Shown here piece by piece: positions 1 to 64,000 of a stretch of DNA of 64,000 bases. The number at the start of each line of letters is the position of its first letter. Position 1 is the stretch's first letter. The notes beneath the pieces are model-generated. The model was not told the origin of the DNA and made no database searches. It saw only the letters and a list, made by a program, of their open reading frames with translations. Origin of the DNA: an uncultured Methanosarcinales archaeon (GTDB taxonomy: Archaea > Nanobdellota > Nanobdellia > Woesearchaeales > JAGVZT01); the NCBI GenBank assembly GCA_964354685.1, contig CAYHAM010000005.1, forward strand, positions 9,942-73,941, written 5' to 3'. The position numbers were made by a program, and so were the translations under genes.

Positions 1-378
1 GCAGGTAATGCCAGCTCTGTTAGTGGTGATTGGTGGATTTATGATAATACTGATTTGAATATAACAGATTCTGGTGATTGGAATCTGACCGTAAAATGTA
101 TTGATTCAGGGTCTAGCTCTGATACAGAGTCTGTTAATTGGAGTGTTGCTTGGGGTGTTCTTGTGCCTTATATTATTACTGGAAGTAGGGGTGCACAGAA
201 CAATAGCGGGTTTACATTTACTGCTGGTGTTAATTGCACTGTTGGTGAGTGTGGCAACATAAATGCTACTCTTGACCCATATAAATTGAGAGATATGATT
301 GAGGAAGAGATTAGGAAGTTGGATGCGACACAAACCATAACATCAAACAAAAAAGAGAGGGTGATAAAGAATGGATAA
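1..378 (+). CDS. C-terminal end of a secreted/surface protein that begins upstream of the window (partial)
   Basis: Frame 1 is open from nt 1 to the stop at 378. It carries N-x-S/T sequons like the surface proteins that follow. Confidence 0.35.
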   Translation, partial: AGNASSVSGDWWIYDNTDLNITDSGDWNLTVKCIDSGSSSDTESVNWSVAWGVLVPYIITGSRGAQNNSGFTFTAGVNCTVGECGNINATLDPYKLRDMIEEEIRKLDATQTITSNKKERVIKNG

Positions 379-569
379 TTTGTTAAGAAAAAAAGAAAGT
401 AGGTTCCATAACCTGGAATTGCCTAGGCATAGGAACCATTTGGCCTCACAGTTGAATGATAATAGAGATGAGGTGATATATAAACCTTTCCACGAATGTA
501 TCGGAAATATTTTGGAAAAGCAGGGTAAAGAGATATTAAGCATTTGTCCAGATATAATATCTGGACAAA

Positions 570-667
570 GCCGTGGTCGCATAATCTGGTATTGCGAATG
601 GTTCAGGACCATTTGGCCTCACAGCCATGCGGGTTCGAACTTCTTTGCGGAAGTCCCGTCCACGGCG
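570..667 (+). tRNA. tRNA-Leu (anticodon CAG), type II with a long variable arm and a ~14-nt insertion in or after the T-loop
   Basis: Acceptor GCCGTGG/CCACGGC with discriminator G. Anticodon stem AATGG/CCATT, loop TTCAGGA. Variable-arm hairpin TGGC-CTCACA-GCCA. T-stem GCGGG/CCCGT, T-loop TTCGAAC followed by extra TTCTTTGCGGAAGT. Confidence 0.7.
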
Positions 668-801
668 TCTAAACCTTTTTCTGGGTTTATTTTTGACACT
701 TTAAAGTCTAATAATTTTTTAATTGATAAAAATAATGAGTTTATATTCACAGATTGTGGATTTCTAAACAATAAAAAAATCAAAAACGAGGTGATTTTGA
801 G

Positions 802-2325
802 ATGAATAAGAAAAGAATAGTTCTAGGATTGGTGGCTTTGAGCCTAGTTTTTTTGTTGGCAGTTGGTGCAAGTGCTAGTTTTTTTGATGCGCTTGCTGAT
901 TTGTTTGGGATAAGATATGCGGCACCAGAGATTGTGAATATCTCTGTTTATCCACAGAAGGTGATGCCTGATAGTGTTATGCTGACAACTGTTGAGGTAG
1001 AAGATAAGTATGGTATTAGTGAGGCAATAGCAATTATACCTAATGAAAAGGGTTCTGACACAATAAAAATGCATTTGATTAGCGGCAGCTCTAAAAAGGG
1101 TGTTTATCAGTGCAGCTGGATTGAGCATGATGCAAAGAATGAGAAGTGGTATAATACAACAGTTATTGTTACAAATGTTAAAGGAATGAGCAGTGAAGCA
1201 AAGATTGAGTGGCAGGATCCAACAAAGAGTCATCCTGCAAGTGAGGTTACTGCTGGAACTTTTGATTCTGGGAATTTCAGTTTTCCTGACAGAGTTGGCA
1301 TAGGGACAACAAATCCTATAGCTAAGCTAGAGGTCAAAGATTCTGGAACCGGTGGATTATCCTTGAATGTGACTGGTGATTTGTATGTTAATGATACTGC
1401 TAACGGCGTAGGTATTGGAACAACAAATCCTGCTGGAGCACTTCAAGTTCTTGGTGATGAAGTTAGAATTGGAACCCCAACATGTTCGGATGCCTATTCA
1501 GCTGGTGACCTTTGTATGAATGGTTCTATTGAATCAGAAGGAGCAATTTTTGTGGGTGATATGTGGCACGTTGGTTCAAAATTAAGGATGGGTATGGATA
1601 CTATGTCAAGTAATCAAACTATTGTAGGCATCGCCACTAATGATGCTGGTGCAACCAATAGATATTACATAAAAATGTGGTCAGACGTTGATGGGACACT
1701 AGATGCAGAGTTTAGATTTGCAACTAATGGTACTGCCTATGCAGACGGCACGTGGCAGACAGGTGGAGCAGACCTAGCAGAAATATTTTATTTCCAGGAT
1801 ATCTCAGTTGAACAAGGTGATCTGGTTGCTTTTGTCGGAGAAGAAATCCTAGGTAAAAGTGGCGGCAAACCTTATGATTCGTCAATTGCTGGAGTAATCT
1901 CCACCAACCCAGGATTTTTGGGCGGAGTCAAAGAAGAAGAAGAAGAAAATCCTCATTTTAAACCTGTGGCTCTTATTGGTCGCGCACCGGTTAAAGTGAA
2001 TTTGGAAAATGGTCCAATTGAGGTTGGTGACCCACTGACATCTTCTTCTCAACCTGGAGTTGCAATGAAGGCAACCAAGCCTGGAATCATCATTGGAAAA
2101 GCATTGGAAAGCTTTGATGGGGAATGTAATGATTCAATTGTTGTTAAGCAGGAAGGAAAGGAATACAAGGTTTGTAAGATAATGACTTTTGTCAATGTTG
2201 GATATTGGGAGCCTGAAAACAATGATGATAGCAGTAAAGATATCAGTGAACTTGAGAATGAAGTTATGAAACTAAGGTATGAGGTTGCAATGTTGAGGAA
2301 AGAGTTGGCTGAAGTACAAAAGTAA
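802..2325 (+). CDS. Secreted protein with tail-fibre-like VGIGTTNP repeats and a C-terminal coiled coil
   Basis: N-terminal signal peptide (hydrophobic stretch, then ASAS). Two GIGTTNP..L.V repeats. C-terminal heptad region ELENEVMKLRYEVAMLRKELAEV. Confidence 0.5.
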   Translation: MNKKRIVLGLVALSLVFLLAVGASASFFDALADLFGIRYAAPEIVNISVYPQKVMPDSVMLTTVEVEDKYGISEAIAIIPNEKGSDTIKMHLISGSSKKGVYQCSWIEHDAKNEKWYNTTVIVTNVKGMSSEAKIEWQDPTKSHPASEVTAGTFDSGNFSFPDRVGIGTTNPIAKLEVKDSGTGGLSLNVTGDLYVNDTANGVGIGTTNPAGALQVLGDEVRIGTPTCSDAYSAGDLCMNGSIESEGAIFVGDMWHVGSKLRMGMDTMSSNQTIVGIATNDAGATNRYYIKMWSDVDGTLDAEFRFATNGTAYADGTWQTGGADLAEIFYFQDISVEQGDLVAFVGEEILGKSGGKPYDSSIAGVISTNPGFLGGVKEEEEENPHFKPVALIGRAPVKVNLENGPIEVGDPLTSSSQPGVAMKATKPGIIIGKALESFDGECNDSIVVKQEGKEYKVCKIMTFVNVGYWEPENNDDSSKDISELENEVMKLRYEVAMLRKELAEVQK

Positions 2326-2356
2326 AGGAGGTTTATAGTGGAAAAGTAATAACTGA

Positions 2357-4120
2357 ATGACCAAAACAAAGCGTGCATTAATTTTTGTATTTTTGTTTTT
2401 GCTAGTGTTAGTTCTTCCTAACCTAGCCAATGCTGCTTTGAATTGTAGTGTCACTAATGAAACTTGTAATTATGCTAATGTTTTCCATATGTCTAATCTA
2501 AGTAATGCCCATGCTGAGCAGAGCAATGAGTCTGATTACAACTGGAGTGTTTGTTGTTATGATGACGAGGGTGTTGCAACCTTAGGAACAGGTTGTACCG
2601 AGTATTCTTATACAATACTACATTTGTCTAATTCAACCAATGCGCATGTTGAGCAGAGCAATGAGTCTGATTATGTATATAATGTTTGTTTGAATACAAC
2701 TCATGATGATATTTCATGTGTTTATGCCTCAAGTTGCAGTGGTTATGATACTTGTGTTGCTTCTATTTCTAATCACAAAGATGCTCATATTGGGGATTGC
2801 GTAACAGATCCTTACTCAATCTTGATTTGTTGTAATTTGCAGAGCAAGGGGGTTATATCAACTACTGTGGGCACACAACCATTTTACACTACTTCAAGTA
2901 ATCCTCAGACTTATTTGAATGAGTCTTGTTTGCAGAATATGAAAAAGGGTAATTCCTGCAATGTTACATGGAATGTTGTTCCAACTGGATTAATAGGGAG
3001 TATTTGGCAGTTCTTTACAATATTTGAATCAACAAATTATTCATCTTATGTTAGCCAGCAACACACATCAAAGGGTAATATCACTATTTCTGGTAATACA
3101 GCACCAAGTATCTCTACTCCAACTATTAATCCTGATCCTGCTTATACAGATAATGATTTATTGTGTTATGCTAATGCAACCGATGATTTTAACACAACCT
3201 TGACAATAGAGTATTGGTGGTATAATAGCAGCATTTTGTTCGCTTCTGGAAATTATACTGGCGCTAGCAATGGTTCTAACACTTTGGTAAACACTCTTGA
3301 TTCAAGCTATACTGTTAAAAATGAGACTTGGAACTGTACTGTTAGGGCTTATGATGGAACTGATTATTCTAATTATGCTAGTGCAACAAGGACTATTAGC
3401 AACTCATTGCCTGAACAAGTTGTTTTGGATTATCCTGAAGATAATGATACCACATTTACAAACAGAACTCCAAGGTATAATTGGACTAATGCAACTGATT
3501 TAGATGGTGATTCTATTAGTTATCATATTGAGGTTAGCAAGACTGAAAACTTTTCTGATGAGACTGTTAATGAGACAAGTATAACCAACAATTATTATGA
3601 CCAGCCAACAGAGCTTGATTTTGCAACCTATTGGTGGAGGGTTAGGGCTAATGACTCGGATGGTTATGGTGAATTCAGTGATGTTTGGAACTTTACATTA
3701 GTTACAAGCCCAACTATAACATTGGTTACTGATGTTGTAAATTTCACCAATATGGAGGTTGGAGAGTCAAATGATACCTCTGATAATAACCCAATACCCT
3801 TCAAGATACAGAATGATGGCAATATAGCAGCCAATGTTAGTGTTAATGCAACTGCTTTGTGGACAAGTAGTTATGCTCCTTTAAACACTTCATATTATCA
3901 GTTCAAAGCAAATTACAGTGATGAGGCTAACTCTTTTGATTATGCTAATTCAGCAACCACTTGGCAGAATATGTCTGATGTGAACAAGGATGTTGTGGCT
4001 ATTTTGAATCATACTGATGCAAATGATGTTGTTAATATTGATATTGGTGTATTGGTTGCATTGGATGAGCCTCCTAACTGGAAAACATCAAATGTTTTGT
4101 TTACAGCTGTGGAAACATGA
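2357..4120 (+). CDS. Cys-rich secreted glycoprotein with an internal NAHxEQSNESDY repeat and an FN3-like segment (YWWRVRA)
   Basis: Signal peptide, many CC and C-x-C motifs, dense N-x-S/T sequons. Its stop overlaps the next gene (ATGA). Confidence 0.45.
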   Translation: MTKTKRALIFVFLFLLVLVLPNLANAALNCSVTNETCNYANVFHMSNLSNAHAEQSNESDYNWSVCCYDDEGVATLGTGCTEYSYTILHLSNSTNAHVEQSNESDYVYNVCLNTTHDDISCVYASSCSGYDTCVASISNHKDAHIGDCVTDPYSILICCNLQSKGVISTTVGTQPFYTTSSNPQTYLNESCLQNMKKGNSCNVTWNVVPTGLIGSIWQFFTIFESTNYSSYVSQQHTSKGNITISGNTAPSISTPTINPDPAYTDNDLLCYANATDDFNTTLTIEYWWYNSSILFASGNYTGASNGSNTLVNTLDSSYTVKNETWNCTVRAYDGTDYSNYASATRTISNSLPEQVVLDYPEDNDTTFTNRTPRYNWTNATDLDGDSISYHIEVSKTENFSDETVNETSITNNYYDQPTELDFATYWWRVRANDSDGYGEFSDVWNFTLVTSPTITLVTDVVNFTNMEVGESNDTSDNNPIPFKIQNDGNIAANVSVNATALWTSSYAPLNTSYYQFKANYSDEANSFDYANSATTWQNMSDVNKDVVAILNHTDANDVVNIDIGVLVALDEPPNWKTSNVLFTAVET

Positions 4121-5316
4121 AAATAAAAACAATATTGTGGATGATTGTAGCATTGGTTTTGGTTAGTCAAAGCCTTGCGCTTGGAGTTGCACCAGGCCAT
4201 GAGGATATTGTTTTTGCTCCAAATGGCGAGCATAGGGTAAAACTAAAGATAATCAACAATGACAACAATGATCTTAGAGTGGTTTTGTATGCAGAAGGCG
4301 AGCTTGCAGAGTTTGTCACTTTTGATGATTTGACTATGGATATTAGAGCAGATGAAAAAGAGAGCTTTACTTATTATACATTGAAATTGCCTGAGAAGTT
4401 TGATAAGCAAGGCTTGCATAGTGCTAACATTGTTGTTAGACAGATTCCTCTAGAGAAAGAGGGTGAGGGTATTAGCATGGCTGCTAGTGTTGCTATTATA
4501 CATAAGCTGAATGTTATGGTGCCTTATTCTGGGAAGTATGTTGAGATAACATTGTTTAGTCCAAACTTTGAGGTTGGCAAGCAGAGCAATTTTGCAGTTG
4601 AGGTTAGGAATTTGGGAACAGATGATATTTTGCAGGCTCAGGCGATAGTCGATATTTACGGGCCTTTGAATAACAAGCTTGATACTGTTTATTCTGATAT
4701 TCAGCCAATAGCAGCAAAGGACAAGAAGATATTGGTTGCAAAGTGGATTCCTGCATTAGGTGCTGGGAGTTATTATGCGGTTGCAACTGTTGTTTATGAT
4801 GAGTTGAATGTTAAGGATGAGGCTCAGTTTAATATTGGGACAATGATTATAGATGTTGTTGATGTTAGTGTTACTGACTTTAAGCTTGGAGGCATAGCAA
4901 AGTTTGATATTTTGTTTAGCAGCAACTGGAACATACCTGTTGAGGGGGTTTATGCTGAGACAACTATAACTGATGAGTCTGGCAAGGTTTATACAAAGTT
5001 TAAGACTGCTGATGTTGATATGCCTGCGTTTGGTAAGGAGCGTGTTGATGCCTATTGGGATACTGCAACAGTTGGGCCAGGCAAGTACAAGATGAATGTG
5101 TTGTTAAATTACTTAGATAAAACTTCTGAGAAGCTGTTTGAAATAATCGTTTCAATGGACAAGATCCAGGCTAGTCCTGTTGGTAAGCTTATAACACCAA
5201 TCCAAGAAGATGGTGAAGAGTTAAAGATAACCTCTTTGGTTTATATACTTGCATTCCTTGTTGTTTCGCTGATAATATTCAATGTATATATGTATTTTAA
5301 AAAGTTTAGAAAGTAG
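4117..5316 (+). CDS. Surface protein with signal peptide and C-terminal TM anchor; paralog of 7704..8855
   Basis: Shares the NLGTxxIxxAxAIxDxY core region with the 7704 ORF. C-terminal hydrophobic helix plus KKFRK tail. Confidence 0.5.
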   Translation: MKIKTILWMIVALVLVSQSLALGVAPGHEDIVFAPNGEHRVKLKIINNDNNDLRVVLYAEGELAEFVTFDDLTMDIRADEKESFTYYTLKLPEKFDKQGLHSANIVVRQIPLEKEGEGISMAASVAIIHKLNVMVPYSGKYVEITLFSPNFEVGKQSNFAVEVRNLGTDDILQAQAIVDIYGPLNNKLDTVYSDIQPIAAKDKKILVAKWIPALGAGSYYAVATVVYDELNVKDEAQFNIGTMIIDVVDVSVTDFKLGGIAKFDILFSSNWNIPVEGVYAETTITDESGKVYTKFKTADVDMPAFGKERVDAYWDTATVGPGKYKMNVLLNYLDKTSEKLFEIIVSMDKIQASPVGKLITPIQEDGEELKITSLVYILAFLVVSLIIFNVYMYFKKFRK

Positions 5317-5361
5317 TAGCTAATATTCTTAGTCTAATGATTTTTAATTTTAAAATTATAA

Positions 5362-5407
5362 TTAGCGAGTTGCCAGTGTCTAACCACAATATTGGCAACT
5401 CGTGGTG
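5362..5407 (+). repeat. Hairpin element copy A (TTAGCGAGTTGCC-N19-GGCAACTCGTGGTG)
   Basis: 9-10 bp inverted repeat with a ~19-nt loop containing AACCACAA. Immediately follows the AT-rich TTTTAATTTTAAAATTATAA. Confidence 0.75.
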
Positions 5408-5477
5408 ATTATTATTGGTTTTTAACTAATAAGAGATGAACAAGGTGGTTTATAAGAAACAAGGGTTAATTAACAGA

Positions 5478-5525
5478 AAAATTTATATATGTAATATATA
5501 ATTAGTTTGAATTAGTATAAAAACA
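5478..5525 (+). promoter_or_regulatory. Archaeal TATA-type promoter region shared by all three cassette copies
   Basis: TTTATATAT and GTATAAAA boxes 20-60 nt upstream of the ATG. The same sequence recurs at 6633..6680 and 9410..9457. Confidence 0.4.
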
Positions 5526-5543
5526 AAAAAAAAGGTTGATAAA

Positions 5544-6242
5544 ATGGCTGAAGAGATTTCTAATAGAACATTGGCAATTATGTTGATTGTTGTTATGGCA
5601 ATATCTTTGGGAGGTACTATAATTAGCTTGAATAGGCTAACTCAATTGGGCTTTCCTGGTATAACAGGTGCTGCAACTGGCACAGGGACATCAACAGTGA
5701 ATATAACATCACAGGCATCGATAATTTTTCATGCTGGCAATAACACGGTTGCTTTTGGTAATGGATGGGTGAATAGCACAGAGAGCAGTGGAATTTGTGT
5801 TATGAGTGCTGTAAATAATAGTATTGGTACAATAAGTGCAGCTTGTAAAGGTAATTGGGCTGCTGGTAAGAGTGGGTTTATAATAGAAAACAATGGAAAC
5901 GTGAATCTTAGTGTTGAGGTTCATTCAGACAAAAACGCAACTGAGTTCTTAGGTGGTCAAACCTCTGGAACTAATAACATGAATTTCACTTTTAGGGCTT
6001 ACAACAATGAAACAGCATCATGCGCTTATATAAACGATAGTTGTAATAGTACTGTGTGGCTTGCTTGGCCAAGCGATGATGCAAAAACAGGGATTTGTAA
6101 TACCACTGGGGGTTTGGGTTATGATGACACTAAAGACTCAATGGTTATTGACCTTAACTTAAGCATAGACTACAGAACCAATAAAACTGGTAATGGTACT
6201 CAAACAGCAACAATAACAGCTACTGGTACTGCCCTTATTTAA
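5544..6242 (+). CDS. Secreted/surface paralog family protein (232 aa) with N-terminal signal-anchor
   Basis: About 85-90% identical to 6960..7661 and 9737..10441. Charged N-terminus, ~20-aa hydrophobic segment, many sequons. Ends TATITATGTAL. Confidence 0.55.
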   Translation: MAEEISNRTLAIMLIVVMAISLGGTIISLNRLTQLGFPGITGAATGTGTSTVNITSQASIIFHAGNNTVAFGNGWVNSTESSGICVMSAVNNSIGTISAACKGNWAAGKSGFIIENNGNVNLSVEVHSDKNATEFLGGQTSGTNNMNFTFRAYNNETASCAYINDSCNSTVWLAWPSDDAKTGICNTTGGLGYDDTKDSMVIDLNLSIDYRTNKTGNGTQTATITATGTALI

Positions 6243-6411
6243 CTAGATTTTTTTATATCTTTTTTTGTTTTTGGAAAAGAGAAAATGAGATTATTTTTTT
6301 CAATGTTATACTTACAAAAACTTATGCGGCTTGTTGTTCTTTTTATGAAACTTTAATAAAATTTAAACTTAGGTTGCTGATAGTCATTATTTTTTAATAT
6401 TATTATGATAA

Positions 6412-6461
6412 CTAGGGTCGCCTGATAAGTGCTCAAACATGTTATGTCAGGCTCCTGGTGC
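6412..6461 (+). repeat. Hairpin element, divergent copy with compensatory stem changes (GGTCGCCTGA..TCAGGCTCCTGGTG)
   Basis: Same architecture, different stem sequence, still perfectly paired. Followed by the conserved tail GTTTCTCTCTATACTCAAGGAGACAAGAAAC. Confidence 0.55.
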
Positions 6462-6700
6462 TTTTGTTTCTCTCTATACTCAAGGAGACAAGAAACCTTA
6501 GACCTTTACCCGCGGGTTAATTGAACGTGGTGTATAATTTGCACTGAATTATTTTAATAGTCTATATAACAGTCATTTGTAACCATTAAGGAATAAACAA
6601 CTGTTTTTTGTAAAGAATAATGGTTAATTAACAGAAAAATTTATATATGTAGTATATAATTGGTTTAAATTAGTATAAAAACAAAAAAAAGGTTGATAAT

Positions 6701-6955
6701 ATGGCTCAAGAGGATATTCCAAAAAGGGTGATTTTTGTTCTTTTGATTTTGACAATTGTTATTTCTGTTTTAGGAACTTGGACTGTTCTGGATGCTGTAA
6801 GCAGTGCCCAGCCAAGGGCTTTGCCAAGCACAGCACAGGGTAATGTTAATATTAACATTTTACCACCAAATTCTGGTCAACAAGAACCTGCAATACAAAA
6901 AGCTGAAGCTCAAGGTGTTGTGGGTTTAACAATTCTTGAACAAAAAGGAGGATGA
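6701..6955 (+). CDS. Small membrane-anchored/secreted protein (84 aa), present in two identical copies
   Basis: MAQEDIPKR, then a hydrophobic helix, then a Q/P-rich tail. Identical to 9478..9732. Confidence 0.45.
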   Translation: MAQEDIPKRVIFVLLILTIVISVLGTWTVLDAVSSAQPRALPSTAQGNVNINILPPNSGQQEPAIQKAEAQGVVGLTILEQKGG

Positions 6956-6959
6956 TAGA

Positions 6960-7661
6960 ATGGCTGAAGAGATCTCAAATAGAACATTAGCTATTTTGTT
7001 GATTGTTGCAATTGCAATATCTTTGGGAGGCACGATAATTAGCTTGAATAGACTGACACAAATGGGTTTTCCTGGTATAACAGGTGCTGCACAAACTGAT
7101 ACAGGGACAGCAACTGTTAACATAACATCACAGGCATCGATAATCTTTCATGCTGGCAATAACACGGTTGCTTTTGGTAGTGGATGGGTGAATAGCACAG
7201 AGAGTAGTGGAATTTGTGTTATGAGTGCTATAAATTCTAGTGATGGTACAGTAAATTCGGCTTGTAAAGGTAGTTGGGCTGCTGGTTTGAGCGGATTTAT
7301 AATAGAAAACAATGGAAACGTGAATCTTACTGTTGAGGTTCATTCAGATAAAAACTCAACTGAGTTCTTAGGTGGTCAAACTTCTGGAACTAATAACATG
7401 GCTTTCACTTTTATGGCTTACAATAATGAATCAGCATCATGTACTAGTTTGAACATTACTTGTGATAATGAGTGGTTTGCTTGGCCAGATAATGATGCAA
7501 AAACAGGTATTTGTAATTCCACTACTGGTGGCTTGGGTTATGATGACACTAAAGACTCAATGGTTATTGACCTTAACTTAAGTATAGACTACAGAACCAA
7601 TAAAACTGGTAACGGCACTCAAACAGCAACAATAACTGCTACTGGTACTGCCCTTACTTAA
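6960..7661 (+). CDS. Secreted/surface paralog family protein; start probably the internal ATG (track ORF 6936 uses an alternative start)
   Basis: Alignment with 5544 places the start at MAEEISNRT. Confidence 0.55.
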   Translation: MAEEISNRTLAILLIVAIAISLGGTIISLNRLTQMGFPGITGAAQTDTGTATVNITSQASIIFHAGNNTVAFGSGWVNSTESSGICVMSAINSSDGTVNSACKGSWAAGLSGFIIENNGNVNLTVEVHSDKNSTEFLGGQTSGTNNMAFTFMAYNNESASCTSLNITCDNEWFAWPDNDAKTGICNSTTGGLGYDDTKDSMVIDLNLSIDYRTNKTGNGTQTATITATGTALT

Positions 7662-7703
7662 CTAGATTTTTTTATATCTTTTTTGTTATTTGGAAAAGAG
7701 AAA

Positions 7704-8855
7704 ATGAGATTATTTAAGAGTTTAGGGTTCTTTGTTGTTTTGGGAGTATTTTTTATTTTTGTTAGCCCATTTGCCTTGGGAGTGAGTATACAGCCTGCTA
7801 AGTATAGCATCAACTTTGAGCCCAATCTTGAAAAAGATTTTGGTTTTTACATTTGTGGTGCTGCTAAAATCGAGACTTATCTTGATGGAGATTTAGTAAA
7901 ATATGCAACAATCATAGATAATGAACCAAATAGCAGTTGTAGGGATATTGTTGTAAGAGTAAGATTGCCTAATAAAATAGAAAAGCCTGGTAAAAACATA
8001 TTGTTGGTTGGTGCCAAGGAATTGATAGAGGTTGGTAGTGGGGTGGCTGGCCGTGCTGCTATACAAGCACCAATTGTTATATTTGTTCCCTATCCTGGGA
8101 TGTATGTTGAATGGAATTTTGTAGCACCAAATGTGAATGAGGGCGAAACTGTGCATTTTATTGTATCTGTCAGCAACCTTGGAACTAATAACATCCAAAG
8201 CGCAAGGGCTATAATAGATGTTTATGATGATAACTCAAAAATAAAAAGTCTTAATACAGATGAAAAATCAATACCATCAAAAGAAAGCGCAGAGTTTCCT
8301 CTGGATATGGAAACAACAGGAATGAAGGCTGGTTCTTACAGGGTTGTTACAACCTTGTATTATGATGGGAGATCTGATTTAAAGGAGAAGTCTTTTAACA
8401 TAGGAAGCTTGTATGTGGCAATAAACAATTACACCAAGGTTCTAGAGCAAGGCAAGATCAATAAAGTTGGTATTGAGATTGAGAGTAAATGGAATAACAA
8501 TTTACAGGATGTTTATAGTGCGGTAACTATAAATGGTGTTAAGGTTAAAACACCAAACTATGACCTAAAGGCATGGGAGACAAAAGAGATAGCTGCTTAT
8601 TACGACACAACTGGAATGGACATCGGAGAGTATGATGCACAAATAACCTTGTATTATGGGGGAAAAACAACAACTGAAGAGGGAAAGGTTTATGTTGTTG
8701 AGCAGAGTGAAGTGCAAAGCTCTGAGGCAAAAGAGGAAAAACCATGGAATATAAGTTTTAATATAACACCAACTACCCTCTTAGTAGCTATAATTATTAT
8801 ATTGGTTGTTGTTGACATTGTGTGGTTGATTATAAGAAGGAAAAATAAAAGGTAG
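7704..8855 (+). CDS. Surface protein with signal peptide and C-terminal TM anchor (paralog of 4117..5316); start likely ATG at 7704 rather than TTG at 7683
   Basis: MRLFKSLGFF signal. C-terminal TM plus RRKNKR tail. Confidence 0.5.
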   Translation: MRLFKSLGFFVVLGVFFIFVSPFALGVSIQPAKYSINFEPNLEKDFGFYICGAAKIETYLDGDLVKYATIIDNEPNSSCRDIVVRVRLPNKIEKPGKNILLVGAKELIEVGSGVAGRAAIQAPIVIFVPYPGMYVEWNFVAPNVNEGETVHFIVSVSNLGTNNIQSARAIIDVYDDNSKIKSLNTDEKSIPSKESAEFPLDMETTGMKAGSYRVVTTLYYDGRSDLKEKSFNIGSLYVAINNYTKVLEQGKINKVGIEIESKWNNNLQDVYSAVTINGVKVKTPNYDLKAWETKEIAAYYDTTGMDIGEYDAQITLYYGGKTTTEEGKVYVVEQSEVQSSEAKEEKPWNISFNITPTTLLVAIIIILVVVDIVWLIIRRKNKR

Positions 8856-8864
8856 TATGTTATA

Positions 8865-9281
8865 ATGAGATTCAAACAACTTTTATTAATACTTGTTCTT
8901 ATAGCTGTTGTTTGTGTTACATCAACAATGTTGTTTTATTCTTTCTATATTGTGGAGGACGTGAAGGTTATCCCAATGGATATGGTTGTTAGTGATCATT
9001 ATGGTTTTAATCTTGATACAGATGCTATGCATTTTGGGATGTCAACCAGCCCAGGCTCTACAAAAAGGGCTTTGAATATTTCCCAAAATGGTGAGCATCC
9101 ACTAATGGTTGAGATCAAGACGTATGGGGATATTGGTAACTGGGTTTATCCTGAAGATAATGGTTTTGTTTTGGAGCCAGGTATAATTAAAGAGGTTATG
9201 CTCAATATAAATGTACCAGAGAATATAGGGTATGGACAATATAATGGGACAATAAGTGTTTTCTTTAAAAGAATAATTTAA
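8865..9281 (+). CDS. Hypothetical secreted/membrane protein (138 aa)
   Basis: N-terminal hydrophobic helix. ORF only. Confidence 0.35.
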   Translation: MRFKQLLLILVLIAVVCVTSTMLFYSFYIVEDVKVIPMDMVVSDHYGFNLDTDAMHFGMSTSPGSTKRALNISQNGEHPLMVEIKTYGDIGNWVYPEDNGFVLEPGIIKEVMLNINVPENIGYGQYNGTISVFFKRII

Positions 9282-9477
9282 TCTTATTATATTATTAATT
9301 CACTGATTTATATTAATAAAATTAATACTATCATTTTTATTGAGGGATATTAGTTGTAACTATTTAGGAATAAACAACAATGTTTTGTAAGAAACAAGGG
9401 TTAATTAACAGAAAAATTTATATATGTAGTATATAATTGGTTTAAATTAGTATAAAAACAAAAAAAAGGTTGATAAT

Positions 9478-9732
9478 ATGGCTCAAGAGGATATTCCAAA
9501 AAGGGTGATTTTTGTTCTTTTGATTTTGACAATTGTTATTTCTGTTTTAGGAACTTGGACTGTTCTGGATGCTGTAAGCAGTGCCCAGCCAAGGGCTTTG
9601 CCAAGCACAGCACAGGGTAATGTTAATATTAACATTTTACCACCAAATTCTGGTCAACAAGAACCTGCAATACAAAAAGCTGAAGCTCAAGGTGTTGTGG
9701 GTTTAACAATTCTTGAACAAAAAGGAGGATGA
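9478..9732 (+). CDS. Small membrane-anchored protein (84 aa), identical copy of 6701..6955
   Basis: 100% identity. Confidence 0.45.
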   Translation: MAQEDIPKRVIFVLLILTIVISVLGTWTVLDAVSSAQPRALPSTAQGNVNINILPPNSGQQEPAIQKAEAQGVVGLTILEQKGG

Positions 9733-9736
9733 TAGA

Positions 9737-10441
9737 ATGGCTGAAGAGATCTCAAATAGAACATTGGCTATTTTGTTGATTGTTGCGATTGCAATATCTT
9801 TGGGAGGCACGATAATTAGCTTGAACAGACTGGCACAGGTGCGTGTTCCTACTATAACAGCTGCTGCATTAACAGACACAGGGACAGCAACTGTAAATAT
9901 AACATCTCAGGCATCGATAATTTTTCATGCTGGCAATAACTCGATTGCTTTTGGTAGTGGATGGGTGAATAGCACAGAAAGCAGTGGAATTTGTGTTATG
10001 AGTGCTATAAATTCTAGTGATGGTACAGTAAATTCAGCTTGTAAAGGTAGTTGGGCTGCTGGTTTAAGTGGGTTTATAATAGAAAACAATGGAAACGTGA
10101 ATCTTACTGTTGAGGTTCATTCAGACAAAAACTCAACTGAGTTTTTGGGAAATCAAACTTCTGGAACTAATAACATGAATTTCACTTTTATGGCTTACAA
10201 CAATGAAACAGCATCATGCGGTCAATTGAACGCTAGTTGTGATGATGAGTGGCTTGCTTGGCCAAATGGGGATGCAAAAACAGGAATATGCTTTAATACA
10301 TCTAATGGTGGCTTGGGTTTTGATGACACTAAAGACTCAATGGTTATTGACATTAACTTGAGTATAGACTATAGAACCGTTCTCACTGGTAATGGTACTC
10401 AAACAGCAACAATAACTGCTACTGGTACTGCCCTTACTTAA
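9737..10441 (+). CDS. Secreted/surface paralog family protein (third copy)
   Basis: Paralog of 5544 and 6960. Confidence 0.55.
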   Translation: MAEEISNRTLAILLIVAIAISLGGTIISLNRLAQVRVPTITAAALTDTGTATVNITSQASIIFHAGNNSIAFGSGWVNSTESSGICVMSAINSSDGTVNSACKGSWAAGLSGFIIENNGNVNLTVEVHSDKNSTEFLGNQTSGTNNMNFTFMAYNNETASCGQLNASCDDEWLAWPNGDAKTGICFNTSNGGLGFDDTKDSMVIDINLSIDYRTVLTGNGTQTATITATGTALT

Positions 10442-10601
10442 CTAGATTTTTTTATATCTTTTTTGTTTTTGGAAAAGAGAAAATGAGGTTATTTAAGGAT
10501 TTATTTCTATTATTAAAATTATGATTAGTAAGTTGCTATAAAACTAGCTAATATTATCTTCTATTAATATAATGATATTAATAACAAAATTTTTAATGAT
10601 A

Positions 10602-10647
10602 TTAGCGAGTTGCCAGTGTTTAACCACAAAATTGGCAACTCGTGGTG
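10602..10647 (+). repeat. Hairpin element copy B, preceded at 10525..10555 by a degenerate half-copy (TAAGTTGCTATAA)
   Basis: TTAGCGAGTTGCCAGTGTTTAACCACAAAATTGGCAACTCGTGGTG. Confidence 0.75.
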
Positions 10648-10835
10648 CGTCTATAATTAGATATTCTCCATGTGGTTTTTCTTATTGTTGATTATCAACT
10701 TTTTTAGCCAATTATTTGTTTATTGTTGATTTTCAACAATATTCCTTGTTTATATATAAACCAATATATGTTTAATATCAACAACAAAAGATTTATATAG
10801 GGGTTTTGTTGATTATAAACAACTGATGTGTTTTT

Positions 10836-11162
10836 ATGTATATTGATGAGTTTGAAAGCATGGTTAATGAAAAAGAGGTTGTGGATTTATTAAAGAAGAG
10901 CTTTGGTTCTAAAGCCAAGTTTAGGTTGATTGTTTTGGTTACATATTCACTTGAAAATCTTAATCATTCTCAGAAAACCTTGTTTGGTTATGCTTTAAAG
11001 GGCAGAACAGGTCAGAAAGGGTTTTTGGATAAACTAGATGGAGAGGCGGTTGGCAGGAACAATGTTCTGATTCCAGTTGATAATCTAACTCAGTTAAAGG
11101 AGTTTTTTGCAACATGGAATGTAAAGTATAATGTTAGAAAATTCATAGAATTAAAAGAATGA
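10836..11162 (+). CDS. Hypothetical protein (108 aa) translationally coupled to the 915-aa surface protein (ATGA overlap)
   Basis: ORF only. Stop/start overlap. Confidence 0.4.
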   Translation: MYIDEFESMVNEKEVVDLLKKSFGSKAKFRLIVLVTYSLENLNHSQKTLFGYALKGRTGQKGFLDKLDGEAVGRNNVLIPVDNLTQLKEFFATWNVKYNVRKFIELKE

Positions 11163-13906
11163 AAAGAACATATAAGAAAAGGAAGGAGAAGCATTTTTCG
11201 AACAACTTAGTTGCGTTGCTTGCAGTTGCCTTTGCAATTATCTCCTTGATTTGTAATATGGAGGTGTATAAAGGAACAGCGAAACTTATGCCTGTTGGAA
11301 GAGCAGTTGCTCAGGGCACAGTTAGTTTCAACATAGCAGGTTATCAACCAGTTCCTTTTGTTACTTACCCAAATGGGTGTGAGGTTGTGAATGGAACTAT
11401 TATGATAAATTCAACAGTGACTGATAAAGATGGTAATGACAGCATAGCTAATGTTAGCTTTTATTATTCAGGCGCGTTTAATGAATCTGGCCAAACATAT
11501 GTTGGTATACAAGTTTATGATGGGGATGTTTATTATGAGCAGAGCTGGAACACAAGCAATGTTTCAGATGGGATATACTACAAAATAAGGATTAATTCTG
11601 TTGACAATAAATCAATAACTGCTCAAGACAAGTCAAACAATTTCTTTGCAGTTAATAACATTGATGAGGTACCAGAGTGGGAGGAGTTCAAGTATGGTGT
11701 TTCAACAAATCTAAGCACGTTGAGCAAATGGTGGAATGTGAGCAATTTGCTGCTTGGTAATAATTATGGAATGATAAACTTCTCTAGCCAAACGCTTAAT
11801 GTGGATGGTGTTAATCTTTCAGCGTATATAGAGATAACTTTTGCAAAAATATTTTTGGATGATGATTACTTGCCATGTATGAGTGTTCCTGCTTACCTTC
11901 ACTTTTTTAATGTGAGCTTGACTGATCCTAGAATATTGAGGGATGGCGTGGAGTGTTCAGCACCTGCTTGTATCTTGATTTCAAATAATGGGAACGATGT
12001 TGTTTATAGGGTTTTAACCTTCTCAACATATGAGGTTTTTGATAATGCACAGCTTGAGATTTGGGATGTTACAGACAAAGGTGTTTATAATGGTAACCAA
12101 ACAAGGTATAAGAATGAGCAAACCGAGTTTTATGCAAATTTAACTTCAAATGGAACAGCAGTAAATGATAATTACACAAGCTGTTGGATAAGGTTCAACA
12201 TATCCGCAGATGAAACAGAATGGGAGGAGATGGAATTTAAGGGAAGCAGTTATCTTTATGAATCCCATCGAAAGTTTAATAATCCTGGTATCTACCCTTG
12301 GAAGGTTGTTTGTAATAACACTCAATCTGTGTATTTCAACTATACTAGAAATGATACTGTTAATATTTCTAACAGAGCTCCTGTTTTGACTTCTGCTTTA
12401 CCAAATATAACAATGCTGGAGGATAGGCAGCTTCTGTATGTTGATCTTGATGATTATTTTGAAGATCCTGATGGTGACACTATGACTTATAATAGTTCTT
12501 ATGTGCCAAATATAGTTATAACAATTGGAATAGGTAATATTGTTACTGTGGCTCCTGCTCAAAACTGGTATGGTAACAGGAGTTTTTTCATTAATGCAAT
12601 AGATGCATTCAACGCAACAACACAGAGTAATAGAATTTATATAACCGTAATCGATGTTCCAGAACCTTTACCAGAAACTGGTGCTGGCGGTGGTGGTGGT
12701 GGCGGAGGAGGCTATACTGAGACAGAATACATTGAAAGACCAGATTGTGTTGATAAGTGGAGGTGTTCATCATGGTCTGCTTGTGAGTTTAGATGGCCTG
12801 ATATTGAGGTTGATGAGATAAATGAGAATGATGGTATAAGAACAAGAAGTTGTGTTGATGTTAATAAGTGCAACTATTTTTGGAAGAAGCCCAATGAGAC
12901 AATGGATTGTTTTTATCAGCCAACATGCGATGATCATATCAAAAACCAAAAAGAGGAAAAAGTGGATTGCGGTGGGCCTAATTGCCCTGTTTGTCCAACA
13001 TGTGAGGATGGGGTTCAAAACCAGAATGAGACTGGCATGGATTGCGGTGGGCCTTGTAAGAGTTGTCCAAGCTGTTATGACGGTATACAAAACCAAGGTG
13101 AGGAAGGGGTTGATTGTGGTGGGCCTTGTAAGAGTTGTGCTTTGTTGGAAAAGCCAGAGCCTATTTTTGATTGGTTGATGATTGGATTGTTTGTTTTGAT
13201 GCTTTCGGTTTTGTTGTTTACAACATACATATTTGTTAGGCCTTACATTGTTAGGATAACCTTGAGTATAATGGGGCTAAAAGAGAGGATAAGGAGGAAA
13301 GAGGTGCCAACAAAGAGTTTGCTTGATTTAGAGTTAGACACATTGTTCAAGTTAGACAAACTAATCAAGATGTTAGAAAAGGGTGATCTAGATGATATAT
13401 CAAAACAATTCAATGCTGTTTTTAGAAGGTTTTTGAAAGAGGCGCTTAAAATAGAGTATGAGTTTACATATGAAGAGTTACAAGAGGAGATTAAGAAGCA
13501 GAATCTGCCTAGGTTATTAAAGATTGCTTTGAGTAATTATGTAAAAGAGCTCACTGAGATTCAGTATGGAAAGAGAAAACTAACAAAAGAATTGTTGAGT
13601 ATGGAGATTAAAAGAGCAAAGGAGCTTGTTGATTTGATTGTAAAAAATCTTCCAAAAGAGGTGGTGGCTGTAGAGAAAAAAGCTAAAGTGAGAGAATCTA
13701 GAGTTGATATAATAAGTGTGTATAAGCTAATTGTGGATGCAGAGAGGGCTTTGGCAAAGAAGGATATTGAGAAGGCAGGTAAGGTTTATAGTGAAATAGC
13801 CTCTGTTTATAAAAGACTACCTGATAAGCAAAAGAGGGAGATTTATCAAAAGGTATCAAAATTGGTGAAAGATATTGATGGTATGTCAAAGGATATGAAA
13901 AGATGA
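11159..13906 (+). CDS. Large surface glycoprotein (915 aa). Has LPETG-Gly9, three DCGGPC-x-C repeats, a TM helix and a ~225-aa cytoplasmic tail with the YEFTYEEL domain
   Basis: Signal/TM near the N-terminus and many sequons. Repeats QNQxExGxDCGGPCKSC occur three times. TM IGLFVLMLSVLLF. The tail is homologous to the N-terminus of the 18137 ORF. Confidence 0.55.
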   Translation: MKRTYKKRKEKHFSNNLVALLAVAFAIISLICNMEVYKGTAKLMPVGRAVAQGTVSFNIAGYQPVPFVTYPNGCEVVNGTIMINSTVTDKDGNDSIANVSFYYSGAFNESGQTYVGIQVYDGDVYYEQSWNTSNVSDGIYYKIRINSVDNKSITAQDKSNNFFAVNNIDEVPEWEEFKYGVSTNLSTLSKWWNVSNLLLGNNYGMINFSSQTLNVDGVNLSAYIEITFAKIFLDDDYLPCMSVPAYLHFFNVSLTDPRILRDGVECSAPACILISNNGNDVVYRVLTFSTYEVFDNAQLEIWDVTDKGVYNGNQTRYKNEQTEFYANLTSNGTAVNDNYTSCWIRFNISADETEWEEMEFKGSSYLYESHRKFNNPGIYPWKVVCNNTQSVYFNYTRNDTVNISNRAPVLTSALPNITMLEDRQLLYVDLDDYFEDPDGDTMTYNSSYVPNIVITIGIGNIVTVAPAQNWYGNRSFFINAIDAFNATTQSNRIYITVIDVPEPLPETGAGGGGGGGGGYTETEYIERPDCVDKWRCSSWSACEFRWPDIEVDEINENDGIRTRSCVDVNKCNYFWKKPNETMDCFYQPTCDDHIKNQKEEKVDCGGPNCPVCPTCEDGVQNQNETGMDCGGPCKSCPSCYDGIQNQGEEGVDCGGPCKSCALLEKPEPIFDWLMIGLFVLMLSVLLFTTYIFVRPYIVRITLSIMGLKERIRRKEVPTKSLLDLELDTLFKLDKLIKMLEKGDLDDISKQFNAVFRRFLKEALKIEYEFTYEELQEEIKKQNLPRLLKIALSNYVKELTEIQYGKRKLTKELLSMEIKRAKELVDLIVKNLPKEVVAVEKKAKVRESRVDIISVYKLIVDAERALAKKDIEKAGKVYSEIASVYKRLPDKQKREIYQKVSKLVKDIDGMSKDMKR

Positions 13907-16900
13907 GTGAAAATAAGAGAAGAGGGATAGTGAAAATATTGTTGTTGGTTTTTGTACTAATATTAAGTATAGTTTTTTTGAATAGTGTAAAAGCCACTGA
14001 TCCATCTTTTGATCCATCGCCTCCTTCAATGTTTAATCTAACACAGGATGTAAATTTTTATTATGATTTGAACGCAACTGATCCTGACAATAACACACCA
14101 TTCGTATTTTCTGATGATGCTGCATCTAGGGGTTGGTACGTATTTTTGATGAATAATGTAACGGGTGAGATAAACTTTACTCCATCAAATGATGATGTTG
14201 GATCAAACCAAGTTACTCTAATTGTTACTGATAGTAATTTAGAGCAGGATTCTAAGCTTGTTAATTTCAATGTGTCGAATGTGAATGACCCTCCGAATAT
14301 AACAGGATATACACCAACAAATTTAACACCAACAATCTATGAGAATGATTCTATTGGGTTTACATTTAATTACAATGCAACTGATCCTGATCTTCCTTAT
14401 GGTGATTCATTAACAAACACGTGGTATATGGATGGGGTTAACCAATCAAACAACCAGTCTTGGACTTACACACCTGACTTTTGTGAACCAAGTAATAGAA
14501 ACATAACCCTGATTGTCTGGGATTTGTATAATGCTACTGACAGTGTTGAGTGGAATGTGACTGTTATCAATGTTAACAGGCCTGTTGAATTTAACTCAAG
14601 CAGTCCAATACAGGATATAACCTGGCCAGAGGACACAGACCTAATAAACAACATATCATTAAACAATTATTTCTATGATCTTGATTATTCTGAGTGTAAT
14701 GATTCTCTGAATTTCAGTGTTGTTGGCAATCAGAGTATTGTGGTTAATATAAGCAGTATAACACCTCACAATGTTAGCTTCCACACACTACCTGACTGGT
14801 TTGGGGTGGAGGTAATTAATTTCACTGCTTGGGATGGTTATGACAATGCAACTAGCAACAATGTTGTGCTCAATGTCACTGATGTGGAAGACGCGCCTGT
14901 TATTGAGAATATCTCTGACCAGGTTGCTTATGCTTATGCTCCCTTTAGTCTACAAGTGAATGCAAGTGACCCTGATAATGATACTTTGACTTATTATGAT
15001 AATACAACTATGTTTGATATCAATCCATCAACTGGTTTGATTTCATTTACACCCAACCAATCTAATGTGGGAAATTATTCTATTATGATTAATGTTACTG
15101 ATGATGCAAACAATGTTTTCACAACCTTTGATTTGACAATTTACAACAATTCTGTACCAGGCATAGATTTAATCACAGATCAAGTTGTTGAGGAGAGCAG
15201 TTTGTTCCAGATAACTGTTAATGGCTCTGATTCTGATGCAGACAATCTCACTTTCCAGACAAATTATTCTGCAATGATAAATCCTGTTTGGAGCAATGCC
15301 ACTTCTGCAACATTTAGCTTTACTCCGTACCAGTATAATGTTGGCAATCATTCAATTAAGGTCACTGTTTTGGATGAGCATGGTGCAAGCAATTTCACGA
15401 TATTTAATTTGAGTGTTACTGATATCAACAACCCTCCTGTTCTAGATTCAATACCAACTCCACAGATTGTGAAGATAAACAAGAGTTTCACAATGCAGTT
15501 AAATGCAAGTGATGCTGATGGTGATGAGTTGAACTTTACCCATAATGCTTCTCCTGTTGATTTTCCAAACTTTTATATGAATAGCAGTGGGTTTATCAAC
15601 TTTACAGCAAATGCATCTGATGAGGGCAATCATAGTTTGAATATTACTGTCTGGGATGTAACTGCTGTGCCAAAGCAGGATTCCCAGATTGTTTTATATA
15701 TAGTTACATATAACAGACCACCAATTATAGATGCAGTGGGTATGCAGAATGGAACAGAGGATGATTTATTTACCTTACAGATAAATGCAACTGATCCTGA
15801 CAATGATCCAATAGTATTTTATACAAACTCAACAATATTTAACATAAGCACTGGTGGTTTGATAAACTTCACTCCTAATGGAAGCCATGTTGGTTTGCAT
15901 AATATCTCTGTTAATGTTAGTGATGGGGATGGCGGGTGGGGGAATATTACATTTTTACTGAATATATCTGATAAGAATGATGCTCCTTACTTCGATCCTC
16001 CTCTAGAAAATTTGAGTATATGGAACAACATATATGAAGATTCGTTGATTGAGATATATGTTAATGCAACTGATGAGGAGAATGATGATTTGACGTTTAC
16101 AAGAACATTCTTAAATGGGTCTACTATATTCAACATAACAAAGATAGGAACAAATCAGGCTCTGATAAATTTCACTCCTACACAGGCTGATGTGGGGTAT
16201 AATTACTCTGTTAATATAACTGTTAGTGATGGTATAAACACAACATGGGTTGTTATAAACTTCAGTGTTTATAATGTGAATGATGCACCAAATATAACTA
16301 GAGTGTATCCTTATGGAACACCATTGTCGAATTATACTGTTTTTGGTTGGGCCAATCATAGCTATTTCCCAAATGGAAGTTGGATAAATGCTTCTGAGAA
16401 TATGAGTATTTTCTTTAATCATAGTAGTACTGATCCTGATAATGCAAGCTTGATTTATATATGGTATTTTAATGGTAATATTGTTAATAACCAATCATAT
16501 TGGAATTATTCTTTGAATTTTAGCTCAAATGGCACTCATAATGTAACTCTAGTTGTTAGTGATGGTAATTTGAGTGATAGCATGTATTGGAACTTGAGTG
16601 TTTCAAATGTGAATAGGCCACCTGTGTTTGGCAAAAAGATTCATGATGATTATGCTGACTTTTCAGGAGGGAGTTTTTATAGAACCAATGTAACTTCAGA
16701 TGGAAGAATAGAGTTAAGCGAGAACTCAAGCTATTATCCAAATGGTTTGTATAATTCCTCTGTTATTAATCTTGATATGGATGATGGGTTTAATTATAGC
16801 ACGATTAGCTGGTCAGCATATGTGCCTAATGGTACAAGTGCAGATATAAAGACAAGAACATCCACAGATGGTTTATCTTGGAGTAGTTGGAGCAGTGCCA

Positions 16901-18090
16901 TTAATATAACTGGTAATGGTAATGTAGAATTTCCCTCACTTAGTTATAGGTATGTTCAATACATGATAAACCTTTCAACATCAAACACATCAATAACACC
17001 TTATATTAGTAGCATTACAATAAATTATGTTGTATCAAACAAAAGTCTGGCTGAAAACCAAGATGTTAATTATGGCGCATGGATTGATTTAGATGATTTC
17101 TTCTATGACCCTGATGGTGATAGCTTAAATTTCAGTGTTGGTGGTGAGTCAAATATTGATGTTATAATACAGAACACAACAAACTTTGTTGGCTTGTTCC
17201 CAGTTAGTGTTGGTACTGATACAATAACATTTAGTGCAATTGATAGCAATGGGGATAACATAACTAGCAACTCTTTCTTAATAATAGTGACTGAGGCAAC
17301 TGGAACAGGGTTGCAAGAGACAAGTAGTAGTGGGGGCACAAGCGTGGTGATTAGGACAAAGGTGAAAGAGGAGGAGAAAGAGGTGGAGAAGATCATCAAC
17401 CTTGATATTATTGTGCCAGAGGCTTTGACGACTTATAGGAACTCAACGATTGTTTCTCCAATTAGACTTAGAAACACTGGAAAAGAGGTTTTGGAGAATA
17501 TTAATTTGTCAGCAAGTTCAAACAATACAGGGCTAACAATGGAGTTTACAAAGAGTTTCTTCAAGAGCTTGGGAGTTAATGAGGAAGAGAAAACAAATCT
17601 TGTTATAACCTCTCCTGAATTTTTAGGTAATTATGAGATTGTGGTGACAGCTAGTGTGCAAAACCCAGAGTTTGAGGATAGTGCAAAAATAATTTTGAAC
17701 ACACTTGAGAAGGGAGAGCTCAACAAGACTCAGCTCTATACAAAAATAACCTTTACTGAAGATTTGTTGCTTGCAAACCCAGAGTGTTTGGAACTGATGG
17801 AGCTTTTGAAGGAGGCTGAGAAGGCTGTGAATGAATCAAGGTTTGTTGATGCAAATGATCAGATAGAGAAGGCAATAAGGGGTTGTAGGTATTTAATAGC
17901 AGCAAAAGAAACCTTTTTAGAAGAGCCAAGTCCTATTGAGAGAATATATGATAGGATATTTGGATTGACCTCAAAGAACAGGGTGTTGAGTTATGTCTTG
18001 ATAATTGCGGGTATATTCACACTTCTGACTTTCTCGCTCTTGTGGGAGAGATTTAGAAAGGGGAGGGAGTTAAAGAAAAAGAAGTCTTAA
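13903..18090 (+). CDS. Giant surface protein (1395 aa) with cadherin-like / Dystroglycan-type repeats and a C-terminal TM anchor
   Basis: Recurrent NATDPDND, FYDPDGD and NVNDAPNIT motifs. C-terminal hydrophobic helix plus RKGRELKKKKS. ATGA overlap with the upstream gene. Confidence 0.6.
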   Translation: MSENKRRGIVKILLLVFVLILSIVFLNSVKATDPSFDPSPPSMFNLTQDVNFYYDLNATDPDNNTPFVFSDDAASRGWYVFLMNNVTGEINFTPSNDDVGSNQVTLIVTDSNLEQDSKLVNFNVSNVNDPPNITGYTPTNLTPTIYENDSIGFTFNYNATDPDLPYGDSLTNTWYMDGVNQSNNQSWTYTPDFCEPSNRNITLIVWDLYNATDSVEWNVTVINVNRPVEFNSSSPIQDITWPEDTDLINNISLNNYFYDLDYSECNDSLNFSVVGNQSIVVNISSITPHNVSFHTLPDWFGVEVINFTAWDGYDNATSNNVVLNVTDVEDAPVIENISDQVAYAYAPFSLQVNASDPDNDTLTYYDNTTMFDINPSTGLISFTPNQSNVGNYSIMINVTDDANNVFTTFDLTIYNNSVPGIDLITDQVVEESSLFQITVNGSDSDADNLTFQTNYSAMINPVWSNATSATFSFTPYQYNVGNHSIKVTVLDEHGASNFTIFNLSVTDINNPPVLDSIPTPQIVKINKSFTMQLNASDADGDELNFTHNASPVDFPNFYMNSSGFINFTANASDEGNHSLNITVWDVTAVPKQDSQIVLYIVTYNRPPIIDAVGMQNGTEDDLFTLQINATDPDNDPIVFYTNSTIFNISTGGLINFTPNGSHVGLHNISVNVSDGDGGWGNITFLLNISDKNDAPYFDPPLENLSIWNNIYEDSLIEIYVNATDEENDDLTFTRTFLNGSTIFNITKIGTNQALINFTPTQADVGYNYSVNITVSDGINTTWVVINFSVYNVNDAPNITRVYPYGTPLSNYTVFGWANHSYFPNGSWINASENMSIFFNHSSTDPDNASLIYIWYFNGNIVNNQSYWNYSLNFSSNGTHNVTLVVSDGNLSDSMYWNLSVSNVNRPPVFGKKIHDDYADFSGGSFYRTNVTSDGRIELSENSSYYPNGLYNSSVINLDMDDGFNYSTISWSAYVPNGTSADIKTRTSTDGLSWSSWSSAINITGNGNVEFPSLSYRYVQYMINLSTSNTSITPYISSITINYVVSNKSLAENQDVNYGAWIDLDDFFYDPDGDSLNFSVGGESNIDVIIQNTTNFVGLFPVSVGTDTITFSAIDSNGDNITSNSFLIIVTEATGTGLQETSSSGGTSVVIRTKVKEEEKEVEKIINLDIIVPEALTTYRNSTIVSPIRLRNTGKEVLENINLSASSNNTGLTMEFTKSFFKSLGVNEEEKTNLVITSPEFLGNYEIVVTASVQNPEFEDSAKIILNTLEKGELNKTQLYTKITFTEDLLLANPECLELMELLKEAEKAVNESRFVDANDQIEKAIRGCRYLIAAKETFLEEPSPIERIYDRIFGLTSKNRVLSYVLIIAGIFTLLTFSLLWERFRKGRELKKKKS

Positions 18091-18104
18091 TAAATTTTTT
18101 TATG
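18091..18104 (+). terminator. T-tract after the giant surface protein gene
   Basis: TAATAAATTTTTTTAT. Archaeal terminators are oligo-T. Confidence 0.3.
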
Positions 18105-18136
18105 AGTAATTTTTAATAATGAATAATAAAATAGAA

Positions 18137-19795
18137 TTATGTCAGTCGTGAGAGTTTAAGATCAATATCAATACCTGTTAGATCATAAGATATTCTCTTT
18201 GAGTCTTCGCTCTTGAGTCTTAGGTATTTTTTGATTTGAAGGGCTTTTGAGTATGTGTCCATTGCTGATGAATAATTTCCTTGGTTTATTAGGTGTTGGG
18301 TTGTTTGAATCAGGTTATCAAGGTCTTCAATTTGTAATTTTGAGGTTGGTTTTTTGATTGGTTGAGTGAGTTCTGTCTTTGTTGATTCTGATTTGGGTTT
18401 TGATATTAAAGTGGTTGTTTTTTCAGATGGGTTTGGTTGAGTTTGGATTTCGTGAGCATAAGATGAAACAAGAATAGACTTTGGTCTAAAAGAGGCGTCT
18501 CCTTTTTGGATTGATTCTAGTTCTAAGGAGGGTATGTTTTCTATTGTTGGTTGTTTTTCAAATTTGGCTTGCTTTGATGGTTGTTGAGGATAGAACTCTA
18601 GTTCTGGTTGTTCTGGTTTAAATTGAGTGGGAGCCTTTTTCTTCATTTCTAAATCAGGGATGACTGGTTTCTTCTTAATACGTGGTTTTAATGATTGTTG
18701 TACTTTTGGTTCACTTATTTTTGGTGTGACCATCTCAGGCAGAGAGTTAATATCTATTTTTGGAGGGGGTGGAGTAGGCATAAGTGGAGGTAGTTCCATT
18801 TCTTCAATGTGTTTTTTTGGTTTGAATAATGATTTCAAGAAAGATTTTTTTGTGGGTTGTTCTTCTTCTGATACAAGTTTCATTTCTTGAGATAGCTCTT
18901 CTTCTAATTCTAACCCAGGCATCGGAGGGGGTGGAGGTAGGTCCAACTCTGGTTGGGTTGTCGGCTTGGTTGTTGGTTCTGTTATTGGTTTTTCTATTGG
19001 CTCTGGCTCTTTTAATGAGTTGACTTCTTTTCTTAATTGTGTTATCTCTTTTTTGATTTGCCTTGCCTCAATAGGTGTAAGTGTATTGTATAGTGCATCT
19101 ATTTTTGATAGTTGTGATTCTGCTTTTGCAATGCGGTTGTTGCTTATATCCTCATAGCTTTCTGCCAACATACTATACAAAAAGGTTAATTTGTCTTGTG
19201 GTGTTTTTCTCAACCACTTTAATGTTAATGCTGATGTTAGGTTAAATTTGAGGTTGGTTATTGTTCTATTTAATTTTCCTTCAGATGGAGCCTTTTTCTT
19301 CAATTTGATTTTTGGTTTGGGAGTAGCAGTCTTTTTTATTCTTAATTTGACTAACAATCTAGAAAGCAAACCATGTTTTGTACTTGTTATAATAGCATGT
19401 TTCTCTTCTAAAACAAGGGGTATTAGGTTTTCAAACTTTTGAAGTTGTTGGTTTAATTCTTCTATGGTGTAGCCCTCTTGCTTAAACTCCATATTGGATA
19501 GATGCTTGAAAAATTCGGTGAGTTCTGATTTTAGCTCTGGGGAGAGTCTTCTATTCTCCATCTCTTTGACAAACTCTTCATAGGTGAAGTAATACCTGAT
19601 TTTAAGTAGTTTCATAAAGAAGAATCTGATAATTGCTGAGAATTCTGAAGAATGGTCTTTTTCAGGAGTGTCAGAGATCTGCTGTCTTAACTTTTGGAGT
19701 TTGTTTTTTGTTATCTCATCTACTCTTATTTCAGGTTCATTTTGTTTTTTGCGCTTAAACCTCTTTTTTAATCTTGATTTGATAGGAATAGCCAT
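18137..19795 (-). CDS. Pro/Lys-rich protein (552 aa) sharing the YxFTYEE domain with the cytoplasmic tail of 11159
   Basis: IRFFFMKLLKIRYYFTYEEF aligns with FRRFLKEALKIEYEFTYEEL. PPPPP and KPK low-complexity stretches. Confidence 0.45.
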   Translation of the reverse strand: MAIPIKSRLKKRFKRKKQNEPEIRVDEITKNKLQKLRQQISDTPEKDHSSEFSAIIRFFFMKLLKIRYYFTYEEFVKEMENRRLSPELKSELTEFFKHLSNMEFKQEGYTIEELNQQLQKFENLIPLVLEEKHAIITSTKHGLLSRLLVKLRIKKTATPKPKIKLKKKAPSEGKLNRTITNLKFNLTSALTLKWLRKTPQDKLTFLYSMLAESYEDISNNRIAKAESQLSKIDALYNTLTPIEARQIKKEITQLRKEVNSLKEPEPIEKPITEPTTKPTTQPELDLPPPPPMPGLELEEELSQEMKLVSEEEQPTKKSFLKSLFKPKKHIEEMELPPLMPTPPPPKIDINSLPEMVTPKISEPKVQQSLKPRIKKKPVIPDLEMKKKAPTQFKPEQPELEFYPQQPSKQAKFEKQPTIENIPSLELESIQKGDASFRPKSILVSSYAHEIQTQPNPSEKTTTLISKPKSESTKTELTQPIKKPTSKLQIEDLDNLIQTTQHLINQGNYSSAMDTYSKALQIKKYLRLKSEDSKRISYDLTGIDIDLKLSRLT

Positions 19796-19895
19796 TCTCA
19801 GAGAGGATATAAGTGTTGGTTTATTTAAATATTTCTGAATTGTTTTAGGAGTTGTTTACTATTTTTGAGTAGAACAATAACATATATATACTAGT

Positions 19896-20909
19896 TTGAT
19901 AGAATATGGCATCATGGCTGTTGGTGTAGAGGCTGATTTTGAAAAAAAGGTGAAGGATTATAAAAGTTATATTCTCAAGATAGAGAAAGAGATATCAAAG
20001 GTTGTTATTGGCCAGCATGATGTTGTAAGGGGTTTTCTGAGGGCGATGATTTGTAATGGTCATGTGCTTGTTGAGGGTGTGCCTGGAATTGGGAAGACAT
20101 TGCTTGTTAACACACTGTCAACAATAACTGGGTGCAAGTTTTCAAGAATTCAGTTTACACCAGATTTGTTGCCATCTGACATTGTTGGTTTGACAAGCTA
20201 TCAAAGGGAGGAGGGTTTTTACACAATAAAAGGACCAATATTCTCAAACTTTGTGCTAGCAGACGAGATTAACAGAGCCCCTCCCAAGGTTCAGAGTGCG
20301 CTGCTTGAGGCAATGCAGGAGCGTCAGGCAACTATTGGTAAAGAAACTTTTGAGATAACTCCTCCTTTTTTTGTTCTTGCAACTCAAAACCCAATTGAGC
20401 ATGCTGGTACTTACCCATTGCCAGAGGCACAGATTGATAGGTTCTTGTTTAAGATGTTGATGGGCTATCCTACAATAGAGGAGGAACAGAATATACTAAC
20501 AACAAATATACAGATAAAGAAATTCAATGAGTATGATCTAAATAAGATAATATCTCCAGAAGAAATAATAAGGATGCAACGTGAGATGCAGAAGGTTTAT
20601 CTTGATCCTAAGCTTGAAAAGTATATTGTTGCCTTGGTTGATTGTACAAGGCATCCAGACAAGTACAAGTTAAAGTTGAGCAAATATATTGAATATGGTT
20701 CATCACCAAGGGCTTCTATTGGTTTGTACATTGGATCAAAGGCAGAGGCTTTGATGAATGCCAAGGCCTTTGTTACACCACAGGACATTAAGAAGATAGC
20801 AAAAGATGTGCTAAGGCATAGGATAATTCTCAACTATGAGGGGCAGGCTGAGGGCATTTCCGCTGATCAGATTATAGAAGAGATCCTTGCTAGGGTTCCG
20901 GTGCCGTAA
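19896..20909 (+). CDS. MoxR-family AAA+ ATPase
   Basis: Walker A GVPGIGKT, Walker B LADEINRA, MoxR-type length. Confidence 0.8.
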   Translation: MIEYGIMAVGVEADFEKKVKDYKSYILKIEKEISKVVIGQHDVVRGFLRAMICNGHVLVEGVPGIGKTLLVNTLSTITGCKFSRIQFTPDLLPSDIVGLTSYQREEGFYTIKGPIFSNFVLADEINRAPPKVQSALLEAMQERQATIGKETFEITPPFFVLATQNPIEHAGTYPLPEAQIDRFLFKMLMGYPTIEEEQNILTTNIQIKKFNEYDLNKIISPEEIIRMQREMQKVYLDPKLEKYIVALVDCTRHPDKYKLKLSKYIEYGSSPRASIGLYIGSKAEALMNAKAFVTPQDIKKIAKDVLRHRIILNYEGQAEGISADQIIEEILARVPVP

Positions 20910-21806
20910 ATGAGAGTTAAGGAGTTGAGGCTTAATCTGAAGCCTTTGATCAAGAAGTTAGAAATTGGGCTAAAGAGGGGCCAAAGTGAAGAAACATTGA
21001 CATCTAGTTTTAAGAGTGTTTTCAAGGGCCGAGGGCTTGAGTTCGAGGGTTTTAGGGTTTATACAGCTGATGATGATGCAAAGGAGATTGATTGGAAGGC
21101 TTCTTTGAGGGCACAAGAGCTTTTGATCAGGGTTCTAACAGAAGAGCGAAATATTCATGTTTTTTTTCTTCTAGATGTGAGTGATAGTATGATATTTTCA
21201 TCCACTGATAAGTTAAAGTGTGAGTATGCAGCTGAGTTTATAGCAACCCTTGCCTATGGTGTTATTGAGGCTGGTGATAGTGTTGGGCTCTGCATATTTA
21301 ATGATAAGGTTGTTCAGCTAATTCAAGGAAATATTGGGATGAATCAGTTTTACAAGGTTACAAAGAATCTGAGTGATCCTAAGCACTATGGAGGTGGCTT
21401 TGATTTGAATTTTATTTTGAAGTATGCCACTAGTTTTTTGAAGAGGAACACAGTGGTTTTCATTGTGTCTGATTTCATTGGATTGAAGCCTGGTTGGAAG
21501 CAGCACTTGGAGATAATGTCAAAGAAGTTTGAGTTGGTTGGGATTATGATTAGGGATCCTCGGGATAATAAGTTGCCAAAGGATGCTGGGCAGTTTGTGC
21601 TGGGTGATCCCTATTCAAACGCAGACATTCTTGTAGACGTGAAACTAATAAAGGATAAGTATGAGGAGTATGCAAACCAGCAGATTGCAGAGGTCAAGAA
21701 TGCTTTCCAGGACTTGGGTGCAGACTTTTTGTTGGTGAATACAGATGAGAGTTTTGTTTATCCAATTCTAGAGCTTTTTAATAGGAGGAAGCAGAGATGG
21801 AGATAA
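20910..21806 (+). CDS. DUF58-family protein (MoxR partner)
   Basis: Position immediately after MoxR. FKGRGLEFEGFRVY motif typical of DUF58. Confidence 0.6.
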   Translation: MRVKELRLNLKPLIKKLEIGLKRGQSEETLTSSFKSVFKGRGLEFEGFRVYTADDDAKEIDWKASLRAQELLIRVLTEERNIHVFFLLDVSDSMIFSSTDKLKCEYAAEFIATLAYGVIEAGDSVGLCIFNDKVVQLIQGNIGMNQFYKVTKNLSDPKHYGGGFDLNFILKYATSFLKRNTVVFIVSDFIGLKPGWKQHLEIMSKKFELVGIMIRDPRDNKLPKDAGQFVLGDPYSNADILVDVKLIKDKYEEYANQQIAEVKNAFQDLGADFLLVNTDESFVYPILELFNRRKQRWR

Positions 21807-22732
21807 CTTTTCTTAGGCCTTTGTATTTAACATTCTTGATTAGCGTACCTTTTTTTGTTGTGATGCACTTCTTGATATTGCAGCATGTGAAGAGGCGTGC
21901 ATTGAAGTTTGCCAACTTTGAGGTTATTGAGAGAGCAACTGGTGGACAAATATTGAATAAGAATGTTGTTATCTTGATCATTAGGTTGTGCGCTCTTGTT
22001 TTGTTCACTTTTTCAGCAGCTGGAACAATATTTTGGTATGAGGGGCAAACCACTAATTTTGATTATATTATAACACTTGATGCTTCGAGTAGTATGCTTG
22101 CAGACGATTTTAGTCCAAACCGTATTGAAGTAGCTAAGCAAGCTGCTATTGAATTTGTTGAGATGTTGCCTCTCCAAACCAATATTGGTATTGTTAGTTT
22201 TGCTGGAACAAGTTTTGTTGAGCAACCTCTTACTGATGATCATGGTCTTGTTAAGGACAAAATAAATGAGATTGGTGTGAAGCCTGTTGGAGGTACTGAT
22301 TTGGGAGAGGCTTTGGTAACTGCATCTAATATGCTGTTGTCAGAAGAGGATAAAGCGCGATCAATAATTCTTTTGACAGATGGACAGAGCAATGTTGGAA
22401 CAGATCCTATTTTTGGTGCAGAGTATGCGAATGAGAATCAGATAACTGTTTTTACAATAGGTATAGCGACCTTAGAAGGAGGAAAGTTTTCTAAGGTTGA
22501 GGCTATTTCAAGGCTTGATGAGGACACATTAAAACTGATTGCTCAGAACACTGGTGGAGTGTATTATAGGGCAGAGAACAGGGAAGAGCTGCAGCAGGCA
22601 TATGTGAATATTGCTGCCTCAACAAAGCAGAAGATTTCTGTTAATTTGCAATTGCCATTGTTGTTGATTGCTTTGTTCCTCTTGTTTGTTGAATGGGGTT
22701 TGATTAATACGAAGTATAGGACATTACCTTAG
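21797..22732 (+). CDS. von Willebrand factor A domain membrane protein (BatA-like)
   Basis: N-terminal TM helices. VWA MIDAS motif DASSSM and GGTDLGEAL. Confidence 0.7.
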   Translation: MEITFLRPLYLTFLISVPFFVVMHFLILQHVKRRALKFANFEVIERATGGQILNKNVVILIIRLCALVLFTFSAAGTIFWYEGQTTNFDYIITLDASSSMLADDFSPNRIEVAKQAAIEFVEMLPLQTNIGIVSFAGTSFVEQPLTDDHGLVKDKINEIGVKPVGGTDLGEALVTASNMLLSEEDKARSIILLTDGQSNVGTDPIFGAEYANENQITVFTIGIATLEGGKFSKVEAISRLDEDTLKLIAQNTGGVYYRAENREELQQAYVNIAASTKQKISVNLQLPLLLIALFLLFVEWGLINTKYRTLP

Positions 22733-22797
22733 ATTCGTAGATGACCAATACTTTTCTAAATAGAATTTTTAAATACACTTAAATATTAAAAATCATT

Positions 22798-22843
22798 TTA
22801 GCGAGTTGCCAGTGCTTAATCACAATAAAGGCAACTCGTGGTT
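22798..22843 (+). repeat. Hairpin element copy C (plus orientation)
   Basis: TTAGCGAGTTGCCAGTGCTTAATCACAATAAAGGCAACTCGTGG. Confidence 0.7.
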
Positions 22844-22880
22844 CGTCAGTTACAATCTTTTTCAGGAATAAATAAAAAGA

Positions 22881-22933
22881 ATCACCACGGGGTTGCATAT
22901 AACTTGGTTGTGAACAAGCAACCCCGCGAGTTA
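22881..22933 (-). repeat. Hairpin element copy C', inverted, with compensatory stem changes (CGGGGTTGC/GCAACCCCG)
   Basis: Reverse complement reads CTCGCGGGGTTGC-N21-GCAACCCCGTGGTGATT. Convergent with copy C. Confidence 0.65.
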
Positions 22934-22996
22934 TTTTAATAATAATAAAATTATAGAATATCATATCAAACACGAATTATTGTTTTAATAATAAAC

Positions 22997-24142
22997 TCAG
23001 CTATCTCTAAAGTAATTTATCTGATTAACAGCATATATGAACAATCCAGAGCTCCATGCAAAGGGGTGTTCTGATTTGTATCTGGATCTTTTAACTGGTT
23101 TTCCATTTTGTTCGTATATTTCGTAGACACCATTGTGTCTTACTATGAGTTCTGCAATTTGGTTTAGTAGTTCTATAGCTTGTTTTCTCATTCCAATTTT
23201 GTTTTTTGCAACTGCATCTAAGCATCCAAGCCATAACCAGCTTAGACCATTGTGATAGTCTCCTATCCCTCCTATGTAATTGATTAGGCTAATTTTGGTA
23301 AAGGGGTATTTAGGATAATTTGTTTTAGAGGGTATGTGTTGATTTATCCTAAATTCTTGAATAGCCTTTTGGATTTTTAATTGTTGATTTTTGTTTGCAA
23401 TATCAAATAGTATGGCTAAAATGTTTCCATCTGTTGAAAAATAATCATATCCTTTCTTGTCTATCCAGTCTATGTAATAGTCCTGTTTCCAGAACAAATC
23501 ATTTATTTTTTGTTTAACATCTCTATGTAAATCTAAATAATGTTTGGAATCCTCTTTTTTTCCAATGGTTTTACACATGTCTGAAAATTCTCTTAGTGCT
23601 TCACAATGTAAAATATTTGTGTAGAGTACTTTTCCACTTTTTTTGATTGAGTCTGTCCATGCTGCGTAATGCTCTTCTTCTATTAAAAGGTCGTTATCTG
23701 TATCACGGGTTAGGTTCCATTGCATAGCCTTTTTCAGATTTGGGAAATATTTTTTTAGGAATTCTTTGTCTTTGGTTGTTTTGAGGTAGTTGTAGAATAA
23801 GATTACAAACAAAGAGTTTTGGTCAGTTGAGGTGTGGAAGAATTTGTCTTCGGTATACCTTGCTCTCATCTTCTGCACAGGTCTTATTCCGAATAATTTT
23901 AAAGCAATAAAGTAGTCACCTATTCGAAGAGGTATTTGTCCTTGTTTGTTTTGGTATTTGATGAATAATTTTAGGTTTTTTTTAACTATGTCAAAGTCTT
24001 TTAGATAAAGGGCGCCAAGGCCTGCAAAAAAACCATCTCTGGCCCAGTAATCATCAAAGTGATGGGACCCAGCTAGGATACCATCTTTAGAATAGCAACT
24101 CCTAAGGTTGTTCTTGGCAATAGCATATGCTTTTTCTATCAT
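22997..24142 (-). CDS. Six-hairpin (alpha/alpha)6 glycoside hydrolase, GDE_C/GH63-like (putative amylo-1,6-glucosidase/glucoamylase-type)
   Basis: Motifs typical of GDE_C-like barrels: GSHHFDDYWARDG, HNGLSWLWL, AWTDS. Confidence 0.45.
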   Translation of the reverse strand: MIEKAYAIAKNNLRSCYSKDGILAGSHHFDDYWARDGFFAGLGALYLKDFDIVKKNLKLFIKYQNKQGQIPLRIGDYFIALKLFGIRPVQKMRARYTEDKFFHTSTDQNSLFVILFYNYLKTTKDKEFLKKYFPNLKKAMQWNLTRDTDNDLLIEEEHYAAWTDSIKKSGKVLYTNILHCEALREFSDMCKTIGKKEDSKHYLDLHRDVKQKINDLFWKQDYYIDWIDKKGYDYFSTDGNILAILFDIANKNQQLKIQKAIQEFRINQHIPSKTNYPKYPFTKISLINYIGGIGDYHNGLSWLWLGCLDAVAKNKIGMRKQAIELLNQIAELIVRHNGVYEIYEQNGKPVKRSRYKSEHPFAWSSGLFIYAVNQINYFRDS

Positions 24143-24316
24143 ACACAGTAAAGGAAACCTCTATCTTAAGGTTGAGGTATCCTTCCTCCTTTACTTTGTC
24201 AAGAACCAAAGGTTCTTGATCATGATCAGAATTTTCCTTATTTCCCTATACGAAGTGTAAGCCACCAGTCAGAGACTGAATGGAAAATTCTGACATTTCT
24301 GGGTTTCCTTTACTGG

Positions 24317-24363
24317 TCGACCTCCTCCCATGGAAACCCACAACTTCAGTTGTGGGAGGAGGT
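24317..24363 (-). terminator. Perfect 12-bp stem hairpin abutting the stop of the 24363..25373 gene
   Basis: GACCTCCTCCCA-N22-TGGGAGGAGGTC. Confidence 0.35.
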
Positions 24364-25373
24364 CATTTGGAGTTATTGACAAAGTCTCTCCTTATTGTTC
24401 TTATGTAGCTTGTTCCATGGTAGATGTAGAATATCACACCAGAGACTATCCACATAAAGTCACGAGTTCGTACTAGTAAAGATAATGCTACAGCAACTGC
24501 TGGTGGAATACCAACAAGGATAGCTATACCGATCTGGCTGAGTTCTAATACACCGATAGATGCTGGTATGGGAAACATCATTGCAAAGCCTGTCATTGTG
24601 ACAACAAGGTATATTTGAGCAAGGGAAGCGTTATAGCCTACTATCATTAAAGCTGTTTTGAATTCCAGAATCATTAAGAACCACAGCAAGCATGATATTA
24701 TCAATGCAACCAAGAATGCTTTTTTTCTGTGATTGAAAAATCTGATTAGGTTTGTTTCTGTTTCCATTATCTTCTTTTTAAATGGTTGTAATTTTTTTAT
24801 TCTGCCCAATTTCAATTTATCAAATAAAGGGGTGAAGAAATATTCTTTATGATACATTTTGTAATAAAATACTATTCCAATAAACACAAGGATTGCAATA
24901 ATAATCGCCAGAAATACTAGTAGTAGTTTTGGTAGATCAAGTGTGTGTACAACTAAGAAGAACATAACACAAGCAAGGAAGAAGTTCATTGGTAGCTCTA
25001 CTGCCCGGTCTATTATCACTGAGGATATTGCATCTGTTAGTGGAACTTTGTGTTTTTTTAGAAAAAATGCCCTAACGGTTTCTCCACCTATATAAAAAGA
25101 GGGTATTACATAACCCACTGCATATCCCATTTGCCTGTACATGAAGAGATTGTGGAAGGGGATTTTGAATCCAAGGGCGTTTAGGATTAGTTTCCATTTT
25201 ATTATGAGTACTGTTACAAGAGTTGCTGATATCATCAAATAGAATATTATATGAGTGGGTTGGATTGTTTTAAATTGATTGATAATTGCTTGGATACCAA
25301 TAAATTTGATAGTTATTACAAAAAGGACAATACCTACTAAAAGTGATCCTAAACCAAATATTATTTTCTTCAT
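24363..25373 (-). CDS. Polytopic membrane protein, UPF0104/flippase-like (LPG-synthase TM-region family)
   Basis: About 8 TM helices. Family assignment from length and profile is tentative. Confidence 0.35.
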   Translation of the reverse strand: MKKIIFGLGSLLVGIVLFVITIKFIGIQAIINQFKTIQPTHIIFYLMISATLVTVLIIKWKLILNALGFKIPFHNLFMYRQMGYAVGYVIPSFYIGGETVRAFFLKKHKVPLTDAISSVIIDRAVELPMNFFLACVMFFLVVHTLDLPKLLLVFLAIIIAILVFIGIVFYYKMYHKEYFFTPLFDKLKLGRIKKLQPFKKKIMETETNLIRFFNHRKKAFLVALIISCLLWFLMILEFKTALMIVGYNASLAQIYLVVTMTGFAMMFPIPASIGVLELSQIGIAILVGIPPAVAVALSLLVRTRDFMWIVSGVIFYIYHGTSYIRTIRRDFVNNSK

Positions 25374-25451
25374 TTATATCCTCAAATGCCAAAAATGCTT
25401 TGCATTTTTGAGCATGCCAAAAACGGCTTTGCCGTTTTTTAGCATAATAAA

Positions 25452-25641
25452 CGAGCCTGGGGGGACTCTCGTGCTAATTAGCATTTCGAACCCCCGACCT
25501 ACAGCTTACTATGCTTCAGCTAGTTCTCTTCATACTCATTAGAGTACTACTCCGAGACTCTTCATAAGCTTAGGAGGCTTACAAAAGGTAAAATTAAGTA
25601 TTTTAACCTTTGTTGCCCTATCCAGACTAGGCTACAGGCTC
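25452..25641 (-). tRNA. tRNA-like gene with large insertions (about 190 nt); anticodon undetermined
   Basis: Perfect acceptor pair GAGCCTG/CAGGCTC. D-arm GCCT-AGTCTGGATA-GGGC. T-stem GGGGG/CCCCC with TTCGAAA loop, but about 100 nt of extra sequence. Confidence 0.45.
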
Positions 25642-25696
25642 AAAGCTCAGAAATAAGATAAGGTTTTAATATCTTTTGGATTTTTGTATATAAATA

Positions 25697-26656
25697 ATGT
25701 ATAAGATAAAGCAGCTGCCAGAGGATTTTTTTGTTGAGGAGATTAATAGTGTTCAACATGTCGAGTCTGGTAGTTTTACTTATTTCTTATTAACTAAGAA
25801 GAATTACACAACAGAAGATGCTATTCAGAGATTAGCAAGATATTTTAATATTAAAAGAAGGTTTTTTGGGTATGCTGGTAATAAAGATAAGAAGGCTTTT
25901 ACCAAACAGCTTTGTTCTGTTAAAGGTAAAATAAGGAATATTAAGTTAAGGGGTTTGGAGGTTGAGATTGTTGGTAGGGGTAGTAAACCAATAAGCTTGG
26001 GTGATTTAGAAGGTAATAGGTTTGAGATTGTTGTTAGAAATATTGACAGGCCACCTAATAAGATTGAGAGGGTTGTAAACCTTTTTGATAAACAAAGGTT
26101 TGGTATTAAGAAAAATAATCATTTAATAGGCAAAATTATTTTAAGGAGGGATTTTAGGAGGGCGGTTGGGCTTATAATAGAGGGCGAGAAAAAGAGAGAG
26201 ATATTAGATCATTTAAGGGACCATCCTAATGATTATGTTGGTGCCTTGAGGCTTATACCAAAGAAAATTCTGACAATGTACATCAATGCTTATCAGAGCC
26301 ATGTTTGGAATGAATGTGTAAAGGAATGTATCCAAGTAAATAAAGAGCCGGATTATTCTGTAGAGTTGCCTATTGTTGGTTTTGGTACAGAATTAAAGGA
26401 AGATAATATTGGGAAAGTGATAAAAGGTATTTTGAAAAGGGATGGATTATCATTGAAAGACTTTGTAATAAGGGAAGTTCCAGAGCTGAGTAGTGAGGGT
26501 TCTTCAAGAAAGGTTTTTGTTGAGGTAAATGATTTAAGGGTTGGTGGATTAGAGGATGATGAATTAAACAAAGGTAAGAGAAAGGTGAAGGTTTGTTTTG
26601 GCTTGCAAAAAGGGAGTTATGCTACCATAGTAATAAGGGAAATGTTTACTTTTTAA
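25697..26656 (+). CDS. truD: tRNA pseudouridine synthase TruD (Pus7-like)
   Basis: PEDFFVEE and the GxKDK catalytic motif (FGYAGNKDKKAFT). Confidence 0.65.
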   Translation: MYKIKQLPEDFFVEEINSVQHVESGSFTYFLLTKKNYTTEDAIQRLARYFNIKRRFFGYAGNKDKKAFTKQLCSVKGKIRNIKLRGLEVEIVGRGSKPISLGDLEGNRFEIVVRNIDRPPNKIERVVNLFDKQRFGIKKNNHLIGKIILRRDFRRAVGLIIEGEKKREILDHLRDHPNDYVGALRLIPKKILTMYINAYQSHVWNECVKECIQVNKEPDYSVELPIVGFGTELKEDNIGKVIKGILKRDGLSLKDFVIREVPELSSEGSSRKVFVEVNDLRVGGLEDDELNKGKRKVKVCFGLQKGSYATIVIREMFTF

Positions 26657-26957
26657 TAATTCCTGTTTTGTTTTTGTATTTTTTTGTTTTTTCTATAAAG
26701 CAGAATTTTTCCATGAATGTGTGTTGGATTATGATTCCAATTCCCAGGCCAATGAAGAAGATTTGAAGTGGAATACTTATTTTAAAGATATAGAGTAGTA
26801 AAGCAATGAGAAAGCTGATGACACAATACATGCTGTGATGGAAGTGGTAGCCTTTAACAACAAACATCATGTTTTTGGTTTTGTGGGTGTAGATGATCAT
26901 AAGGATTAAGCCTATAATAATTGAAAGAGAAAAGATATATGGATTGATGGTTTGCAT
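26646..26957 (-). CDS. Small membrane protein (103 aa)
   Basis: Three hydrophobic helices. ORF only. Confidence 0.3.
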   Translation of the reverse strand: MQTINPYIFSLSIIIGLILMIIYTHKTKNMMFVVKGYHFHHSMYCVISFLIALLLYIFKISIPLQIFFIGLGIGIIIQHTFMEKFCFIEKTKKYKNKTGIIKK

Positions 26958-26963
26958 TTTTTT

Positions 26964-27076
26964 AAAATGAAAAAGCCTCCGGAGGGAGTTGAACCCTCGA
27001 CCTGCGGATCACTTGCATAAGGGCTACAAGTTTCGGCTTTAGAAATCCGCCGCAATAGCCACTATGCTACGGAGGC
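26964..27076 (-). tRNA. tRNA-Arg (anticodon TCT) with a canonical-position intron (~30 nt)
   Basis: Reverse complement has GCCTCCG/CGGAGGC acceptor, GCGGA-TTTCTA-(intron)-A-TCCGC, and T-arm GAGGG-TTCAACT-CCCTC. Confidence 0.7.
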
Positions 27077-27094
27077 TTAGGGTAATGGATTAAA

Positions 27095-27115
27095 GCCTTG
27101 TTTATATAATTTTCT
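27095..27115 (-). promoter_or_regulatory. TATA box for tRNA-Arg (TTTATATAA about 25-35 nt upstream on the minus strand), preceded by GGATTAAAG
   Basis: The same GGATTAAA-N-TTTTATATA arrangement precedes tRNA-Asn at 30432..30450. Confidence 0.45.
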
Positions 27116-27148
27116 ATATGGTTTTTTAATTTTATTATAATAATCTAC

Positions 27149-27195
27149 TTTAGCGATTTGCTAGTGTTTAACCACAATAAGGGCAAATCGTGGTG
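27149..27195 (+). repeat. Hairpin element copy D (stem variant GATTTGCT/GGCAAATC) plus conserved tail 27196..27230
   Basis: TTAGCGATTTGCTAGTGTTTAACCACAATAAGGGCAAATCGTGGTG, then TGTTTCTCTATACCCAAGGTAGAAAGAAAC. Confidence 0.7.
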
Positions 27196-27323
27196 CTACT
27201 GTTTCTCTATACCCAAGGTAGAAAGAAACGACTGATAATTACACGCTTGATACTAGCATGCGGTAAATCACTCGTGAATTTAATAAAAAATTAAAATGAA
27301 GTCAACAATGATATTAAATATCT

Positions 27324-27929
27324 CTAACCAAACTTACGGTGTGGTTCCCACAAGAGCTCGCTTTCAGGTATGAACTTCTTCCTTTCTAGGAAGTTTTTGA
27401 TAACGCCTTGAAGGCGGTAAGCATCCTGTAGTAATAGCTCTTCTCTTTTTAGCATGTCTTCTTTAAATATTCTCTTTTGAAAGAAGGTGTTGAAGTGTTT
27501 TAATATTGGGTGCTTTGCCCACCTATCTTTGTAGTCATATTCTATCCAGGGTTTTATTGATATTGTTATTTCTCCATGTTGTGCCTTGTATTTTTCTCCC
27601 TCATGCATGACCTCAACATCTCTTGAACCTAACATCATAAAGTTAACGTTCATAAAATAGCGATAGTAACTGTTGCCTGTTGGCTTTTGCAGCCTCCACC
27701 ACACCCACAGCTTTTTATTACCAGGTGCGTGGTTGTCATATAATAAGGTTTCCTCGTACTCATCAGTTGTTGTTTCTTCCCAAGGGCCATTGCAGGGAAT
27801 CCAGCCCTCCTCGCGCCACCACGAGTGCATTGCAATGTAAAGGCTCTTTAAGTGAAAGACCTCTTGGTAAATCAGAACAAGATAATTGTGGGATTCTGGT
27901 TGAACATATATTCGGTTGTGATGGCTCAT
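27324..27929 (-). CDS. Hypothetical Trp/His-rich protein (201 aa) with locally elevated GC
   Basis: ORF only. Composition differs from its neighbours. Confidence 0.35.
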   Translation of the reverse strand: MSHHNRIYVQPESHNYLVLIYQEVFHLKSLYIAMHSWWREEGWIPCNGPWEETTTDEYEETLLYDNHAPGNKKLWVWWRLQKPTGNSYYRYFMNVNFMMLGSRDVEVMHEGEKYKAQHGEITISIKPWIEYDYKDRWAKHPILKHFNTFFQKRIFKEDMLKREELLLQDAYRLQGVIKNFLERKKFIPESELLWEPHRKFG

Positions 27930-27990
27930 ATTAGTCTTTTTTTTTGATTACACATATATAAATTTTTCGTATATCAGTATATATATCCCA

Positions 27991-29553
27991 TCATTTATAA
28001 TCTGCAAGGCTGATTTGGCCTTTTCTTTTTCTTGGCTTTACCTTTATCTTTGACTCAGCATAGTCTTGTCCAACTTGTTGCTTGATGTCAATTGCAATGC
28101 GCTTTCCCAATAGTTGAGTTAGGGTCATAATATTTGCGCTTTTAACATCTGCTATTGTTCTTACCTTGTTGTTGTATAGCCTTCTTGCTCTTACCCTACC
28201 TATGTTTCTGAGCTTTAATAAAGGAAGCAACTCTTCTTTTGCACCATGCTTTATCCTTAATCTTGTTTTGATTAGCTCTTTTAATAATGGTTTTAGTTGT
28301 AGGATTCTTGCAATCTCGTATGAAGAGTAGAGTAACCAGTCTGCTATCTCAAGCTTTACTCTAAGTTCGCCAGGTCTGATATCATATTTCTCTAATAGAT
28401 ATTCCTCTTCTTTTTCCTCAATCCAATCATAGAACATTAAAGCTGTTTTTATTGAGTTTAGAAAGTCTTCATACTCTGGGTCGTACAATGAAGGTTCATT
28501 TGACAAAATGATGTTGTCATATTCAACAATCTTTTCTTGGGTTTGCTCCCATTCTTTTGTTTTTACTCTGAGCAATGGCCTCATCTCAAGTGTTTGGGAT
28601 ATTATTTGTAGGAAGGAGAATTCTCTAACAAGCTTTGTTTTTGCTCTTTTTTGGCAAACAACTATTTGGTGTGCTGTTAGTGGATCAAGGTAGAGTTGTG
28701 CCACTCTTTTTCCAAGGTTTGTTGCATTTATGCATTCTTTGTCAAGTTGTTCTGCTGATACAAACTCTTTTCTAGAGGTTTTTATGAATTCCCATTCTTC
28801 TAGTTGTCCTAGTGTTTTTGTTATTATCTTCCTTAGCTTGGGCATGTCCTCAAACTGCATTGCCCAGAATGTTTTTGAGAAGAAGTCAAAGATTTGTTGC
28901 TTTGTTTTTACAAAATCCGTTGCTATTAAAGATAAGAGGTATGTTCTCAGAACTGGTTCTACTGCTAATTTCGAGTAGATTTCTTCTGGTTCTCCAAGGA
29001 TGTATTTTTCATAGATGTTGTTTTTTTCTGCACTTGAGGTTGCTATTGAAATTGCTTCGCCATATTTGTCAAAGCTTGGTCTGCCTGCTCTGCCTGCTTG
29101 TTGATGGTATTCCAAAACAGGTATCCAGTCTAAGCCATGATGTCCATATCTTTTTAGGTCTCGGATTATTGTTCTAAATGCTGGCAAATCTACGCCAGCT
29201 GCAAGTGTTGGTGTGCAGCATATTATTTTTATTGTGCCTTTTCTGAATTCATCTTCTATTAGGCTGCGCTGCTTTTGAACTAAGCCAGCATGGTGGAATG
29301 CAATTCCTTTTTTAGCAACCTCTGCAAGCCTTTCACATTGTTTTGTTGGTTTTGAGAGTGCTTTTAGGAGTTGGGTGGATAGCTGTTCATATTTTGGATC
29401 TTTTGTTTTGATCTTTTTTGCTATGTCTTCTGCACATTTTTCTGCACTGCGCTTTGTGTTGACAAATATTAATGCTTGTTTATTTTTTTTGGTTGTGTCT
29501 AATGCGAGGTCAATTACAGGGTTTGCAGTTATTTGCTCTATTTTCGTTTTCAT
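27991..29553 (-). CDS. Hel308/Ski2-like helicase, C-terminal two-thirds only (RecA2, winged helix, ratchet, HhH); RecA1 not encoded here
   Basis: Motif VI QQAGRAGRP. Helicase-C region IICCTPTLAAGVDLP. Begins at the RecA2 boundary. Confidence 0.65.
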   Translation of the reverse strand: MKTKIEQITANPVIDLALDTTKKNKQALIFVNTKRSAEKCAEDIAKKIKTKDPKYEQLSTQLLKALSKPTKQCERLAEVAKKGIAFHHAGLVQKQRSLIEDEFRKGTIKIICCTPTLAAGVDLPAFRTIIRDLKRYGHHGLDWIPVLEYHQQAGRAGRPSFDKYGEAISIATSSAEKNNIYEKYILGEPEEIYSKLAVEPVLRTYLLSLIATDFVKTKQQIFDFFSKTFWAMQFEDMPKLRKIITKTLGQLEEWEFIKTSRKEFVSAEQLDKECINATNLGKRVAQLYLDPLTAHQIVVCQKRAKTKLVREFSFLQIISQTLEMRPLLRVKTKEWEQTQEKIVEYDNIILSNEPSLYDPEYEDFLNSIKTALMFYDWIEEKEEEYLLEKYDIRPGELRVKLEIADWLLYSSYEIARILQLKPLLKELIKTRLRIKHGAKEELLPLLKLRNIGRVRARRLYNNKVRTIADVKSANIMTLTQLLGKRIAIDIKQQVGQDYAESKIKVKPRKRKGQISLADYK

Positions 29554-29555
29554 TT

Positions 29556-30107
29556 TTACAGCATACTCAACACCCTCTCAGCAAAGTGTGTGAAGAGGAA
29601 TAGGTTTATAAGCATGTTTAATGTGAAAGAAATAATACTATTTATTGGATTAAAGCCTAAAGCTAATATGTAAGTGGTATGAATAACTAAGTTAAAGACA
29701 AGTGTTAATATTATGCCTGCTATTGATACATTCAAACCCAAAAGAAGAAAAGAGAGCAAACAGATTATGAAGTAGGCAGCTATTTGAATAAACATTGGGA
29801 TGCATAGGCGTCCATTGAGAATTGAGCCAATAATTAACATGGTTGTTGCTGCAAGCATTGCAAACAATGGAGAAAAGGCAAAGCAAAATATTATTGTTAT
29901 GAATGTTATGAGCTCAAATCCCAATGATAGTTGAATGAACCTTTTCCAAAATATTGAGATTATTCCAATTGAGATTAGTAACAATGTTAGGATTATTGCT
30001 TTAAATCTTTGGAAGAGTATTAAAATAATGAGAATTGATACAAGTAGAATAACATACTTCTTGATGTAATTTTTAGCATCCTGTGATAATACGTATTTGT
30101 TTATCAT
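29556..30107 (-). CDS. Hydrophobic membrane protein (183 aa)
   Basis: About 6 TM helices. Confidence 0.35.
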   Translation of the reverse strand: MINKYVLSQDAKNYIKKYVILLVSILIILILFQRFKAIILTLLLISIGIISIFWKRFIQLSLGFELITFITIIFCFAFSPLFAMLAATTMLIIGSILNGRLCIPMFIQIAAYFIICLLSFLLLGLNVSIAGIILTLVFNLVIHTTYILALGFNPINSIISFTLNMLINLFLFTHFAERVLSML

Positions 30108-30170
30108 TTTTTAATATACAAATATTCTAGATTGGTTTATAAGTATTGTGTCAGAATGTTTTGTGAAAAA

Positions 30171-30303
30171 TGGGCCCGCGGAGACTTTCACTTTTAAAGT
30201 TTTGAACTCCGGACCACCCGATTTCTAAAGCTTTTATCAGTCGGGCACTCCAATACCCAATCTTTTACTTCTGTAAAAGTTTACCAGGCTAAGCTACGGG
30301 CCC
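30171..30303 (-). tRNA. tRNA with multiple non-canonical introns (tentatively Ile, anticodon GAT)
   Basis: Acceptor GGGCCCG/CGGGCCC. Anticodon stem CCCGA/TCGGG, loop CTGATA+A. T-stem CGGAG/CTCCG with TTCAAAA loop plus 16 extra nt. D-region insert of about 30 nt. Confidence 0.5.
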
Positions 30304-30329
30304 ATTAAAGCTAGCCACAAGGGCTAGAA

Positions 30330-30413
30330 CGCCCCGGGCCAGGTTTGAACTGGCGACCTTGCGGTTTCTAGGCAAGCTAACAGCCGCACGCTCCACCACT
30401 AAGCTACCGGGGC
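30330..30413 (-). tRNA. tRNA-Asn (anticodon GTT) with a 12-nt intron at 37/38
   Basis: GCCCCGG/CCGGGGC acceptor. TGCGG-CTGTTA(intron)A-CCGCA. T-arm GCCAG-TTCAAAC-CTGGC. Confidence 0.65.
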
Positions 30414-30431
30414 TTAGGGATATGGATTAAA

Positions 30432-30450
30432 TATCCTTTTATATAGTTTT
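30432..30450 (-). promoter_or_regulatory. TATA box for the tRNA-Asn / tRNA-Ile dicistron
   Basis: GGATTAAATATCCTTTTATATAG upstream of 30413. Confidence 0.4.
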
Positions 30451-30539
30451 CTATATATTATGTATATAAATGGTAATTTTTGTTTTATTAATAGAATTAA
30501 CGAGGTTGCTATTATCCTTTTTTTATTTTAATATAATAA

Positions 30540-30585
30540 TTAGCGAGTTGCCAGTGCTCAACCACAAAAAAGGCAACTCGTGGTG
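30540..30585 (+). repeat. Hairpin element copy E, preceded by half-copy at 30489..30508 (AACGAGGTTGCTATTA)
   Basis: TTAGCGAGTTGCCAGTGCTCAACCACAAAAAAGGCAACTCGTGGTG. Confidence 0.75.
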
Positions 30586-30696
30586 ATGGTGTTTGTAGAT
30601 ACCCTATGTATAAAGAGACTATAAAGAGACTATAAAGAAACAAAAGAATTTAACGATAGTTTTATATATAAAATAGGTATTTAGATTCTTGAAAAA

Positions 30697-31245
30697 ATGG
30701 TGAGTGAGAAGCAAAAGGAGTTTAATAAGTATATACACAGTTACTTGAAAAAGCTTCCAAAGGATAGGTATAAGCGTTCTGGAAGTGATTTTGTGCCTAA
30801 GAAAAAGCCTATGGAAGAGGCCGAGGTTCTTGAAGAAAAAGAGTTGGAAAGAGCAGATAAAGATGTTGCGAAGAGGGGTGTTTTCTCAAGGGTTTATGAT
30901 TGGGTTTTTGGTTCTAGGGCAAAGGTTGTTACAGAAGAGGATTTCGGTGATGAGGTTGAACACATAGAAGAAAAGCCTGATATCAAGGAGAAGAAGAGAA
31001 GATCCTACCTTAATTCAATAATGAAAACAGTGGTGAGAGAGAAGAGGACTCAAGTTGATTCTGAAGAACCAGAGACAGTTATAAAAAAGGTTGTTTTGGT
31101 TAGGCCAGAGATTGAAAGGGATATGAAGGTTGTTTTAAGCCTAGTGGATTCTATGATAGTGAAGATAAACACATATGACAGGGCCAAATTTCTAAAGTCT
31201 CAGGAGTATAAGGTTTATCAGGACTTAAGAAAAAGGTATAGGTAG
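30697..31245 (+). CDS. Highly charged Lys/Glu-rich hypothetical protein (182 aa)
   Basis: ORF only. Confidence 0.35.
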   Translation: MVSEKQKEFNKYIHSYLKKLPKDRYKRSGSDFVPKKKPMEEAEVLEEKELERADKDVAKRGVFSRVYDWVFGSRAKVVTEEDFGDEVEHIEEKPDIKEKKRRSYLNSIMKTVVREKRTQVDSEEPETVIKKVVLVRPEIERDMKVVLSLVDSMIVKINTYDRAKFLKSQEYKVYQDLRKRYR

Positions 31246-31280
31246 ATAGATTTAAATATTTAATAATTGCCAAAACTCCT

Positions 31281-32870
31281 ATGATTGAAAAAAAGAGGGT
31301 TTTGCTGTTGTTGTTGATATTTGTGTTTTTTGTTCCTACTGTTTTGGCAGCTTCTTATGATAAATGGGTTGTTGCTGGTGAAGATATAAGCTTTGATAAT
31401 ACAGTTTTCACAACTGCTATTAACCCAAGGTGGGATATTGCAACAATTGGTTTTGATTCTGAGCTTTTTCTTATTGGAAAGGGTGAGTGTCAGGCTAGTG
31501 CATTGTATAGGGTTTGTTTTAATGATACTAGGTTTGATGTGGTTAAGGGTTATGGGGTGTATAATGTAACAACAGATACTATGACACCTGAGCTTCATAT
31601 AATAATAAGTACTCTTACACCCACTGTTGAGATAACAAGGACTATTGATAAGACACAGCTTTTGATAAATGATGTGGCAACAATATCTGTTAAGGTTGCG
31701 AATGAGGGTGAGAAAAAGGTTTATGACCTCGAGTATATAGATGTTATTCCTAATGAATTCACAATAATAGAAAGGAAGGGTGTTGTTTCTGATGGTAATG
31801 CAATTAAGTGGATTTGGCCATCCCTATCAGGAGAGACTAGTTTTTCTTATAAGATCAAGCTTATTAAGCCTATTAATGTGAGTTGGAAAGCAAGTCTGAG
31901 TTATGTTTTTGAATCAAAAAGTGTTTTTAAAAATACAAGTAGTATAACTGTAAAGAAGATTGAAGCCACTAATCCTCTAAATGTTGAGAGATCATTATCT
32001 CCTACCAATATTAAGGTTGGTGAGGATACATTATATATAATAACTTTAAAAAACACTGATGAGAAGAATGATGTTGAAGTAGAGAGCTTTGTTGTTAGTA
32101 TTCCAAAAAAGGTTGAAATAAAAGGCTATGGTGAGCTTAAAAAAGATCAAAATGATTTAAGCTGGAGCGGAGTAATGGGTCCTGCTACCAACAAAACTTT
32201 TGAGGTTGAGTTAAAGTGTGACTACACTGGGGAATATAAAATAAATATTAGTTTAGAGAATTCTTTTTACAATGAGATAGAGAAGAAAACCCATACTAAA
32301 TTGCAGAACTATTCAAATACATTAAAATCTGATTTTACAAGGCTAGAGCCCTCTGTAAAGTTTATGTTTGACAAAAAAACACTGAATTATGATGATGAGT
32401 CCAATATAAGGGCATTTATTGAGAACAAAGATAGCAAGATTCCATTGTTTGAGGTTGAGTTTGAAGTTAAGAGTGAATTGTTTGATGATTTTGAGAACAC
32501 TTTGGAACACATTTTGCCTGGACAAAAGGTTGAAGCCTTTTATTATCCTTTTAGGACACCATCTTTGTTTGAGGATAAGGTGTACAAGGTAAAGTTTAGT
32601 GGTAGGTATAGAACAGTGTATTATGAGTATTTTAATTTTAGCTCTGAAGGTAGCATAACTGTAAAAAAGGATCCAGACGCGGTTTTTGAAGATGAGGAAC
32701 AACAAACCATTGAAGAAGAACAAGAGGTTGAGCAGACAAGCAACGAGTCTTTGCAAGAGGATATCGTTGTTGAGAAGAATGAATCAGGGGAGCCATTGAT
32801 ACAAAAGAAGGAGAATTTTTTTGTCAAGTTTTTCAAGGCATTGGCTAGTCTAATAAAAGATTTGTTCTAA
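31281..32870 (+). CDS. Secreted protein with DUF11/CARDB-like beta-sandwich repeats and acidic C-terminus
   Basis: Signal peptide. Repeated ..VANEGEKKVYD.. and ITLKNTDEKN.. modules typical of conserved-repeat-domain adhesins. Confidence 0.45.
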   Translation: MIEKKRVLLLLLIFVFFVPTVLAASYDKWVVAGEDISFDNTVFTTAINPRWDIATIGFDSELFLIGKGECQASALYRVCFNDTRFDVVKGYGVYNVTTDTMTPELHIIISTLTPTVEITRTIDKTQLLINDVATISVKVANEGEKKVYDLEYIDVIPNEFTIIERKGVVSDGNAIKWIWPSLSGETSFSYKIKLIKPINVSWKASLSYVFESKSVFKNTSSITVKKIEATNPLNVERSLSPTNIKVGEDTLYIITLKNTDEKNDVEVESFVVSIPKKVEIKGYGELKKDQNDLSWSGVMGPATNKTFEVELKCDYTGEYKINISLENSFYNEIEKKTHTKLQNYSNTLKSDFTRLEPSVKFMFDKKTLNYDDESNIRAFIENKDSKIPLFEVEFEVKSELFDDFENTLEHILPGQKVEAFYYPFRTPSLFEDKVYKVKFSGRYRTVYYEYFNFSSEGSITVKKDPDAVFEDEEQQTIEEEQEVEQTSNESLQEDIVVEKNESGEPLIQKKENFFVKFFKALASLIKDLF

Positions 32871-33901
32871 AAGAATAAACCTCCAAAAATATTTTTAAGG
32901 AAAACAGATAAAAAGGTGTATGAGAATATTGCTGTTACCAAATAGATTGGGATGTATTTTAATCCGCCTTTTATACTACCTGTGGTTATTTCAGAAACAA
33001 TCATTGATGAGCATACTGCAACAACACCAACTGCCACCCTAGAGAAAAGAACAAAGTCATCTATTTTTATTGAGAGGCTTTCAAAACTTAATGGCAAGTC
33101 CACTGCAGATGTTGTTAGAACGCCCATCTTGCCAGAGAGTGACTGGAGTATAAGAAGGAGCTGGTGGGAGAGTGCAAATAGTGCTGGGGCTATGATTATG
33201 ACTATAAAGGAGATGAATATCACATAGGTCATGTTTGTTGCAACAATATCCTGTTTTAGTAGTTTTGTTTCTATTATGTTGTCCACAACTTTGTCTATTA
33301 GTGTGGCCATTTCACCTCCACCTTTTGCGCCTTCGATTATTAGATCAAATGCTCTTCTTGTCATGGGTGAATCATATTTTAGGGTGAATTCTCTCAAAGC
33401 CTCTTCAACATCTTCACCTGTTGCAACCTTTTTTGAGGTAATCTGTATCTCTTTTGACAAAACCCCAAACTCTGGTTTTATTGCCTCCCATAGGGCTTTG
33501 TCAAGGCTCATTCCTCCTTTTAGGTTTTCAGATACAAAGCTTAGAAAGCTATCAAGCACATCTTCGATTTTTTTGGTTCTATTATATATAACAACATCAA
33601 GGTATGAGTAGATGGCGAGTATAAAAAAAGCACTTATTCCTATCTGTATCATGAACCAAACAGCAAAGGTTATTAACAAGAAGAAAAGCATATTGATTTC
33701 TTTTGCTTGAAGTAGGGGATAGACTAGGTAGAAATAAATAAGGTATGTAACTATAAGACTAACATAAAAGAGCAATCCAAAAAATTTGTAAGGAACTTCA
33801 GTTATGCCTGCTTTTAGTAGATACTTTCTTAGGTGGGGTCTGATTCTCTCTGGAACAAATGCCCTTCCAAACTCCTCTAAGAATAATATTTTGAGTTTCA
33901 T
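32867..33901 (-). CDS. T2SSF-domain membrane protein, TadC/FlaJ-like (second half of a split pair)
   Basis: GspF-like soluble domain (LDKALWEAI..ATLIDKV) flanked by TM helices. Confidence 0.55.
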   Translation of the reverse strand: MKLKILFLEEFGRAFVPERIRPHLRKYLLKAGITEVPYKFFGLLFYVSLIVTYLIYFYLVYPLLQAKEINMLFFLLITFAVWFMIQIGISAFFILAIYSYLDVVIYNRTKKIEDVLDSFLSFVSENLKGGMSLDKALWEAIKPEFGVLSKEIQITSKKVATGEDVEEALREFTLKYDSPMTRRAFDLIIEGAKGGGEMATLIDKVVDNIIETKLLKQDIVATNMTYVIFISFIVIIIAPALFALSHQLLLILQSLSGKMGVLTTSAVDLPLSFESLSIKIDDFVLFSRVAVGVVAVCSSMIVSEITTGSIKGGLKYIPIYLVTAIFSYTFLSVFLKNIFGGLFF

Positions 33902-34716
33902 ATGTCCACCATTGGCCTTGAAGACCTTATTATTGATATAAAGAATAGTTGTATAAGTGTTATAAAAAATAAGAAAATGAACAAGGTTGAGAGATCAAGT
34001 TGGAACTTCATTAGGCCTGCAATAATTATGAACATTGCTATTCCTAGTGAGGGCATTACACAAGCAATTATAAGGTAGAATAGTATGATGGAGTTGAGTT
34101 TTCTTGAGTAGGATTTTATTTCTATTTGCTGTTCTCTTGTTATTTCATCAAGAAGCTTTTTTAGAGATGTTGAGATATCTACTCCTGTCTTTAATGAATT
34201 TAGGATCTGTCTTAGTACCAACTTAAATGAACGTGAGGTGTTGTATTCAATGGCATCTTCTAGGGCTTGTTCTATTGGTTTTCCAAGGTTTATGTCGTCA
34301 ACTATCTCCTTGAAGAATTTACCACCAACGCCGTAGCCTTTTGATGCATCTGTGAGTGCATTTAGCAGGGGTATACCAGAGTCAATCTTTATTAGCAAAT
34401 AGCGTGTTGCAAATAGTACATCTTTGTTGATTTCTCTTTCTCTTCTTCTTATGTAAACCTTTGGGGTGTTCATAAAGAAGGTGTAGAGTAAGATAAATAA
34501 GACAGGAAATGACAATATTATGTAGCCTAGTGGGATTCCCCTTTTTGAGAATAGTAGAAAAAGCAAAAAAGCGAGACCAATTGAGGAGTATAATGAGACG
34601 ATAATGTTTCTTTTTATGAATTTTTTTGGTTTTATATCTAGGTGAGCTGCCTTGAGCATTAGCTTGAGCTTTCTGCTAGGCTTGAATAGCGCATCAAAAG
34701 GTTCTAGGTCTCTCAT
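33898..34716 (-). CDS. T2SSF-domain membrane protein, TadB/FlaJ-like (first half of a split pair)
   Basis: GspF-like domain (IPLLNALTDA..LKKLLDEITREQQ) plus TM helices. 4-nt overlap with the downstream gene. Confidence 0.55.
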   Translation of the reverse strand: MRDLEPFDALFKPSRKLKLMLKAAHLDIKPKKFIKRNIIVSLYSSIGLAFLLFLLFSKRGIPLGYIILSFPVLFILLYTFFMNTPKVYIRRREREINKDVLFATRYLLIKIDSGIPLLNALTDASKGYGVGGKFFKEIVDDINLGKPIEQALEDAIEYNTSRSFKLVLRQILNSLKTGVDISTSLKKLLDEITREQQIEIKSYSRKLNSIILFYLIIACVMPSLGIAMFIIIAGLMKFQLDLSTLFIFLFFITLIQLFFISIIRSSRPMVDI

Positions 34717-34717
34717 C

Positions 34718-36166
34718 TTAGATCTTTATCATAAGCCTTCCTGAGTAGTATTTTGCAAAGAACAAACCAAGCTTGTGGATATCAGTAACGTTGTTTTTTA
34801 CAAGTTGTTGGAGTATTGATTTCTTTTCTTCAAGGTCGTTTATTATCTCTTGTGAGGTTAGTCCAGTGTAAAGTGTTAGTGTATCTAACAGTCGTGTCCA
34901 TTCCCTTATTTTGTTGAATTGGTCTGTTTTGTGGTCATATTGATAAACCACTCTTGGGTCACCTGTTTCAGTTATTTCTGCGAACTGGAATGTTCTTCTT
35001 ATACCTGTTCTGCGATTTCTTGTTTGTACTAGTATTAGTGCAACTGCTGGCAGCATCATCTTTGGAATATTTATAGGAGGATTTGTTAGTCTAATCATTG
35101 TTTCTCGAGCATCATTGGCGTGTATTGTTGTGTATACACTATGGCCTGTGTGCATTGCCTCAAAGAGCACTTCTGCCTCGCGTTGTCTTCTTATTTCTCC
35201 AACAACAATTCTGTCAGGTCTCATTCTAAGGGAGTTAACAACAAGGTCAAGCATTGTAACTTCTCCTTTGCCTTCTGGGTTTGGTATCCTGGTTTCCATA
35301 GGTACCCAATGGAGGTTTTCTGGTAGTATTATCTCACGTGTATCTTCTATGCTTATTATTCTCTGGTTTGGTGGGAAGAAGTTACAAACCACGTTCAGGG
35401 TTGAGGTCTTGCCAGTGCCTGTTCCTCCTGCTATTATCATGGAGAGCTCGTTTTGAACTGCCATCCATGTTAAAGCAGCTGCTTCATAGGTTATTGTTTT
35501 GTTGTTGATGAAGTCTGTTATTGTCCATGGCTTTTCAGCAAACTTCCTTATTGTGATTGTGTTTCCCTTTGTTGAGATGGGATATAGAGTTGCATTCACT
35601 CTGTCTCCAGTAGCAAGATTTGCATCAAGTAATGGTTTTAGCAGTGTTATTTCTTTCTGGATGTCTCTACCAATCATGGTTGAGTAGTGTCTTATCCTTG
35701 CTTCTGATGGAATTCTAATATTTGTTTTTAGCCAGCCGTGTTTCTTGTGATAGACCCACAAAGGCTCTTTTGAATTGTTTACAACAATCTCTTCTAGTTG
35801 CCTGTCTTTTAGTAGTATCTCTATGTTACCCATTCCAATGTTCTCTCTCATCACATATGCGACCAATAAGTCTGAGTTTCTCTTGTCAATGTTTGGGAAG
35901 TATTTTTTTATCAGCAATTGTATCTCTTTTTGGAATCTTTGCTGAATGGCTTCTCTGCCACCAGATTCTGAAACTTGAATAGTTCCTGCTGCAACATTTG
36001 TTACAAACTCCTCTTTTAGCTTTTCTAAAATTATGTTGGTGATGGGGCTTATGTTTAAGATGGATATTGAGTATAAGGGTACAAAATCTTTTTCTTTGAG
36101 TGTTATCTCTACATTAACCATCATTTGTCCAACTTCTATTTTGTACGAATCTAGCTTTGTATCCAT
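34718..36166 (-). CDS. Type II/IV secretion ATPase, archaeal FlaI/TadA (GspE/VirB11) family
   Basis: Walker A IIAGGTGTGKTS. His-box region HTGHSVYTTIHA. Asp box. Confidence 0.8.
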   Translation of the reverse strand: MDTKLDSYKIEVGQMMVNVEITLKEKDFVPLYSISILNISPITNIILEKLKEEFVTNVAAGTIQVSESGGREAIQQRFQKEIQLLIKKYFPNIDKRNSDLLVAYVMRENIGMGNIEILLKDRQLEEIVVNNSKEPLWVYHKKHGWLKTNIRIPSEARIRHYSTMIGRDIQKEITLLKPLLDANLATGDRVNATLYPISTKGNTITIRKFAEKPWTITDFINNKTITYEAAALTWMAVQNELSMIIAGGTGTGKTSTLNVVCNFFPPNQRIISIEDTREIILPENLHWVPMETRIPNPEGKGEVTMLDLVVNSLRMRPDRIVVGEIRRQREAEVLFEAMHTGHSVYTTIHANDARETMIRLTNPPINIPKMMLPAVALILVQTRNRRTGIRRTFQFAEITETGDPRVVYQYDHKTDQFNKIREWTRLLDTLTLYTGLTSQEIINDLEEKKSILQQLVKNNVTDIHKLGLFFAKYYSGRLMIKI

Positions 36167-36167
36167 T

Positions 36168-38975
36168 TTATGCTGTTATGGGAGTATTTAACCTCTGTGC
36201 CTTATTTTCCTTTTTTGCAGATGTTATTTGCATCAAGATTTGCTTTGCCTCTGTGCTGTCTGGGTTTATTTCTAGAATCGAGTTTAGAGTTGATATAGCT
36301 TCTTGAAGGCGGTTTTGTTCAGCAAACTCTTTTGCTTTTTTTAGTTTTATATTTGTGAGCATATTTAGTCTCTCTTTTTTTCTGTCAACTGATGGTTGTG
36401 TTTTTGTTTCTAGTTTTGGTTCTTGTACTTGAGTTAAGGTTGTTGGTTCTTCTAGCTTTTTGTGCTCTGCTTTGATTTCCTTGAGCATTTCCCTCAACTC
36501 GTCTTTGTCTTGCTCTCTTGTGGAGTTATGCAACATTTTTTGTACATCCTTGAAGTTCGGGTCTTGTTTTTTTATTTCTCTAAATAGCTTTGTAGCATGG
36601 TAATAGTCTTTTTGTTCATAGTATTTTTTTGCATCTTTGTAAAGATCTTCTAAACTCTTTGTGTGGATTTCTCTTATTGGTGCTTGCTTGGTTTGGTGTT
36701 CTATCTTTTTTGTTTGCTTAATTACCATGGGTGTTTGTTTTGTTCTCTTTGGATACAATTGTAGGGGTGTTTCAACCCTTGTTAGGGTTCTGGTTTCTTG
36801 TTGTGATTTTACATTGGATATGCTTTTCTGGTATATATCTCTAGCTTCTAGAGGTTTGTTCTGATATTCTATCATGGATTGTCCTGATTTTGCTATTGGG
36901 TTGTTGGGCTCAAGATTCAATACTCTTTTAAATAGGTCTTGTGCAAGGTCAAGGTTGTTTTTGTTTAGATGATACTCTGCTTGGGATAGAAGATTTTTTA
37001 CAAGTTGTGGTGTTGAAGTTTTTGGCATCACAGGTTGGCTTCTGGAAAGTGGTTGAGGGGTTGTGTAGTAGTCAAGCTTTTGTCTGACAAAAGTGAATAG
37101 GTTTTCATCACCAACACAGACGCTCATGAGGGTGTTGTAAAGGTTGCTTGTTTGTTTTAACAAGAGGTTAAGCTCCATTGGATTGTTTTTGTTTTCATCA
37201 AGCTGCTTTGCTTTTTTGTACATATCTACCAAGTTTTGGAGCTTTGAAACCTCTTGTCTGAGCTTTGTATTCTGCTCCACGAGCGAAAATGGCAGATTAC
37301 CATAAATTTGTTTTATTTTTTCATACTCTGATTCAAATATTTCAAATTGTGATTCTTCTATGAATTGGTGCGCTTTGACTATCAAATGAACGAGTTGCTT
37401 GTATTTTTTGTCAGCAGCCTCATCAAATTCCTTTAAAACAGATTCATCTGATTTTAATAAGATTTCTCTGTACAAATCAAGTATCTGGACCCTTAAAGCA
37501 GTGTTGTGTTGCAAGAAGCCTTGTGGTAGAGAGGTATAGTTGTGTTCAATCTCACGGTGTATGCTTTCTGCAATCTCTGTTTCACCGATTTTCAAATGCT
37601 CTTTTGCTTTTTTTATCATAGAGTTTATCTTTTGTGTCCCCACCCCTAAGGTTGTTATGTGTTGTTGGTTTAATCTTCTTGTGATCTCTTTGTGAAGGTC
37701 TAGAATTTGTTCCTCAAGGTCAACTTTTGTTTTCAAAAATCCTGCTGGTAATTCAGTGTATAATCCTTTTAGTTGTTGGTATTGTTTGTCTGCTTCCTCA
37801 ACAAGATTTTTGTTTAGCAAATCTTTGGTTGAGATTAGCAATGATTTTATCTTTTGTGTGTTTTCTGCCACTTTCTTTGCAGAGAGTTCCTGTTTGTTTG
37901 AAACAAGCACAAGTGAAAGTTGTAATATTTCTCTCTCAAGCTGAGGATGGTCTTGTAAAAAGCCTTTTGGTATTTTGTTGTAGATCTTCCTAAGTTCTTC
38001 ATAGTTTTCAAAAGCCTTGTCAATGTGTCTTTCGTTTAGATCTGTTTTTATCTCCTGTACCAATATTTCTATTTCACTTGTTTTTGTTTCTATGTATCTT
38101 GTTATAAGGTGATTTTTATGTTTTACAAGAGTTTGGTAGGTGTCTAGAATATTGTTTTGGAGATGTGTTTTTTGTATCACAAAACCGTCTGGGAACCTTG
38201 AGTAGAGCTCTTCAACCTCTTTGAAGATTGATTCTGCTTTTTTGATATCCTTTTTTATTAATGAGAACTTTATTCTCCTTAACTCTGAGCTTATTAATTT
38301 TGATAGAAGATTTGCTTGCTTGGCAGATGCTCTATGCAGATTTATTGACATATCCTTGTTGAGCTTTGTTAGGTTTGTTTCTAGTTCCTTTTTCATTTCT
38401 ATAAAATTGGTTGGCAAGCCTTCATAGTTTTGTTTTATCATAGAATAAACATGTTGTGCACTTTCAAAATCACCTTTTTCAATGAATTCGTAAGCTTTTT
38501 CTAACAGATCATTCAACCCTTTTGTTAATTCTAGGTTTATCTCTATTGGCTTGAGTTCTGGCTTTGATTTTTTGAATCTTTTTGTAGAGATTTTTTCTGT
38601 TGTCTCGAGTTCTGTTTTTTCTTCAGCTTTTGGCTCAGCTGTTTTTTCAACAAGGTAAGGTGTTGTGAGTTTATATTTCACTGAAATAATTCCCTCCTCT
38701 TCTAAAAACCCTGCCCATGCCTCAATCGTTGCTAAACTAACTTTAAGTTGCTTTGCTGCATCACTCATAGAAATCTCTTTTTTTGTTTTTACAAGATCAA
38801 CTAGATCATCAACATCAGTTGTGATAACAAGATCAGAAGTGATTGTATGTAGAATTTCATTTGGTTTAGGCTCTTCCATTTTCGCTAACGCTCTTTTTAT
38901 TTCCACTATACTAGTATCTATATTGTATATAAGAACCACACTAGTATATAAAAGTTTTGATGGTTGATATAGCAA
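36168..38975 (-). CDS. Winged-helix N-terminus + long coiled-coil protein with six or more ~65-aa Y..LP.GF repeats and C-terminal TPR-like region (pilus-operon lead gene)
   Basis: wHTH-like AAKQLKVSLATIEAWAGFLEEEGIISV. Repeats (LYTELPAGFL, NYTSLPQGFL, IYGNLPFSLV, NYEGLPTNFI). TPR-like AEYHLNKNNLDLAQDLF. Confidence 0.45.
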   Translation of the reverse strand: MLYQPSKLLYTSVVLIYNIDTSIVEIKRALAKMEEPKPNEILHTITSDLVITTDVDDLVDLVKTKKEISMSDAAKQLKVSLATIEAWAGFLEEEGIISVKYKLTTPYLVEKTAEPKAEEKTELETTEKISTKRFKKSKPELKPIEINLELTKGLNDLLEKAYEFIEKGDFESAQHVYSMIKQNYEGLPTNFIEMKKELETNLTKLNKDMSINLHRASAKQANLLSKLISSELRRIKFSLIKKDIKKAESIFKEVEELYSRFPDGFVIQKTHLQNNILDTYQTLVKHKNHLITRYIETKTSEIEILVQEIKTDLNERHIDKAFENYEELRKIYNKIPKGFLQDHPQLEREILQLSLVLVSNKQELSAKKVAENTQKIKSLLISTKDLLNKNLVEEADKQYQQLKGLYTELPAGFLKTKVDLEEQILDLHKEITRRLNQQHITTLGVGTQKINSMIKKAKEHLKIGETEIAESIHREIEHNYTSLPQGFLQHNTALRVQILDLYREILLKSDESVLKEFDEAADKKYKQLVHLIVKAHQFIEESQFEIFESEYEKIKQIYGNLPFSLVEQNTKLRQEVSKLQNLVDMYKKAKQLDENKNNPMELNLLLKQTSNLYNTLMSVCVGDENLFTFVRQKLDYYTTPQPLSRSQPVMPKTSTPQLVKNLLSQAEYHLNKNNLDLAQDLFKRVLNLEPNNPIAKSGQSMIEYQNKPLEARDIYQKSISNVKSQQETRTLTRVETPLQLYPKRTKQTPMVIKQTKKIEHQTKQAPIREIHTKSLEDLYKDAKKYYEQKDYYHATKLFREIKKQDPNFKDVQKMLHNSTREQDKDELREMLKEIKAEHKKLEEPTTLTQVQEPKLETKTQPSVDRKKERLNMLTNIKLKKAKEFAEQNRLQEAISTLNSILEINPDSTEAKQILMQITSAKKENKAQRLNTPITA

Positions 38976-39056
38976 AAGTTTAAAAATGAATATTGAGAAG
39001 TTATGTATAATAATAAAAACAGTTTATATGTTTTTTTTTGAGCAAATAAGGATTTT

Positions 39057-39662
39057 TTGAATATGGTTGAAATAAAAGCGTTTAATAAATGGAGTACAGA
39101 TGGAATAGAGGTTAAAGACCTTGGTTTAAGGGGTTATATAACCTTAGAGCCAAAGATAGTTCCAAAAACAGGCGCTAGATATGCTAAACAGAGGTTTTAC
39201 AAGTCTAAAGTATTTATTGTTGAGCGTTTGATTAATAAGCTAATGGTACCTGGGCATAAGGGTAAAAAGCATTTTAAGACTTCTTATAAGAATACTGGCA
39301 AGGGGCATACTGCCTATGACCTTGTTGAGGAAGCTTTGAAGATAGTTGAGGCTCGTACTAAGAAGAATCCAATAGAGGTTTTGGTTAGGGCTATAGAAAA
39401 CGGGGCTCCAAGAGAGGAGATTATCACTATAGAATATGGTGGGGCTCGTTATCCAAAGGCAGTTGAGTGTGGACCTCAGAGAAGGGTTGATTTGGCTCTT
39501 AAGAATATGGTACAGGGTGCATATCAAAAAAGCTTTGGAAAAAAAATGCAGTCTGCTGATGCTTTGGCAGCAGAGATTGTTGATGCATATGAGAGCCAGG
39601 TTTCTTCAATGGCTATTTCTAAGAAGCATGAGCTTGAAAGGCAGGCAGATGCTTCTAGGTAG
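39057..39662 (+). CDS. rps7: Ribosomal protein uS7 (S7p/S5e)
   Basis: Archaeal S7 signature ARYAKQRFYKSKVFIVERLINKLM. About 200 aa. Confidence 0.8.
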   Translation: MNMVEIKAFNKWSTDGIEVKDLGLRGYITLEPKIVPKTGARYAKQRFYKSKVFIVERLINKLMVPGHKGKKHFKTSYKNTGKGHTAYDLVEEALKIVEARTKKNPIEVLVRAIENGAPREEIITIEYGGARYPKAVECGPQRRVDLALKNMVQGAYQKSFGKKMQSADALAAEIVDAYESQVSSMAISKKHELERQADASR

Positions 39663-39709
39663 GGCTTGGTTCTATTTATTTTTAGTATTTATTATGGTCC
39701 AATTTAAAA

Positions 39710-39755
39710 CTAGCGAGTTGCATGTGTACAATTACATGTTCTGCAACTCGTGGTG
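39710..39755 (+). repeat. Hairpin element copy F (stem variant GAGTTGCA/TGCAACTC)
   Basis: CTAGCGAGTTGCATGTGTACAATTACATGTTCTGCAACTCGTGGTG. Confidence 0.65.
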
Positions 39756-39772
39756 CTATATCTTGTATTTGC

Positions 39773-40687
39773 TTAAGTGATAAAGTTTATTCCTAATTTT
39801 TCAGCAAGTTCTATAACTTTCTCAAACTCCTCATGCTTTAATCTTCTGTTTATGTCTTCGTGTTCTTTTGCCCTGTATTCTGGTCTGTACTGGTCCATTA
39901 TGTTTACAACTGCCTTGTCTTTGAAGTTTTCTGAGATAAATTCCAGGATTGGTTTTGTGCAGCATTCAAAATGGTTTGGCAATACTAAATGGCGTATTAC
40001 TAGTTCTGAATCTTTGAATGCCAATAAGTGGTTTCTTTTTACAGTTTCTAGATAGTTTGGAGCCTTGCTTAGTCTTTCAGCGCATTTGTTGCTCCAATAC
40101 TTCCAGTCGCTTAGGTAAACATCAACTATGTCTTTTAGCAGTTCCATTGATTTTTCTGACATGTAGAAGTTTGAGTTCCACACAACTGGCATGTTGGAAT
40201 GAACGTGCTTTAAGGTTTGTAGAATGAATGGCAAATTGGGTGTTGGCTCTCCTCCCACAAGGTTTATGTTTTTGCAATGAGAGTTTTTGTCAATTATTTC
40301 TGCTAAATCTTTTGGCAAAAACATTATCCCTGTCTCTAGTCTTTGGCTAATGGTCCAGTTTTGGCAGAATTGGCAGCTGAATGTGCATGACCAGAAGAAT
40401 ATTGTAAAGCTGGGAACAAAGAAGTATTCTTCTCCTAAATGAGTAAAGTATGAATTGACAATTGCTTTATCACCCACTTGGCAAAAGCCTTTTTCTCCTT
40501 TTGTTCTGATGGCATGACATTTTCTTTCACAGAGTTCGCAGTTTTCTATGATTTTTAGTGCTTTTTTTATTTTTGGGTCTAATAATCTATAGTTTGTTTT
40601 GAATTTTGGTTTTGCTTTGTCATTTAGAATATCATAGTAATTCTTTAATGCCGATCTTACTTTTAGGTCTTGTTCTGTGGTGACCAT
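39773..40687 (-). CDS. Radical SAM enzyme, PflA/AmrS-like activase family
   Basis: CTFSCQFCQNW (C-x3-C-x2-C) and GGEPT glycine-rich motif. Confidence 0.55.
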   Translation of the reverse strand: MVTTEQDLKVRSALKNYYDILNDKAKPKFKTNYRLLDPKIKKALKIIENCELCERKCHAIRTKGEKGFCQVGDKAIVNSYFTHLGEEYFFVPSFTIFFWSCTFSCQFCQNWTISQRLETGIMFLPKDLAEIIDKNSHCKNINLVGGEPTPNLPFILQTLKHVHSNMPVVWNSNFYMSEKSMELLKDIVDVYLSDWKYWSNKCAERLSKAPNYLETVKRNHLLAFKDSELVIRHLVLPNHFECCTKPILEFISENFKDKAVVNIMDQYRPEYRAKEHEDINRRLKHEEFEKVIELAEKLGINFIT

Positions 40688-40725
40688 AAGAGAAACTAAG
40701 AATTAGAGATTTATAAAGGTTGTTT

Positions 40726-41460
40726 TTAATCTTCCTGTTTAAGCTTTCTTTTTTCCTTTACTGCAAACTTATGCGCTAATCTTACTGGCTCTGGGAGTTT
40801 GTTGCCTTCTTTAAGACAATACTTGGTTATTTCTAAACTTTTTTTTAGACTTACCTTGTGGCCAGGGCTCACGTATAATGGCTTTGCATGGTGTTTTGTT
40901 TCTAACAAAAATGCTCTTTGCTCGTTATCAATAAAAACCTTGCCTTGTTTTACTTCTCCACATAGCAATTTTTTTGCCACTCCAATTGTTGGTATATCTA
41001 GCAATAATCCAACATGTGATGCACAACCAATTCTTCTTTGGTGCAAGATACCATTTGCATCGCACATTAGTATGTCTGGTTTGTTTTCTAAAAGATTAAA
41101 TGCCTCAACAATTGGTGGTGATTCGCGATAGCTTAAGAATGTTGGAATATAAGGGATTTGGGGTTTGGTTATGATATGTTTTTCTTCTATTAGTTCAAAT
41201 GTTTTGTAGTCAAGAACAACCACAACTGCAACCATCTCATTTTCAGTATAAGCTAGGTCACAGCCCCCAATAGTTCTAATCTCAGAGAAATCATCCTTTA
41301 CAATTACCTTTTTTGCTAGTTTGAGCTGTTCCTCTTTTAGCTTCTTGATATCCATGTTCTCCACCCTTTTGGTATATAAAAAAGGTAGAAGTTTGGATAT
41401 AAATATCTTTTGTTTTGTTACTATCTTGTTGGGACTAATGATAAAATAAAAGAACTTCAC
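40726..41460 (-). CDS. nfi: Endonuclease V (deoxyinosine 3'-endonuclease); true start probably the internal Met (MDIKKLKEE, near 41355)
   Basis: GGCDLAY and YIPTFLSYRE motifs characteristic of Nfi. Confidence 0.7.
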   Translation of the reverse strand: MKFFYFIISPNKIVTKQKIFISKLLPFLYTKRVENMDIKKLKEEQLKLAKKVIVKDDFSEIRTIGGCDLAYTENEMVAVVVVLDYKTFELIEEKHIITKPQIPYIPTFLSYRESPPIVEAFNLLENKPDILMCDANGILHQRRIGCASHVGLLLDIPTIGVAKKLLCGEVKQGKVFIDNEQRAFLLETKHHAKPLYVSPGHKVSLKKSLEITKYCLKEGNKLPEPVRLAHKFAVKEKRKLKQED

Positions 41461-41858
41461 TACTTAGGTGGTTGCATATAGCCCTGATTATACAGATGGT
41501 TGTAAACTAATGCTCTCAAATGCATATTATCCCATGCTTGTGGATTTTGGTCATCCAATTCTCGGTCCTCCAATTTATGTACAACCAATGACTTCACAGT
41601 TTCAGAAAGAACATCGTCCTTGTCTAGTTGACCTGAATAAACCCTAAGAAGAGCTACATTAACCAGTCTAGATACGACTTGATATTGTCTACCTCCTATA
41701 TTAAGAGTACCATACTCTTTAATTGCTGTAACATTAGGTTCTGTAAAAATCTCATCAGCTGGGTTCGCTAAAATCTCACATAAAGATTTAACATCTCCTC
41801 CTGACAATTCTCCTAGTAGTTGAGAAAAAAATCCAACATAAGCTCGTTTATCTATCAT
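41460..41858 (-). CDS. Hypothetical protein (132 aa)
   Basis: ORF only. Confidence 0.3.
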   Translation of the reverse strand: MIDKRAYVGFFSQLLGELSGGDVKSLCEILANPADEIFTEPNVTAIKEYGTLNIGGRQYQVVSRLVNVALLRVYSGQLDKDDVLSETVKSLVVHKLEDRELDDQNPQAWDNMHLRALVYNHLYNQGYMQPPK

Positions 41859-41881
41859 TTTGGTTCACGTTGTGAAGGTTT

Positions 41882-42379
41882 TTATTGACTCTCTGCACCT
41901 AATTCTCCACCATGGAAATCAGTTATTTGAGATCCATACCTTGAACTGCGCCAATCATTAATCTTTGTTTTAGCCTTTCTGGCTAAATATGGAATTCCTA
42001 CACGAACTGAGTATGGAACTCCTACACGAAAAGCCTTACGCACATTCTCAAAGAGCAGAACTGCTCCTGTTGCTAATCCAGCCTCAACTATGAGCTCTTT
42101 ACAATTGTTAGCGTATTGTACATAAGGTGCTATGAATGCATAAGCCAAAAAAATCTTTGCTCCAGTAGTAGGATTAATTGCATTTTCAACCCAACCAACT
42201 TGTTCTCTTCCTCTATTAACCAAGGCTTCAACAGTCCCTGCTGCAGCACTTAATCCAACGATACTTGCAGTATACCTTCCAATATCTCCAATACTTGGAA
42301 TAACTTCCTGTATTATATTCGCCTCTTGGAGATGATTTATCATATCAGTAAGTTCATTTGTAGCTATTAATCCACTCAT
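41882..42379 (-). CDS. Hypothetical protein (165 aa), Gly/Ala-rich
   Basis: ORF only. Locally higher GC. Confidence 0.3.
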   Translation of the reverse strand: MSGLIATNELTDMINHLQEANIIQEVIPSIGDIGRYTASIVGLSAAAGTVEALVNRGREQVGWVENAINPTTGAKIFLAYAFIAPYVQYANNCKELIVEAGLATGAVLLFENVRKAFRVGVPYSVRVGIPYLARKAKTKINDWRSSRYGSQITDFHGGELGAESQ

Positions 42380-42523
42380 TTTTAACCACCCTTTAATGAT
42401 AAAAATAACTATTAGAAAAGGAGAGTTGTATATAAAGGTTTGGTTTTTTATAATTCAGATATTTTGTGATTACTTATAAATAGTAATATTTAGAAAAATT
42501 TATATATATGGGAAAATTCCCAA

Positions 42524-43252
42524 GTGAATATGGATATCTATGGAGAATTTGTTGGAGCATGGTCTTTGGAAGAGCTATGTGACAAAGCTGAGTCTCCACA
42601 AGATTTTGTTGATATATATGAAATATTCAAAGATATATTCCACATAGTACAAGGATATCGAGGATGGTATAAATCAACTTTACCCGTACTAGAATCAAAA
42701 TCAGATTTAATGATCAGGGCCATATTGATAGAAGAGGGGTATAAAACACTTCTCAGGGATTATTTAATGCTTGCCAAATTGGCTGGTGATGTTGAGGATA
42801 TGCAGGTTGATAGTGAAGGAAATGTTATGAGATTAAGATTATATGGTCAAGATGAGGGTTATGTGCCTATATGGCCTATCCAGTTTGAGTCTTTGGTTTT
42901 TGCTGCTTATATTATGCATGAGATAGGGGTGGCATATTTTAAAAGTGAGATGTATGAAAAAGCTTTTGGATTTTTTCAAAACGCTATTTTGATTGAAAAA
43001 GAGGCAGGCATGGTTTATGATGATGATATTGATGGATTCGTGAGGCTGTGTAATCTACCTAATCAGTCTGAGCTTAAGCCACGTGAATTAGAATATATCA
43101 AAAAAACACTGGGAGAGTTTAGTGATATGTTTGAAAGAGATAGGAAAATAAACTTTGATAACTTAGTGGATTTAGCAGACCCAGCAACATTGGGTGAGGA
43201 TGATCCTTTAAAGATAAGATATAGGGGCCCAATTATAAGAGAGAATAATTAG
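42524..43252 (+). CDS. Hypothetical protein (242 aa)
   Basis: ORF only. Confidence 0.3.
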   Translation: MNMDIYGEFVGAWSLEELCDKAESPQDFVDIYEIFKDIFHIVQGYRGWYKSTLPVLESKSDLMIRAILIEEGYKTLLRDYLMLAKLAGDVEDMQVDSEGNVMRLRLYGQDEGYVPIWPIQFESLVFAAYIMHEIGVAYFKSEMYEKAFGFFQNAILIEKEAGMVYDDDIDGFVRLCNLPNQSELKPRELEYIKKTLGEFSDMFERDRKINFDNLVDLADPATLGEDDPLKIRYRGPIIRENN

Positions 43253-43275
43253 GTTTCTTGATTAAATTATAGAGG

Positions 43276-44511
43276 TTGGATTATAAAATGAAACGTCTGA
43301 AACGTCCAAAACTCTCTTTTTTGGAAAGAGCAGGAATGGCTTTGTCAGCTGGATTTTTTTGTTTTGGTATATTTTATTGTGGGTTGGAATTGTATAAAGC
43401 AAGACCAGTTTCAGCACAAATCGACAAAACACCTACTCCGACTGTTAGTTTTGAAAGAACACCAACTCCAGATTTTCCTCTTCCTAGCCCTACTTATCCT
43501 GCTGATCCTACATCAACAAGCATAATAACACCAACTCCTACTATAACCCAAGAGAGTATAGATGATGTTGTTGAGCCTCCTACTCCAACACCTACAGTTT
43601 TAACTTTAGATCAAGCAAATGTTTCACAAATACCTGATTTAGGTATGGGTACAGAGGTTCAAAATGCTTACTGTAAGATAATTGTTCCAAGGAGTGTTCT
43701 TATTAATCCAACCTTAGCTGATTGGCCAAATCATGTTTTCAAATATCAACATATGCAGCCTGGTTGGATAGTTGATATTGATAGATTGCATATTGAAGAG
43801 GGTCAGAGGTTTTGTGAAGGAGATTATAGGATTTGGGCAAGGATAGATATCAAAAGTAATACAAATCAAGAGCTTGATCAAGGCTGGTTTTTGGTAAGGG
43901 ATAATGACGAGATATCTGCATTGTGTGGGAAGTGGTTGGTAGAAGGGGAAGACTTACAACAACGTGTTAATCAATATCTAGCAAATCATTCTGGGCTTAG
44001 CAGTTTTGATTATAATAGAAATGGTACCTATACTATCCATTTTAGAAATCAGGAAGAGGCTCTTTTGTGGACTTATATTTTATCAGAGGGTAATTATGAT
44101 CCAAGTATACAGGCTTTACCACAACCATTTATGCAACAACAGTATGATTTGGCTGATGGAGCTATATTGAATGTGTTACAAAATGACATGGAACTTCACA
44201 ATGATACAGTTGTTGCAAGGCTTGCTTCTGGCAGGTATTATGGTGTTTTATATGGTGACCCTTTCAATAATTTATACATACAATCATTGAATCATCCATG
44301 GGATATTACAGTTAGTGCAGCAAGTATTAGCCCAGAGCGTGCTGAAAGGGTGAGGGCAATAATTTCAATTGAACCCCAGGTAATTCCAGATGGTCTCTAT
44401 ATTTACATTATTAATCCGAAATATGATCACGTTAATATGCCTGAGGTACTTAATTTACTAAGAGCGCTTTTGGAAGGACCAATAGGACTGCATTGCTATG
44501 GTAGTGCTTGA
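43276..44511 (+). CDS. Membrane-anchored extracellular protein with Pro/Thr-rich linker (411 aa)
   Basis: N-terminal TM. TPTPT.. linker. Confidence 0.35.
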   Translation: MDYKMKRLKRPKLSFLERAGMALSAGFFCFGIFYCGLELYKARPVSAQIDKTPTPTVSFERTPTPDFPLPSPTYPADPTSTSIITPTPTITQESIDDVVEPPTPTPTVLTLDQANVSQIPDLGMGTEVQNAYCKIIVPRSVLINPTLADWPNHVFKYQHMQPGWIVDIDRLHIEEGQRFCEGDYRIWARIDIKSNTNQELDQGWFLVRDNDEISALCGKWLVEGEDLQQRVNQYLANHSGLSSFDYNRNGTYTIHFRNQEEALLWTYILSEGNYDPSIQALPQPFMQQQYDLADGAILNVLQNDMELHNDTVVARLASGRYYGVLYGDPFNNLYIQSLNHPWDITVSAASISPERAERVRAIISIEPQVIPDGLYIYIINPKYDHVNMPEVLNLLRALLEGPIGLHCYGSA

Positions 44512-44619
44512 GAATTCTGGTTTTATCAATAATAAATTAAAAAATAAAAAGGCTCCCTTAAATCTTTTCCGAGAGAGGGGTTAATGGGGTGGTAAAGAAG
44601 ACAGCAGGGAGCCTTATGA

Positions 44620-44982
44620 TCAGGATTTGCCAAACTCTTCTATCCACATCTCAGCTATCTTTTGAATAGCTGAGGCAAAGTTTTTTGATAGTGAATATGT
44701 TCTTTTGTACATGTCATAGTTTACTATGCCCATCGCCTTCATTGGAGTTAGTATACGATCATAAAATTGACGCTTGTTGTATGAGATGTTTTTGCCTTCA
44801 TGCTTGATTTTGCCCTCATGCAAATCAGTGGCAAAGCTTGACATCTCTGCCTTGTTAACAGAGCCCTTGTGCTGTTTTATATATTTAATAAGGAGCTCTG
44901 CAACTACCTTTTGTTGCTCAGTTGCAAATATTACCTCATATACACTCTCTGGTAAGTTATACTGATCAAACAAAATAACCAT
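44620..44982 (-). CDS. Hypothetical protein (120 aa)
   Basis: ORF only. Confidence 0.3.
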   Translation of the reverse strand: MVILFDQYNLPESVYEVIFATEQQKVVAELLIKYIKQHKGSVNKAEMSSFATDLHEGKIKHEGKNISYNKRQFYDRILTPMKAMGIVNYDMYKRTYSLSKNFASAIQKIAEMWIEEFGKS

Positions 44983-45140
44983 GATATTTGGATAAGAAAG
45001 AATACTAGTATATAAATGTTTCTATTTGAGATATTAGTATAGTAAAATGTATATTAAATATTATATTGGTGTAATAGTTACTTATAAGTAACAATAAATC
45101 AAAAGATTTATAAAGATGAATTTTTAATAGTTTTTATTAG

Positions 45141-45659
45141 TTGTTCAAAATGACAAAAATAACACCTGAACAAGCACAGAAGATCTTAGAAGAACATCCA
45201 GCTGATAGTGATTTCTTAAATGCCCATCTAAGAGCCATCATAGACGGAACATTAGCCGAATACTATATCACCTTACTTAAAGACTCAAAAGACTATTCAG
45301 ATGAATTACCTCAAGGAAGATCTGTTGGTCCTTGGCACCCTGATTTCCCTTTTATGAAGTGTAGAGGTAATATAATAACATCCATAAGTCTTCTCCTTCA
45401 AGGAGTAATTGGTGATGGAATTATCCATGATGAAAGTGTAATTAATATAATAGAACAATATGTAACTCATGAATGGAATGCTTTTAGAGGAAAAAAATAT
45501 TGGACAACACCAGAGGAAATACAATTAATTAATGATACAATAGATGCTGTTATTGCTTGTATTGAACAAACACACACATTAGATCAGGATAAAATACGAT
45601 CAATTAGTGAAACACTAAATACTGCGAAAGCTCTTGAATATAATAAATGGTATGTTTAA
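45141..45659 (+). CDS. Hypothetical protein (172 aa)
   Basis: ORF only. Confidence 0.3.
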   Translation: MFKMTKITPEQAQKILEEHPADSDFLNAHLRAIIDGTLAEYYITLLKDSKDYSDELPQGRSVGPWHPDFPFMKCRGNIITSISLLLQGVIGDGIIHDESVINIIEQYVTHEWNAFRGKKYWTTPEEIQLINDTIDAVIACIEQTHTLDQDKIRSISETLNTAKALEYNKWYV

Positions 45660-45669
45660 GTACAAAAAG

Positions 45670-47541
45670 TTATTTCTTAAAAAACTCTTCCAACCTCTCC
45701 TTATACAGCTTTGTTATTACTATCTTCCATGTTTTTGGGAAGCACCTATAGTAGTGCTGCCAGGAGTAGCGTTCATCCAGGAATATTATAGCACCTCTGT
45801 CTGTCTCAGATCTTATAACCCTGCCTGCATTTTGCATTGCCTTGTTCATTGCAGGGAATACATAGCCATAATCCCATCCTTTGCCGAACTTTTCGTCATA
45901 GTAATCAATAAGAGCTTTTGTTTCCAAATCTGGAACTTGTAATGGCAAGCCTGCAACAACTGCTGCTTTTAGAAAATCTCCTGGCAGGTCAATGCCTTCT
46001 CCAAATGAGCCTGAGACAACTGCTAGCATTACTGCTCCTTGTTTGCTGTATTTTTTGAATTTGTCAAGAAACTCGCGTTTCTCGCGTTTGCTCATGTTTG
46101 ATATTTCTAAGAATGTTGTTTTTTTGCAGAGCCTTGTAAAGGTTTTATCTACCTTATCTCTGATTTCATAGCTAGGAAAATAGATTATTGTGTTACCAGG
46201 GATTGTATTAGCCAAATCTGAGGAAATTTCTGCTATTCTTTTGTATTGCGCTGCATTCCTTTCAGTGTATTTAGTTGTTGTCTCTGGAATTATTAGTGTT
46301 AGCTTGTTCTGCTCTGGAAATGGGCTCTTGTACTCTTGCATTTCTGCGTGCTCAAAGCCAAGAATGTCATTGTACATTGTTATTGGTGTTAATGTTCCGC
46401 TCATTACAATTGTTGAATAGGCATTATCTACAACCTGTTTTGATATCAAGCTTGGGTCAAGGCATCTATAACTCAAGGTTATAAAAGGTTTTTTGAGTTG
46501 TTTTTTGGAGATTATTCTTACAAAGCCAGAATCTTGTCCGAGCCATGCGTCAAGGAATTTTGATATAGAGCCAATATAGCTTTGCTTTTCTGTCTCGCGT
46601 ATGTCATCTGCAACAAATGCAAAGTCTGCTATTAATTGGTTGTATTCAGAGAACTCCTCGATCTCATTAATGAAATCCTGTTTCTTTGTTAGCTTTTCAC
46701 TGTTTTCTAAGCCATGTGCAAGTTCTTCAATTAGGGATTTTATTTTTTCAAGGTTTGATTTTGTTTCTTCATAGCCAAATTTTTTTGCCTCTCGGATTGC
46801 TCTGTCAAGCATGAACGTGGATAAGCGCTGTGTCATTAAATCACGCAATCTAAAAGGCAGGTTGTGGCCTTCATCAACAATTATTATTGATTTTTCTAGC
46901 TCTTTTCCAGTTTTTTTAAAGAATAAGTCTCTTATCTGGGGATTAAAAATATAATAATAATCTGTAATAACAACTAATGAGTCTTTTGCAAGTGCTGTTG
47001 CTAGTTCATATGGGCAGAGCTTTTCTTGTGCACATATTTTTATTAACTTTTCAGAGTGTGTTGGGCTAATCTGTTTAAGCTCTTTTAGAACCTTTTTTGC
47101 ATTTGGTGTTAGTCTTCCCTTTTTTCTTGTATTCAAGTAAAATTCACACTTATCCTCTTCTCTGACTGCTTTACAATAGTCTGCAAACTCGTTTGAGTAG
47201 AGATTTTCCACTCCAGGCACAGCACACATCCATTTTTTGCCAACAATGTCTGTTGTTATAATATCTAAATCATACTTTTCTTTGATTGCCTTCAGTGTTT
47301 CAATTGCAATAAGGTGTTGGGTGTGCCTTGAGGTTAGAAAGAATATTGTTAAATCTTTTTTGGTTGCATGTTTTAGTGCAGGGCTTAGCATTGCAACTGT
47401 TTTTCCTAGTCCTGTTGGAGCATGCACAATAAAGTTTTGTTTTTTTTCTAGGGTTTCATCTACTTTTTTTATAAGCTCATCTTGGGTTTGTCTTATTTTA
47501 GAAAAAGGAAAGAAAAGTTCCTCAAGTTTCTTATCTACCAT
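45670..47541 (-). CDS. xpd: XPD/Rad3-family 5'-3' DNA helicase with FeS domain
   Basis: Walker A HAPTGLGKT. DEAH box VDEGHNL. Four-Cys cluster (C..C..C..C) between motifs I and II. Confidence 0.8.
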   Translation of the reverse strand: MVDKKLEELFFPFSKIRQTQDELIKKVDETLEKKQNFIVHAPTGLGKTVAMLSPALKHATKKDLTIFFLTSRHTQHLIAIETLKAIKEKYDLDIITTDIVGKKWMCAVPGVENLYSNEFADYCKAVREEDKCEFYLNTRKKGRLTPNAKKVLKELKQISPTHSEKLIKICAQEKLCPYELATALAKDSLVVITDYYYIFNPQIRDLFFKKTGKELEKSIIIVDEGHNLPFRLRDLMTQRLSTFMLDRAIREAKKFGYEETKSNLEKIKSLIEELAHGLENSEKLTKKQDFINEIEEFSEYNQLIADFAFVADDIRETEKQSYIGSISKFLDAWLGQDSGFVRIISKKQLKKPFITLSYRCLDPSLISKQVVDNAYSTIVMSGTLTPITMYNDILGFEHAEMQEYKSPFPEQNKLTLIIPETTTKYTERNAAQYKRIAEISSDLANTIPGNTIIYFPSYEIRDKVDKTFTRLCKKTTFLEISNMSKREKREFLDKFKKYSKQGAVMLAVVSGSFGEGIDLPGDFLKAAVVAGLPLQVPDLETKALIDYYDEKFGKGWDYGYVFPAMNKAMQNAGRVIRSETDRGAIIFLDERYSWQHYYRCFPKTWKIVITKLYKERLEEFFKK

Positions 47542-47578
47542 CTAACAAAATAATGAAAGTTGGTATTTAAATCTTTAG

Positions 47579-48295
47579 CTAGTGCTTTGATCTTTCTTTC
47601 AGCTTTTTAGAAATATCTTCCTTTTTTGCCTTGAATTTTTCAGATAGAGTTTGTCTTTGTTCTTTTGTTATTTTGTCAATGTCCTTTGCAGTTTCCTTTG
47701 CAACTTTTATTGTCCTTCCAAGAATATTGTGGTCCCAGAGTACTCCACCCATGTCTTTTATTCTATGTACATTACCATAGCCGTTGAGGTAAACCATGTT
47801 CTCTAATCTTAGTCTGTATGTTGGCTTTGGCTTTTCATCTGGGTATCCAATTGGTAAGATAACCTGGGGGCGTGAGTTGTCTGGTATGCTAAGGGCTCTT
47901 TGTAGTAGGTTTTCCTCAAAAGCCCCCACCCAGCAGGTTGCTAGCCCAAGTGAGTGGGCTGTTAGTATCATATATGTGGCAGCAATAGCACAGTCCTGGA
48001 TTGAGTAAAGCCTTTCTCCCCTAACACCATATTGCCTTTTTATCTTGTCAATATCAGAGCATATTATTATTATGACTGGTGCCTTTGATATCCAATATTG
48101 TTTTAGAGCAGATTCTGCAACCTTTTTCCTGAGCTCTGGCTCTGTTATCACTATGAATTTCCAGTCCTGTACATTGCCAGCAGAGGGCGCAAGCCTACCT
48201 GCCTCTAGTATTTGACTAATCTTTTCCCATTCAACAGGTGAGTCTAGAAACTTTCTAACAGAATGTCGTTCGCTTATGATATCAAAAACATCCAT
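47579..48295 (-). CDS. Nitroreductase-family flavoprotein with C-terminal Lys-rich extension
   Basis: RHSVRKF, then PSAGNVQDWKFIV. Confidence 0.6.
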   Translation of the reverse strand: MDVFDIISERHSVRKFLDSPVEWEKISQILEAGRLAPSAGNVQDWKFIVITEPELRKKVAESALKQYWISKAPVIIIICSDIDKIKRQYGVRGERLYSIQDCAIAATYMILTAHSLGLATCWVGAFEENLLQRALSIPDNSRPQVILPIGYPDEKPKPTYRLRLENMVYLNGYGNVHRIKDMGGVLWDHNILGRTIKVAKETAKDIDKITKEQRQTLSEKFKAKKEDISKKLKERSKH

Positions 48296-48417
48296 AACAG
48301 GAAAATTATCTATCTACAATATATATTTTTTGGTTTTTAATCAGTATTTGGCTTTTTTTAATTATAAGTACTATAATTAATTGATTCAATAAAAAAGTTG
48401 AATAATTAAAAAACTCT

Positions 48418-48846
48418 CTATCCAATTCTTGGGAAGAGATATACTGTCATTATCAGCCCCACCAATAGGCCTATCAAAAACCCTGCTGCAAACTCTCTTA
48501 TGCCACAACCAATGTGCTCTTTTGGGCAAGCCTTTTCTCCAGATGAATGATGTATTTCCTTGATCCTTTTTCTTACCACTTTCAGAGCATCTTTTCTGTT
48601 CTTGGTCTCATGCAACATCAAACTTAGTTCTTTATCTTTGATAATATCTCCAACCCAGTTTGCAAAGTCGTTCCTATCTTCTGTAACATGGTGATTGTAG
48701 CTTTCATCACTCATTATCTCTAGTGCATCTGCCAATTCAAACAGGTTGTTTATCTCAATCTCTGTTTTGTGCAGCTTGAAGGTGTGCTCATTTGGCACAT
48801 CTCTTAGTAGGGGTACAGCATCGTGGCCATGTAGTTTTTCAGTCAT
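48418..48846 (-). CDS. Paralog 1 of a three-member family (conserved L..LA..LE...D..YxHHV...RNDFAxW domain) with C-terminal TM
   Basis: Aligns with 48851 and 49417 ORFs across about 65 aa. Confidence 0.45.
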   Translation of the reverse strand: MTEKLHGHDAVPLLRDVPNEHTFKLHKTEIEINNLFELADALEIMSDESYNHHVTEDRNDFANWVGDIIKDKELSLMLHETKNRKDALKVVRKRIKEIHHSSGEKACPKEHIGCGIREFAAGFLIGLLVGLIMTVYLFPRIG

Positions 48847-48850
48847 GTCC

Positions 48851-49420
48851 TTACCTCTTTTTTCTTTTTTTTATTTTTTTCTTCTTGATTTTTCTAACGA
48901 CTCTCTTTCCTATTTTTCTCTTTAGTCGTTTGCTTGGTTTTTTCTTAATGATCCTTCTTTCTTTTCTAATAGATTTTCTTTTTCTGATTGTTTTTTTAGG
49001 TTTTTTTACCCTTATTTTTTTCTTGGGCTTTTTCATTCCAACCTTTCTCTTTTTAACCTTTTTCTTTGGTCTCTTCTTAACCTTCTTTCTTTTCTTTGCC
49101 AATGTTTTGTATTTTGAAACAATTTCTCTTGATTCTTCAACCTTTTCTTTTATCTTCCTCACCAATGTTTCCTTTGTTTTTATCCTTGATATCTCTCTTG
49201 CAAAATCATTATCACCCACAACATCACGTACCCATGCGCTGAAATCATTTTTGTATTTGTTTACATGGTATCTAAACACATCGTCGTTTACTTCCTCCAA
49301 GGTATTGGCCAATGTGTTCAAGCTCCTTAGATCTTGATTTGTGCACAACCAAAAGCTTTGCTTAGTTGGAACAACGTTGAGCAAATTCTTTGCCCTAGAG
49401 AGATTTATCTTCTTACTCAT
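48851..49420 (-). CDS. Paralog 2, same conserved domain plus a ~100-aa poly-lysine/arginine tail
   Basis: RYHVNKYKNDFSAWV core. KKRKKVKKRPKKK tail. Confidence 0.45.
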   Translation of the reverse strand: MSKKINLSRAKNLLNVVPTKQSFWLCTNQDLRSLNTLANTLEEVNDDVFRYHVNKYKNDFSAWVRDVVGDNDFAREISRIKTKETLVRKIKEKVEESREIVSKYKTLAKKRKKVKKRPKKKVKKRKVGMKKPKKKIRVKKPKKTIRKRKSIRKERRIIKKKPSKRLKRKIGKRVVRKIKKKKIKKRKKR

Positions 49421-49794
49421 TTTATAAACCTCTTAATCATATGCTTCAAAATTTCAATTTGATGCCTTTCCTTTGAGTTAAGTTTTTGAAGCTTTTCAGC
49501 AAGCTCAACCTCTTTGAAGGTCTCCTTTGTCCAGGTTGCGAAATCATTCCTGAATTCATTTACATGGTGGTGGAAGATTTCATCAGTCATCTCGTCCATT
49601 GCTTCTACAAGTTCAAATAAATTTTTTAATGGCCTGCCATCAAGGAGTATAAAGTAGTGCTCTGGTTTTGCGTTTTTTAGTTTAACTCTTGTATTTTTCT
49701 CAGGAGATTTTTCTTTTACTCTCTTTTCAACTTCCTTAACTATTCTCTTCTTTACTTTAGCTTTTTTTATTTTTTCCTCTTTTTTCTTTGTCAT
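49417..49794 (-). CDS. Paralog 3, Lys-rich N-terminus plus the conserved domain
   Basis: HHHVNEFRNDFATW core. 4-nt overlap with paralog 2. Confidence 0.45.
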   Translation of the reverse strand: MTKKKEEKIKKAKVKKRIVKEVEKRVKEKSPEKNTRVKLKNAKPEHYFILLDGRPLKNLFELVEAMDEMTDEIFHHHVNEFRNDFATWTKETFKEVELAEKLQKLNSKERHQIEILKHMIKRFIK

Positions 49795-49804
49795 AAAACC
49801 ACCC

Positions 49805-51034
49805 CTAAGTCAAAGACTTTGCCTCTTCAAAGGCTTTGTTGGTTTCAACTTTTGAATTGTGTTCTTTGAGTCGTATAACCAAATCATTGAATATGTTCAT
49901 AAATGAAATAAAAGCATCATATGGGTTATCATACGGGTTAAAGTATTTGTGAACATCACCATCATTGAACCACTTTGTGCACATATAGTAAAAGTGGTCA
50001 CTAACTTGCAGTTTTCTCCAATCGGCGATTAACTCAGGATTGTTAGTTGCTAAGATTTGTTTTTCAATCATGTAGAGCTCTTTTATTGCTGATTGTTGCA
50101 TGCTATTGCCTAGCCATGCGCTCACATCTCTCTCAACATCTGCCCAAGAGACTATGTTGTGCACATCAAGCTCTGCAACTGTCTCATAATCCTTGATAAG
50201 CTCTGAGGGTGTTTTGAAGTTGTTGTCTGGGTGCCTTAGTAATTCAGGAGGTAAAGCGGACATAAACTTGAATATTCCGGTTGAGGGCCATTGGTGTTCA
50301 CCAAAGGTCTCATAGTCCATGAAGAGGTTTATTGTGTGGCCATTGCCATTTGCAGCATTCAACCATTGAACATATTTTGGAACAGTTAAAGGCCATTCTT
50401 GCCAGCTGCGTTCTGAAAATCTAAAGGCAATGTCATCACTTAGGCGATAGTTTTTGAGTAATAGCTTTATCTTTTCTGTTCCTTTTGGCCTGTATAGAAA
50501 GTTGGGTGAACGCCAACCAAGGATGTGATCTGCACCTTCTGCTAAAATACCTTTATATCCAAGCTTTTCTACAAGCATTGCAAGTTCATTGTTGTAGATG
50601 AGCTCGGTGTTTCTAAAAACCTGAGGGGTTTTTTTGAAGAGTTGTTGTATCCTTTGTCTGTGCATTTTTATTTGATTAACAAACTCCTCTTTTGAGTAAA
50701 GGAATGCAAGTGAATGGTAATATGTCTCATCCAGAATCTCAACATTACCTGTCTTTACCAGCTCTTGGAATGACTGGAGTACATCTGGAGCATGCTCTTC
50801 AAATTGTTCAAGTATTATTCCTGAGAATGAGAAGCTTGCTTTGAAGTTGTATCTGTTAATCAAGCTCATTATGATGTTATTCATCGGGATATAGCATTTT
50901 TTTGCTACTTTTTCTAGTATTGCAAGATTTTTGCTGGTGTCAAAGTAATTGCTGTTGTTGCCAACATCAAACACAGAGTATTTTCTAAGTCTATATGGCT
51001 GGTGAACATGGAAGTAGAAGCATACACTAACCAT
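49805..51034 (-). CDS. Glycoside hydrolase family 57 enzyme (alpha-amylase/glucanotransferase/branching-type)
   Basis: N-terminal FHVHQPYR signature of GH57. Confidence 0.65.
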   Translation of the reverse strand: MVSVCFYFHVHQPYRLRKYSVFDVGNNSNYFDTSKNLAILEKVAKKCYIPMNNIIMSLINRYNFKASFSFSGIILEQFEEHAPDVLQSFQELVKTGNVEILDETYYHSLAFLYSKEEFVNQIKMHRQRIQQLFKKTPQVFRNTELIYNNELAMLVEKLGYKGILAEGADHILGWRSPNFLYRPKGTEKIKLLLKNYRLSDDIAFRFSERSWQEWPLTVPKYVQWLNAANGNGHTINLFMDYETFGEHQWPSTGIFKFMSALPPELLRHPDNNFKTPSELIKDYETVAELDVHNIVSWADVERDVSAWLGNSMQQSAIKELYMIEKQILATNNPELIADWRKLQVSDHFYYMCTKWFNDGDVHKYFNPYDNPYDAFISFMNIFNDLVIRLKEHNSKVETNKAFEEAKSLT

Positions 51035-52223
51035 TGTTCATCACCAACATATGGTTGTAAACATCAATGCATTTTCTTGCTGGCTCATTCCAACCAATTC
51101 CTGTTACTTCAAATGATGCATTCTCCATGAGTGTGTGTGCAAGTGAGGGGTATTTTAAAACACACACTATCTTGTTTGTTAGTTCATTTATGTCCCAGAA
51201 GTCAACTTTCAAGCAGTTTTTGATGACCTCTGAAACTCCAGATTGCTTTGAGATAATTACTGGAGTCCCATTTGCCATTGCCTCTAGAGGTGTTATACCA
51301 AATGGTTCTGATACAGATGGCATCACATAAACATCTGCCATTCTATACACTCTGTCAACATCCTTTCCACGTAAAAACCCTGTGAATAAAACATTTTTGC
51401 TTAGGCCAAGCTCTGCCACTTTGTTTATGATATAAGACTCCATGTCACCAGAGCCTGTAATAACAAACTTCACGTTTGGCATTTGTTCAAGAACCTTTTT
51501 TGCAGCATAGATAAAGTAATCTGGGCCTTTTTGAACAGTGATTCTTCCTAAGAACAAAACTATCTTGTCCTCTTTTTTTATGCCAAAGTCATCTTCAATT
51601 GAATAATTATTTATTTCAACAGCATTGTGAACAACATTTATCTTTTCTGGGTTAATTCCATAGTGGGTTGTTATCTTGTTTTTTGTGAAGTTGCTTACTG
51701 CTATTATTGAATCTGCCTTGTGCATGCCCATTTTCTCAACCTCATAGACAATCTGGTTCACATTGTTGTTAGCTGTCCTATCAAACTCAGTTGCATGAAC
51801 ATGTATTACTAGTGGTTTGTTGGATACTGTTTTTGCATTTATTCCTGCTTGGAATGTCATCCAGTCATGGGCGTGTATTACATCAAAGTCTTCTTGCATT
51901 GCGATTTCAGCTACTCTTTTTGAAAATCTGTAGACCTCTTTGAAGAGATCATAGCCATACATTGAGGATGTGCTTCTTAAGAATGTTTTTTGATAGCCCT
52001 CTGATGTCATGTAACCTCTAATCGGAGAGTCTACTGGAACTATCTTGATGTTTGCTCCTATTAGCTTTACAAACTCTGCCTGTATATTATCCCTGAGCGT
52101 AGGTAATACAAAGGTTATGTCCACTCCTTGGTTTGAAAGGCCTTTTGTGAGGCCATAACAGGCAGTTCCTAAGCCACCTGTTGAATAGGGCGGGAACTCC
52201 CACCCAAGCATTAACACTTTCAC
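51027..52223 (-). CDS. Glycogen-synthase-like glycosyltransferase (GT4/GT5, GlgA-type)
   Basis: KVLMLGWEFPPYSTGGLG N-terminus. C-terminal E-x7-E-type region. Confidence 0.65.
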   Translation of the reverse strand: MKVLMLGWEFPPYSTGGLGTACYGLTKGLSNQGVDITFVLPTLRDNIQAEFVKLIGANIKIVPVDSPIRGYMTSEGYQKTFLRSTSSMYGYDLFKEVYRFSKRVAEIAMQEDFDVIHAHDWMTFQAGINAKTVSNKPLVIHVHATEFDRTANNNVNQIVYEVEKMGMHKADSIIAVSNFTKNKITTHYGINPEKINVVHNAVEINNYSIEDDFGIKKEDKIVLFLGRITVQKGPDYFIYAAKKVLEQMPNVKFVITGSGDMESYIINKVAELGLSKNVLFTGFLRGKDVDRVYRMADVYVMPSVSEPFGITPLEAMANGTPVIISKQSGVSEVIKNCLKVDFWDINELTNKIVCVLKYPSLAHTLMENASFEVTGIGWNEPARKCIDVYNHMLVMNNG

Positions 52224-52369
52224 TCTATCGCCTCTCTTTTAGAGTTATAACTACTTTATTTAAGAAACAGAACTAGCTCATATATAATATTTGTTTATAA
52301 CTAATAAGTGACACAGTTATATTTAAGTTATATATAAAGATAAACAAGGGTCATTAATAAATGTTTGGG

Positions 52370-52990
52370 TTAGTTTTTGTTCAGCTTTTCTAGGATTGGA
52401 ATAATTTCCATTGGGTTGTTGATATTAAAGTTTCCTTTAACATCTTTGTTTTTGTAGATTATTGAGGGCATTCCAGCGTTTTTTGCTGCCAAAGCATCTG
52501 TTTGTGCATCACCAATGTAGATTGCTTCTTCTGGTTTGACACCAAACCTTTTTGAAGCTAACAATAATGACTCTGGATGTGGTTTGTGGTGTTTGACATC
52601 AAAGATTGTAACTGCATGTTCAAAATAATGATCTATTCCAAGGTGCTTGAGTACATTAATAGATACACGGCTTGTAACAATACCTAAATGATAATTTTTT
52701 GAAATTTGCTTTAATAGTTTTTCAACATATGGCTCAAGTTTAACATACTTGTAGAACTTCTTGTAATTTTGCGCACCGTAGTTTTCTATTGATCTAACTT
52801 TTGATGGAGGAAGATCTGGTCTTATTCTTAACGTCTGTTCTTTTATTGAGAGATGGTGTAGTTTTTTGTATTCATCAAGGGTTATACTTGTATTAAAAAA
52901 TTTACCAAAGATGTGTTTATAAAATTCAAAGTTTGCTTTTACTGAGTCAATTAACACCCCATCTATATCAAACAGAACAACTTTTATCAT
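52370..52990 (-). CDS. HAD-superfamily hydrolase (beta-phosphoglucomutase/phosphatase-like)
   Basis: Motif I VLFDIDGVL. Motif IV GDAQTD. Confidence 0.6.
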   Translation of the reverse strand: MIKVVLFDIDGVLIDSVKANFEFYKHIFGKFFNTSITLDEYKKLHHLSIKEQTLRIRPDLPPSKVRSIENYGAQNYKKFYKYVKLEPYVEKLLKQISKNYHLGIVTSRVSINVLKHLGIDHYFEHAVTIFDVKHHKPHPESLLLASKRFGVKPEEAIYIGDAQTDALAAKNAGMPSIIYKNKDVKGNFNINNPMEIIPILEKLNKN

Positions 52991-52992
52991 TT

Positions 52993-55428
52993 TTATTTAA
53001 AGAATTTATCGAGCTTTTTCTGATCAAGGCTTGCTAGCAAGTCTTCTTTTGAGTAGCCAAGAACCTCAAAGATCTTTTCCACTGATGGTATGATTTGGTT
53101 GTTGATGTAGTAATCAGCATCATACTCTCCTTCTCCACATTCTTCTGGGAGTCTTGCTTTGTCACGAATTTTGTCTCCTGTTGAACATATAACATATCTT
53201 ATCATTGTGCCTGGTCCAACATCATAGCCTTGTTGCTTGAGCCTTTTTGCAACTGCAACATGAGGGCCAACTGATTCATACTCTTTTATTGTTTTTTTGA
53301 GCTGGGTGTAAATAATAACCTCTTGGATTGGAATCTTTTTCTTCTTGATCTTGTCAATAACTTCTCTGACATGGTTGAATGCTTTTTGTGTGTTGTTATC
53401 TTTTAAAATTATATTAAGGATTTCCTCTTGTGTGTTCTTTGCAACTTCAGAGATGTTTCTACGCACTGTTTCAAAACCTATTATTTTAATTTTTCCGTCT
53501 TCATTTAGCAGAGCATACTTTTTCTTTGCACCATAGGTGCCAATCTTTGCTGACACAAATATGCCTCTTGGGTAAAGGCCCTCAAACTCAAGCTCCATGA
53601 GCTCTGGTAATTTGAGGTTGAACCCGTCAACAAACTTGATTGCATCTTTCCTTGTTTTTCCGTCAAGGGTTAAGAAGACAGAGTCTGTGTCACCATATAA
53701 TATTTGGAAGCCCTCTTTTTCTGCTTTTTCTATTAGTTGTTTTATGTAGTACCTTCCATATGCTGTTATGCTCTGTGCACACTCAAGACAGTACCATCTT
53801 GCCATAAAGAATCCAAGGTAGCCGTACATTGCGTTTGCTATTGTTTTTAGTGCATATTGTCTTGCAAAGAGTATTTTTGAGTCTTTAGTTTTTGTTATCT
53901 CTTTTATTCTCATTCTTCTTGTTATTAACTCTTCAATAACTGTTGAGATAAATCCCTTCTTTTTTTTGCAGAACCAGTTGTGCTCATCTGGTGGAACATC
54001 CTTTCCTTCACAACACTTGCAGTTCAATGTTTCAGGACTGATATTATGTGTAGTTATTATGCTTGGGTACAAGCTCCTGAAGTCAAGCACAACTATGTCT
54101 TTGTATAAGCCTGGCTTTGGTTTGTACACAAATGCTCCTTTGTATGTTACAGATTTCCTTGCTGTTATCTCTTCATGGGTTGGTTTGTTTGGTACAAGCT
54201 CATTTGAGTATTGACTTCTTTTGATTAAGTACCATTCAACTAGTTGAGAGTAGCCCATACGGCTTATATCATATATTGGTTGGCCAACAACCTTAACAAT
54301 CTCTACTATGTTTGGCAAGAGGTTTGTTGCGAGTTTGTGTGTTAGCTCTGCGTCTGTTAGGTTGTATTCGCAGAATTTGTCTAGATTCTCTGGTTTTTTG
54401 TCAAATACCTCATGTAGCTTGTCAATGTCAACATTCTCTTTTGTTTGGTCTAGTAGCTCTTTTGAAACAGAGTTAAGGTCATATGTTGGTGTTTCTAATG
54501 TCACTGCAAAAACACGTCTTATAAATTGGAAGATGTCTAGATACACTATTCCTGTTATTCTTGCATTTATGTCTCCTATTCTGTCAATTTCCAACTCTGA
54601 GTAGTCTAGGCCTAAGTCAAGTTTTATGTTGTTCTTGCTTGCCCTTTTTTCAATGTATGGTAAGTCAAAACCGTCTGAGAAGTATCCTGTTAATATGTCT
54701 GGTTTGTATTTTTCTATAGACTCTTTGAATTTTGTTATTAACTGAGCCTCGTTCTCTACTGGCTCAACATAATCTAGCTTTGTTTTGAATTTTTTTGAGA
54801 CAAATACCTTCTCGAAACCTTTGCCATAAAGCGCAATCATCACAATAGGGTTTTCTTCTGGAAGCATTTGTTTTCCCAGTGGGTTGTAGGTTTCAATATC
54901 AAGTGCGAGGATTTTTAGGTCATTAATTATTTCAGTTGATGTTTGGGTTATTGAGTCAGCGTTTATAACAGAGACTTTTGATTTTTGGTTTACAAATTCT
55001 CCTTCAACCTCTGTGAGGACCATTGGTGTAATGTTTTTGTCAATTAGGTAGCGTCTTGTGAATAAGATATCAGACTCATATGCTTGGAAGTGGTCTTTGA
55101 GGTGGTTTCTTATTGTTGGAATGTCTTGAGGGAATCTTGTGTATGCTTTAATTAGTTTGAGCTTTTTGCCATTATATCTTTTTTCAACAATCTCTGTTTT
55201 TGTTATTGTTACTTTTCTTTCTCTTTTTTCTATACTCAAAGTTTTAAGTGTTTTTGATGCTTCCTCTGCATCTTTTTGTTTTGAATAAACATATAGGTAT
55301 GGCTCAAAGTTTGAATCCTGTACACAAATCTGTTTGTCATCGGTTGTTCTCCCATATAGCTGAACAACTGTTTTTTCTCCTAATGTCTTGTATACTATGT
55401 CAATTGGATAGAAGCTTATTTTGGGCAT
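52993..55428 (-). CDS. polB: Family B DNA polymerase
   Basis: Exo I LALDIET. Motif A DFRSLYPSII. Motif C YGDTDS. Confidence 0.9.
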   Translation of the reverse strand: MPKISFYPIDIVYKTLGEKTVVQLYGRTTDDKQICVQDSNFEPYLYVYSKQKDAEEASKTLKTLSIEKRERKVTITKTEIVEKRYNGKKLKLIKAYTRFPQDIPTIRNHLKDHFQAYESDILFTRRYLIDKNITPMVLTEVEGEFVNQKSKVSVINADSITQTSTEIINDLKILALDIETYNPLGKQMLPEENPIVMIALYGKGFEKVFVSKKFKTKLDYVEPVENEAQLITKFKESIEKYKPDILTGYFSDGFDLPYIEKRASKNNIKLDLGLDYSELEIDRIGDINARITGIVYLDIFQFIRRVFAVTLETPTYDLNSVSKELLDQTKENVDIDKLHEVFDKKPENLDKFCEYNLTDAELTHKLATNLLPNIVEIVKVVGQPIYDISRMGYSQLVEWYLIKRSQYSNELVPNKPTHEEITARKSVTYKGAFVYKPKPGLYKDIVVLDFRSLYPSIITTHNISPETLNCKCCEGKDVPPDEHNWFCKKKKGFISTVIEELITRRMRIKEITKTKDSKILFARQYALKTIANAMYGYLGFFMARWYCLECAQSITAYGRYYIKQLIEKAEKEGFQILYGDTDSVFLTLDGKTRKDAIKFVDGFNLKLPELMELEFEGLYPRGIFVSAKIGTYGAKKKYALLNEDGKIKIIGFETVRRNISEVAKNTQEEILNIILKDNNTQKAFNHVREVIDKIKKKKIPIQEVIIYTQLKKTIKEYESVGPHVAVAKRLKQQGYDVGPGTMIRYVICSTGDKIRDKARLPEECGEGEYDADYYINNQIIPSVEKIFEVLGYSKEDLLASLDQKKLDKFFK

Positions 55429-55569
55429 TGTAGTGTCAATATAAAGTTTAAAAGTTTATAAACCTTGCTGTGTGTGGATATATGAAAATGTTACTTTTAT
55501 TATTATAATAATTAGCGATGTTGCTATTAAAATACTCATTTTTATTACAAAATTATTACAAAAATTATA

Positions 55570-55615
55570 ATTAACGAGTTGCCAGTGTTCAATCGCATAA
55601 AAGGCAACTCGTGGT
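55570..55615 (+). repeat. Hairpin element copy G, preceded by half-copy at 55512..55530 (TTAGCGATGTTGCTATT)
   Basis: TTAACGAGTTGCCAGTGTTCAATCGCATAAAAGGCAACTCGTGGTG. Confidence 0.7.
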
Positions 55616-55687
55616 GATGTTGTTTCTATTTGCTTAGGTAATGAAGAGATAACAGATTTTCAAAATCTTTATAAATCAAACTGATAT

Positions 55688-55882
55688 TTGGGTGGTGTTA
55701 AGATGGATAGGGAGCAACCTGTTGATCCTTATAAGGAGATTATGGAGAATATTGACTTGCTTAGTCCTGTTAAGAGATGTCCAAAGTGTAATGCCTTGAC
55801 TTTGCAATATGATGAGAAGAGTGGCAGAATATATTGTGAGGATTGTGGCTTTGAGAGATTCTTGCCAAGAGTGAAAAAATGA
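55688..55882 (+). CDS. Small zinc-ribbon protein (64 aa)
   Basis: CPKC-x14-CEDC. Overlaps the start of the first EamA gene. Confidence 0.4.
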   Translation: MGGVKMDREQPVDPYKEIMENIDLLSPVKRCPKCNALTLQYDEKSGRIYCEDCGFERFLPRVKK

Positions 55883-56769
55883 GTTGGTTAATTTTTGCTT
55901 TGTTGGCTGCTTTGTTTTTTTCTATTGGTTATATCCTTGACAAAATCCTGCTTGATAAACATTTTAAGCATCCACTTACATTGCTCGTTTTCAAAACCAT
56001 TATCTGGCTGAGCATATGGTTAGTTTTGCCTTTTACTGGATTTAGTATCCCTAGCAAAGAGTTGTTGTTCTTTATTATTGTGATTAGCTTGATTGATACA
56101 CTAGCATTTTTACCTTTTTTAAAGGCTATGTCGTTGGAGGAGGCATCAAGGATTGCACCTTTGCACGAGCTTCGGGCAGTTGTTGCCTTTGTGTTGGCTT
56201 TTTTGTTTCTAGGGGAGAGATTGAGTTCTAATCAGTTGATTGCGTTTGTTCTGATTCTTATTGGTGGATTTATTATCTCAGTTAAGGATGTTAAGGGTAT
56301 TTTCAAGATTAGAAGGGCATTTTGGTTGATGTGCTTGGTTATTGTAATGCGGGGGACCAACATAATTCTTCTTAAATATCTTTTTACTAATGCAGAGTAT
56401 TGGTCTGCCATTGCTCTCCTCATGTTGTTTGATTTTTTCATAGCCATTTGTTTTTTGGTTATTAAGAGCATAAGGTCTGAATTTTTAAGGACGTTTAGAT
56501 CTGGTAAGAGTATTTGGTTGTTGATAATTGCAAATGGTTTGATGTACATAGGTGGTATTCTCGCGAATAATTACGCGCTCAAGAGTGGACCTGCATCAAT
56601 CATTTCTGTTATAGGTGGGGTTAGAACCTTGTTTGTTTTTTTGATTGCAATATTGATTTCGAGGTATCTACCTAAAGTTTTAAAAGAGGAGCTTAGTTGG
56701 AATGTTTTGTTAGTGAAGATCATCGCTATTGGAATGATATTTGTTGGATTGTATTACTTGTATATTTGA
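55879..56769 (+). CDS. EamA/DMT-family transporter (paralog 1 of 3)
   Basis: 10 TM helices. Duplicated EamA-domain pattern. Confidence 0.6.
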   Translation: MSWLIFALLAALFFSIGYILDKILLDKHFKHPLTLLVFKTIIWLSIWLVLPFTGFSIPSKELLFFIIVISLIDTLAFLPFLKAMSLEEASRIAPLHELRAVVAFVLAFLFLGERLSSNQLIAFVLILIGGFIISVKDVKGIFKIRRAFWLMCLVIVMRGTNIILLKYLFTNAEYWSAIALLMLFDFFIAICFLVIKSIRSEFLRTFRSGKSIWLLIIANGLMYIGGILANNYALKSGPASIISVIGGVRTLFVFLIAILISRYLPKVLKEELSWNVLLVKIIAIGMIFVGLYYLYI

Positions 56770-56772
56770 GGA

Positions 56773-57669
56773 ATGAAAATGGATTGGTTGATATTTGCTT
56801 TGCTGGCACCTTTTTTGTGGAGCTTTACGAATATATTGGACAGAATTTTGACTTCAAGATATGTAAATCCAATGCATTATATGATAATCGGTGGTTTTAC
56901 ATGGTTGGCTAATTTGGTGTTTTTCCCTTGGTCAAATCTTAAGATTATTAGCCTCACTTTTGTTTTGCTTGTGCTTCTTGTTGGGTTGCTGAGAATATCC
57001 ACTTTTTTGTTTTATCTCAAGGCAATGCAGATAGAAGAGGCATCTATAGTGGCTCCTTTAGGTAATCTGAGTACTTTGTTTATTTTGATTATGTCTGCTG
57101 TTTTTTTGAAAGAGATCTTAACTAAAAATCAATTAATTGCATTTTTCTTGATTTTGATTGGTGCATTTATACTTAGTGTTAAGAAGGCAAAGGGTCTGTT
57201 TAAGTTGAGAAAGGCTTTGTGGTTTATATTGATAAACACTTCTCTGTGGGCGGTTTCTTATGTGTTGTTGAAATTTGCCTACAAATATGTGACATTGTGG
57301 GATGCTCTTGTGCTGATAGCTATTGGAGAGGCACTTGGTTGCTTTCTTTTGTTGTTAAATAAAAAACAAAGAGACAGCTTTGTAAAGAATGTAAAAAGAT
57401 ACAAAAGAAATGTGTGGTTGCTAATAGCGGTAAGTAGTTTTTTTGCTATCTTGGGAGGATTGGCTTCATGTGCTGCAATTTTGCTTGGTTCAGTTTCACT
57501 AGTTTCAGTTGTTGGTGGGTTCCAAGGATTATTTGTTCTTATCATGGCATTGTTGCTCTCAAAATATTTCCCTAAAATATTGAAGGAAGAGTTGGATAGA
57601 AAAGTATTACTAACCAAGTTTGTTGCAATTGCTTTGATGATCATAGGATTATATTTTTTGAATTTATAG
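56773..57669 (+). CDS. EamA/DMT-family transporter (paralog 2 of 3)
   Basis: Conserved C-terminus PKILKEEL..LL.K..AI..M..GLY.L. Confidence 0.6.
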   Translation: MKMDWLIFALLAPFLWSFTNILDRILTSRYVNPMHYMIIGGFTWLANLVFFPWSNLKIISLTFVLLVLLVGLLRISTFLFYLKAMQIEEASIVAPLGNLSTLFILIMSAVFLKEILTKNQLIAFFLILIGAFILSVKKAKGLFKLRKALWFILINTSLWAVSYVLLKFAYKYVTLWDALVLIAIGEALGCFLLLLNKKQRDSFVKNVKRYKRNVWLLIAVSSFFAILGGLASCAAILLGSVSLVSVVGGFQGLFVLIMALLLSKYFPKILKEELDRKVLLTKFVAIALMIIGLYFLNL

Positions 57670-57678
57670 GAGATAAAA

Positions 57679-58575
57679 ATGGAATGGGTATTTTTTGCAG
57701 TGTTGGCAGCGTTGCTGTGGGCTGTTGAGAGTGTTGCTGATAAGATAATAATAAGCAAATTCATTAAGGATCCAAGTGTTATGACAATTATTTGGGGTTT
57801 TTTGCAGCTTCTTGTCTTCTTTGTGTTGCTGTTTCATAATTTGGATGTTAGTAATGGTCTTATAATTTTATTAGCAATAATTAGTGGTATGATCGGCATG
57901 CTTGCAGCTGTACCTTATTTCAAAGCTTTGAACCTTGAAGAGGCCTCTCGTATTATTCCAATCATATATTTTTCCCCATTAATTGTTTTGATTTTATCAT
58001 TTATTTTCTTGGGTGAGAGGTTGGGTTTTATTCAGATTATTGCATTTTTTTTGATTCTTATTGGTGGATTTTTGCTGTCATTGAGGAATATTAAAGATAT
58101 GTTTACACTAAAGCGAGCATTTTGGCTAATGGTGTTTGTGGCTTTTTTGTCTGCAGTTTGGCAGATATTAATGAAGCATGTGTATTCAAATATCACTTTT
58201 TTAGATGGATTTTTTTGGTTTAAGATAGGGGGATTTTTTGGGGGCATTATATTGTTATTGTTGAAGAAAAACAGGGTGTCTTTTATTCAGAACTTACAAA
58301 CAATCAAAAGCAAGGTTTTTATTTTTGTTATGTTAGGTGTAGGGTTAGTATCTCTCGCAGATAGTTTAAGTTATGGTTATGCTATTAAGCTTGGTCCTGT
58401 TTCATTAGTTTCTGTTTTGGATGGGATAGCACCTTTGTTTATTTTAATAATAACTATCCTATTATCAAAATACTTACCAAAAATACTTAAAGAGGAGATA
58501 GATAAGAAAATTTTATTAACTAAAGCGTTTGCCATTGCTCTAATGATTGTGGGGTTGTGGTTTTTGTACATATGA
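57679..58575 (+). CDS. EamA/DMT-family transporter (paralog 3 of 3)
   Basis: Same as the two preceding paralogs. Confidence 0.6.
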   Translation: MEWVFFAVLAALLWAVESVADKIIISKFIKDPSVMTIIWGFLQLLVFFVLLFHNLDVSNGLIILLAIISGMIGMLAAVPYFKALNLEEASRIIPIIYFSPLIVLILSFIFLGERLGFIQIIAFFLILIGGFLLSLRNIKDMFTLKRAFWLMVFVAFLSAVWQILMKHVYSNITFLDGFFWFKIGGFFGGIILLLLKKNRVSFIQNLQTIKSKVFIFVMLGVGLVSLADSLSYGYAIKLGPVSLVSVLDGIAPLFILIITILLSKYLPKILKEEIDKKILLTKAFAIALMIVGLWFLYI

Positions 58576-58578
58576 AAA

Positions 58579-59007
58579 ATGAAACCTGAGTATCATCTTG
58601 TGGCTTCTGCATTCCTTGGTTTGGTTGTGTTGTATTTTACAAAATCACCATTAGCAGCTTTGATGTGTTTTGTTTCAGGGTTTTTGATTATTGACCTTGA
58701 TCATTTTTTGGATTTTTGGGTTTACAAGAAAAAAATCACTTTTAGCAGAGAATTTTTTGAAAAGTATTGTGAAAGATCAGGAAAGATGTATATCTTTTTC
58801 CATTCATTCGAGCTTATTTTACTACTTTGGGTTTTGTTTGTAGTTTTTGATGTTGGTGTTGTGGGGATTGGGATAATGGTTGGGTTGCTATCGCATTTAT
58901 TAATAGATCTTTTAGGTAATGGTGTGCATCCTTTGGGTTATTTTCTAACCTATAGAGTTTTAAAAGGGTTTGATTTCAAACATTTTAATATAAAGGAGGG
59001 CTATTAG
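58579..59007 (+). CDS. Small membrane protein with His-rich motifs (possible membrane-bound metal-dependent hydrolase fold)
   Basis: IIDLDHFLD and SHLLIDLLGNG. Three TM helices. Confidence 0.3.
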   Translation: MKPEYHLVASAFLGLVVLYFTKSPLAALMCFVSGFLIIDLDHFLDFWVYKKKITFSREFFEKYCERSGKMYIFFHSFELILLLWVLFVVFDVGVVGIGIMVGLLSHLLIDLLGNGVHPLGYFLTYRVLKGFDFKHFNIKEGY

Positions 59008-59056
59008 GAAAGTTTTATTAATCAAAAGGTTTATCATAGCAAAAGAGGTAATTAAA

Positions 59057-59581
59057 ATGACAAGGCATAGAGAGCAACGAATAGGTGTTTTTGTGGATGT
59101 GCAGAATTTGTATTATTCTGCAAAGAATTTGTATAAGAGGAAGGTAAATTTCAGAATAATATTGAATGAAGCAGTTGATGGGAGAAGGCTGTTAAGGGCC
59201 ATTGCATATGTTATAAAAGCAGATGTTAAGGACGAGAAAAACTTTTTTGTTGCATTAGAGAATATAGGTTTTGAGGTTAGGGCCAAGGATTTACAGGTTT
59301 TTTGGGGAGGTGCTAAGAAGGGTGATTGGGATGTTGGCATAGCTATGGATACCATGAGGATTGCCTCAAAGCTTGACACTGTTGTATTGGTTAGTGGTGA
59401 TGGAGATTTTACTGACCTGCTTCATCATTTGAAGGCATTGGGTTGTAGAACAGAGGTTATGGCATTTGGGAAAACAGCTTCCTCAAAGCTAATAGCAGAA
59501 GCAGATTATTTTGTGGATTTGGATAAAAATATAAGAAAGTTCCTGATAGCACCAACTAAAACAAGTTCAAAACCCTTCTAA
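59057..59581 (+). CDS. NYN/LabA-like (PIN-related) domain protein
   Basis: GVFVDVQNLYYS and VLVSGDGDF motifs. Confidence 0.6.
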   Translation: MTRHREQRIGVFVDVQNLYYSAKNLYKRKVNFRIILNEAVDGRRLLRAIAYVIKADVKDEKNFFVALENIGFEVRAKDLQVFWGGAKKGDWDVGIAMDTMRIASKLDTVVLVSGDGDFTDLLHHLKALGCRTEVMAFGKTASSKLIAEADYFVDLDKNIRKFLIAPTKTSSKPF

Positions 59582-59905
59582 CCCATTAAGAACTTTGCTT
59601 AATTCATTAAAGATGTCTTTGATATTTGAGAAATCTCTTTTTAGACTTAGGTTGACTATGCCCTCACTCTCTTCAGCTAGTATAATATTCTTAACCTTTT
59701 CAATTAGATCTTCTAGGAATTCAAGATGGTCGCGAACCTCTTCAATGTCTTTGTAAGAACCTTCTTGAATTCTCCTTTTTATCTCTCGGCAAGATTCTTT
59801 ATCATGCCTTGGAAGCTCATACTCTTTTCCACCTTTTTTTTCATGCTCTTTGAATGGGCGACCATCTAGGTCATAATCATTATCTGGAGAGTTATGGTAT
59901 GGCAT
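59567..59905 (-). CDS. Hypothetical acidic protein (112 aa)
   Basis: ORF only. 15-nt overlap with 59057 ORF. Confidence 0.3.
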   Translation of the reverse strand: MPYHNSPDNDYDLDGRPFKEHEKKGGKEYELPRHDKESCREIKRRIQEGSYKDIEEVRDHLEFLEDLIEKVKNIILAEESEGIVNLSLKRDFSNIKDIFNELSKVLNGLEGF

Positions 59906-60036
59906 CTTTATTTATAAGATAAGAGATTTTATAAAATTTTCTACTATAGCCTCTAAAACTATTGAAAAAGGGTCTCTAGAACAGCTCTTTTTATATTAGG
60001 TCATATATATGAAAAATATATGAAAAATAAAAAATT

Positions 60037-60183
60037 TATGCTTTTCCAATGATCCTACTAACCTTAGTACCACACTTTGGGCATAAGCCCATGACCATTT
60101 TCATCTTATTTTTTGTTACTCTTTCTTTTGGATCCTTTATTTCAACCTGTTTTTTGCATTTCATACATCTTCCTTGTACCATA
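60037..60183 (-). CDS. Unannotated 48-aa zinc-ribbon protein (DUF5679-like; MVQGRCMKCKKQVEIKDPKE..GLCPKCGTKVSRIIGKA)
   Basis: Hand-translated minus-strand ORF below the 60-aa track cutoff. Two C-x2-C pairs. Resembles a small protein family widely conserved in archaea. Confidence 0.45.
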
Positions 60184-60292
60184 TACTTCACCTGTTTTTT
60201 ATTTGATATATAATCAAATATACATTTAATATATAAATTTATGTGTTTTTGACATCAAAAAATATAAAAACACAGCTACATACGTATATAAT

Positions 60293-60622
60293 ATGGAAAG
60301 AGGCAGGCCTGTTTTTAGCCAGATAAGGCAGAATATTATTGAAATACTCTATTTTTTGGGTAAAAGCTATGGTTATGATATTTACAAGGTTTATATGGCT
60401 GTTTTTCCAAAAATAACAATGAGGAGTGTTTATTATCAGCTTAGAAAGGGTGTAGAGCTTGGGGAACTTAAGGTTGAAAGGGTAATTAAGGAGAAGGGCA
60501 ATTACTCTTGGGGTTCTGAGGCTGAGAAAATATATTATAAGCTTGGAGCAAATGCCAAACCTAGTGGAGATAAGAGGATAAGGGAGTATTTGGAAAAGAT
60601 TGGAAAACATGGTAAGGGTTAA
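60293..60622 (+). CDS. Winged-helix DNA-binding protein (109 aa)
   Basis: SVYYQLRKGVELGEL recognition-helix-like segment. TATA (AATATAAAAA) about 25 nt upstream of the ATG suggests a leaderless mRNA. Confidence 0.4.
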   Translation: MERGRPVFSQIRQNIIEILYFLGKSYGYDIYKVYMAVFPKITMRSVYYQLRKGVELGELKVERVIKEKGNYSWGSEAEKIYYKLGANAKPSGDKRIREYLEKIGKHGKG

Positions 60623-61247
60623 GATTTGTGGGATTACTAATGAAAAAGATGCTCTTTCTATTGCAAAGTTAGGGGTTGATGCTCTTGGTTTTGTGATAAC
60701 AGAAGGTAAATTTCCAAATAAGATCTCTGTTGAGGATGCAAAGAAGATTGTTGCTAAGTTGCCTCCTTTTGTGAGTTCTGTTATAAGTAGTAATCTTGAT
60801 TTAGATAATTTTGTCGAAATCTGTAAAACAATAAGGCCAGATGCTGTTGAGATACATTCTGATATGTGTATTAAAGACTTGAAATTAATTAGGAAAAGGC
60901 TTGAGGGAGTAAAACTAATAAGAACAGTGTTTGTTAAAGATGAAAGTGCTATTAAAGTTGCTAAAAGTATCAATGATTATGTTGATGCAATAACTTTAGA
61001 TAATCCACAAGGTATCTCTGGTGTCCTTGACTGGGATATCTGTAGTGAGATTGTCAAGCAATGTTCAAAGCCAGTTATACTAGCTGGTGGATTAAATCCA
61101 AACAATATTAGAGAAGCTATTCTAAAAGTCAAACCCTATGCTGTTGATGTTATATCTGGTGTTGAGAAAGAGCAAGGGAAGATGGATTTAGGGAAGGTTG
61201 AGAAATTTGTTAGAATTGCTAAGAGTGTAAATCTACCAAGGGTTTAG
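60600..61247 (+). CDS. trpF: Phosphoribosylanthranilate isomerase
   Basis: VKICGIT N-terminus. (beta/alpha)8-barrel PRAI pattern. About 215 aa. Confidence 0.7.
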   Translation: MENMVRVKICGITNEKDALSIAKLGVDALGFVITEGKFPNKISVEDAKKIVAKLPPFVSSVISSNLDLDNFVEICKTIRPDAVEIHSDMCIKDLKLIRKRLEGVKLIRTVFVKDESAIKVAKSINDYVDAITLDNPQGISGVLDWDICSEIVKQCSKPVILAGGLNPNNIREAILKVKPYAVDVISGVEKEQGKMDLGKVEKFVRIAKSVNLPRV

Positions 61248-61838
61248 TCTTGAAGTTAGGTTTCTATCAACCCTTCCTTTTGGTGCAGGGCTCATAAATA
61301 ACAGATTTAATGCTGGGGCTTGATAATTTCTAATTTGATGTGCATGTCCAGGTTTAACAGCTCTCCATTTAACATGTCTATCTTTCCTCCCTAGGGTTAT
61401 GATCTCATTTTCATCATTTAATCTTGATTGTCCACCTAAGGGTACATAAACCTCTAATGAAGGTGTTGCAGACTTTTGGTGTTCATGTTCATCTGATTCG
61501 TACGATGGAGCAAGTATTTGGACTAAATATAAAACAACATGATCCGGTCCTCTTGTTTCGCTCCACGGTACATAACCTGTTTTTGTACTGGTTGGTCTAA
61601 TAATTTCTCCTCTGGAATCTTTGTCCAATAACAATAAGTGATAACAGTGATAACAATATTTTCCACTCTCAATCAAAAAACCTTCTGCTATTCCAACATC
61701 CCCATAACAATCAATTAGTATAGGATCACAATCTTCCATTGGTGTTGTCACTGTTACAAAATATCCCCTTCCCATAGATTTCCGGATAATTCCCTGTAGT
61801 CCAGTATATGCTGCTCCAATTTCATCAACTATTCGCAT
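61233..61838 (-). CDS. Hypothetical protein with GHAHQ motif (possible metallophosphoesterase-like); may be the 3' part of a frameshifted gene extending to about 61990
   Basis: Upstream frame-1 ORF MELDVLVLPKHNQ.. (61990..61900) runs into frame 2, which continues into this ORF without a start codon. Confidence 0.3.
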   Translation of the reverse strand: MRIVDEIGAAYTGLQGIIRKSMGRGYFVTVTTPMEDCDPILIDCYGDVGIAEGFLIESGKYCYHCYHLLLLDKDSRGEIIRPTSTKTGYVPWSETRGPDHVVLYLVQILAPSYESDEHEHQKSATPSLEVYVPLGGQSRLNDENEIITLGRKDRHVKWRAVKPGHAHQIRNYQAPALNLLFMSPAPKGRVDRNLTSRLNPW

Positions 61839-62066
61839 GGATATTAAAGAGAAGCCCCTAGATGATGCACTTTCGAAATCTAGAGCATCATCAATACCCT
61901 CAAAATTTCCATAGACCTCTTCTATTGGGTAATATTCAGAAAATTATCTTGAATCTCTGCTAACACTTCTTCTCTTTGGTTATGTTTTGGAAGGACTAGT
62001 ACATCTAATTCCATTTTATAATATAAAAACTGTAACATATATATAAAATTTGTTATTTTTTAGTAG

Positions 62067-62753
62067 TCACTTTTCAAGTTTTCCCAAAAATCCTAGCAAT
62101 GCAAAGGCCTCTCTTTTTGTGAGCATTGATTTTGTTATTAGGCGCTTCCACACTTTTCTTTGGGTTTCTCGTTTTTGTTCTGTTGCAAAGTACATCTTCT
62201 CAAGTATATTGTCAACCTTTTTTAGTATAACCTCTTTTTCCTTTTTTGACATTGGTGTTATTTTGTCACCAAGTTTTGTTTTTTTAGAGCTTTTGAATAA
62301 TTCATACAGCACAATTGCAACTGCATGGCTTATGTTCATTGCTGGATAGTTTTTAGAGGTAGGTATTGTGATTATAAAATCACATAACTTTAGTTCGTGG
62401 TTTGTTAGGCCATGGCTTTCTCTTCCAAAAAGTAAGGCAATTTTAGCTTTTTTGTTTATTGTTAGTGCAAACTGTTCTGGACTAATAGGCACCCTCGGAA
62501 TATTGTAATCAGAGCCTATCTTTGAGGTTGTTCCAATCACATAATCAAATTTTTTAAAGTAATCAAAGCTTGCTATCTTTGCTTTTTTTAGGATTGATTT
62601 GGCATGCTTTGATCTGTCAAGAGCTTCTTCAGCTAATGGCTCACATTCTGGGTTTATTAGAACCAAATCATTTAACCCAAAGTTTTTCATTACTCTTGCT
62701 ATTGCTCCTAAATTTCCTGGGTTCTGAATACCTACTAACACAAGCGTTATCAT
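62067..62753 (-). CDS. SpoU-class RNA 2'-O-methyltransferase (TrmJ/TrmH-like)
   Basis: N-terminal VLVGIQNPGNLGAIARVMKNFG. SPOUT knot motifs. Confidence 0.7.
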   Translation of the reverse strand: MITLVLVGIQNPGNLGAIARVMKNFGLNDLVLINPECEPLAEEALDRSKHAKSILKKAKIASFDYFKKFDYVIGTTSKIGSDYNIPRVPISPEQFALTINKKAKIALLFGRESHGLTNHELKLCDFIITIPTSKNYPAMNISHAVAIVLYELFKSSKKTKLGDKITPMSKKEKEVILKKVDNILEKMYFATEQKRETQRKVWKRLITKSMLTKREAFALLGFLGKLEK

Positions 62754-62786
62754 AGATCAAAGAAAGGGTAAATTGTATATAAATCT

Positions 62787-63971
62787 TCACCTAAACAGAG
62801 GGAGTAATATACCTAAAGCAATATTCATTATCAGCACAACTAGACAAAGTATGCTAATATTTTTCCAGAGTTTGTTTCCTTTTTTTGTACCTATTGTGTT
62901 TTGTAGTGAGATTTGCAACATTCTACCTCCATCAACAAGGCCTAATGGCAAGAGATTGGCAACACCTATGCCTAAGCTTAGGAAGAACACTAGACCCAAA
63001 ACTTCGGTTAGAATGAGTAAAATATGGTAAATAGGATTTATGTTCTGAAAGTTCTGCTTAAGACTGAATTCATTTTTTATTCCTAACACACCAATGTATG
63101 CTTTTTCAGGATCTTCTGAGTGTTTGGTTGTGGTTATTGTGAATGTTTGTTGCTCTGTGCTTAGGGTGATTACTTGACCAGGTTTTGTTTTGTTCAATAA
63201 TTCAATAAATGGCTCATAACCTGTTATTGGCTCTTCATTTACCATATTAAAGATCATTCCTGGCTTTAGCCCAGCAAGTTCAGCAGGTGTTCCAGGTTCT
63301 ACCCCCTCTATGGAAAAACCAATCGGCTCTGTTATCTTATCCATGGCTGGATTTATTGAAAATTGTAGAATAACGACAATTAGGAGAGCTAGGATTATGT
63401 TAGAGAAAGGCCCTGCTGCAAAAACAGAGTACTGTACAGCGTCTGATTTTTTTCTTAGTTGTTTTTCATCAGGCTCAACAAATGCCCCCATCAAAGGACC
63501 AAAGAAGAAAATGCCAGATGACTTAACATTGATTTTATGTGCGATGGATACAATTCCGTGTGAGAACTCATGAACAAGGATAACTAAGAATAATGCTATC
63601 CACCCAGATATTAGAGGTATGAATATAGGCGAACCAGGAACTTTAACACCAGGCAAGACAAGTGCAATTGCTGGTTGCGCATTTGGTAGTGTTGCTAACT
63701 CATACAGATTTTTTATTAGTAGATAAGAAATATAAAACATAAACAAAAAGCCAACACCTATTCCAATATAACCAAGTATTTTTACTAGCCCTTTTTGTTT
63801 TGTGCCAATGTTCTTGATTACTTTTAAACCAAACTTTGTTCTGTATAAGGCGATGATTTTTGATTGAAAATCAAACTTCTTTCTATTAACATAGACAAGA
63901 AAAATTATTGCTGTGTAGAAGAGTATAACAAATTTGTGTTCTAAAAAGAAATTCAATATTCCAAAACCCAT
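62787..63971 (-). CDS. Site-2 protease (M50 family) with PDZ domain
   Basis: HEFSHG (HExxH) in a TM helix. LDG motif NLLPLGLVDGGRM. PDZ-like GVEPGTPAELAGLKPG. Confidence 0.75.
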   Translation of the reverse strand: MGFGILNFFLEHKFVILFYTAIIFLVYVNRKKFDFQSKIIALYRTKFGLKVIKNIGTKQKGLVKILGYIGIGVGFLFMFYISYLLIKNLYELATLPNAQPAIALVLPGVKVPGSPIFIPLISGWIALFLVILVHEFSHGIVSIAHKINVKSSGIFFFGPLMGAFVEPDEKQLRKKSDAVQYSVFAAGPFSNIILALLIVVILQFSINPAMDKITEPIGFSIEGVEPGTPAELAGLKPGMIFNMVNEEPITGYEPFIELLNKTKPGQVITLSTEQQTFTITTTKHSEDPEKAYIGVLGIKNEFSLKQNFQNINPIYHILLILTEVLGLVFFLSLGIGVANLLPLGLVDGGRMLQISLQNTIGTKKGNKLWKNISILCLVVLIMNIALGILLPLFR

Positions 63972-64000
63972 CTTTACCTCTTTTTTTGGGCGCTTATTTC

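Follow-up and report, generated by a model that had tools for sequence, protein, structure and literature searches.

A tRNA-Ile(GAU) gene of a DPANN archaeon with three probable BHB-type introns in its D-, anticodon and T-loops

We analysed a window of 64,000 nt (the whole stretch of DNA examined here), whose minus strand carries between positions 30303 and 30171 what is very probably a working gene for tRNA-Ile(GAU) from an AT-rich DPANN archaeon, interrupted by three protein-spliced introns of the BHB type. This reading is directly supported by the anatomy of the gene, the BHB geometry at its junctions, the resemblance of the spliced product to a tRNA, and relatives that have or lack introns at identical junctions. 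The four exons lie collinear inside 133 nt, and the gene is thus neither split nor permuted.

Anatomy of the gene and its splice motifs

Read 5' to 3' from 30303 to 30171, the precursor is GGGCCCGUAGCUUAGCCUGGUAAACUUUUACAGAAGUAAAAGAUUGGGUAUUGGAGUGCCCGACUGAUAAAAGCUUUAGAAAUCGGGUGGUCCGGAGUUCAAAACUUUAAAAGUGAAAGUCUCCGCGGGCCCA (133 nt, counting discriminator A73), and divides as follows.

30171..30303, minus strand: complete tRNA-Ile(GAU) gene, 133 nt, four exons and three introns; CCA not encoded
30284..30303, minus strand: exon 1, 20 nt; acceptor 5' strand, U8 A9, D-stem 5' strand GCUU, and D-loop AGCCUGG up to G19
30253..30283, minus strand: intron 1, 31 nt, UAAACUUUUACAGAAGUAAAAGAUUGGGUAU; D-loop position 19/20 (between G19 and U20)
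30235..30252, minus strand: exon 2, 18 nt; U20 G21, D-stem 3' strand GAGU, G26, anticodon-stem 5' strand CCCGA, and at its end the loop CUGAUA with anticodon GAU and A37
30223..30234, minus strand: intron 2, 12 nt, AAAGCUUUAGAA; canonical position 37/38
30201..30222, minus strand: exon 3, 22 nt; A38, anticodon-stem 3' strand UCGGG, variable loop UGGUC, T-stem 5' strand CGGAG, and T-loop UUCAAA up to position 59
30185..30200, minus strand: intron 3, 16 nt, ACUUUAAAAGUGAAAG; T-loop position 59/60
30171..30184, minus strand: exon 4, 14 nt; U60, T-stem 3' strand CUCCG, acceptor 3' strand CGGGCCC, and discriminator A73

Joining the exons of 20, 18, 22, and 14 nt, and thereby removing 59 nt of insert in total, yields the 74-nt sequence GGGCCCGUAGCUUAGCCUGGUGGAGUGCCCGACUGAUAAUCGGGUGGUCCGGAGUUCAAAUCUCCGCGGGCCCA, which ARAGORN identifies as tRNA-Ile(gat) with a normal cloverleaf; that is, intron removal restores a canonical tRNA. 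Its isoacceptor identity is further borne out by the 7-nt loop CUGAUAA, U33, A37, discriminator A73, and a sequence close to that of other archaeal tRNA-Ile genes. The original prediction had described a 133-nt gene with a perfect 7-bp acceptor (GGGCCCG/CGGGCCC), an anticodon stem CCCGA/TCGGG whose loop CTGATA..A suggested Ile-GAT, a T-stem CGGAG/CTCCG, and additional sequence in each of the three loops (D, anticodon, and T), and every one of these elements was found. Standard detectors were silent on the precursor: ARAGORN reported 0 genes in the 133 nt, and the Rfam tRNA model RF00005 gave no match either at the gathering threshold or at E <= 10. The latter result is expected, since this model accepts an insert only at 37/38. 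Weak Rfam matches of the precursor to snoR130 and mir-3140 (E about 6) were dismissed as noise.

To locate the splice motifs, we enumerated every pair of positions able to form the archaeal geometry, i.e., a 4-bp central helix between the last exon nucleotides (minus two) and the last intron nucleotides (minus two), with 3-nt bulges cut after the second nucleotide. With relaxed forms (HBh', hBH, or bulge-helix-loop) accepted beside the strict one, this enumeration uncovered a BHB-type motif at all three junctions, just where the original prediction had proposed that the blocks are introns and that such motifs should be sought. The 59/60 intron lies within a strict BHB (hBHBh'), with the T-stem as outer helix (5 bp), UUCA/UGAA as central helix (4 bp), CUU/AAG as inner helix (3 bp), and the bulges AA|A and AG|U. 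An equally strict BHB appeared anywhere in 47 of 2000 shuffles (2.4%), so that the strict motif alone is weak evidence, and we place the weight on its position and on the comparative data. At 37/38 the motif is a relaxed bulge-helix-loop that has no inner helix: beside the central helix CUGA/UUAG (4 bp), the 3' bulge AA|A stacks on the anticodon stem, and the 5' splice site is inside an 8-nt loop. The motif at 19/20 is a near-strict BHB whose outer and inner helices are each broken by one mismatch. Its outer helix is the D-stem with an A14.G21 mismatch, and the 3' bulge AU|U, the central helix GCCU/GGGU (4 bp), and the 5' bulge GG|U are followed by an inner helix consisting of A22-U45, A23-U44, an A.A mismatch, and then a 7-bp hairpin. 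Inspection of the introns by eye revealed no pair of C box (RUGAUGA) and D box of the kind that marks a C/D-box sRNA.

The precursor is predicted to fold with -53.0 kcal/mol vs -34.0 +/- 3.8 kcal/mol in dinucleotide-preserving shuffles (z = -5.0), and 0 of 200 shuffles was as stable. A conformer holding all three BHB motifs together is a valid cloverleaf-like structure of -39.3 kcal/mol, which is 13.7 kcal/mol above the minimum-free-energy fold; the cleavage-competent form is therefore not the thermodynamic optimum, and we count this as a caveat. The minimum-free-energy fold instead has a D-loop helix of 7 bp and misses the 3' bulge.

Homologous loci, the D-loop boundary, and alternative readings

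Scanning GTDB genomes for the first 20 nt of the gene, then CUGAUA, revealed more than 100 archaeal tRNA-Ile genes that share the identical first 20-mer. Intronless genes with these same 20 nt continue U(U)G GAGC, so that the nucleotides UUGGAGU, with which the D-loop insert of the window ends, look like exon. Indeed, loci L092 and L086 (Woesearchaeota/Nanoarchaeota) contain an uninterrupted D-arm, GCUUAGCCUGGUGGAGUG, that is exactly G20 of the precursor joined to U52. The boundary of exon 1 was set by these two loci together with L134, a metagenome locus (Ga0315277_10090024) with exons 74/74 identical to those of the window gene in the same blocks of 20, 18, 22, and 14 nt. Its introns interrupt the same three junctions and, with 32, 38, and 46 nt, are unrelated in sequence to the 31-, 12-, and 16-nt introns of the window. 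Identity of all four exon blocks despite differing inserts rules out chance and evidences purifying selection on exons and splice motifs.

From metagenomes we retrieved 18 loci with a D-loop insert flanked by ...AGCCUGG and UGGAG.... In all 20 homologs, L052 among them, the 3' end of the D-loop intron reads RGGY (UGGC in L134) followed by A(A/U), with the cut before U (C in L128), and every 5' bulge reads G18 G19|N. The RGGY stretch is complementary to exon nucleotides G15 C16 C17 U17a over 4 bp in 19 of the 20 sequences and over 3 bp in L134, and an inner hairpin of sequence unrelated between homologs is kept in 18/20 (16/17 distinct introns). The D-loop intron of the window conforms to this pattern, with GCCU/GGGU, GG|U, and AU|U. 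Intronless tRNA-Ile genes of the Woesearchaeota L104 and L108 are identical to the spliced product at 69/76 and 69/75 positions, respectively. Introns are thus present or absent at the exact junction among orthologs, and their sequence is free outside the splice motif. These relatives with and without introns at the same junctions, along with the motifs and the 74-nt product, sustain the original interpretation of the three inserts as introns.

Overall, tRNA-Ile genes of the relatives have 0 to 4 introns at nine or more positions, which include 19/20, 22/23, about 30/31, 31/32, 37/38, about 45/46, about 53/54, and 59/60, and most of the multi-intron homologs retrieved were missed by Rfam and ARAGORN. 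The most disrupted ortholog, L020, is a 225-nt tRNA-Ile(GAU) gene at 4527-4751 (+) of DATDWO010000021.1 (Candidatus Nanoarchaeia archaeon SMAG_U8113), from which four inserts must be removed to leave a 75-nt tRNA-Ile accepted by ARAGORN. Two of them measure 16 nt each and lie at about 31/32 and at 37/38, the third, of about 31 nt and with a weak BHB, sits in the variable loop, and the fourth has 87 nt at 59/60. Reviews give three introns as the maximum per archaeal tRNA gene (PMC4090602, PMC4033280, PMC8450103). Two other loci, the metagenome contigs L136 (1018-1134; 1677-3136) and L131, have a D-loop-intron tRNA-Ile gene a few hundred nucleotides upstream of an archaeal 16S rRNA gene, which could be used for phylogenetic placement of the intron-bearing clade.

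The original prediction had assigned the blocks to the right three loops and left the D-loop block unspecified; the comparative data refine the latter to the boundary G19|U20, an exact placement that we hold to be likely. Where U21 = U52, the splice sites could be shifted by one nucleotide, which leaves the spliced product unchanged. Judged on sequence alone, several registers are possible in the D-loop. Registers (20,50), (21,51), (21,50), and (22,49) were discarded, as they have no central helix or create D-loops absent from relatives, and so was the register implied by the minimum-free-energy fold (i=23, j=48), from which splicing would leave a 15-nt D-loop. The register that gives a textbook D-arm deserves closer attention. 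It would set the D-arm intron at 22/23, so that exon 1 ends ...GGUAAA, a 30-nt intron runs CUUUUAC...UAUUGG, and exon 2 starts AGUG, creating a D-arm GCUU AGCCUGGUAA AAGU with the canonical A21. The pair (i=24, j=54) does appear in the BHB enumeration with a 4-bp central helix GGUA/UAUU, and one relative, L039, has a strict BHB intron at 22/23. However, pairing in this model is weak, as the central helix is made up of two A-U besides two G-U pairs, the outer helix is 1 bp long, and the inner one contains three G-U pairs. In addition, the match of UUGGAGU to the D-loop end and D-stem of intronless relatives would have to be coincidence, and the model conflicts both with the RGGY-A(A/U)| 3' motif of the 20 homologous introns and with the uninterrupted junction of L092 and L086. 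We therefore consider the 22/23 placement unlikely.

Two further readings deny that the inserts are removed from a working tRNA. The locus could be a decaying pseudogene, or a tRNA-like relic containing insertions, and would then yield no working tRNA: standard detectors do not see it, 59 nt of insert is unusual, and the window is part of a genome where another Ile(GAU) gene, even an intronless one, could exist. Yet none of the four stems departs from perfect pairing except by G-U pairs, every insert falls within a BHB-type motif, the exons match those of L134 at every position despite unrelated introns, and both the promoter/terminator context and the synteny described below are conserved, all of which renders decay very improbable. 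Retention of one or more inserts in the mature RNA as extra arms of an expanded tRNA is suggested by the ability of inserts 1 and 3 to fold as independent hairpins, but homologs whose exons are identical differ freely in the length and sequence of their inserts, and close relatives lack inserts. Moreover, the D-loop insert pairs in the BHB fold with nucleotides 15-17a, which puts G18 G19 in a bulge, and the T-loop insert splits the T-loop; from tRNA structure, both would block the D-loop/T-loop tertiary interaction. We regard such an expanded tRNA as extremely improbable, and retain the reading of a functional gene with three introns to be spliced out.

Genomic setting and proposed processing

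The GC content of the window is 34-40%, and its archaeal proteins include TruD, a family-B DNA polymerase, an XPD-like helicase, ribosomal protein S7, a type II/IV secretion ATPase, and membrane proteins, besides which very large Ig-domain surface proteins are encoded. The helicase beside the tRNA gene is 52-62% identical to tRNA-Ile-adjacent genes in Woesearchaeota/Nanoarchaeia loci and related metagenome contigs. By these sequence features, the host appears to be an AT-rich DPANN archaeon resembling Woesearchaeota/Nanoarchaeia. The Hel308/Ski2-like helicase ORF (27991-29553, -, 520 aa) begins in the Helicase_C (second RecA) domain and is devoid of the N-terminal ATPase domain; the same truncated helicase occurs in L130, L123, L129, L121, L022, and L052, where about 30 nt separate its start from the upstream tRNA-Ile. 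The gene may be split, with its N-terminal half encoded elsewhere. A 183-aa membrane-protein ORF (29556-30107) sits between the tRNA and the helicase in the window. The window also contains two identical copies of a 51-nt GC-rich segment, GGATGCTGTAAGCAGTGCCCAGCCAAGGGCTTTGCCAAGCACAGCACAGGG, at a distance of about 2.8 kb from each other (6790-6840 and 9567-9617, +), each copy lying about 100-150 nt upstream of a paralogous-looking ORF of ~240 aa with no Pfam match (6936-7661; 9713-10441).

The tRNA-Ile gene is the second of a tandem with the following elements.

30437..30445, minus strand: TATATAAAA box, 24-32 nt upstream of tRNA-Asn (-32..-24), then TTTAATCCATATCCCTAA
30330..30413, minus strand: tRNA-Asn(GUU) gene, upstream of tRNA-Ile; called by ARAGORN and Rfam (56.6 bits)
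30377..30366, minus strand: intron of tRNA-Asn(GUU) at 37/38, 12 nt, GCUUGCCUAGAA
30304..30329, minus strand: spacer between the two tRNA genes, 26 nt, UUCUAGCCCUUGUGGCUAGCUUUAAU, with a 6-bp hairpin CUAGCC/GGCUAG
30166..30170, minus strand: TTTTT run directly after the tRNA-Ile discriminator, read from the sequence

This arrangement agrees with the original prediction, which had put tRNA-Ile 26 nt downstream of an intron-bearing tRNA-Asn(GTT): the spacer at 30329..30304 is 26 nt long, and tRNA-Asn has a 12-nt insert after position 37. The spacer has no TATA-like element where one would be expected from the other tRNA genes of the window, and promoter distance upstream of tRNA-Ile falls in the body of tRNA-Asn. 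There is no oligo-T tail after tRNA-Asn, and the TTTTT after tRNA-Ile probably serves as an archaeal transcription terminator. The tandem recurs in relatives (L020, L022, L087, L104, L108, L122-L124, L126, L128-L130, and L132), many of which have spacers of only about 3-7 nt, and the gene order Asn-Ile-(helicase)-Arg(UCU) is likewise conserved. Because tRNA-Ile has no promoter of its own, tRNA-Asn is followed by no T-run, TTTTT follows tRNA-Ile, and the tandem is conserved, co-transcription of the pair behind a shared TATA box, as had been originally proposed, is likely. The spacer hairpin reads CUAGCC-CUUGU-GGCUAG, the long spacers of L128 and L108 also hold a hairpin, and this may be a processing or structural element of the dicistronic precursor.

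The box upstream of tRNA-Asn is also found, with the same spacing, at tRNA-Arg(UCU) (27076), together with a near-identical downstream motif, TTTAATCCAT(A/T)(T/A)CCCTAA. The element common to both genes runs TATATAAA, 6-7 nt, and then the latter motif up to the tRNA 5' end, and looks like a lineage-specific tRNA promoter and leader.

We infer expression, processing enzymes, order of events, and termination along the following lines. A dicistronic Asn-Ile precursor would start from the TATA box upstream of tRNA-Asn and end at the T5 run after tRNA-Ile, and the two tRNAs would be cut apart by RNase P and tRNase Z. In the tRNA-Ile precursor, each arm would be lengthened by a helix of loop nucleotides with the intron 3' end, so that four base pairs lie between the two splice sites, each of which is in a 3-nt bulge (or a loop). 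EndA, the archaeal splicing endonuclease, would cut at these sites, an RtcB-type ligase would join the exons, and CCA addition would come last to give the canonical 74-nt tRNA. None of the 50 ORFs of >= 150 aa in the 64-kb window had a Pfam match to an EndA (tRNA_int_endo) or RtcB domain.

All five tRNA genes found in the window are interrupted (5/5, about 9 introns), and three of the five were missed by ARAGORN and Rfam. Besides tRNA-Ile and tRNA-Asn, they are as follows.

570-667, plus strand: class II tRNA-Leu(CAG), missed by ARAGORN and Rfam
25452-25641, minus strand: tRNA-like gene, 190 nt, with acceptor GAGCCUG/CAGGCUC and a canonical D-arm, missed by both detectors
26974-27076, minus strand: tRNA-Arg(UCU) with a 30-nt intron at 37/38, called by ARAGORN and Rfam

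Like introns are thus present in the other tRNA genes, among them 59/60 introns ending AG|U. In that of tRNA-Leu(CAG) (14 nt, 640-653, CUUCUUUGCGGAAG), the central helix is UUCG/CGGA, the bulges are AA|C and AG|U, and ARAGORN identifies the spliced form as tRNA-Leu(cag). The 190-nt gene combines an intron of 32 nt at 29/30, whose outer, central, and inner helices measure 3, 4, and 3 bp, with a 19-nt strict BHB intron at 59/60 and an insert of roughly 64 nt in the anticodon loop, CUCCUA|...|A, whose sequence suggests Arg(CCU). No standard BHB could be drawn for this ~64-nt insert, nested-intron schemes included, and no homolog of the gene occurs among the fetched loci.

Relation to known disrupted tRNA genes and biological meaning

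Up to three BHB introns per tRNA gene are known from Thermoproteales/Crenarchaeota (Sugahara et al. 2007, 2008; PMC4090602, PMC4033280, PMC8450103). As in those genes, the introns described here combine the canonical 37/38 site with non-canonical ones such as 59/60, have strict or relaxed motifs, and escape general finders; in contrast, the host here is a Woesearchaeota/Nanoarchaeia-like DPANN archaeon with 35% GC rather than a hyperthermophilic crenarchaeon, and it presumably has an endonuclease other than the (alpha-beta)2 type that carries the crenarchaeal loop. Positions listed in a review comprise 20/21, 22/23, 25/26, 29/30, 30/31, 45/46, 53/54, 56/57, 59/60, "etc.", and the G19/U20 site is absent from this open-ended list. 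D-loop and 37/38 introns also share one gene in Methanopyrus kandleri, whose pre-tRNA-Glu(UUC) has an HBh' intron at 20b/21 plus a canonical one and is cleaved by EndA in vitro (Kaneta et al. 2018, PMC5829648), whereas the present case has three introns instead of two, another D-loop position, and a different lineage and enzyme. Nuclear/nucleomorph tRNA genes of Cyanidioschyzon merolae and Guillardia theta similarly bear multiple introns (PMC3728597, PMC4090602), two or three of them ectopic in the D, anticodon, and T arms and spliced there in a BHB-dependent manner, but their hosts are eukaryotic and, with no homology, the likeness is an analogy only.

Within the same superphylum, disrupted tRNA genes of DPANN have been tied to the epsilon2 EndA (ARMAN-2) or to an alpha4 EndA with the L3 loop (PMC3239211, PMC5829648). 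A survey with one Woesearchaeota and one Pacearchaeota genome reported more tRNA gene disruption in DPANN lineages having the L3-loop alpha4 EndA, and the incomplete tRNA sets of the surveyed DPANN suggest undetected disrupted genes (PMC5829648). We found no description of this gene or of the conserved 19/20 intron family in these two DPANN papers (PMC3239211, PMC5829648), nor, in the open-access papers searched, of the G19/U20 D-loop intron family or a four-insert tRNA gene as in L020. Multi-intron archaeal tRNAs and DPANN tRNA gene disruption are already published, the mechanism is ordinary for archaea, and no new one is revealed here.

The gene probably reads the AUC/AUU isoleucine codons of its host, and adds a well-supported case that heavy tRNA-gene disruption is not restricted to Crenarchaeota. 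Multi-intron tRNAs had been put forward as a hallmark of a few archaeal lineages and good taxonomic markers. They are indeed a known archaeal type, but they are not confined to Thermoproteales, and since they are widespread and patchy in the Woesearchaeota/Nanoarchaeia-like DPANN clade, they make weak markers at fine scale. Annotation by ARAGORN and Rfam alone would undercount the tRNA sets of such genomes, and the D-loop 19/20, 37/38, and 59/60 introns are natural substrates for testing the specificity of the DPANN splicing endonuclease. The evidence leaves evenly poised the broader notion that this clade underwent its own large tRNA-intron expansion, equal to or beyond the Thermoproteales record, with the G19/U20 family passed down through many lineages. 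In that case, a detection artefact would account for much of the "missing tRNA" problem in DPANN genome bins, and the EndA of the clade, reported as alpha4 with the L3 loop, would have to be very broad in specificity.

Follow-up and report, generated by a model that had tools for sequence, protein, structure and literature searches.

What kind of machine is encoded by four tightly packed minus-strand genes in a DPANN (Woesearchaeota-type) archaeon, and what is the role of the large protein encoded first among them? The initial annotation of the window (the whole stretch of 64,000 nucleotides that was analysed) had described a Tad-like type IV system with gene junctions of 1 to 4 nt, comprising an unusual 935-aa protein with a winged helix-turn-helix and Y..LP.GF repeats, a FlaI/TadA ATPase and two T2SSF membrane proteins, together with a convergently encoded DUF11-like secreted protein. 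The ORF listing and the domain searches bore out this layout, which consists of the following features.

29556..30107, minus strand: 183-aa multi-pass membrane protein of no known family, with homologues near the module in relatives
30697..31245, plus strand: highly charged 182-aa protein, 5' of the DUF11-like gene, with homologues in related loci
31281..32870, plus strand: DUF11-like secreted surface protein, 529 aa (Pfam DUF11, 4.6e-09)
32867..33901, minus strand: platform protein 2, 344 aa, one T2SSF domain (Pfam T2SSF, 9.6e-13)
33898..34716, minus strand: platform protein 1, 272 aa, one T2SSF domain (Pfam T2SSF, 2.4e-14)
34718..36166, minus strand: type IV filament assembly ATPase, FlaI/TadA/CpaF superfamily, 482 aa (Pfam T2SSE, 8.6e-38)
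36168..38879, minus strand: large cytoplasmic protein, probably an accessory component, 903 aa from ATG 38879 (ORF and homologues)
36168..38975, minus strand: longest form of the large-protein ORF, 935 aa from TTG 38975
36192..37007, minus strand: C-terminal TPR-like tail (Pfam TPR_14, TPR_19 and TPR_16; AlphaFold2)
37056..38549, minus strand: six tandem repeats of ~74 aa, residues ~143-640 (repeat HMM, AlphaFold2)
38640..38828, minus strand: winged-helix domain, residues 50-112 (AlphaFold2 secondary structure, Foldseek, alignment)
38920..38960, minus strand: putative BRE/TATA-like promoter elements AAAACTTTTATATAC and TTATATAC, 5' of the large gene

Going from the large gene to that of platform protein 2, the genes are separated by 1 nt at the first two junctions and overlap by 4 nt at the third, and the DUF11-like gene overlaps the platform protein 2 gene by another 4 nt. 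The module makes up the core, cytoplasmic and membrane-bound, of a type IV pilus, with a Tad/Epd-like combination of one ATPase and two platform genes. The ATPase scored 261 bits with the NCBIfam FlaI model and 191 bits with the TadA model, matched the Archaeoglobus fulgidus GspE structure 2oap (1.4e-66), FlaI (5e-49) and CpaF (3e-45) in the PDB, and is 55-82% identical to its counterparts in related loci. This core is ordinary, and the novelty in the region is the large protein, for which there is no Pfam or NCBIfam family (TPR matches were confined to the C-terminal third) and no PDB relative was found by sequence or fold, the Foldseek matches of the winged-helix domain reaching only E values of about 0.07-0.1. 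It has no transmembrane segment (maximum 19-residue Kyte-Doolittle hydrophobicity, 0.88). Alignment of the homologues together with the sequence indicates that the true start is likely ATG 38879 rather than TTG 38975; residue numbers given here follow the 935-aa frame.

A profile search recovered at least 164 clusters of this protein (50% identity) at E<=1e-30, with sizes of 600-1260 aa and a variable number of repeats. A homologue lies directly upstream of the ATPase gene in all 42 testable loci (5 seeded with the large protein, 34 from GTDB species representatives and 3 seeded with the ATPase; 7 further GTDB loci, cut by contig ends, were left out). The protein at this position in orthologous operons is a homologous one, and the linkage with the ATPase persists down to 20% identity of the large protein and with varying flanking genes (rpS7, rpS3Ae, pilins, tRNA synthetases). 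The distance between the stop codon of the large gene and the ATPase start is 1-17 nt in eight of nine annotated loci and 61 nt in the ninth, a spacing compatible with co-translation of the two proteins.

The most conserved part of the large protein is the winged-helix domain, for which AlphaFold2 gave an H-b-H-H-b-b fold at residues 54-110 (helices 54-65, 70-77 and 81-93; strands 67-69, 97-102 and 105-110) and in which T53, D56, L58, A73, E85, W87, F90, L91, Y101, T105 and P106 are invariant. Foldseek grouped it with ArsR/MarR-type winged helices at a probability of 1.0, and there were weak matches to NCBIfam Sul12a and to Pfam HTH families. The domain has a pI of 4.5-5.0 in 11 of 13 members, and its H3 helix, normally the DNA-reading one, has the sequence TIEAWAxFLEEEG with three or four acidic residues. 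The repeat, which was also correctly recognized in the earlier reading, occurs in six copies (E values of 1e-20 to 1e-24 against the repeat HMM), with prolines at residues 187, 262, 336, 410, 484 and 562 and a period of 74-78 aa; 5-8 copies are found per family member. The description of these repeats as coiled coils was imprecise, because each unit in the model (pLDDT 85-92 in the full protein, 90.8 in a three-repeat sub-model) pairs a long helix (~50 residues) with a short one (~16 residues) and contains an LPxGF turn, and they are better described as helical repeats. Foldseek found no counterpart of the three-repeat sub-model in the PDB (E<=0.001 and TM<=0.34). The C-terminal tail consists of three TPR-like helical islands (helices 657-706, 775-842 and 863-928) separated by disordered linkers with pLDDT below 50, and is restricted to the closest homologues, whereas distant members lack it.

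We consider it somewhat better than even (a probability of roughly 55%) that the operon encodes an Epd/Tad-like pilus core with the large protein as a docking or scaffold partner of the motor. By homology, a hexameric FlaI/TadA-type ATPase would dock beneath a platform of two paralogues, equivalent to a fissioned FlaJ/PilC, and the machine would spend ATP in lifting class-III-processed pilins from the membrane into the filament. The first gene would supply a soluble, lineage-specific and obligatory partner, built of a conserved acidic winged helix, a flexible linker and 5-8 helical repeats of ~74 aa, to which the window's subclade would add TPR modules on disordered tethers. The winged helix may serve as a protein-docking module, with candidate targets in the ATPase N-domain or in the cytoplasmic N-termini of the platform proteins, which are basic and contain many K and R residues, and the repeats and TPRs may act as a scaffold for other factors at the motor, or position or recruit them. 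Gene content, domain identities, strict synteny and the pilins of related loci are what the analysis shows; physical interaction with the motor and the scaffold role, like a function of the filament in host attachment, are what we infer.

Large, fast-evolving and mostly helical motor accessories are also known in FimV/HubP of bacteria and ArlX/FlaX of the crenarchaeal archaellum, whose action on their motors the large protein would parallel. The C-terminal end of FimV consists of TPRs on acidic, disordered linkers. However, no sequence or fold similarity between the large protein and FimV/HubP or ArlX/FlaX was found in Pfam, NCBIfam, PDB or Foldseek searches, and FimV and ArlX are membrane-anchored, unlike the large protein. 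The coiled-coil protein arCOG07564 of haloarchaeal clade 4F may be another comparable filament-motor accessory.

Alternatively, the large protein could be a transcription factor whose winged helix binds its own promoter or the pilin promoters and whose repeats and TPRs form an oligomerisation or ligand-sensing domain, a layout of HTH plus TPR similar to that of RRNPP regulators or MalT. The fold of the N-terminal domain is closest to that of the DNA-binding ArsR/MarR regulators NolR, CadC and HlyU, and the position of the gene, first in the operon with its own BRE/TATA element, suits an autoregulator; both observations count against a scaffold. In addition, ACTAGT-containing repeats are found near the TATA box in the window and in the related locus L003, and the repeat sub-model weakly matches the TPR domains of Rap, NprR, PlcR and MalT. 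These last matches, however, are not significant (E 0.16-1.2, TM about 0.2), and in the 40 related upstream regions, which were inspected by eye only, AAAnCTTTAWAWA-like elements were seen 25-90 nt 5' of the large gene in most cases but no family-wide operator-like motif other than BRE/TATA. Furthermore, H3 is acidic, hydrophobic and nearly invariant, the whole domain carries a net negative charge in 11 of 13 members, the 1-17 nt gap to the ATPase gene in eight of nine annotated loci suggests near-stoichiometric expression, which would be unusual for a regulator, and a structural protein is the better fit to a length of 600-1260 aa and a repeat number that varies. Because the winged helix is acidic and H3 reads TIEAWAxFLEEEG, we favour a protein-binding scaffold or hub module; this charge argument is an indirect one, and the domain is neutral or basic in 2 of the 13 members. 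We do not think that the large protein acts as a DNA-binding regulator, and regard this alternative as unlikely.

As had been noted earlier, neither a prepilin peptidase nor a class III pilin is encoded anywhere in the 64-kb window, and a FlaH/KaiC-type ATPase is likewise absent from it; thus, the function of the module in this genome depends on genes outside the region seen here, which must include those for the pilins and the prepilin peptidase. Pilins and pilin-like proteins of related loci gave no match anywhere in the window as tblastn queries. The 84-aa and ~235-aa cassette proteins, which had been put forward as pilin candidates, are not supported as such, their N-termini having no [KR][GA] class III cleavage motif and those scanned having no Pfam match. 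In 14 related loci, canonical class III pilins (MKK[KR][AG]Q followed by AAMEFLMTYGWAILVV...) and several minor-pilin-like genes come directly 3' of the platform pair, and a Peptidase_A24 gene lies nearby, 3 kb upstream, in a single relative (L050).

These pilins bear on the possibility that the module is another machine derived from type IV filaments, such as a bindosome-like surface assembly or a system for secretion or DNA transfer, with the large protein adapting it to that task. The ATPase falls below the equivalog cutoffs of the FlaI, TadA and BasE models, adjacent pilins are missing from many loci, the window included, and large secreted DUF11-like proteins recur with the module, all of which speak for such a machine. 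However, the 14 loci carry a well-conserved major-pilin-like gene and several minor-pilin-like ones, which is the standard filament signature, and DNA-processing genes and class III-signal substrate-binding proteins were not seen in the loci. We consider a non-pilus machine improbable.

The two platform proteins are paralogous (28% identity, E 2e-6), and the match of platform protein 2 to the NCBIfam ArlJ model spans positions 201-463 of 465 (E 2e-9), in the C-terminal half of ArlJ/FlaJ. The 4-nt overlap and a summed length roughly that of FlaJ could suggest that a frameshift has split one FlaJ-like gene, or that the pair is a pseudogene. This reading is in effect refuted. Two genes are kept in each of the 42 related loci that have enough DNA: platform proteins 1 and 2 measure 266-274 aa and 338-376 aa, respectively, in the nine with gene calls, down to 35% identity, and all 34 complete GTDB loci show two consecutive platform matches. 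Moreover, an ATGA overlap is an ordinary junction within operons, and Epd/Tad platforms have been published as fissioned (PMC6668835). Nor is the pair atypical, as the initial annotation had proposed. A platform fissioned into two genes is the defining trait of both bacterial Tad and the archaeal Epd-like clade (Denise et al. 2019, PMC6668835), clade 1 loci and many of those in clade 2 have two tadC genes (Makarova et al. 2016, PMC4858521), and DPANN systems with two platform genes have been reported (Makarova et al. 2019, PMC6393860, Fig. 2 legend; 2026 preprint, 10.64898/2026.04.22.720090).

The Epd pilus of Methanococcus maripaludis, or system 1 of archaeal type IV filaments (clade 1 of Makarova et al. 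2016, 'Epd-like' of Denise et al. 2019; 2026 preprint 10.64898/2026.04.22.720090), which has been reported in DPANN, likewise has a FlaI-type ATPase, two contiguous single-T2SSF platform genes and class III pilins of the type KGQ or KAQ followed by a hydrophobic stretch, which are found here in related loci. This likeness is one of gene content. In contrast to Epd, the operon in the window has no dedicated EppA-type peptidase or FlaH-like ATPase, the major pilins of its relatives (135-212 aa) are not short Flp/EpdE-like ones, and the large winged-helix repeat gene has not been described there. A further match to the related loci, in which the ATPase gene is accompanied by two platform genes, a pilin gene and one for a DUF11-like protein, is subsystem 4A of DPANN, for which a PilY-like adhesin and accessory genes 3' of the platform gene are described (10.64898/2026.04.22.720090); an upstream cytoplasmic protein with a winged helix or helical repeats goes unmentioned in the main text of that preprint. 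The bacterial Tad/Flp pilus (TadA/CpaF, TadB, TadC, TadZ, TadD) shares the order ATPase, platform, platform, the single T2SSF domain per platform protein and a homologous ATPase, but the module here has no secretin, TadZ/CpaE ParA-like ATPase or Flp-type short pilins, and TadD, which bears TPRs, is a lipoprotein of the outer membrane and no counterpart of the cytoplasmic large protein. It is probable that the large protein is an undescribed, new pilus accessory component.

The DUF11-like protein had been considered as either the fibre or an adhesin. It carries a Sec-type signal peptide, MIEKKRVLLLLLIFVFFVPTVLA followed by AS, rather than a class III signal, which together with the canonical pilins of related loci speaks against it as the fibre; it is probably a recurrent surface or adhesin accessory. 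Homologues adjoin the module in the related loci L003/L004, L008, L009, L018, L030, L033, L034, L035 and L043, and in L050 a DUF11-domain gene is located between the platform genes and the pilin. The 182-aa protein, which had no Pfam or NCBIfam match, has homologues adjoining the DUF11-like gene in L003/L004, L008 and L009, and L010 contains only a weak partial match to it and no DUF11-like match; its gene may pair with the DUF11-like gene, and its link to the pilus is weak. The 183-aa membrane protein, also without a Pfam or NCBIfam match, is of uncertain membership in the module, near which it recurs: L005, L025, L040 and L041 have homologues 1-2 kb past the platform genes.

The new part of this locus is the protein encoded by the first gene of the operon, a winged-helix-repeat (wH-repeat) protein without a structural relative, while the core of ATPase and platform that follows it is well known. 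Every element of the arrangement described in the initial annotation, namely four packed minus-strand genes and a convergent gene for a DUF11-like protein, is present, because each was recovered in the ORF table, the Pfam and NCBIfam matches and the alignment of homologues. The genes are as follows.

36168-38975, minus strand, large gene (wH-repeat protein), 935 aa from a TTG start
34718-36166, minus strand, ATPase gene, 482 aa
33898-34716, minus strand, platform gene 1, 272 aa
32867-33901, minus strand, platform gene 2, 344 aa
31281-32870, convergent, DUF11-like gene, 529 aa, overlapping platform gene 2 by 4 nt

The junctions between the four minus-strand genes are, in order, 1 nt, 1 nt and a 4-nt overlap. 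The sequence and its alignment with homologues indicate that the true start of the large gene is the ATG at 38879, giving a predicted protein of 903 aa; residue numbers below refer to the 935-aa frame. The window has a GC content of ~35%, and its housekeeping genes are archaeal (family B DNA polymerase, XPD-type helicase, TruD and rpS7, with intron-bearing tRNAs). Among 41 related loci, 31 are titled as Woesearchaeota, Nanoarchaeota or Nanobdellota MAGs, 8 as 'Methanosarcinales' (7 of them third-party TPA assemblies), 1 as 'archaeon' and 1 as 'Aminicenantes'. The last three labels are probably not those of the true lineage, given that the loci bearing them show the common synteny and ATPase identities of 54-74%. 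The archaeal genes, together with the titles and synteny of the relatives, therefore identify the window as a fragment of a DPANN (Woesearchaeales-like) genome.

In all five metagenomic loci seeded with the large protein, a member of its family is encoded directly upstream of the ATPase gene, in the same orientation, and the two platform genes follow. The same four-gene order was found in three loci seeded with the ATPase instead and in 34 of the 41 GTDB species-representative loci, the other seven of which end, at contig ends, within or just after the large gene. The assignment of the large protein to this operon thus held across orthologous operons, with a family member upstream of the ATPase gene in all complete loci. 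The distance from the stop of the large gene to the start of the ATPase gene is 1 nt in the window and, in the related loci, 3 nt (L001), 1 nt (L003), 6 nt (L005), 5 nt (L006), 10 nt (L007), 17 nt (L049), 1 nt (L050) and 61 nt (L051). The genes around the module vary (rpS7, rpS3Ae, pilins, carbonic anhydrase, HisRS, pseudouridine synthase), and therefore the four-gene block is the conserved unit. Across loci, identities were 55-82% for the ATPase, 35-75% for the platform proteins and 20-66% overall for the large protein, the winged helix of which is nearly invariant in the alignment despite this overall divergence.

The ATPase contains a T2SSE domain (Pfam, 8.6e-38), which places it among the T2SSE/VirB11-like secretion ATPases of the TFF superfamily, and its matches in the PDB are GspE, FlaI and CpaF. 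The best NCBIfam models were FlaI and TadA, both under their equivalog cut-offs (for FlaI, 261 bits against a cut-off of 550). Each platform protein has one T2SSF domain (Pfam, 2.4e-14 for the first and 9.6e-13 for the second), the domain of TFF platform proteins, and platform protein 2 matches the C-terminal half of ArlJ in NCBIfam. The two separate T2SSF proteins had been considered atypical, and a frameshift had been named as a possible cause. An artefact of this kind was ruled out by the paralogy of the two proteins (28% identity, E 2e-6) and by the conservation of the two-gene state across relatives: separate platform genes, for proteins of 266-274 aa and 338-376 aa, were found in 9 of 9 related loci with gene calls, and the pair gave consecutive tblastn matches after the ATPase in 34 GTDB species-representative loci. 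Furthermore, a platform fissioned into two single-T2SSF genes is common to Epd-like archaeal pili and bacterial Tad systems (Denise et al. 2019, PMC6668835). Two tadC genes were reported in loci of clade 1 and in many of clade 2 (Makarova et al. 2016, PMC4858521), a DPANN island was drawn with TadB and TadC (Makarova et al. 2019, PMC6393860), and two platform genes were described in system 1 and subsystem 4A of DPANN (2026 preprint, 10.64898/2026.04.22.720090). Thus the feature that headed the initial annotation was already known from published Epd-like, Tad and DPANN systems, and the split platform is not what is unusual about this locus.

The core of ATPase and platform is an archaeal Epd/Tad-like type IV filament machine, of system 1 or subsystem 4A; its platform consists of two contiguous single-T2SSF genes that are kept in relatives, as defines this group (PMC6668835). 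It differs from Epd systems in that no FlaH/TadZ-type ATPase is adjacent to the module and in that a short Flp/EpdE-type major pilin without a globular domain was not found, the major pilin candidates in related loci being longer (135-212 aa). It differs from the archaellum in that neither the window nor related loci yielded ArlH/FlaH, ArlF/G, archaellins, ArlX or ArlCDE. No locus has a secondary ATPase, whether TadZ or FlaH/KaiC-like, within the module. KaiC-like genes are located 3-7 kb from the module in L003 and L006, and tblastn of the window with the KaiC-like protein of L003 gave no match. A pilin-like gene trio and a KaiC/FlaH-like ATPase (PF06745, 9.6e-63) are found 3-9 kb from the module in close relatives (L003, 849-7011; L006, 2271-3083); no counterparts of either were found in the window.

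The absence of a class III pilin and of a prepilin peptidase from the window, noted initially, was borne out. No class III pilin was found in the 64-kb window, either by a FlaFind-like scan or by tblastn with 12 pilins and pilin-like proteins taken from related loci, and Peptidase_A24 was found neither among the window ORFs scanned nor by tblastn with the peptidase of L050, a related locus with a Peptidase_A24 gene 3 kb upstream of the module. In 14 related loci, the platform genes are followed by a well-conserved QAAMEFLMTYGW-type pilin with the N-terminus M-K-K-[KR]-[AG]-Q/AAMEFLMTYGWAILVV..., the slash marking cleavage, and the candidate major pilins of related loci are 135-212 aa long. Two to four minor-pilin-like genes often come next (KAQ/ASVEYLL..., KAQ/TWSLDVMVA..., KKG/YFFTLDAF...). 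Because the pilins of these 14 loci are encoded directly downstream of the platform genes, the class III filament subunit of this genome is probably encoded elsewhere, outside the window.

Pilin candidates had initially been sought in a duplicated cassette of surface-protein genes at 4117-10441, which contains the following.

5544-6242, 6936-7661 and 9713-10441, three paralogues of 232-242 aa
6701-6955 and 9478-9732, an identical 84-aa ORF preceding two of the three paralogues
4117-5316 and 7683-8855, C-terminally anchored CARDB/DUF11-like proteins, interleaved
8865-9281, a 138-aa protein

The N-termini of the cassette proteins are signal anchors and carry no class III motif. The 84-aa and ~235-aa proteins were rejected as pilins: they have no [KR][GA] cleavage motif, and a Pfam scan of the 232-aa, 84-aa and 138-aa ORFs returned no family. 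Conversely, pilins and pilin-like proteins from related loci matched nothing in the window.

The convergent 529-aa protein, which has a Pfam DUF11 domain, had been proposed as the fibre or an adhesin. Its Sec-type signal peptide argues against the fibre, and judged from its sequence the protein is a recurrent surface accessory; homologues adjoin the module in nine further distinct loci, and in L050 a DUF11-domain gene is located between the platform genes and the pilin. Adjoining the DUF11-like gene is a gene for a highly charged 182-aa protein of no known family (30697-31245), with homologues in the same position in L003/L004, L008 and L009; L010 had a weak partial match and no DUF11-like match. 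A multi-pass membrane protein of 183 aa (tm183, 29556-30107) has no Pfam or NCBIfam family, and four other Woesearchaeal loci (L005, L025, L040 and L041) encode homologues of it 1-2 kb past the platform genes. It could be a component of the system that has gone unrecognised, or a case of conserved synteny and nothing more. As a candidate prepilin peptidase, tm183 was rejected, with no A24 match in Pfam or NCBIfam and no GxGD-like motif on reading the sequence.

An exhaustive profile search for homologues of the large protein returned 1708 cluster representatives at E<=1e-3, of which 750 reach E<=1e-10 and 164 reach E<=1e-30, a family size that a word-indexed search, with only 12 homologues, had understated. 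No family in Pfam or NCBIfam covers its conserved core, a PDB sequence search with the family profile gave nothing meaningful (best match malate synthase, E 0.002), and the archaeal T4P surveys searched make no mention of the wH-repeat protein. The JGI name of one homologue (P0010), 'flagellar motor component MotA', has no domain evidence in its support. A hydrophobicity check found no TM segment.

An AlphaFold2 model of the large protein, built from a 13-sequence alignment, had a mean pLDDT of 77. Residues 54-110 have the topology of a canonical winged helix, followed by a disordered linker (113-148), and Foldseek matched the winged helix to NolR, CadC and HlyU with a probability of 1.0, that is, to an ArsR/MarR-like fold, with no Pfam HTH family reaching its threshold. 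Over residues 143-640, helices of ~50 and ~16 residues alternate (pLDDT 85-92), and a repeat HMM resolved units of ~74 aa, six of them in the window protein (E 1e-20 to 1e-24) and between five and eight per homologue, a conserved LPxGF turn closing the short helix of every unit. Foldseek of a three-repeat sub-model (pLDDT 90.8) found nothing in the PDB at E<=0.001 (best E 0.04, TM<=0.34), and the full model matched only generic TPR proteins (TM<0.1). The central repeats belong to neither spectrin-like nor TPR families in Pfam, the matches to SbsC_spectrin-like, Spectrin_7 and BBS2_hp all falling below threshold; TPR thresholds were reached by the C-terminal tail only (TPR_14, 35.4 bits against 23.5; TPR_19, 27 against 25), where three TPR-like islands are carried on disordered tethers. 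Further family members retain the N-terminal winged helix with its TIEAWAxFLEEE motif and differ in the linker, the repeat number and the tail (TPR, proline-rich or none).

Judged from their homologues, the hexameric ATPase and the heteromeric platform would polymerise processed pilins. The large protein, in our reading, would dock and scaffold at this pilus motor. We favour such a role because the winged helix is acidic, with a pI of 4.5-5.0 in 11 of 13 members, and its would-be DNA-reading helix is TIEAWAxFLEEEG, because the protein is apparently co-expressed with the ATPase, and because it resembles hub proteins in its length, its variable repeat number and its often TPR-containing or disordered tails. 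Both platform proteins have strongly basic N-termini and are therefore plausible partners. The main rival is that the large protein is a wHTH transcription factor, as its genuine winged-helix domain of ArsR/MarR-like fold and the position of its gene, first in the operon with a BRE/TATA element of its own, would allow. However, the acidic pI and the TIEAWAxFLEEEG helix would argue against DNA binding, and 40 upstream regions, compared by eye rather than by a formal motif search, contained BRE/TATA-like elements but no family-wide operator. Direct or inverted repeats containing ACTAGT lie on either side of the TATA-like box that precedes the large gene (38920-38960); they are shared with L003, the closest relative with context, and are not kept in more distant loci.

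The large protein is strictly co-inherited with the motor, apparently co-expressed and represented by hundreds of sequence clusters without annotation or structural precedent, which makes it a testable candidate for a lineage-specific motor accessory that would position, regulate or anchor the pilus core in tiny cells. DPANN archaea are believed to rely on direct contact with their hosts, and type IV pili are leading candidates for making it. In CPR bacteria, which are analogous, T4P drive episymbiosis (PMC11623550). A far bolder proposal, which we regard as a long shot, is that the wH-repeat protein is the central element of a hitherto unseen cytoplasmic scaffold in Woesearchaeota and links the pilus motor physically to other proteins of the envelope. 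Single copies of the ~74-aa repeat occur in the cytoplasmic tail of a 915-aa Ig-domain surface protein (11159-13906, aa ~861-913, E 1.6e-9) and in a 552-aa low-complexity protein (18137-19795, aa ~226-280, E 1e-5), which also have a 'Y.FTYEE' segment in common, and these hint at a repeat-mediated network organising an attachment organelle for an episymbiotic lifestyle. Such a network is speculative, because a homologue search with the tail of the 915-aa protein returned nothing and a scan of 704 kb of related loci with the repeat HMM detected no additional carriers outside the family.

Two tRNA genes in the window are probably intron-containing archaeal tRNAs: that at 30330-30413 was given an odd four-base anticodon by ARAGORN (gtta, type '???'), and that at 26974-27076, of 103 nt, was detected by Rfam only. 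A Bat-like operon, MoxR (AAA_3)-DUF58-VWA, is located at 19896-22732, divergent from the adjoining gene for the 552-aa repeat-containing protein.

What the first reader, a model, noticed from the sequence alone, without database searches (positions are those of the whole stretch)
48418..49794. Tandem trio of paralogs with a novel ~65-aa domain and poly-lysine tails, next to glycogen genes
Three consecutive minus-strand ORFs share a conserved core L(F/N)ELxxxLExxxDxx(Y/F)xxHVxxx(R/K)NDF(A/S)xW that I cannot assign to a known family. Each carries a different appendage. One has a C-terminal TM helix. One has a ~100-aa K/R-rich tail (KKRKKVKKRPKKK...), resembling linker-histone or nucleic-acid-binding tails. 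One has a Lys-rich N-terminus. They are coupled by 4-nt overlaps and sit immediately upstream of GH57, GlgA and HAD genes.
Basis: seen in the sequence. Interest (0 to 1): 0.55.

Follow-up and report, generated by a model that had tools for sequence, protein, structure and literature searches.

The report
OrfY-fold protein trio beside glycogen genes
Three small neighbouring archaeal genes share a domain that is already catalogued, with a solved structure but no known function (OrfY/DUF5752); one copy carries a strongly positive tail, one a shorter basic arm and one a membrane anchor, so they probably act together as a charge-binding, partly membrane-fixed set linked to sugar-storage genes.

Summary
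The three minus-strand ORFs are real, conserved genes. The genome looks like a Woesearchaeota (DPANN) archaeon.

- **The core is not novel.** It matches Pfam DUF5752. By sequence (E 1.9e-9) and by predicted fold it matches only PDB 4CSO, OrfY of Thermoproteus tenax. Each protein carries one of OrfY's two repeats.
- **Three orthologous lines.** A has an N-terminal basic arm, B a C-terminal polycationic tail, and C a C-terminal membrane helix.
- **The tail is selected, not AT drift.** Its K+R content stays at 42-81%, with almost no acidic residues, across genomes of 32-52% GC. Arg replaces Lys as GC rises.
- **The link to glucan genes recurs.** A GlgA-like transferase and GH57 are followed by two or three such genes in six arrangements with different flanks. 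Canonical OrfY overlaps trehalose synthase TreT by 4 nt.
- **B often sits elsewhere.** In 20 of 26 species-level genomes, B alone lies just upstream of L21e-RpoF.

Function is untested. My best guess is that the domains pair, the basic arms bind nucleic acid, and C fixes part of the set to the membrane. This is a new variant of a known but uncharacterised family, of moderate interest.

The parts
49417..49794 (-). Gene A: 125-aa single-domain OrfY/DUF5752-like protein. The N-terminal basic arm is aa 1-40 (49675-49794, net +13) and the core domain is aa 41-125 (49420-49674).
   Evidence: ORF. Pfam DUF5752 E 3.9e-8, 33.3 bits, above the 23-bit cut-off. 4CSO E 9e-4 with the single sequence. Orthologues P0001-P0010, P0020. 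Charge.
48851..49420 (-). Gene B: 189-aa OrfY/DUF5752-like protein. The core plus a long helix is aa 1-104 (49109-49420). The polycationic tail is aa 105-189 (48854-49108; 40 K + 15 R among the 81 residues counted as tail; net +55, pI 12).
   Evidence: E 2e-6, 27.8 bits; AF2 pLDDT 92 and 95.8. 93 of 123 family members examined (120 hits plus the window's three) are of this type.
48418..48846 (-). Gene C: 142-aa OrfY/DUF5752-like protein, tail-anchored. The core is aa 1-104 (48535-48846). The C-terminal hydrophobic helix is aa ~118-140 (48427-48495).
   Evidence: E 1.1e-4, 22.1 bits, just under the cut-off; 12 orthologues with the same C-terminal helix; family profile E 9.3e-35.
49805..51034 (-). 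GH57 glycoside hydrolase. It stops 10 nt before gene A.
   Evidence: Pfam Glyco_hydro_57 E 1.4e-77. Conserved next to OrfY-like genes in L004-L007, L022, L030, L036-L039, L041.
51027..52223 (-). GlgA-like GT-B glucosyltransferase (GT4/GT5). It overlaps GH57 by 8 nt.
   Evidence: Pfam Glycos_transf_1 7.4e-40 and Glyco_transf_5 2.8e-23. NCBIfam glgA_Coryne 2e-42, below its cut-off.
52224..52369 (-). AT-rich intergenic region with TATA-like boxes. It is the probable promoter of the GlgA-GH57-A-B-C unit.
   Evidence: Read directly from the sequence. Inferred, not tested.
48391..48413 (-). Two T6 runs just after the stop of gene C, a probable archaeal oligo-T terminator.
   Evidence: Read from the sequence. 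Inferred.

Best explanation
The three genes encode single-domain members of the OrfY/DUF5752 fold family. They are very probably co-transcribed with the GlgA-like glucosyltransferase and GH57.

Proposed mechanism:
- The OrfY-like domain is a pairing module. It occurs twice in OrfY itself and twice in about 40% of family representatives. A, B and C would therefore form homo- or heterodimers.
- The domain cores are neutral to acidic, so polyanion binding comes from the appendages. These are B's +55 tail and A's +13 arm, whose most likely target is nucleic acid.
- C's tail anchor holds part of the set at the cytoplasmic face of the membrane.

Together the set would be a small architectural or regulatory nucleic-acid-binding module that is historically tied to alpha-glucan genes. 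In most Woesearchaeota, B alone has become a stand-alone gene just upstream of the L21e-RpoF cluster.

What is shown: gene reality, family membership, fold, selection on tail charge, and the two recurrent neighbourhoods. What is inferred: dimerisation, nucleic-acid binding, membrane tethering, and any regulatory role.
For: **Family and fold**
- Pfam DUF5752 hits.
- The family profile hits 4CSO OrfY at E 1.9e-9, with two repeats in OrfY.
- The AF2 core model has pLDDT 95.8. Its only PDB fold matches are 4CSO chains, at prob 0.80-0.91, TM 0.53-0.55, rmsd 3.1-3.4 A.

**Pairing**
- 59 of 148 top family representatives carry two domains and 3 carry three.
- GH57-linked loci always encode at least two single-domain genes side by side.
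- Fused chains exist: P0122 and P0135 combine two domains, K-rich linkers and a C-terminal TM helix. L041 972-1595 combines a domain, a ~90-aa K-rich linker and a TM helix, right after GH57 and an A-like gene.

**Tail under selection**
- K+R is 42-81% and D+E about 0 in 27 loci spanning GC 0.32-0.52.
- R/(K+R) rises with GC (Spearman 0.60, p 9e-4).
- Composition is K 37.5, R 22.9, A 10, S 6, P 3.7%.
- The cores are not basic: A -2, C -6, canonical OrfY -8.

**Information-processing context**
- B lies upstream of, and on the same strand as, L21e-RpoF(-DUF655) in 20 of 26 species-level loci. The gap is under 100 nt in 16 of them.
- The domain is fused to KaiC-type and HerA/FtsK-type ATPases.

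**Operon signals**
- 10-nt, -4-nt and +4-nt junctions, GAGG ribosome-binding sites, and a terminal T-run.
Against: - No DNA- or RNA-binding fold is detectable, and no experiment exists.
- The 'transcription factor' label on 4CSO is the depositors' wording. I could not find supporting data.
- Canonical OrfY is acidic and has no basic arm, so nucleic-acid binding is not a family-wide property.
- The most consistent context of the family is a GT-B glucosyltransferase (TreT, GlgA/GH57 here). That could instead point to a direct role in sugar metabolism.
- In L041 the basic segment is a linker between the domain and the membrane helix. That fits a spacer or a lipid-binding role as well as it fits nucleic-acid binding.
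- Dimerisation was not modelled, because the structure jobs were exhausted.
Confidence: 0.4

Rival explanations
1. The trio are accessory or regulatory subunits of the sugar enzymes. The OrfY-like domain binds the co-encoded GT-B glucosyltransferase or GH57, or a sugar or sugar-nucleotide. C places alpha-glucan synthesis at the membrane. The basic arms play a secondary role.
For: - Canonical full-length OrfY (DUF5752 E ~1e-62) overlaps the start of TreT by 4 nt in L033/L034 and L035. L035 also has a HAD hydrolase after TreT.
- GlgA-GH57 is followed by 2-3 OrfY-like genes in six arrangements with different flanks, at GH57 identity 64-85%.
- An NJ tree places the L21e-linked B genes inside GH57-linked B genes. 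That suggests the GH57 position is ancestral (this is weak evidence).
- The signature residues H, N, D, F and W are of kinds common in sugar-binding sites (inference only).
Against: - B is kept in 20 species-level genomes with no GH57 or GlgA within 10 kb. GH57 is reported in all nine Woesearchaeota MAGs of one study (PMC11606122), so B is not tied to it.
- A +55 tail has no obvious use on a neutral glucan.
- Within the window's clade the synteny spans more than 15 kb including PolB and XPD, so adjacency there is partly plain inheritance.
Confidence: 0.25
2. B, and perhaps A, is an RNA- or ribosome-associated protein. It would be a lineage-specific ribosomal-type protein or RNA chaperone, and its basic tail contacts rRNA.
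For: - B sits just upstream of and co-oriented with ribosomal protein L21e and RpoF in 20 of 26 loci, mostly 36-83 nt away.
- In L036 the OrfY-like pair is followed by RpoK and S17e.
- Long K/R extensions are typical of ribosomal proteins (general knowledge).
Against: - Tail length varies from 16 to 126 aa, which is unusual for a fixed ribosomal contact.
- B moves between loci.
- The C paralogue is membrane-anchored.
- No similarity to any ribosomal family was found.
Confidence: 0.15
3. One reading: a previously unknown domain family, with tails that bind nucleic acid or polyglucan.
For: - The function is indeed unknown.
- No paper in the library mentions DUF5752.
Against: - The domain is catalogued as PF19027 and has a solved relative, 4CSO.
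- Nothing supports polyglucan binding.
Confidence: 0.03
4. The tails, or the ORFs themselves, are low-complexity artefacts of an AT-rich genome.
For: - The window has 35% GC.
- The tail is encoded by AAA/AAG/AGA-rich DNA.
- An antisense shadow ORF exists at 48792-49337.
Against: - The basic tail persists up to 52% GC, with Arg replacing Lys and almost no acidic residues.
- 73 of 86 tails end with at least 3 K/R in the last 4 residues.
- There are three conserved orthologous lines.
Confidence: 0.01

Closest known systems
OrfY of Thermoproteus tenax (PDB 4CSO) / Pfam PF19027 DUF5752
   Same: - Same sequence signature: F-x-L ... L..L ... HHV ... NDF..W.
- Same fold. It is the only PDB fold match (prob 0.8-0.9, TM 0.53-0.55).
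- It is also encoded tightly next to a GT-B glucosyltransferase.
   Different: - OrfY has two repeats in one 216-aa acidic chain, with an 11-residue insertion before NDF and no appendages.
- The window proteins have one repeat each (Pfam profile positions ~16-97 of 208), plus a basic arm, a polycationic tail or a membrane helix.
- The partner enzymes are a GlgA-like transferase and GH57, not TreT.
- The function of OrfY itself is not established.
Linker histone H1 and bacterial H1-like or tail-bearing nucleoid proteins (Chlamydia Hc1, mycobacterial Hlp/MDP1)
   Same: The architecture matches: a small globular domain plus a long, disordered, K/R/A/P/S-rich tail with almost no acidic residues. 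This is general knowledge about those families.
   Different: - The globular domain is not a winged helix or an HU fold. There was no Pfam hit and no fold match.
- DNA binding is untested.
Tail-anchored membrane adaptors, for example the eukaryotic glycogen-to-membrane tether Stbd1 (analogy only)
   Same: Gene C has a cytoplasmic domain followed by a single terminal membrane helix, and it sits next to glucan-metabolism genes.
   Different: - There is no carbohydrate-binding module.
- There is no homology. The resemblance comes from memory and is only a lead.

Membership tests
Pfam PF19027 DUF5752 (OrfY family) | Score at or above the Pfam gathering threshold (23 bits) | tested here: met
   A scores 33.3 bits and B 27.8 bits, both above the threshold. 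C scores 22.1 bits, just below. C scores E 9.3e-35 against a profile of its own subfamily, which in turn hits OrfY.
Pfam PF19027 DUF5752 (OrfY family) | Fold shared with the solved member 4CSO | tested here: met
   Foldseek with the AF2 core model (pLDDT 95.8) gave 4CSO chains D, B and A as the top three, at prob 0.80-0.91, TM(query) 0.53-0.55 and rmsd 3.1-3.4 A over 65-66 columns. Every other match had prob 0.12 or lower. The longer model that includes the C-terminal helix missed 4CSO.
Pfam PF19027 DUF5752 (OrfY family) | Full-length architecture of two repeats (208-position model) | tested here: not met
   The window proteins cover only profile positions ~16-97. Canonical OrfY homologues cover 2-208 with two repeats. 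The window proteins are therefore half-length, single-repeat relatives.
Pfam PF19027 DUF5752 (OrfY family) | Encoded next to a GT-B sugar-nucleotide glucosyltransferase | tested here: met
   OrfY-TreT overlap by 4 nt in L033, L034 and L035. In the window the order is GlgA-like GT, GH57, A, B, C. This is not a formal defining feature of the Pfam family.
Linker histone H1 / H5 | Winged-helix globular domain (Pfam Linker_histone) | tested here: not met
   No such Pfam hit at E up to 1 and no winged-helix fold match.
Linker histone H1 / H5 | Long Lys-rich disordered tail | tested here: met
   B's tail has net charge +55 over 85 aa. Across 86 orthologues the tail composition is K 37.5, R 22.9, A 10%.
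Sequence-specific transcription factor (the label on 4CSO) | Demonstrated DNA binding or a recognisable DNA-binding fold | not testable with these tools
   No HTH, RHH or zinc-ribbon match. I found no literature that supports the label.
Anti-phage defence or viral protein families | Significant match in PADLOC or PHROGs | tested here: not met
   PADLOC gave only weak hits of 16-17 bits. PHROGs gave none.

The most novel reading that the evidence does not exclude
The OrfY fold plus a polycationic tail (line B) is a previously unrecognised, lineage-wide chromatin or nucleoid protein of Woesearchaeota, an H1-like architecture built on a different fold. With its partners A and C it forms a membrane-anchored nucleic-acid tether. 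That tether arose inside an alpha-glucan gene cluster and couples storage-sugar metabolism to genome organisation or expression.
Probability: 0.15. Interest if true: 0.7.

Novelty: new variant of a known kind. Interest (0 to 1): 0.42.

Why it matters
- **A large family with no known function.** DUF5752/OrfY has a solved structure but no assigned function and essentially no literature. The exhaustive search found about 5,000 clusters at 50% identity. The best-scoring ones were traced mainly to Woesearchaeota (DPANN) assemblies.
- **Testable handles.** This locus shows the family in its simplest form: one domain per gene, each with a different targeting appendage. The handles are whether the domains pair, whether the +55 tail binds DNA or RNA, and whether the set touches GlgA, GH57 or TreT.
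- **Possible payoff.** If B is a nucleoid or RNA-binding protein, it would add a new architectural protein class for DPANN archaea. If it acts on the glucosyltransferases, it would explain the unexplained OrfY gene of the archaeal trehalose operon.

Tried and rejected
- **Literature.** DUF5752, OrfY and 4CSO gave nothing usable. The 2008 TreT paper and the CASP10 paper are not held. The CASP11 paper has no mention. From memory, orfY was described as the ORF upstream of treT in T. tenax (Kouril et al. 2008, Arch Microbiol 190:355). I replaced that memory with a direct check in metagenome loci.
- **Homologue searches that failed.** A search with the 4CSO fragment found no candidates, and one with a diverse alignment found only 7. 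Both searches yielded little or nothing. This biases the 26 loci towards B.
- **Fold search.** Foldseek with the 110-aa model including the long helix found nothing.
- **Other libraries.** NCBIfam, PADLOC and PHROGs gave no meaningful hits. Rfam found only two tRNAs elsewhere in the window.
- **Rejected readings.** AT-drift artefact. HAD as part of the module. Polyglucan binding, for which there is no carbohydrate-binding module and no evidence.

Full report
**1. What is in the sequence**

Three minus-strand ORFs lie at 49417-49794 (125 aa, 'A'), 48851-49420 (189 aa, 'B') and 48418-48846 (142 aa, 'C'). They share a ~90-aa core with invariant F, L, H-V, N-D-F and W.

- A and B overlap by 4 nt (ATGA).
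- B and C are separated by a 4-nt spacer.
- GH57 stops 10 nt before A, and the GlgA-like gene overlaps GH57 by 8 nt.
- Each small gene has a GAGG-type ribosome-binding site.
- Two T6 runs follow C.
- An AT-rich, TATA-like intergenic region precedes the GlgA-like gene.

Charge by region:

| Region | Net charge |
|---|---|
| A arm (aa 1-40) | +13 |
| A core | -2 |
| B core (aa 1-104) | +5 |
| B tail (aa 105-189) | +55 |
| C core | -6 |

C ends in a hydrophobic helix at aa ~118-140. With no signal peptide evident by eye and the helix at the extreme C-terminus, C reads as a tail-anchored protein whose domain faces the cytoplasm (inference).

**2. The domain is known**

- Pfam assigns all three to PF19027 DUF5752: A at 33.3 bits, B at 27.8, C at 22.1, against a cut-off of 23. 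The matches cover only the first half of the 208-position model.
- A profile of 34 family cores hits one solved structure, 4CSO 'OrfY protein, transcription factor' of Thermoproteus tenax, at E 1.9e-9. It matches both repeats of OrfY. Gene A alone hits it at E 9e-4.
- AlphaFold2 models are confident: pLDDT 92.2 for B aa 1-110 and 95.8 for the core aa 5-84. The fold is a short beta-hairpin packed against five helices, followed by one long helix.
- Foldseek against the PDB with the core model returns the 4CSO chains as its only credible matches, at prob 0.80-0.91, TM 0.53-0.55 and rmsd 3.1-3.4 A. No other fold appears. The longer model found nothing.

So 'novel domain' is refuted, but the family has no established function. 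No paper in the library mentions DUF5752 or describes OrfY.

**3. Family size and shapes**

- The word-indexed search found 125 small proteins. Every one that carries a source name is from a Woesearchaeota (or, in one case, Nanoarchaeota) assembly.
- They fall into three orthologous lines matching A, B and C. Among the 120 listed hits plus the window's own three, the counts are 9, 93 and 12, with 9 unclassified. A neighbour-joining tree of 56 domains recovers the three lines.
- The exhaustive profile search found 5,072 clusters at E ≤ 1e-3 and 3,672 at E ≤ 1e-10.
- Among the best 148, 86 have one domain, 59 have two and 3 have three. 26 have a hydrophobic helix and 18 have a strongly basic segment.
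- Fusions include KaiC-type and HerA/FtsK-type ATPases.
- Single chains also exist that combine two domains, K-rich linkers and a C-terminal membrane helix (P0122, P0135).

**4. The tail is selected**

- In 27 loci spanning 32-52% GC, the B tail is 16-126 aa long. It has 42-81% K+R and nearly no D/E.
- The Arg share rises with GC (Spearman 0.60, p 9e-4).
- Pooled composition is K 37.5, R 22.9, A 10, S 6, P 3.7%. 73 of 86 tails end in a K/R cluster.

Charge is conserved while sequence and length are not. That is the behaviour of a functional polycationic tail, not of AT drift.

**5. Neighbourhoods**

*(a) GH57-linked loci.* The window's block (EamA, Zn-ribbon, PolB, GlgA, GH57, A, B, C, nitroreductase, XPD helicase) recurs in close relatives, complete in L030 and in part in the shorter loci: L004-L007, L030-L032, L039. 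On its own that could be plain inheritance. The core arrangement also recurs with different flanks, at GH57 identity 64-77%:

| Locus | Arrangement |
|---|---|
| L038 | GlgA, GH57, A, B, C, then an HD-domain gene |
| L022 | GH57, a 608-aa gene (metallophosphatase-like by eye), B, C |
| L037 | HTH_45, GlgA, GH57, B-like, C |
| L036 | GlgA, GH57, a toxin-antitoxin insert, A-like, short B-like, RpoK, S17e |
| L041 | GH57, A-like, then one chain that is B and C fused |

HAD is not conserved in these loci.

*(b) L21e-linked loci.* In 20 of the 26 species-level genome loci found with the B pattern, B is alone. It lies upstream of, and on the same strand as, ribosomal protein L21e and RpoF/Rpb4 (followed by DUF655 where the locus reaches that far). 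IleRS lies on the opposite strand upstream in the 17 of these loci whose sequence reaches it. The gap to L21e is under 100 nt in 16 of them, and no GH57 or GlgA lies within 10 kb.

GH57 was reported in all nine Woesearchaeota MAGs of one study (PMC11606122). B is therefore probably unlinked from GH57 in those genomes rather than outliving its loss.

In the tree the L21e-linked B genes form one clade nested among GH57-linked B genes. This hints that the GH57 position is older (weak evidence from an NJ tree of a short domain with midpoint rooting).

*(c) Canonical OrfY.* Three hot-spring metagenome loci carry full-length DUF5752 genes, 67-82% identical to the 4CSO fragment and scoring Pfam E ~1e-62. 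Each stop overlaps by 4 nt the start of trehalose synthase TreT (TreT_GT1 plus Glycos_transf_1). One locus has a HAD hydrolase next.

The family is thus tied to GT-B glucosyltransferase genes in two very distant archaeal lineages.

**6. Interpretation**

Shown:
- The genes are real.
- They belong to the OrfY family and share its fold.
- There are three orthologous lines.
- Tail charge is under selection.
- There are two recurrent contexts.

Inferred:
- The domain pairs. The basis is the two repeats in OrfY, the many tandem members, the fact that at least two single-domain genes lie side by side at GH57 loci, and the fused chains.
- The basic arms bind a polyanion, most likely nucleic acid. The basis is a +55 tail with H1-like composition, the L21e-RpoF context, and the ATPase fusions.
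- C anchors part of the set to the membrane.

The main rival is a direct accessory role on the glucosyltransferase or GH57. It is favoured by the TreT and GlgA-GH57 contexts and by the acidity of canonical OrfY. It is disfavoured by B's independent life at the L21e locus and by the lack of any use for such a charge on a neutral glucan.

A ribosome- or RNA-associated role for B is the second rival. Artefact readings are excluded.

I put family membership at about 0.9 and the proposed mechanism at about 0.3-0.4.

**7. Verdict**

The claim of a novel domain is wrong.

What remains is a clean, minimal example of an uncharacterised but large archaeal domain family with suggestive appendages and contexts. 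It is a new variant of a known kind, of moderate interest.

Noticed in passing
wider family, e.g. P0125, P0131, P0139: A 390-540-aa subfamily has a distinctive layout. It begins MVKK(L/F)ISGLLKKK and carries one to three acidic 'D(V/I)PDELP(P/S)L' motifs. A coiled coil follows, then two C-terminal OrfY-like domains. It may be an adaptor or scaffold of unknown role.
   Followed up: no
P0127, P0133, P0168: The OrfY-like domain is fused to KaiC-type ATPases. It is also fused to a HerA/FtsK-type ATPase that carries CarboxypepD_reg domains.
   Followed up: partly
L041 972-1595: A single 207-aa chain combines an OrfY-like domain, a ~90-aa K-rich linker and a C-terminal membrane helix. That is B and C fused. 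It lies directly after GH57 and an A-like gene.
   Followed up: yes
L008-L029: The order IleRS (opposite strand), B, L21e, RpoF/Rpb4 (with DUF655 following in about half of the loci) is conserved across Woesearchaeota whose IleRS is only ~35% identical. Toxin-antitoxin cassettes (PIN/MazE) are inserted between B and L21e in L001/L023.
   Followed up: partly
window 48792-49337 (+): A 181-aa Phe/Leu-rich ORF is the antisense shadow of B's Lys-rich tail. It is not a gene.
   Followed up: yes
window 44620-44982 (-): A 120-aa ORF of unknown function keeps the same relative position, a few genes beyond the trio. This is shown by sequence in L041 (136 aa) and inferred from 120-122-aa genes at the matching position in L030, L032 and L039.
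   Followed up: no
window 26974-27076 (-) and 30330-30413 (-): Two tRNA genes. The first spans 103 nt and probably carries an intron.
   Followed up: no
window 47579-48295 (-): The nitroreductase downstream of the trio has a Lys-rich C-terminal extension of about 40 aa. This gene is conserved next to C in L030, L032 and L039.
   Followed up: no
L035 1110-2314; L036 1592-2789: TreT in L035 and the GlgA-like gene in L036 are each split into two ORFs. This is either a frameshift or an assembly error.
   Followed up: no
window 48851-49420, aa 20-91: B gives a weak PADLOC hit to a Type I methyltransferase model (positions 67-140 of 661, E 3e-4, 17 bits). It is probably noise. It could mean that some such enzymes carry a related N-terminal module.
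   Followed up: no
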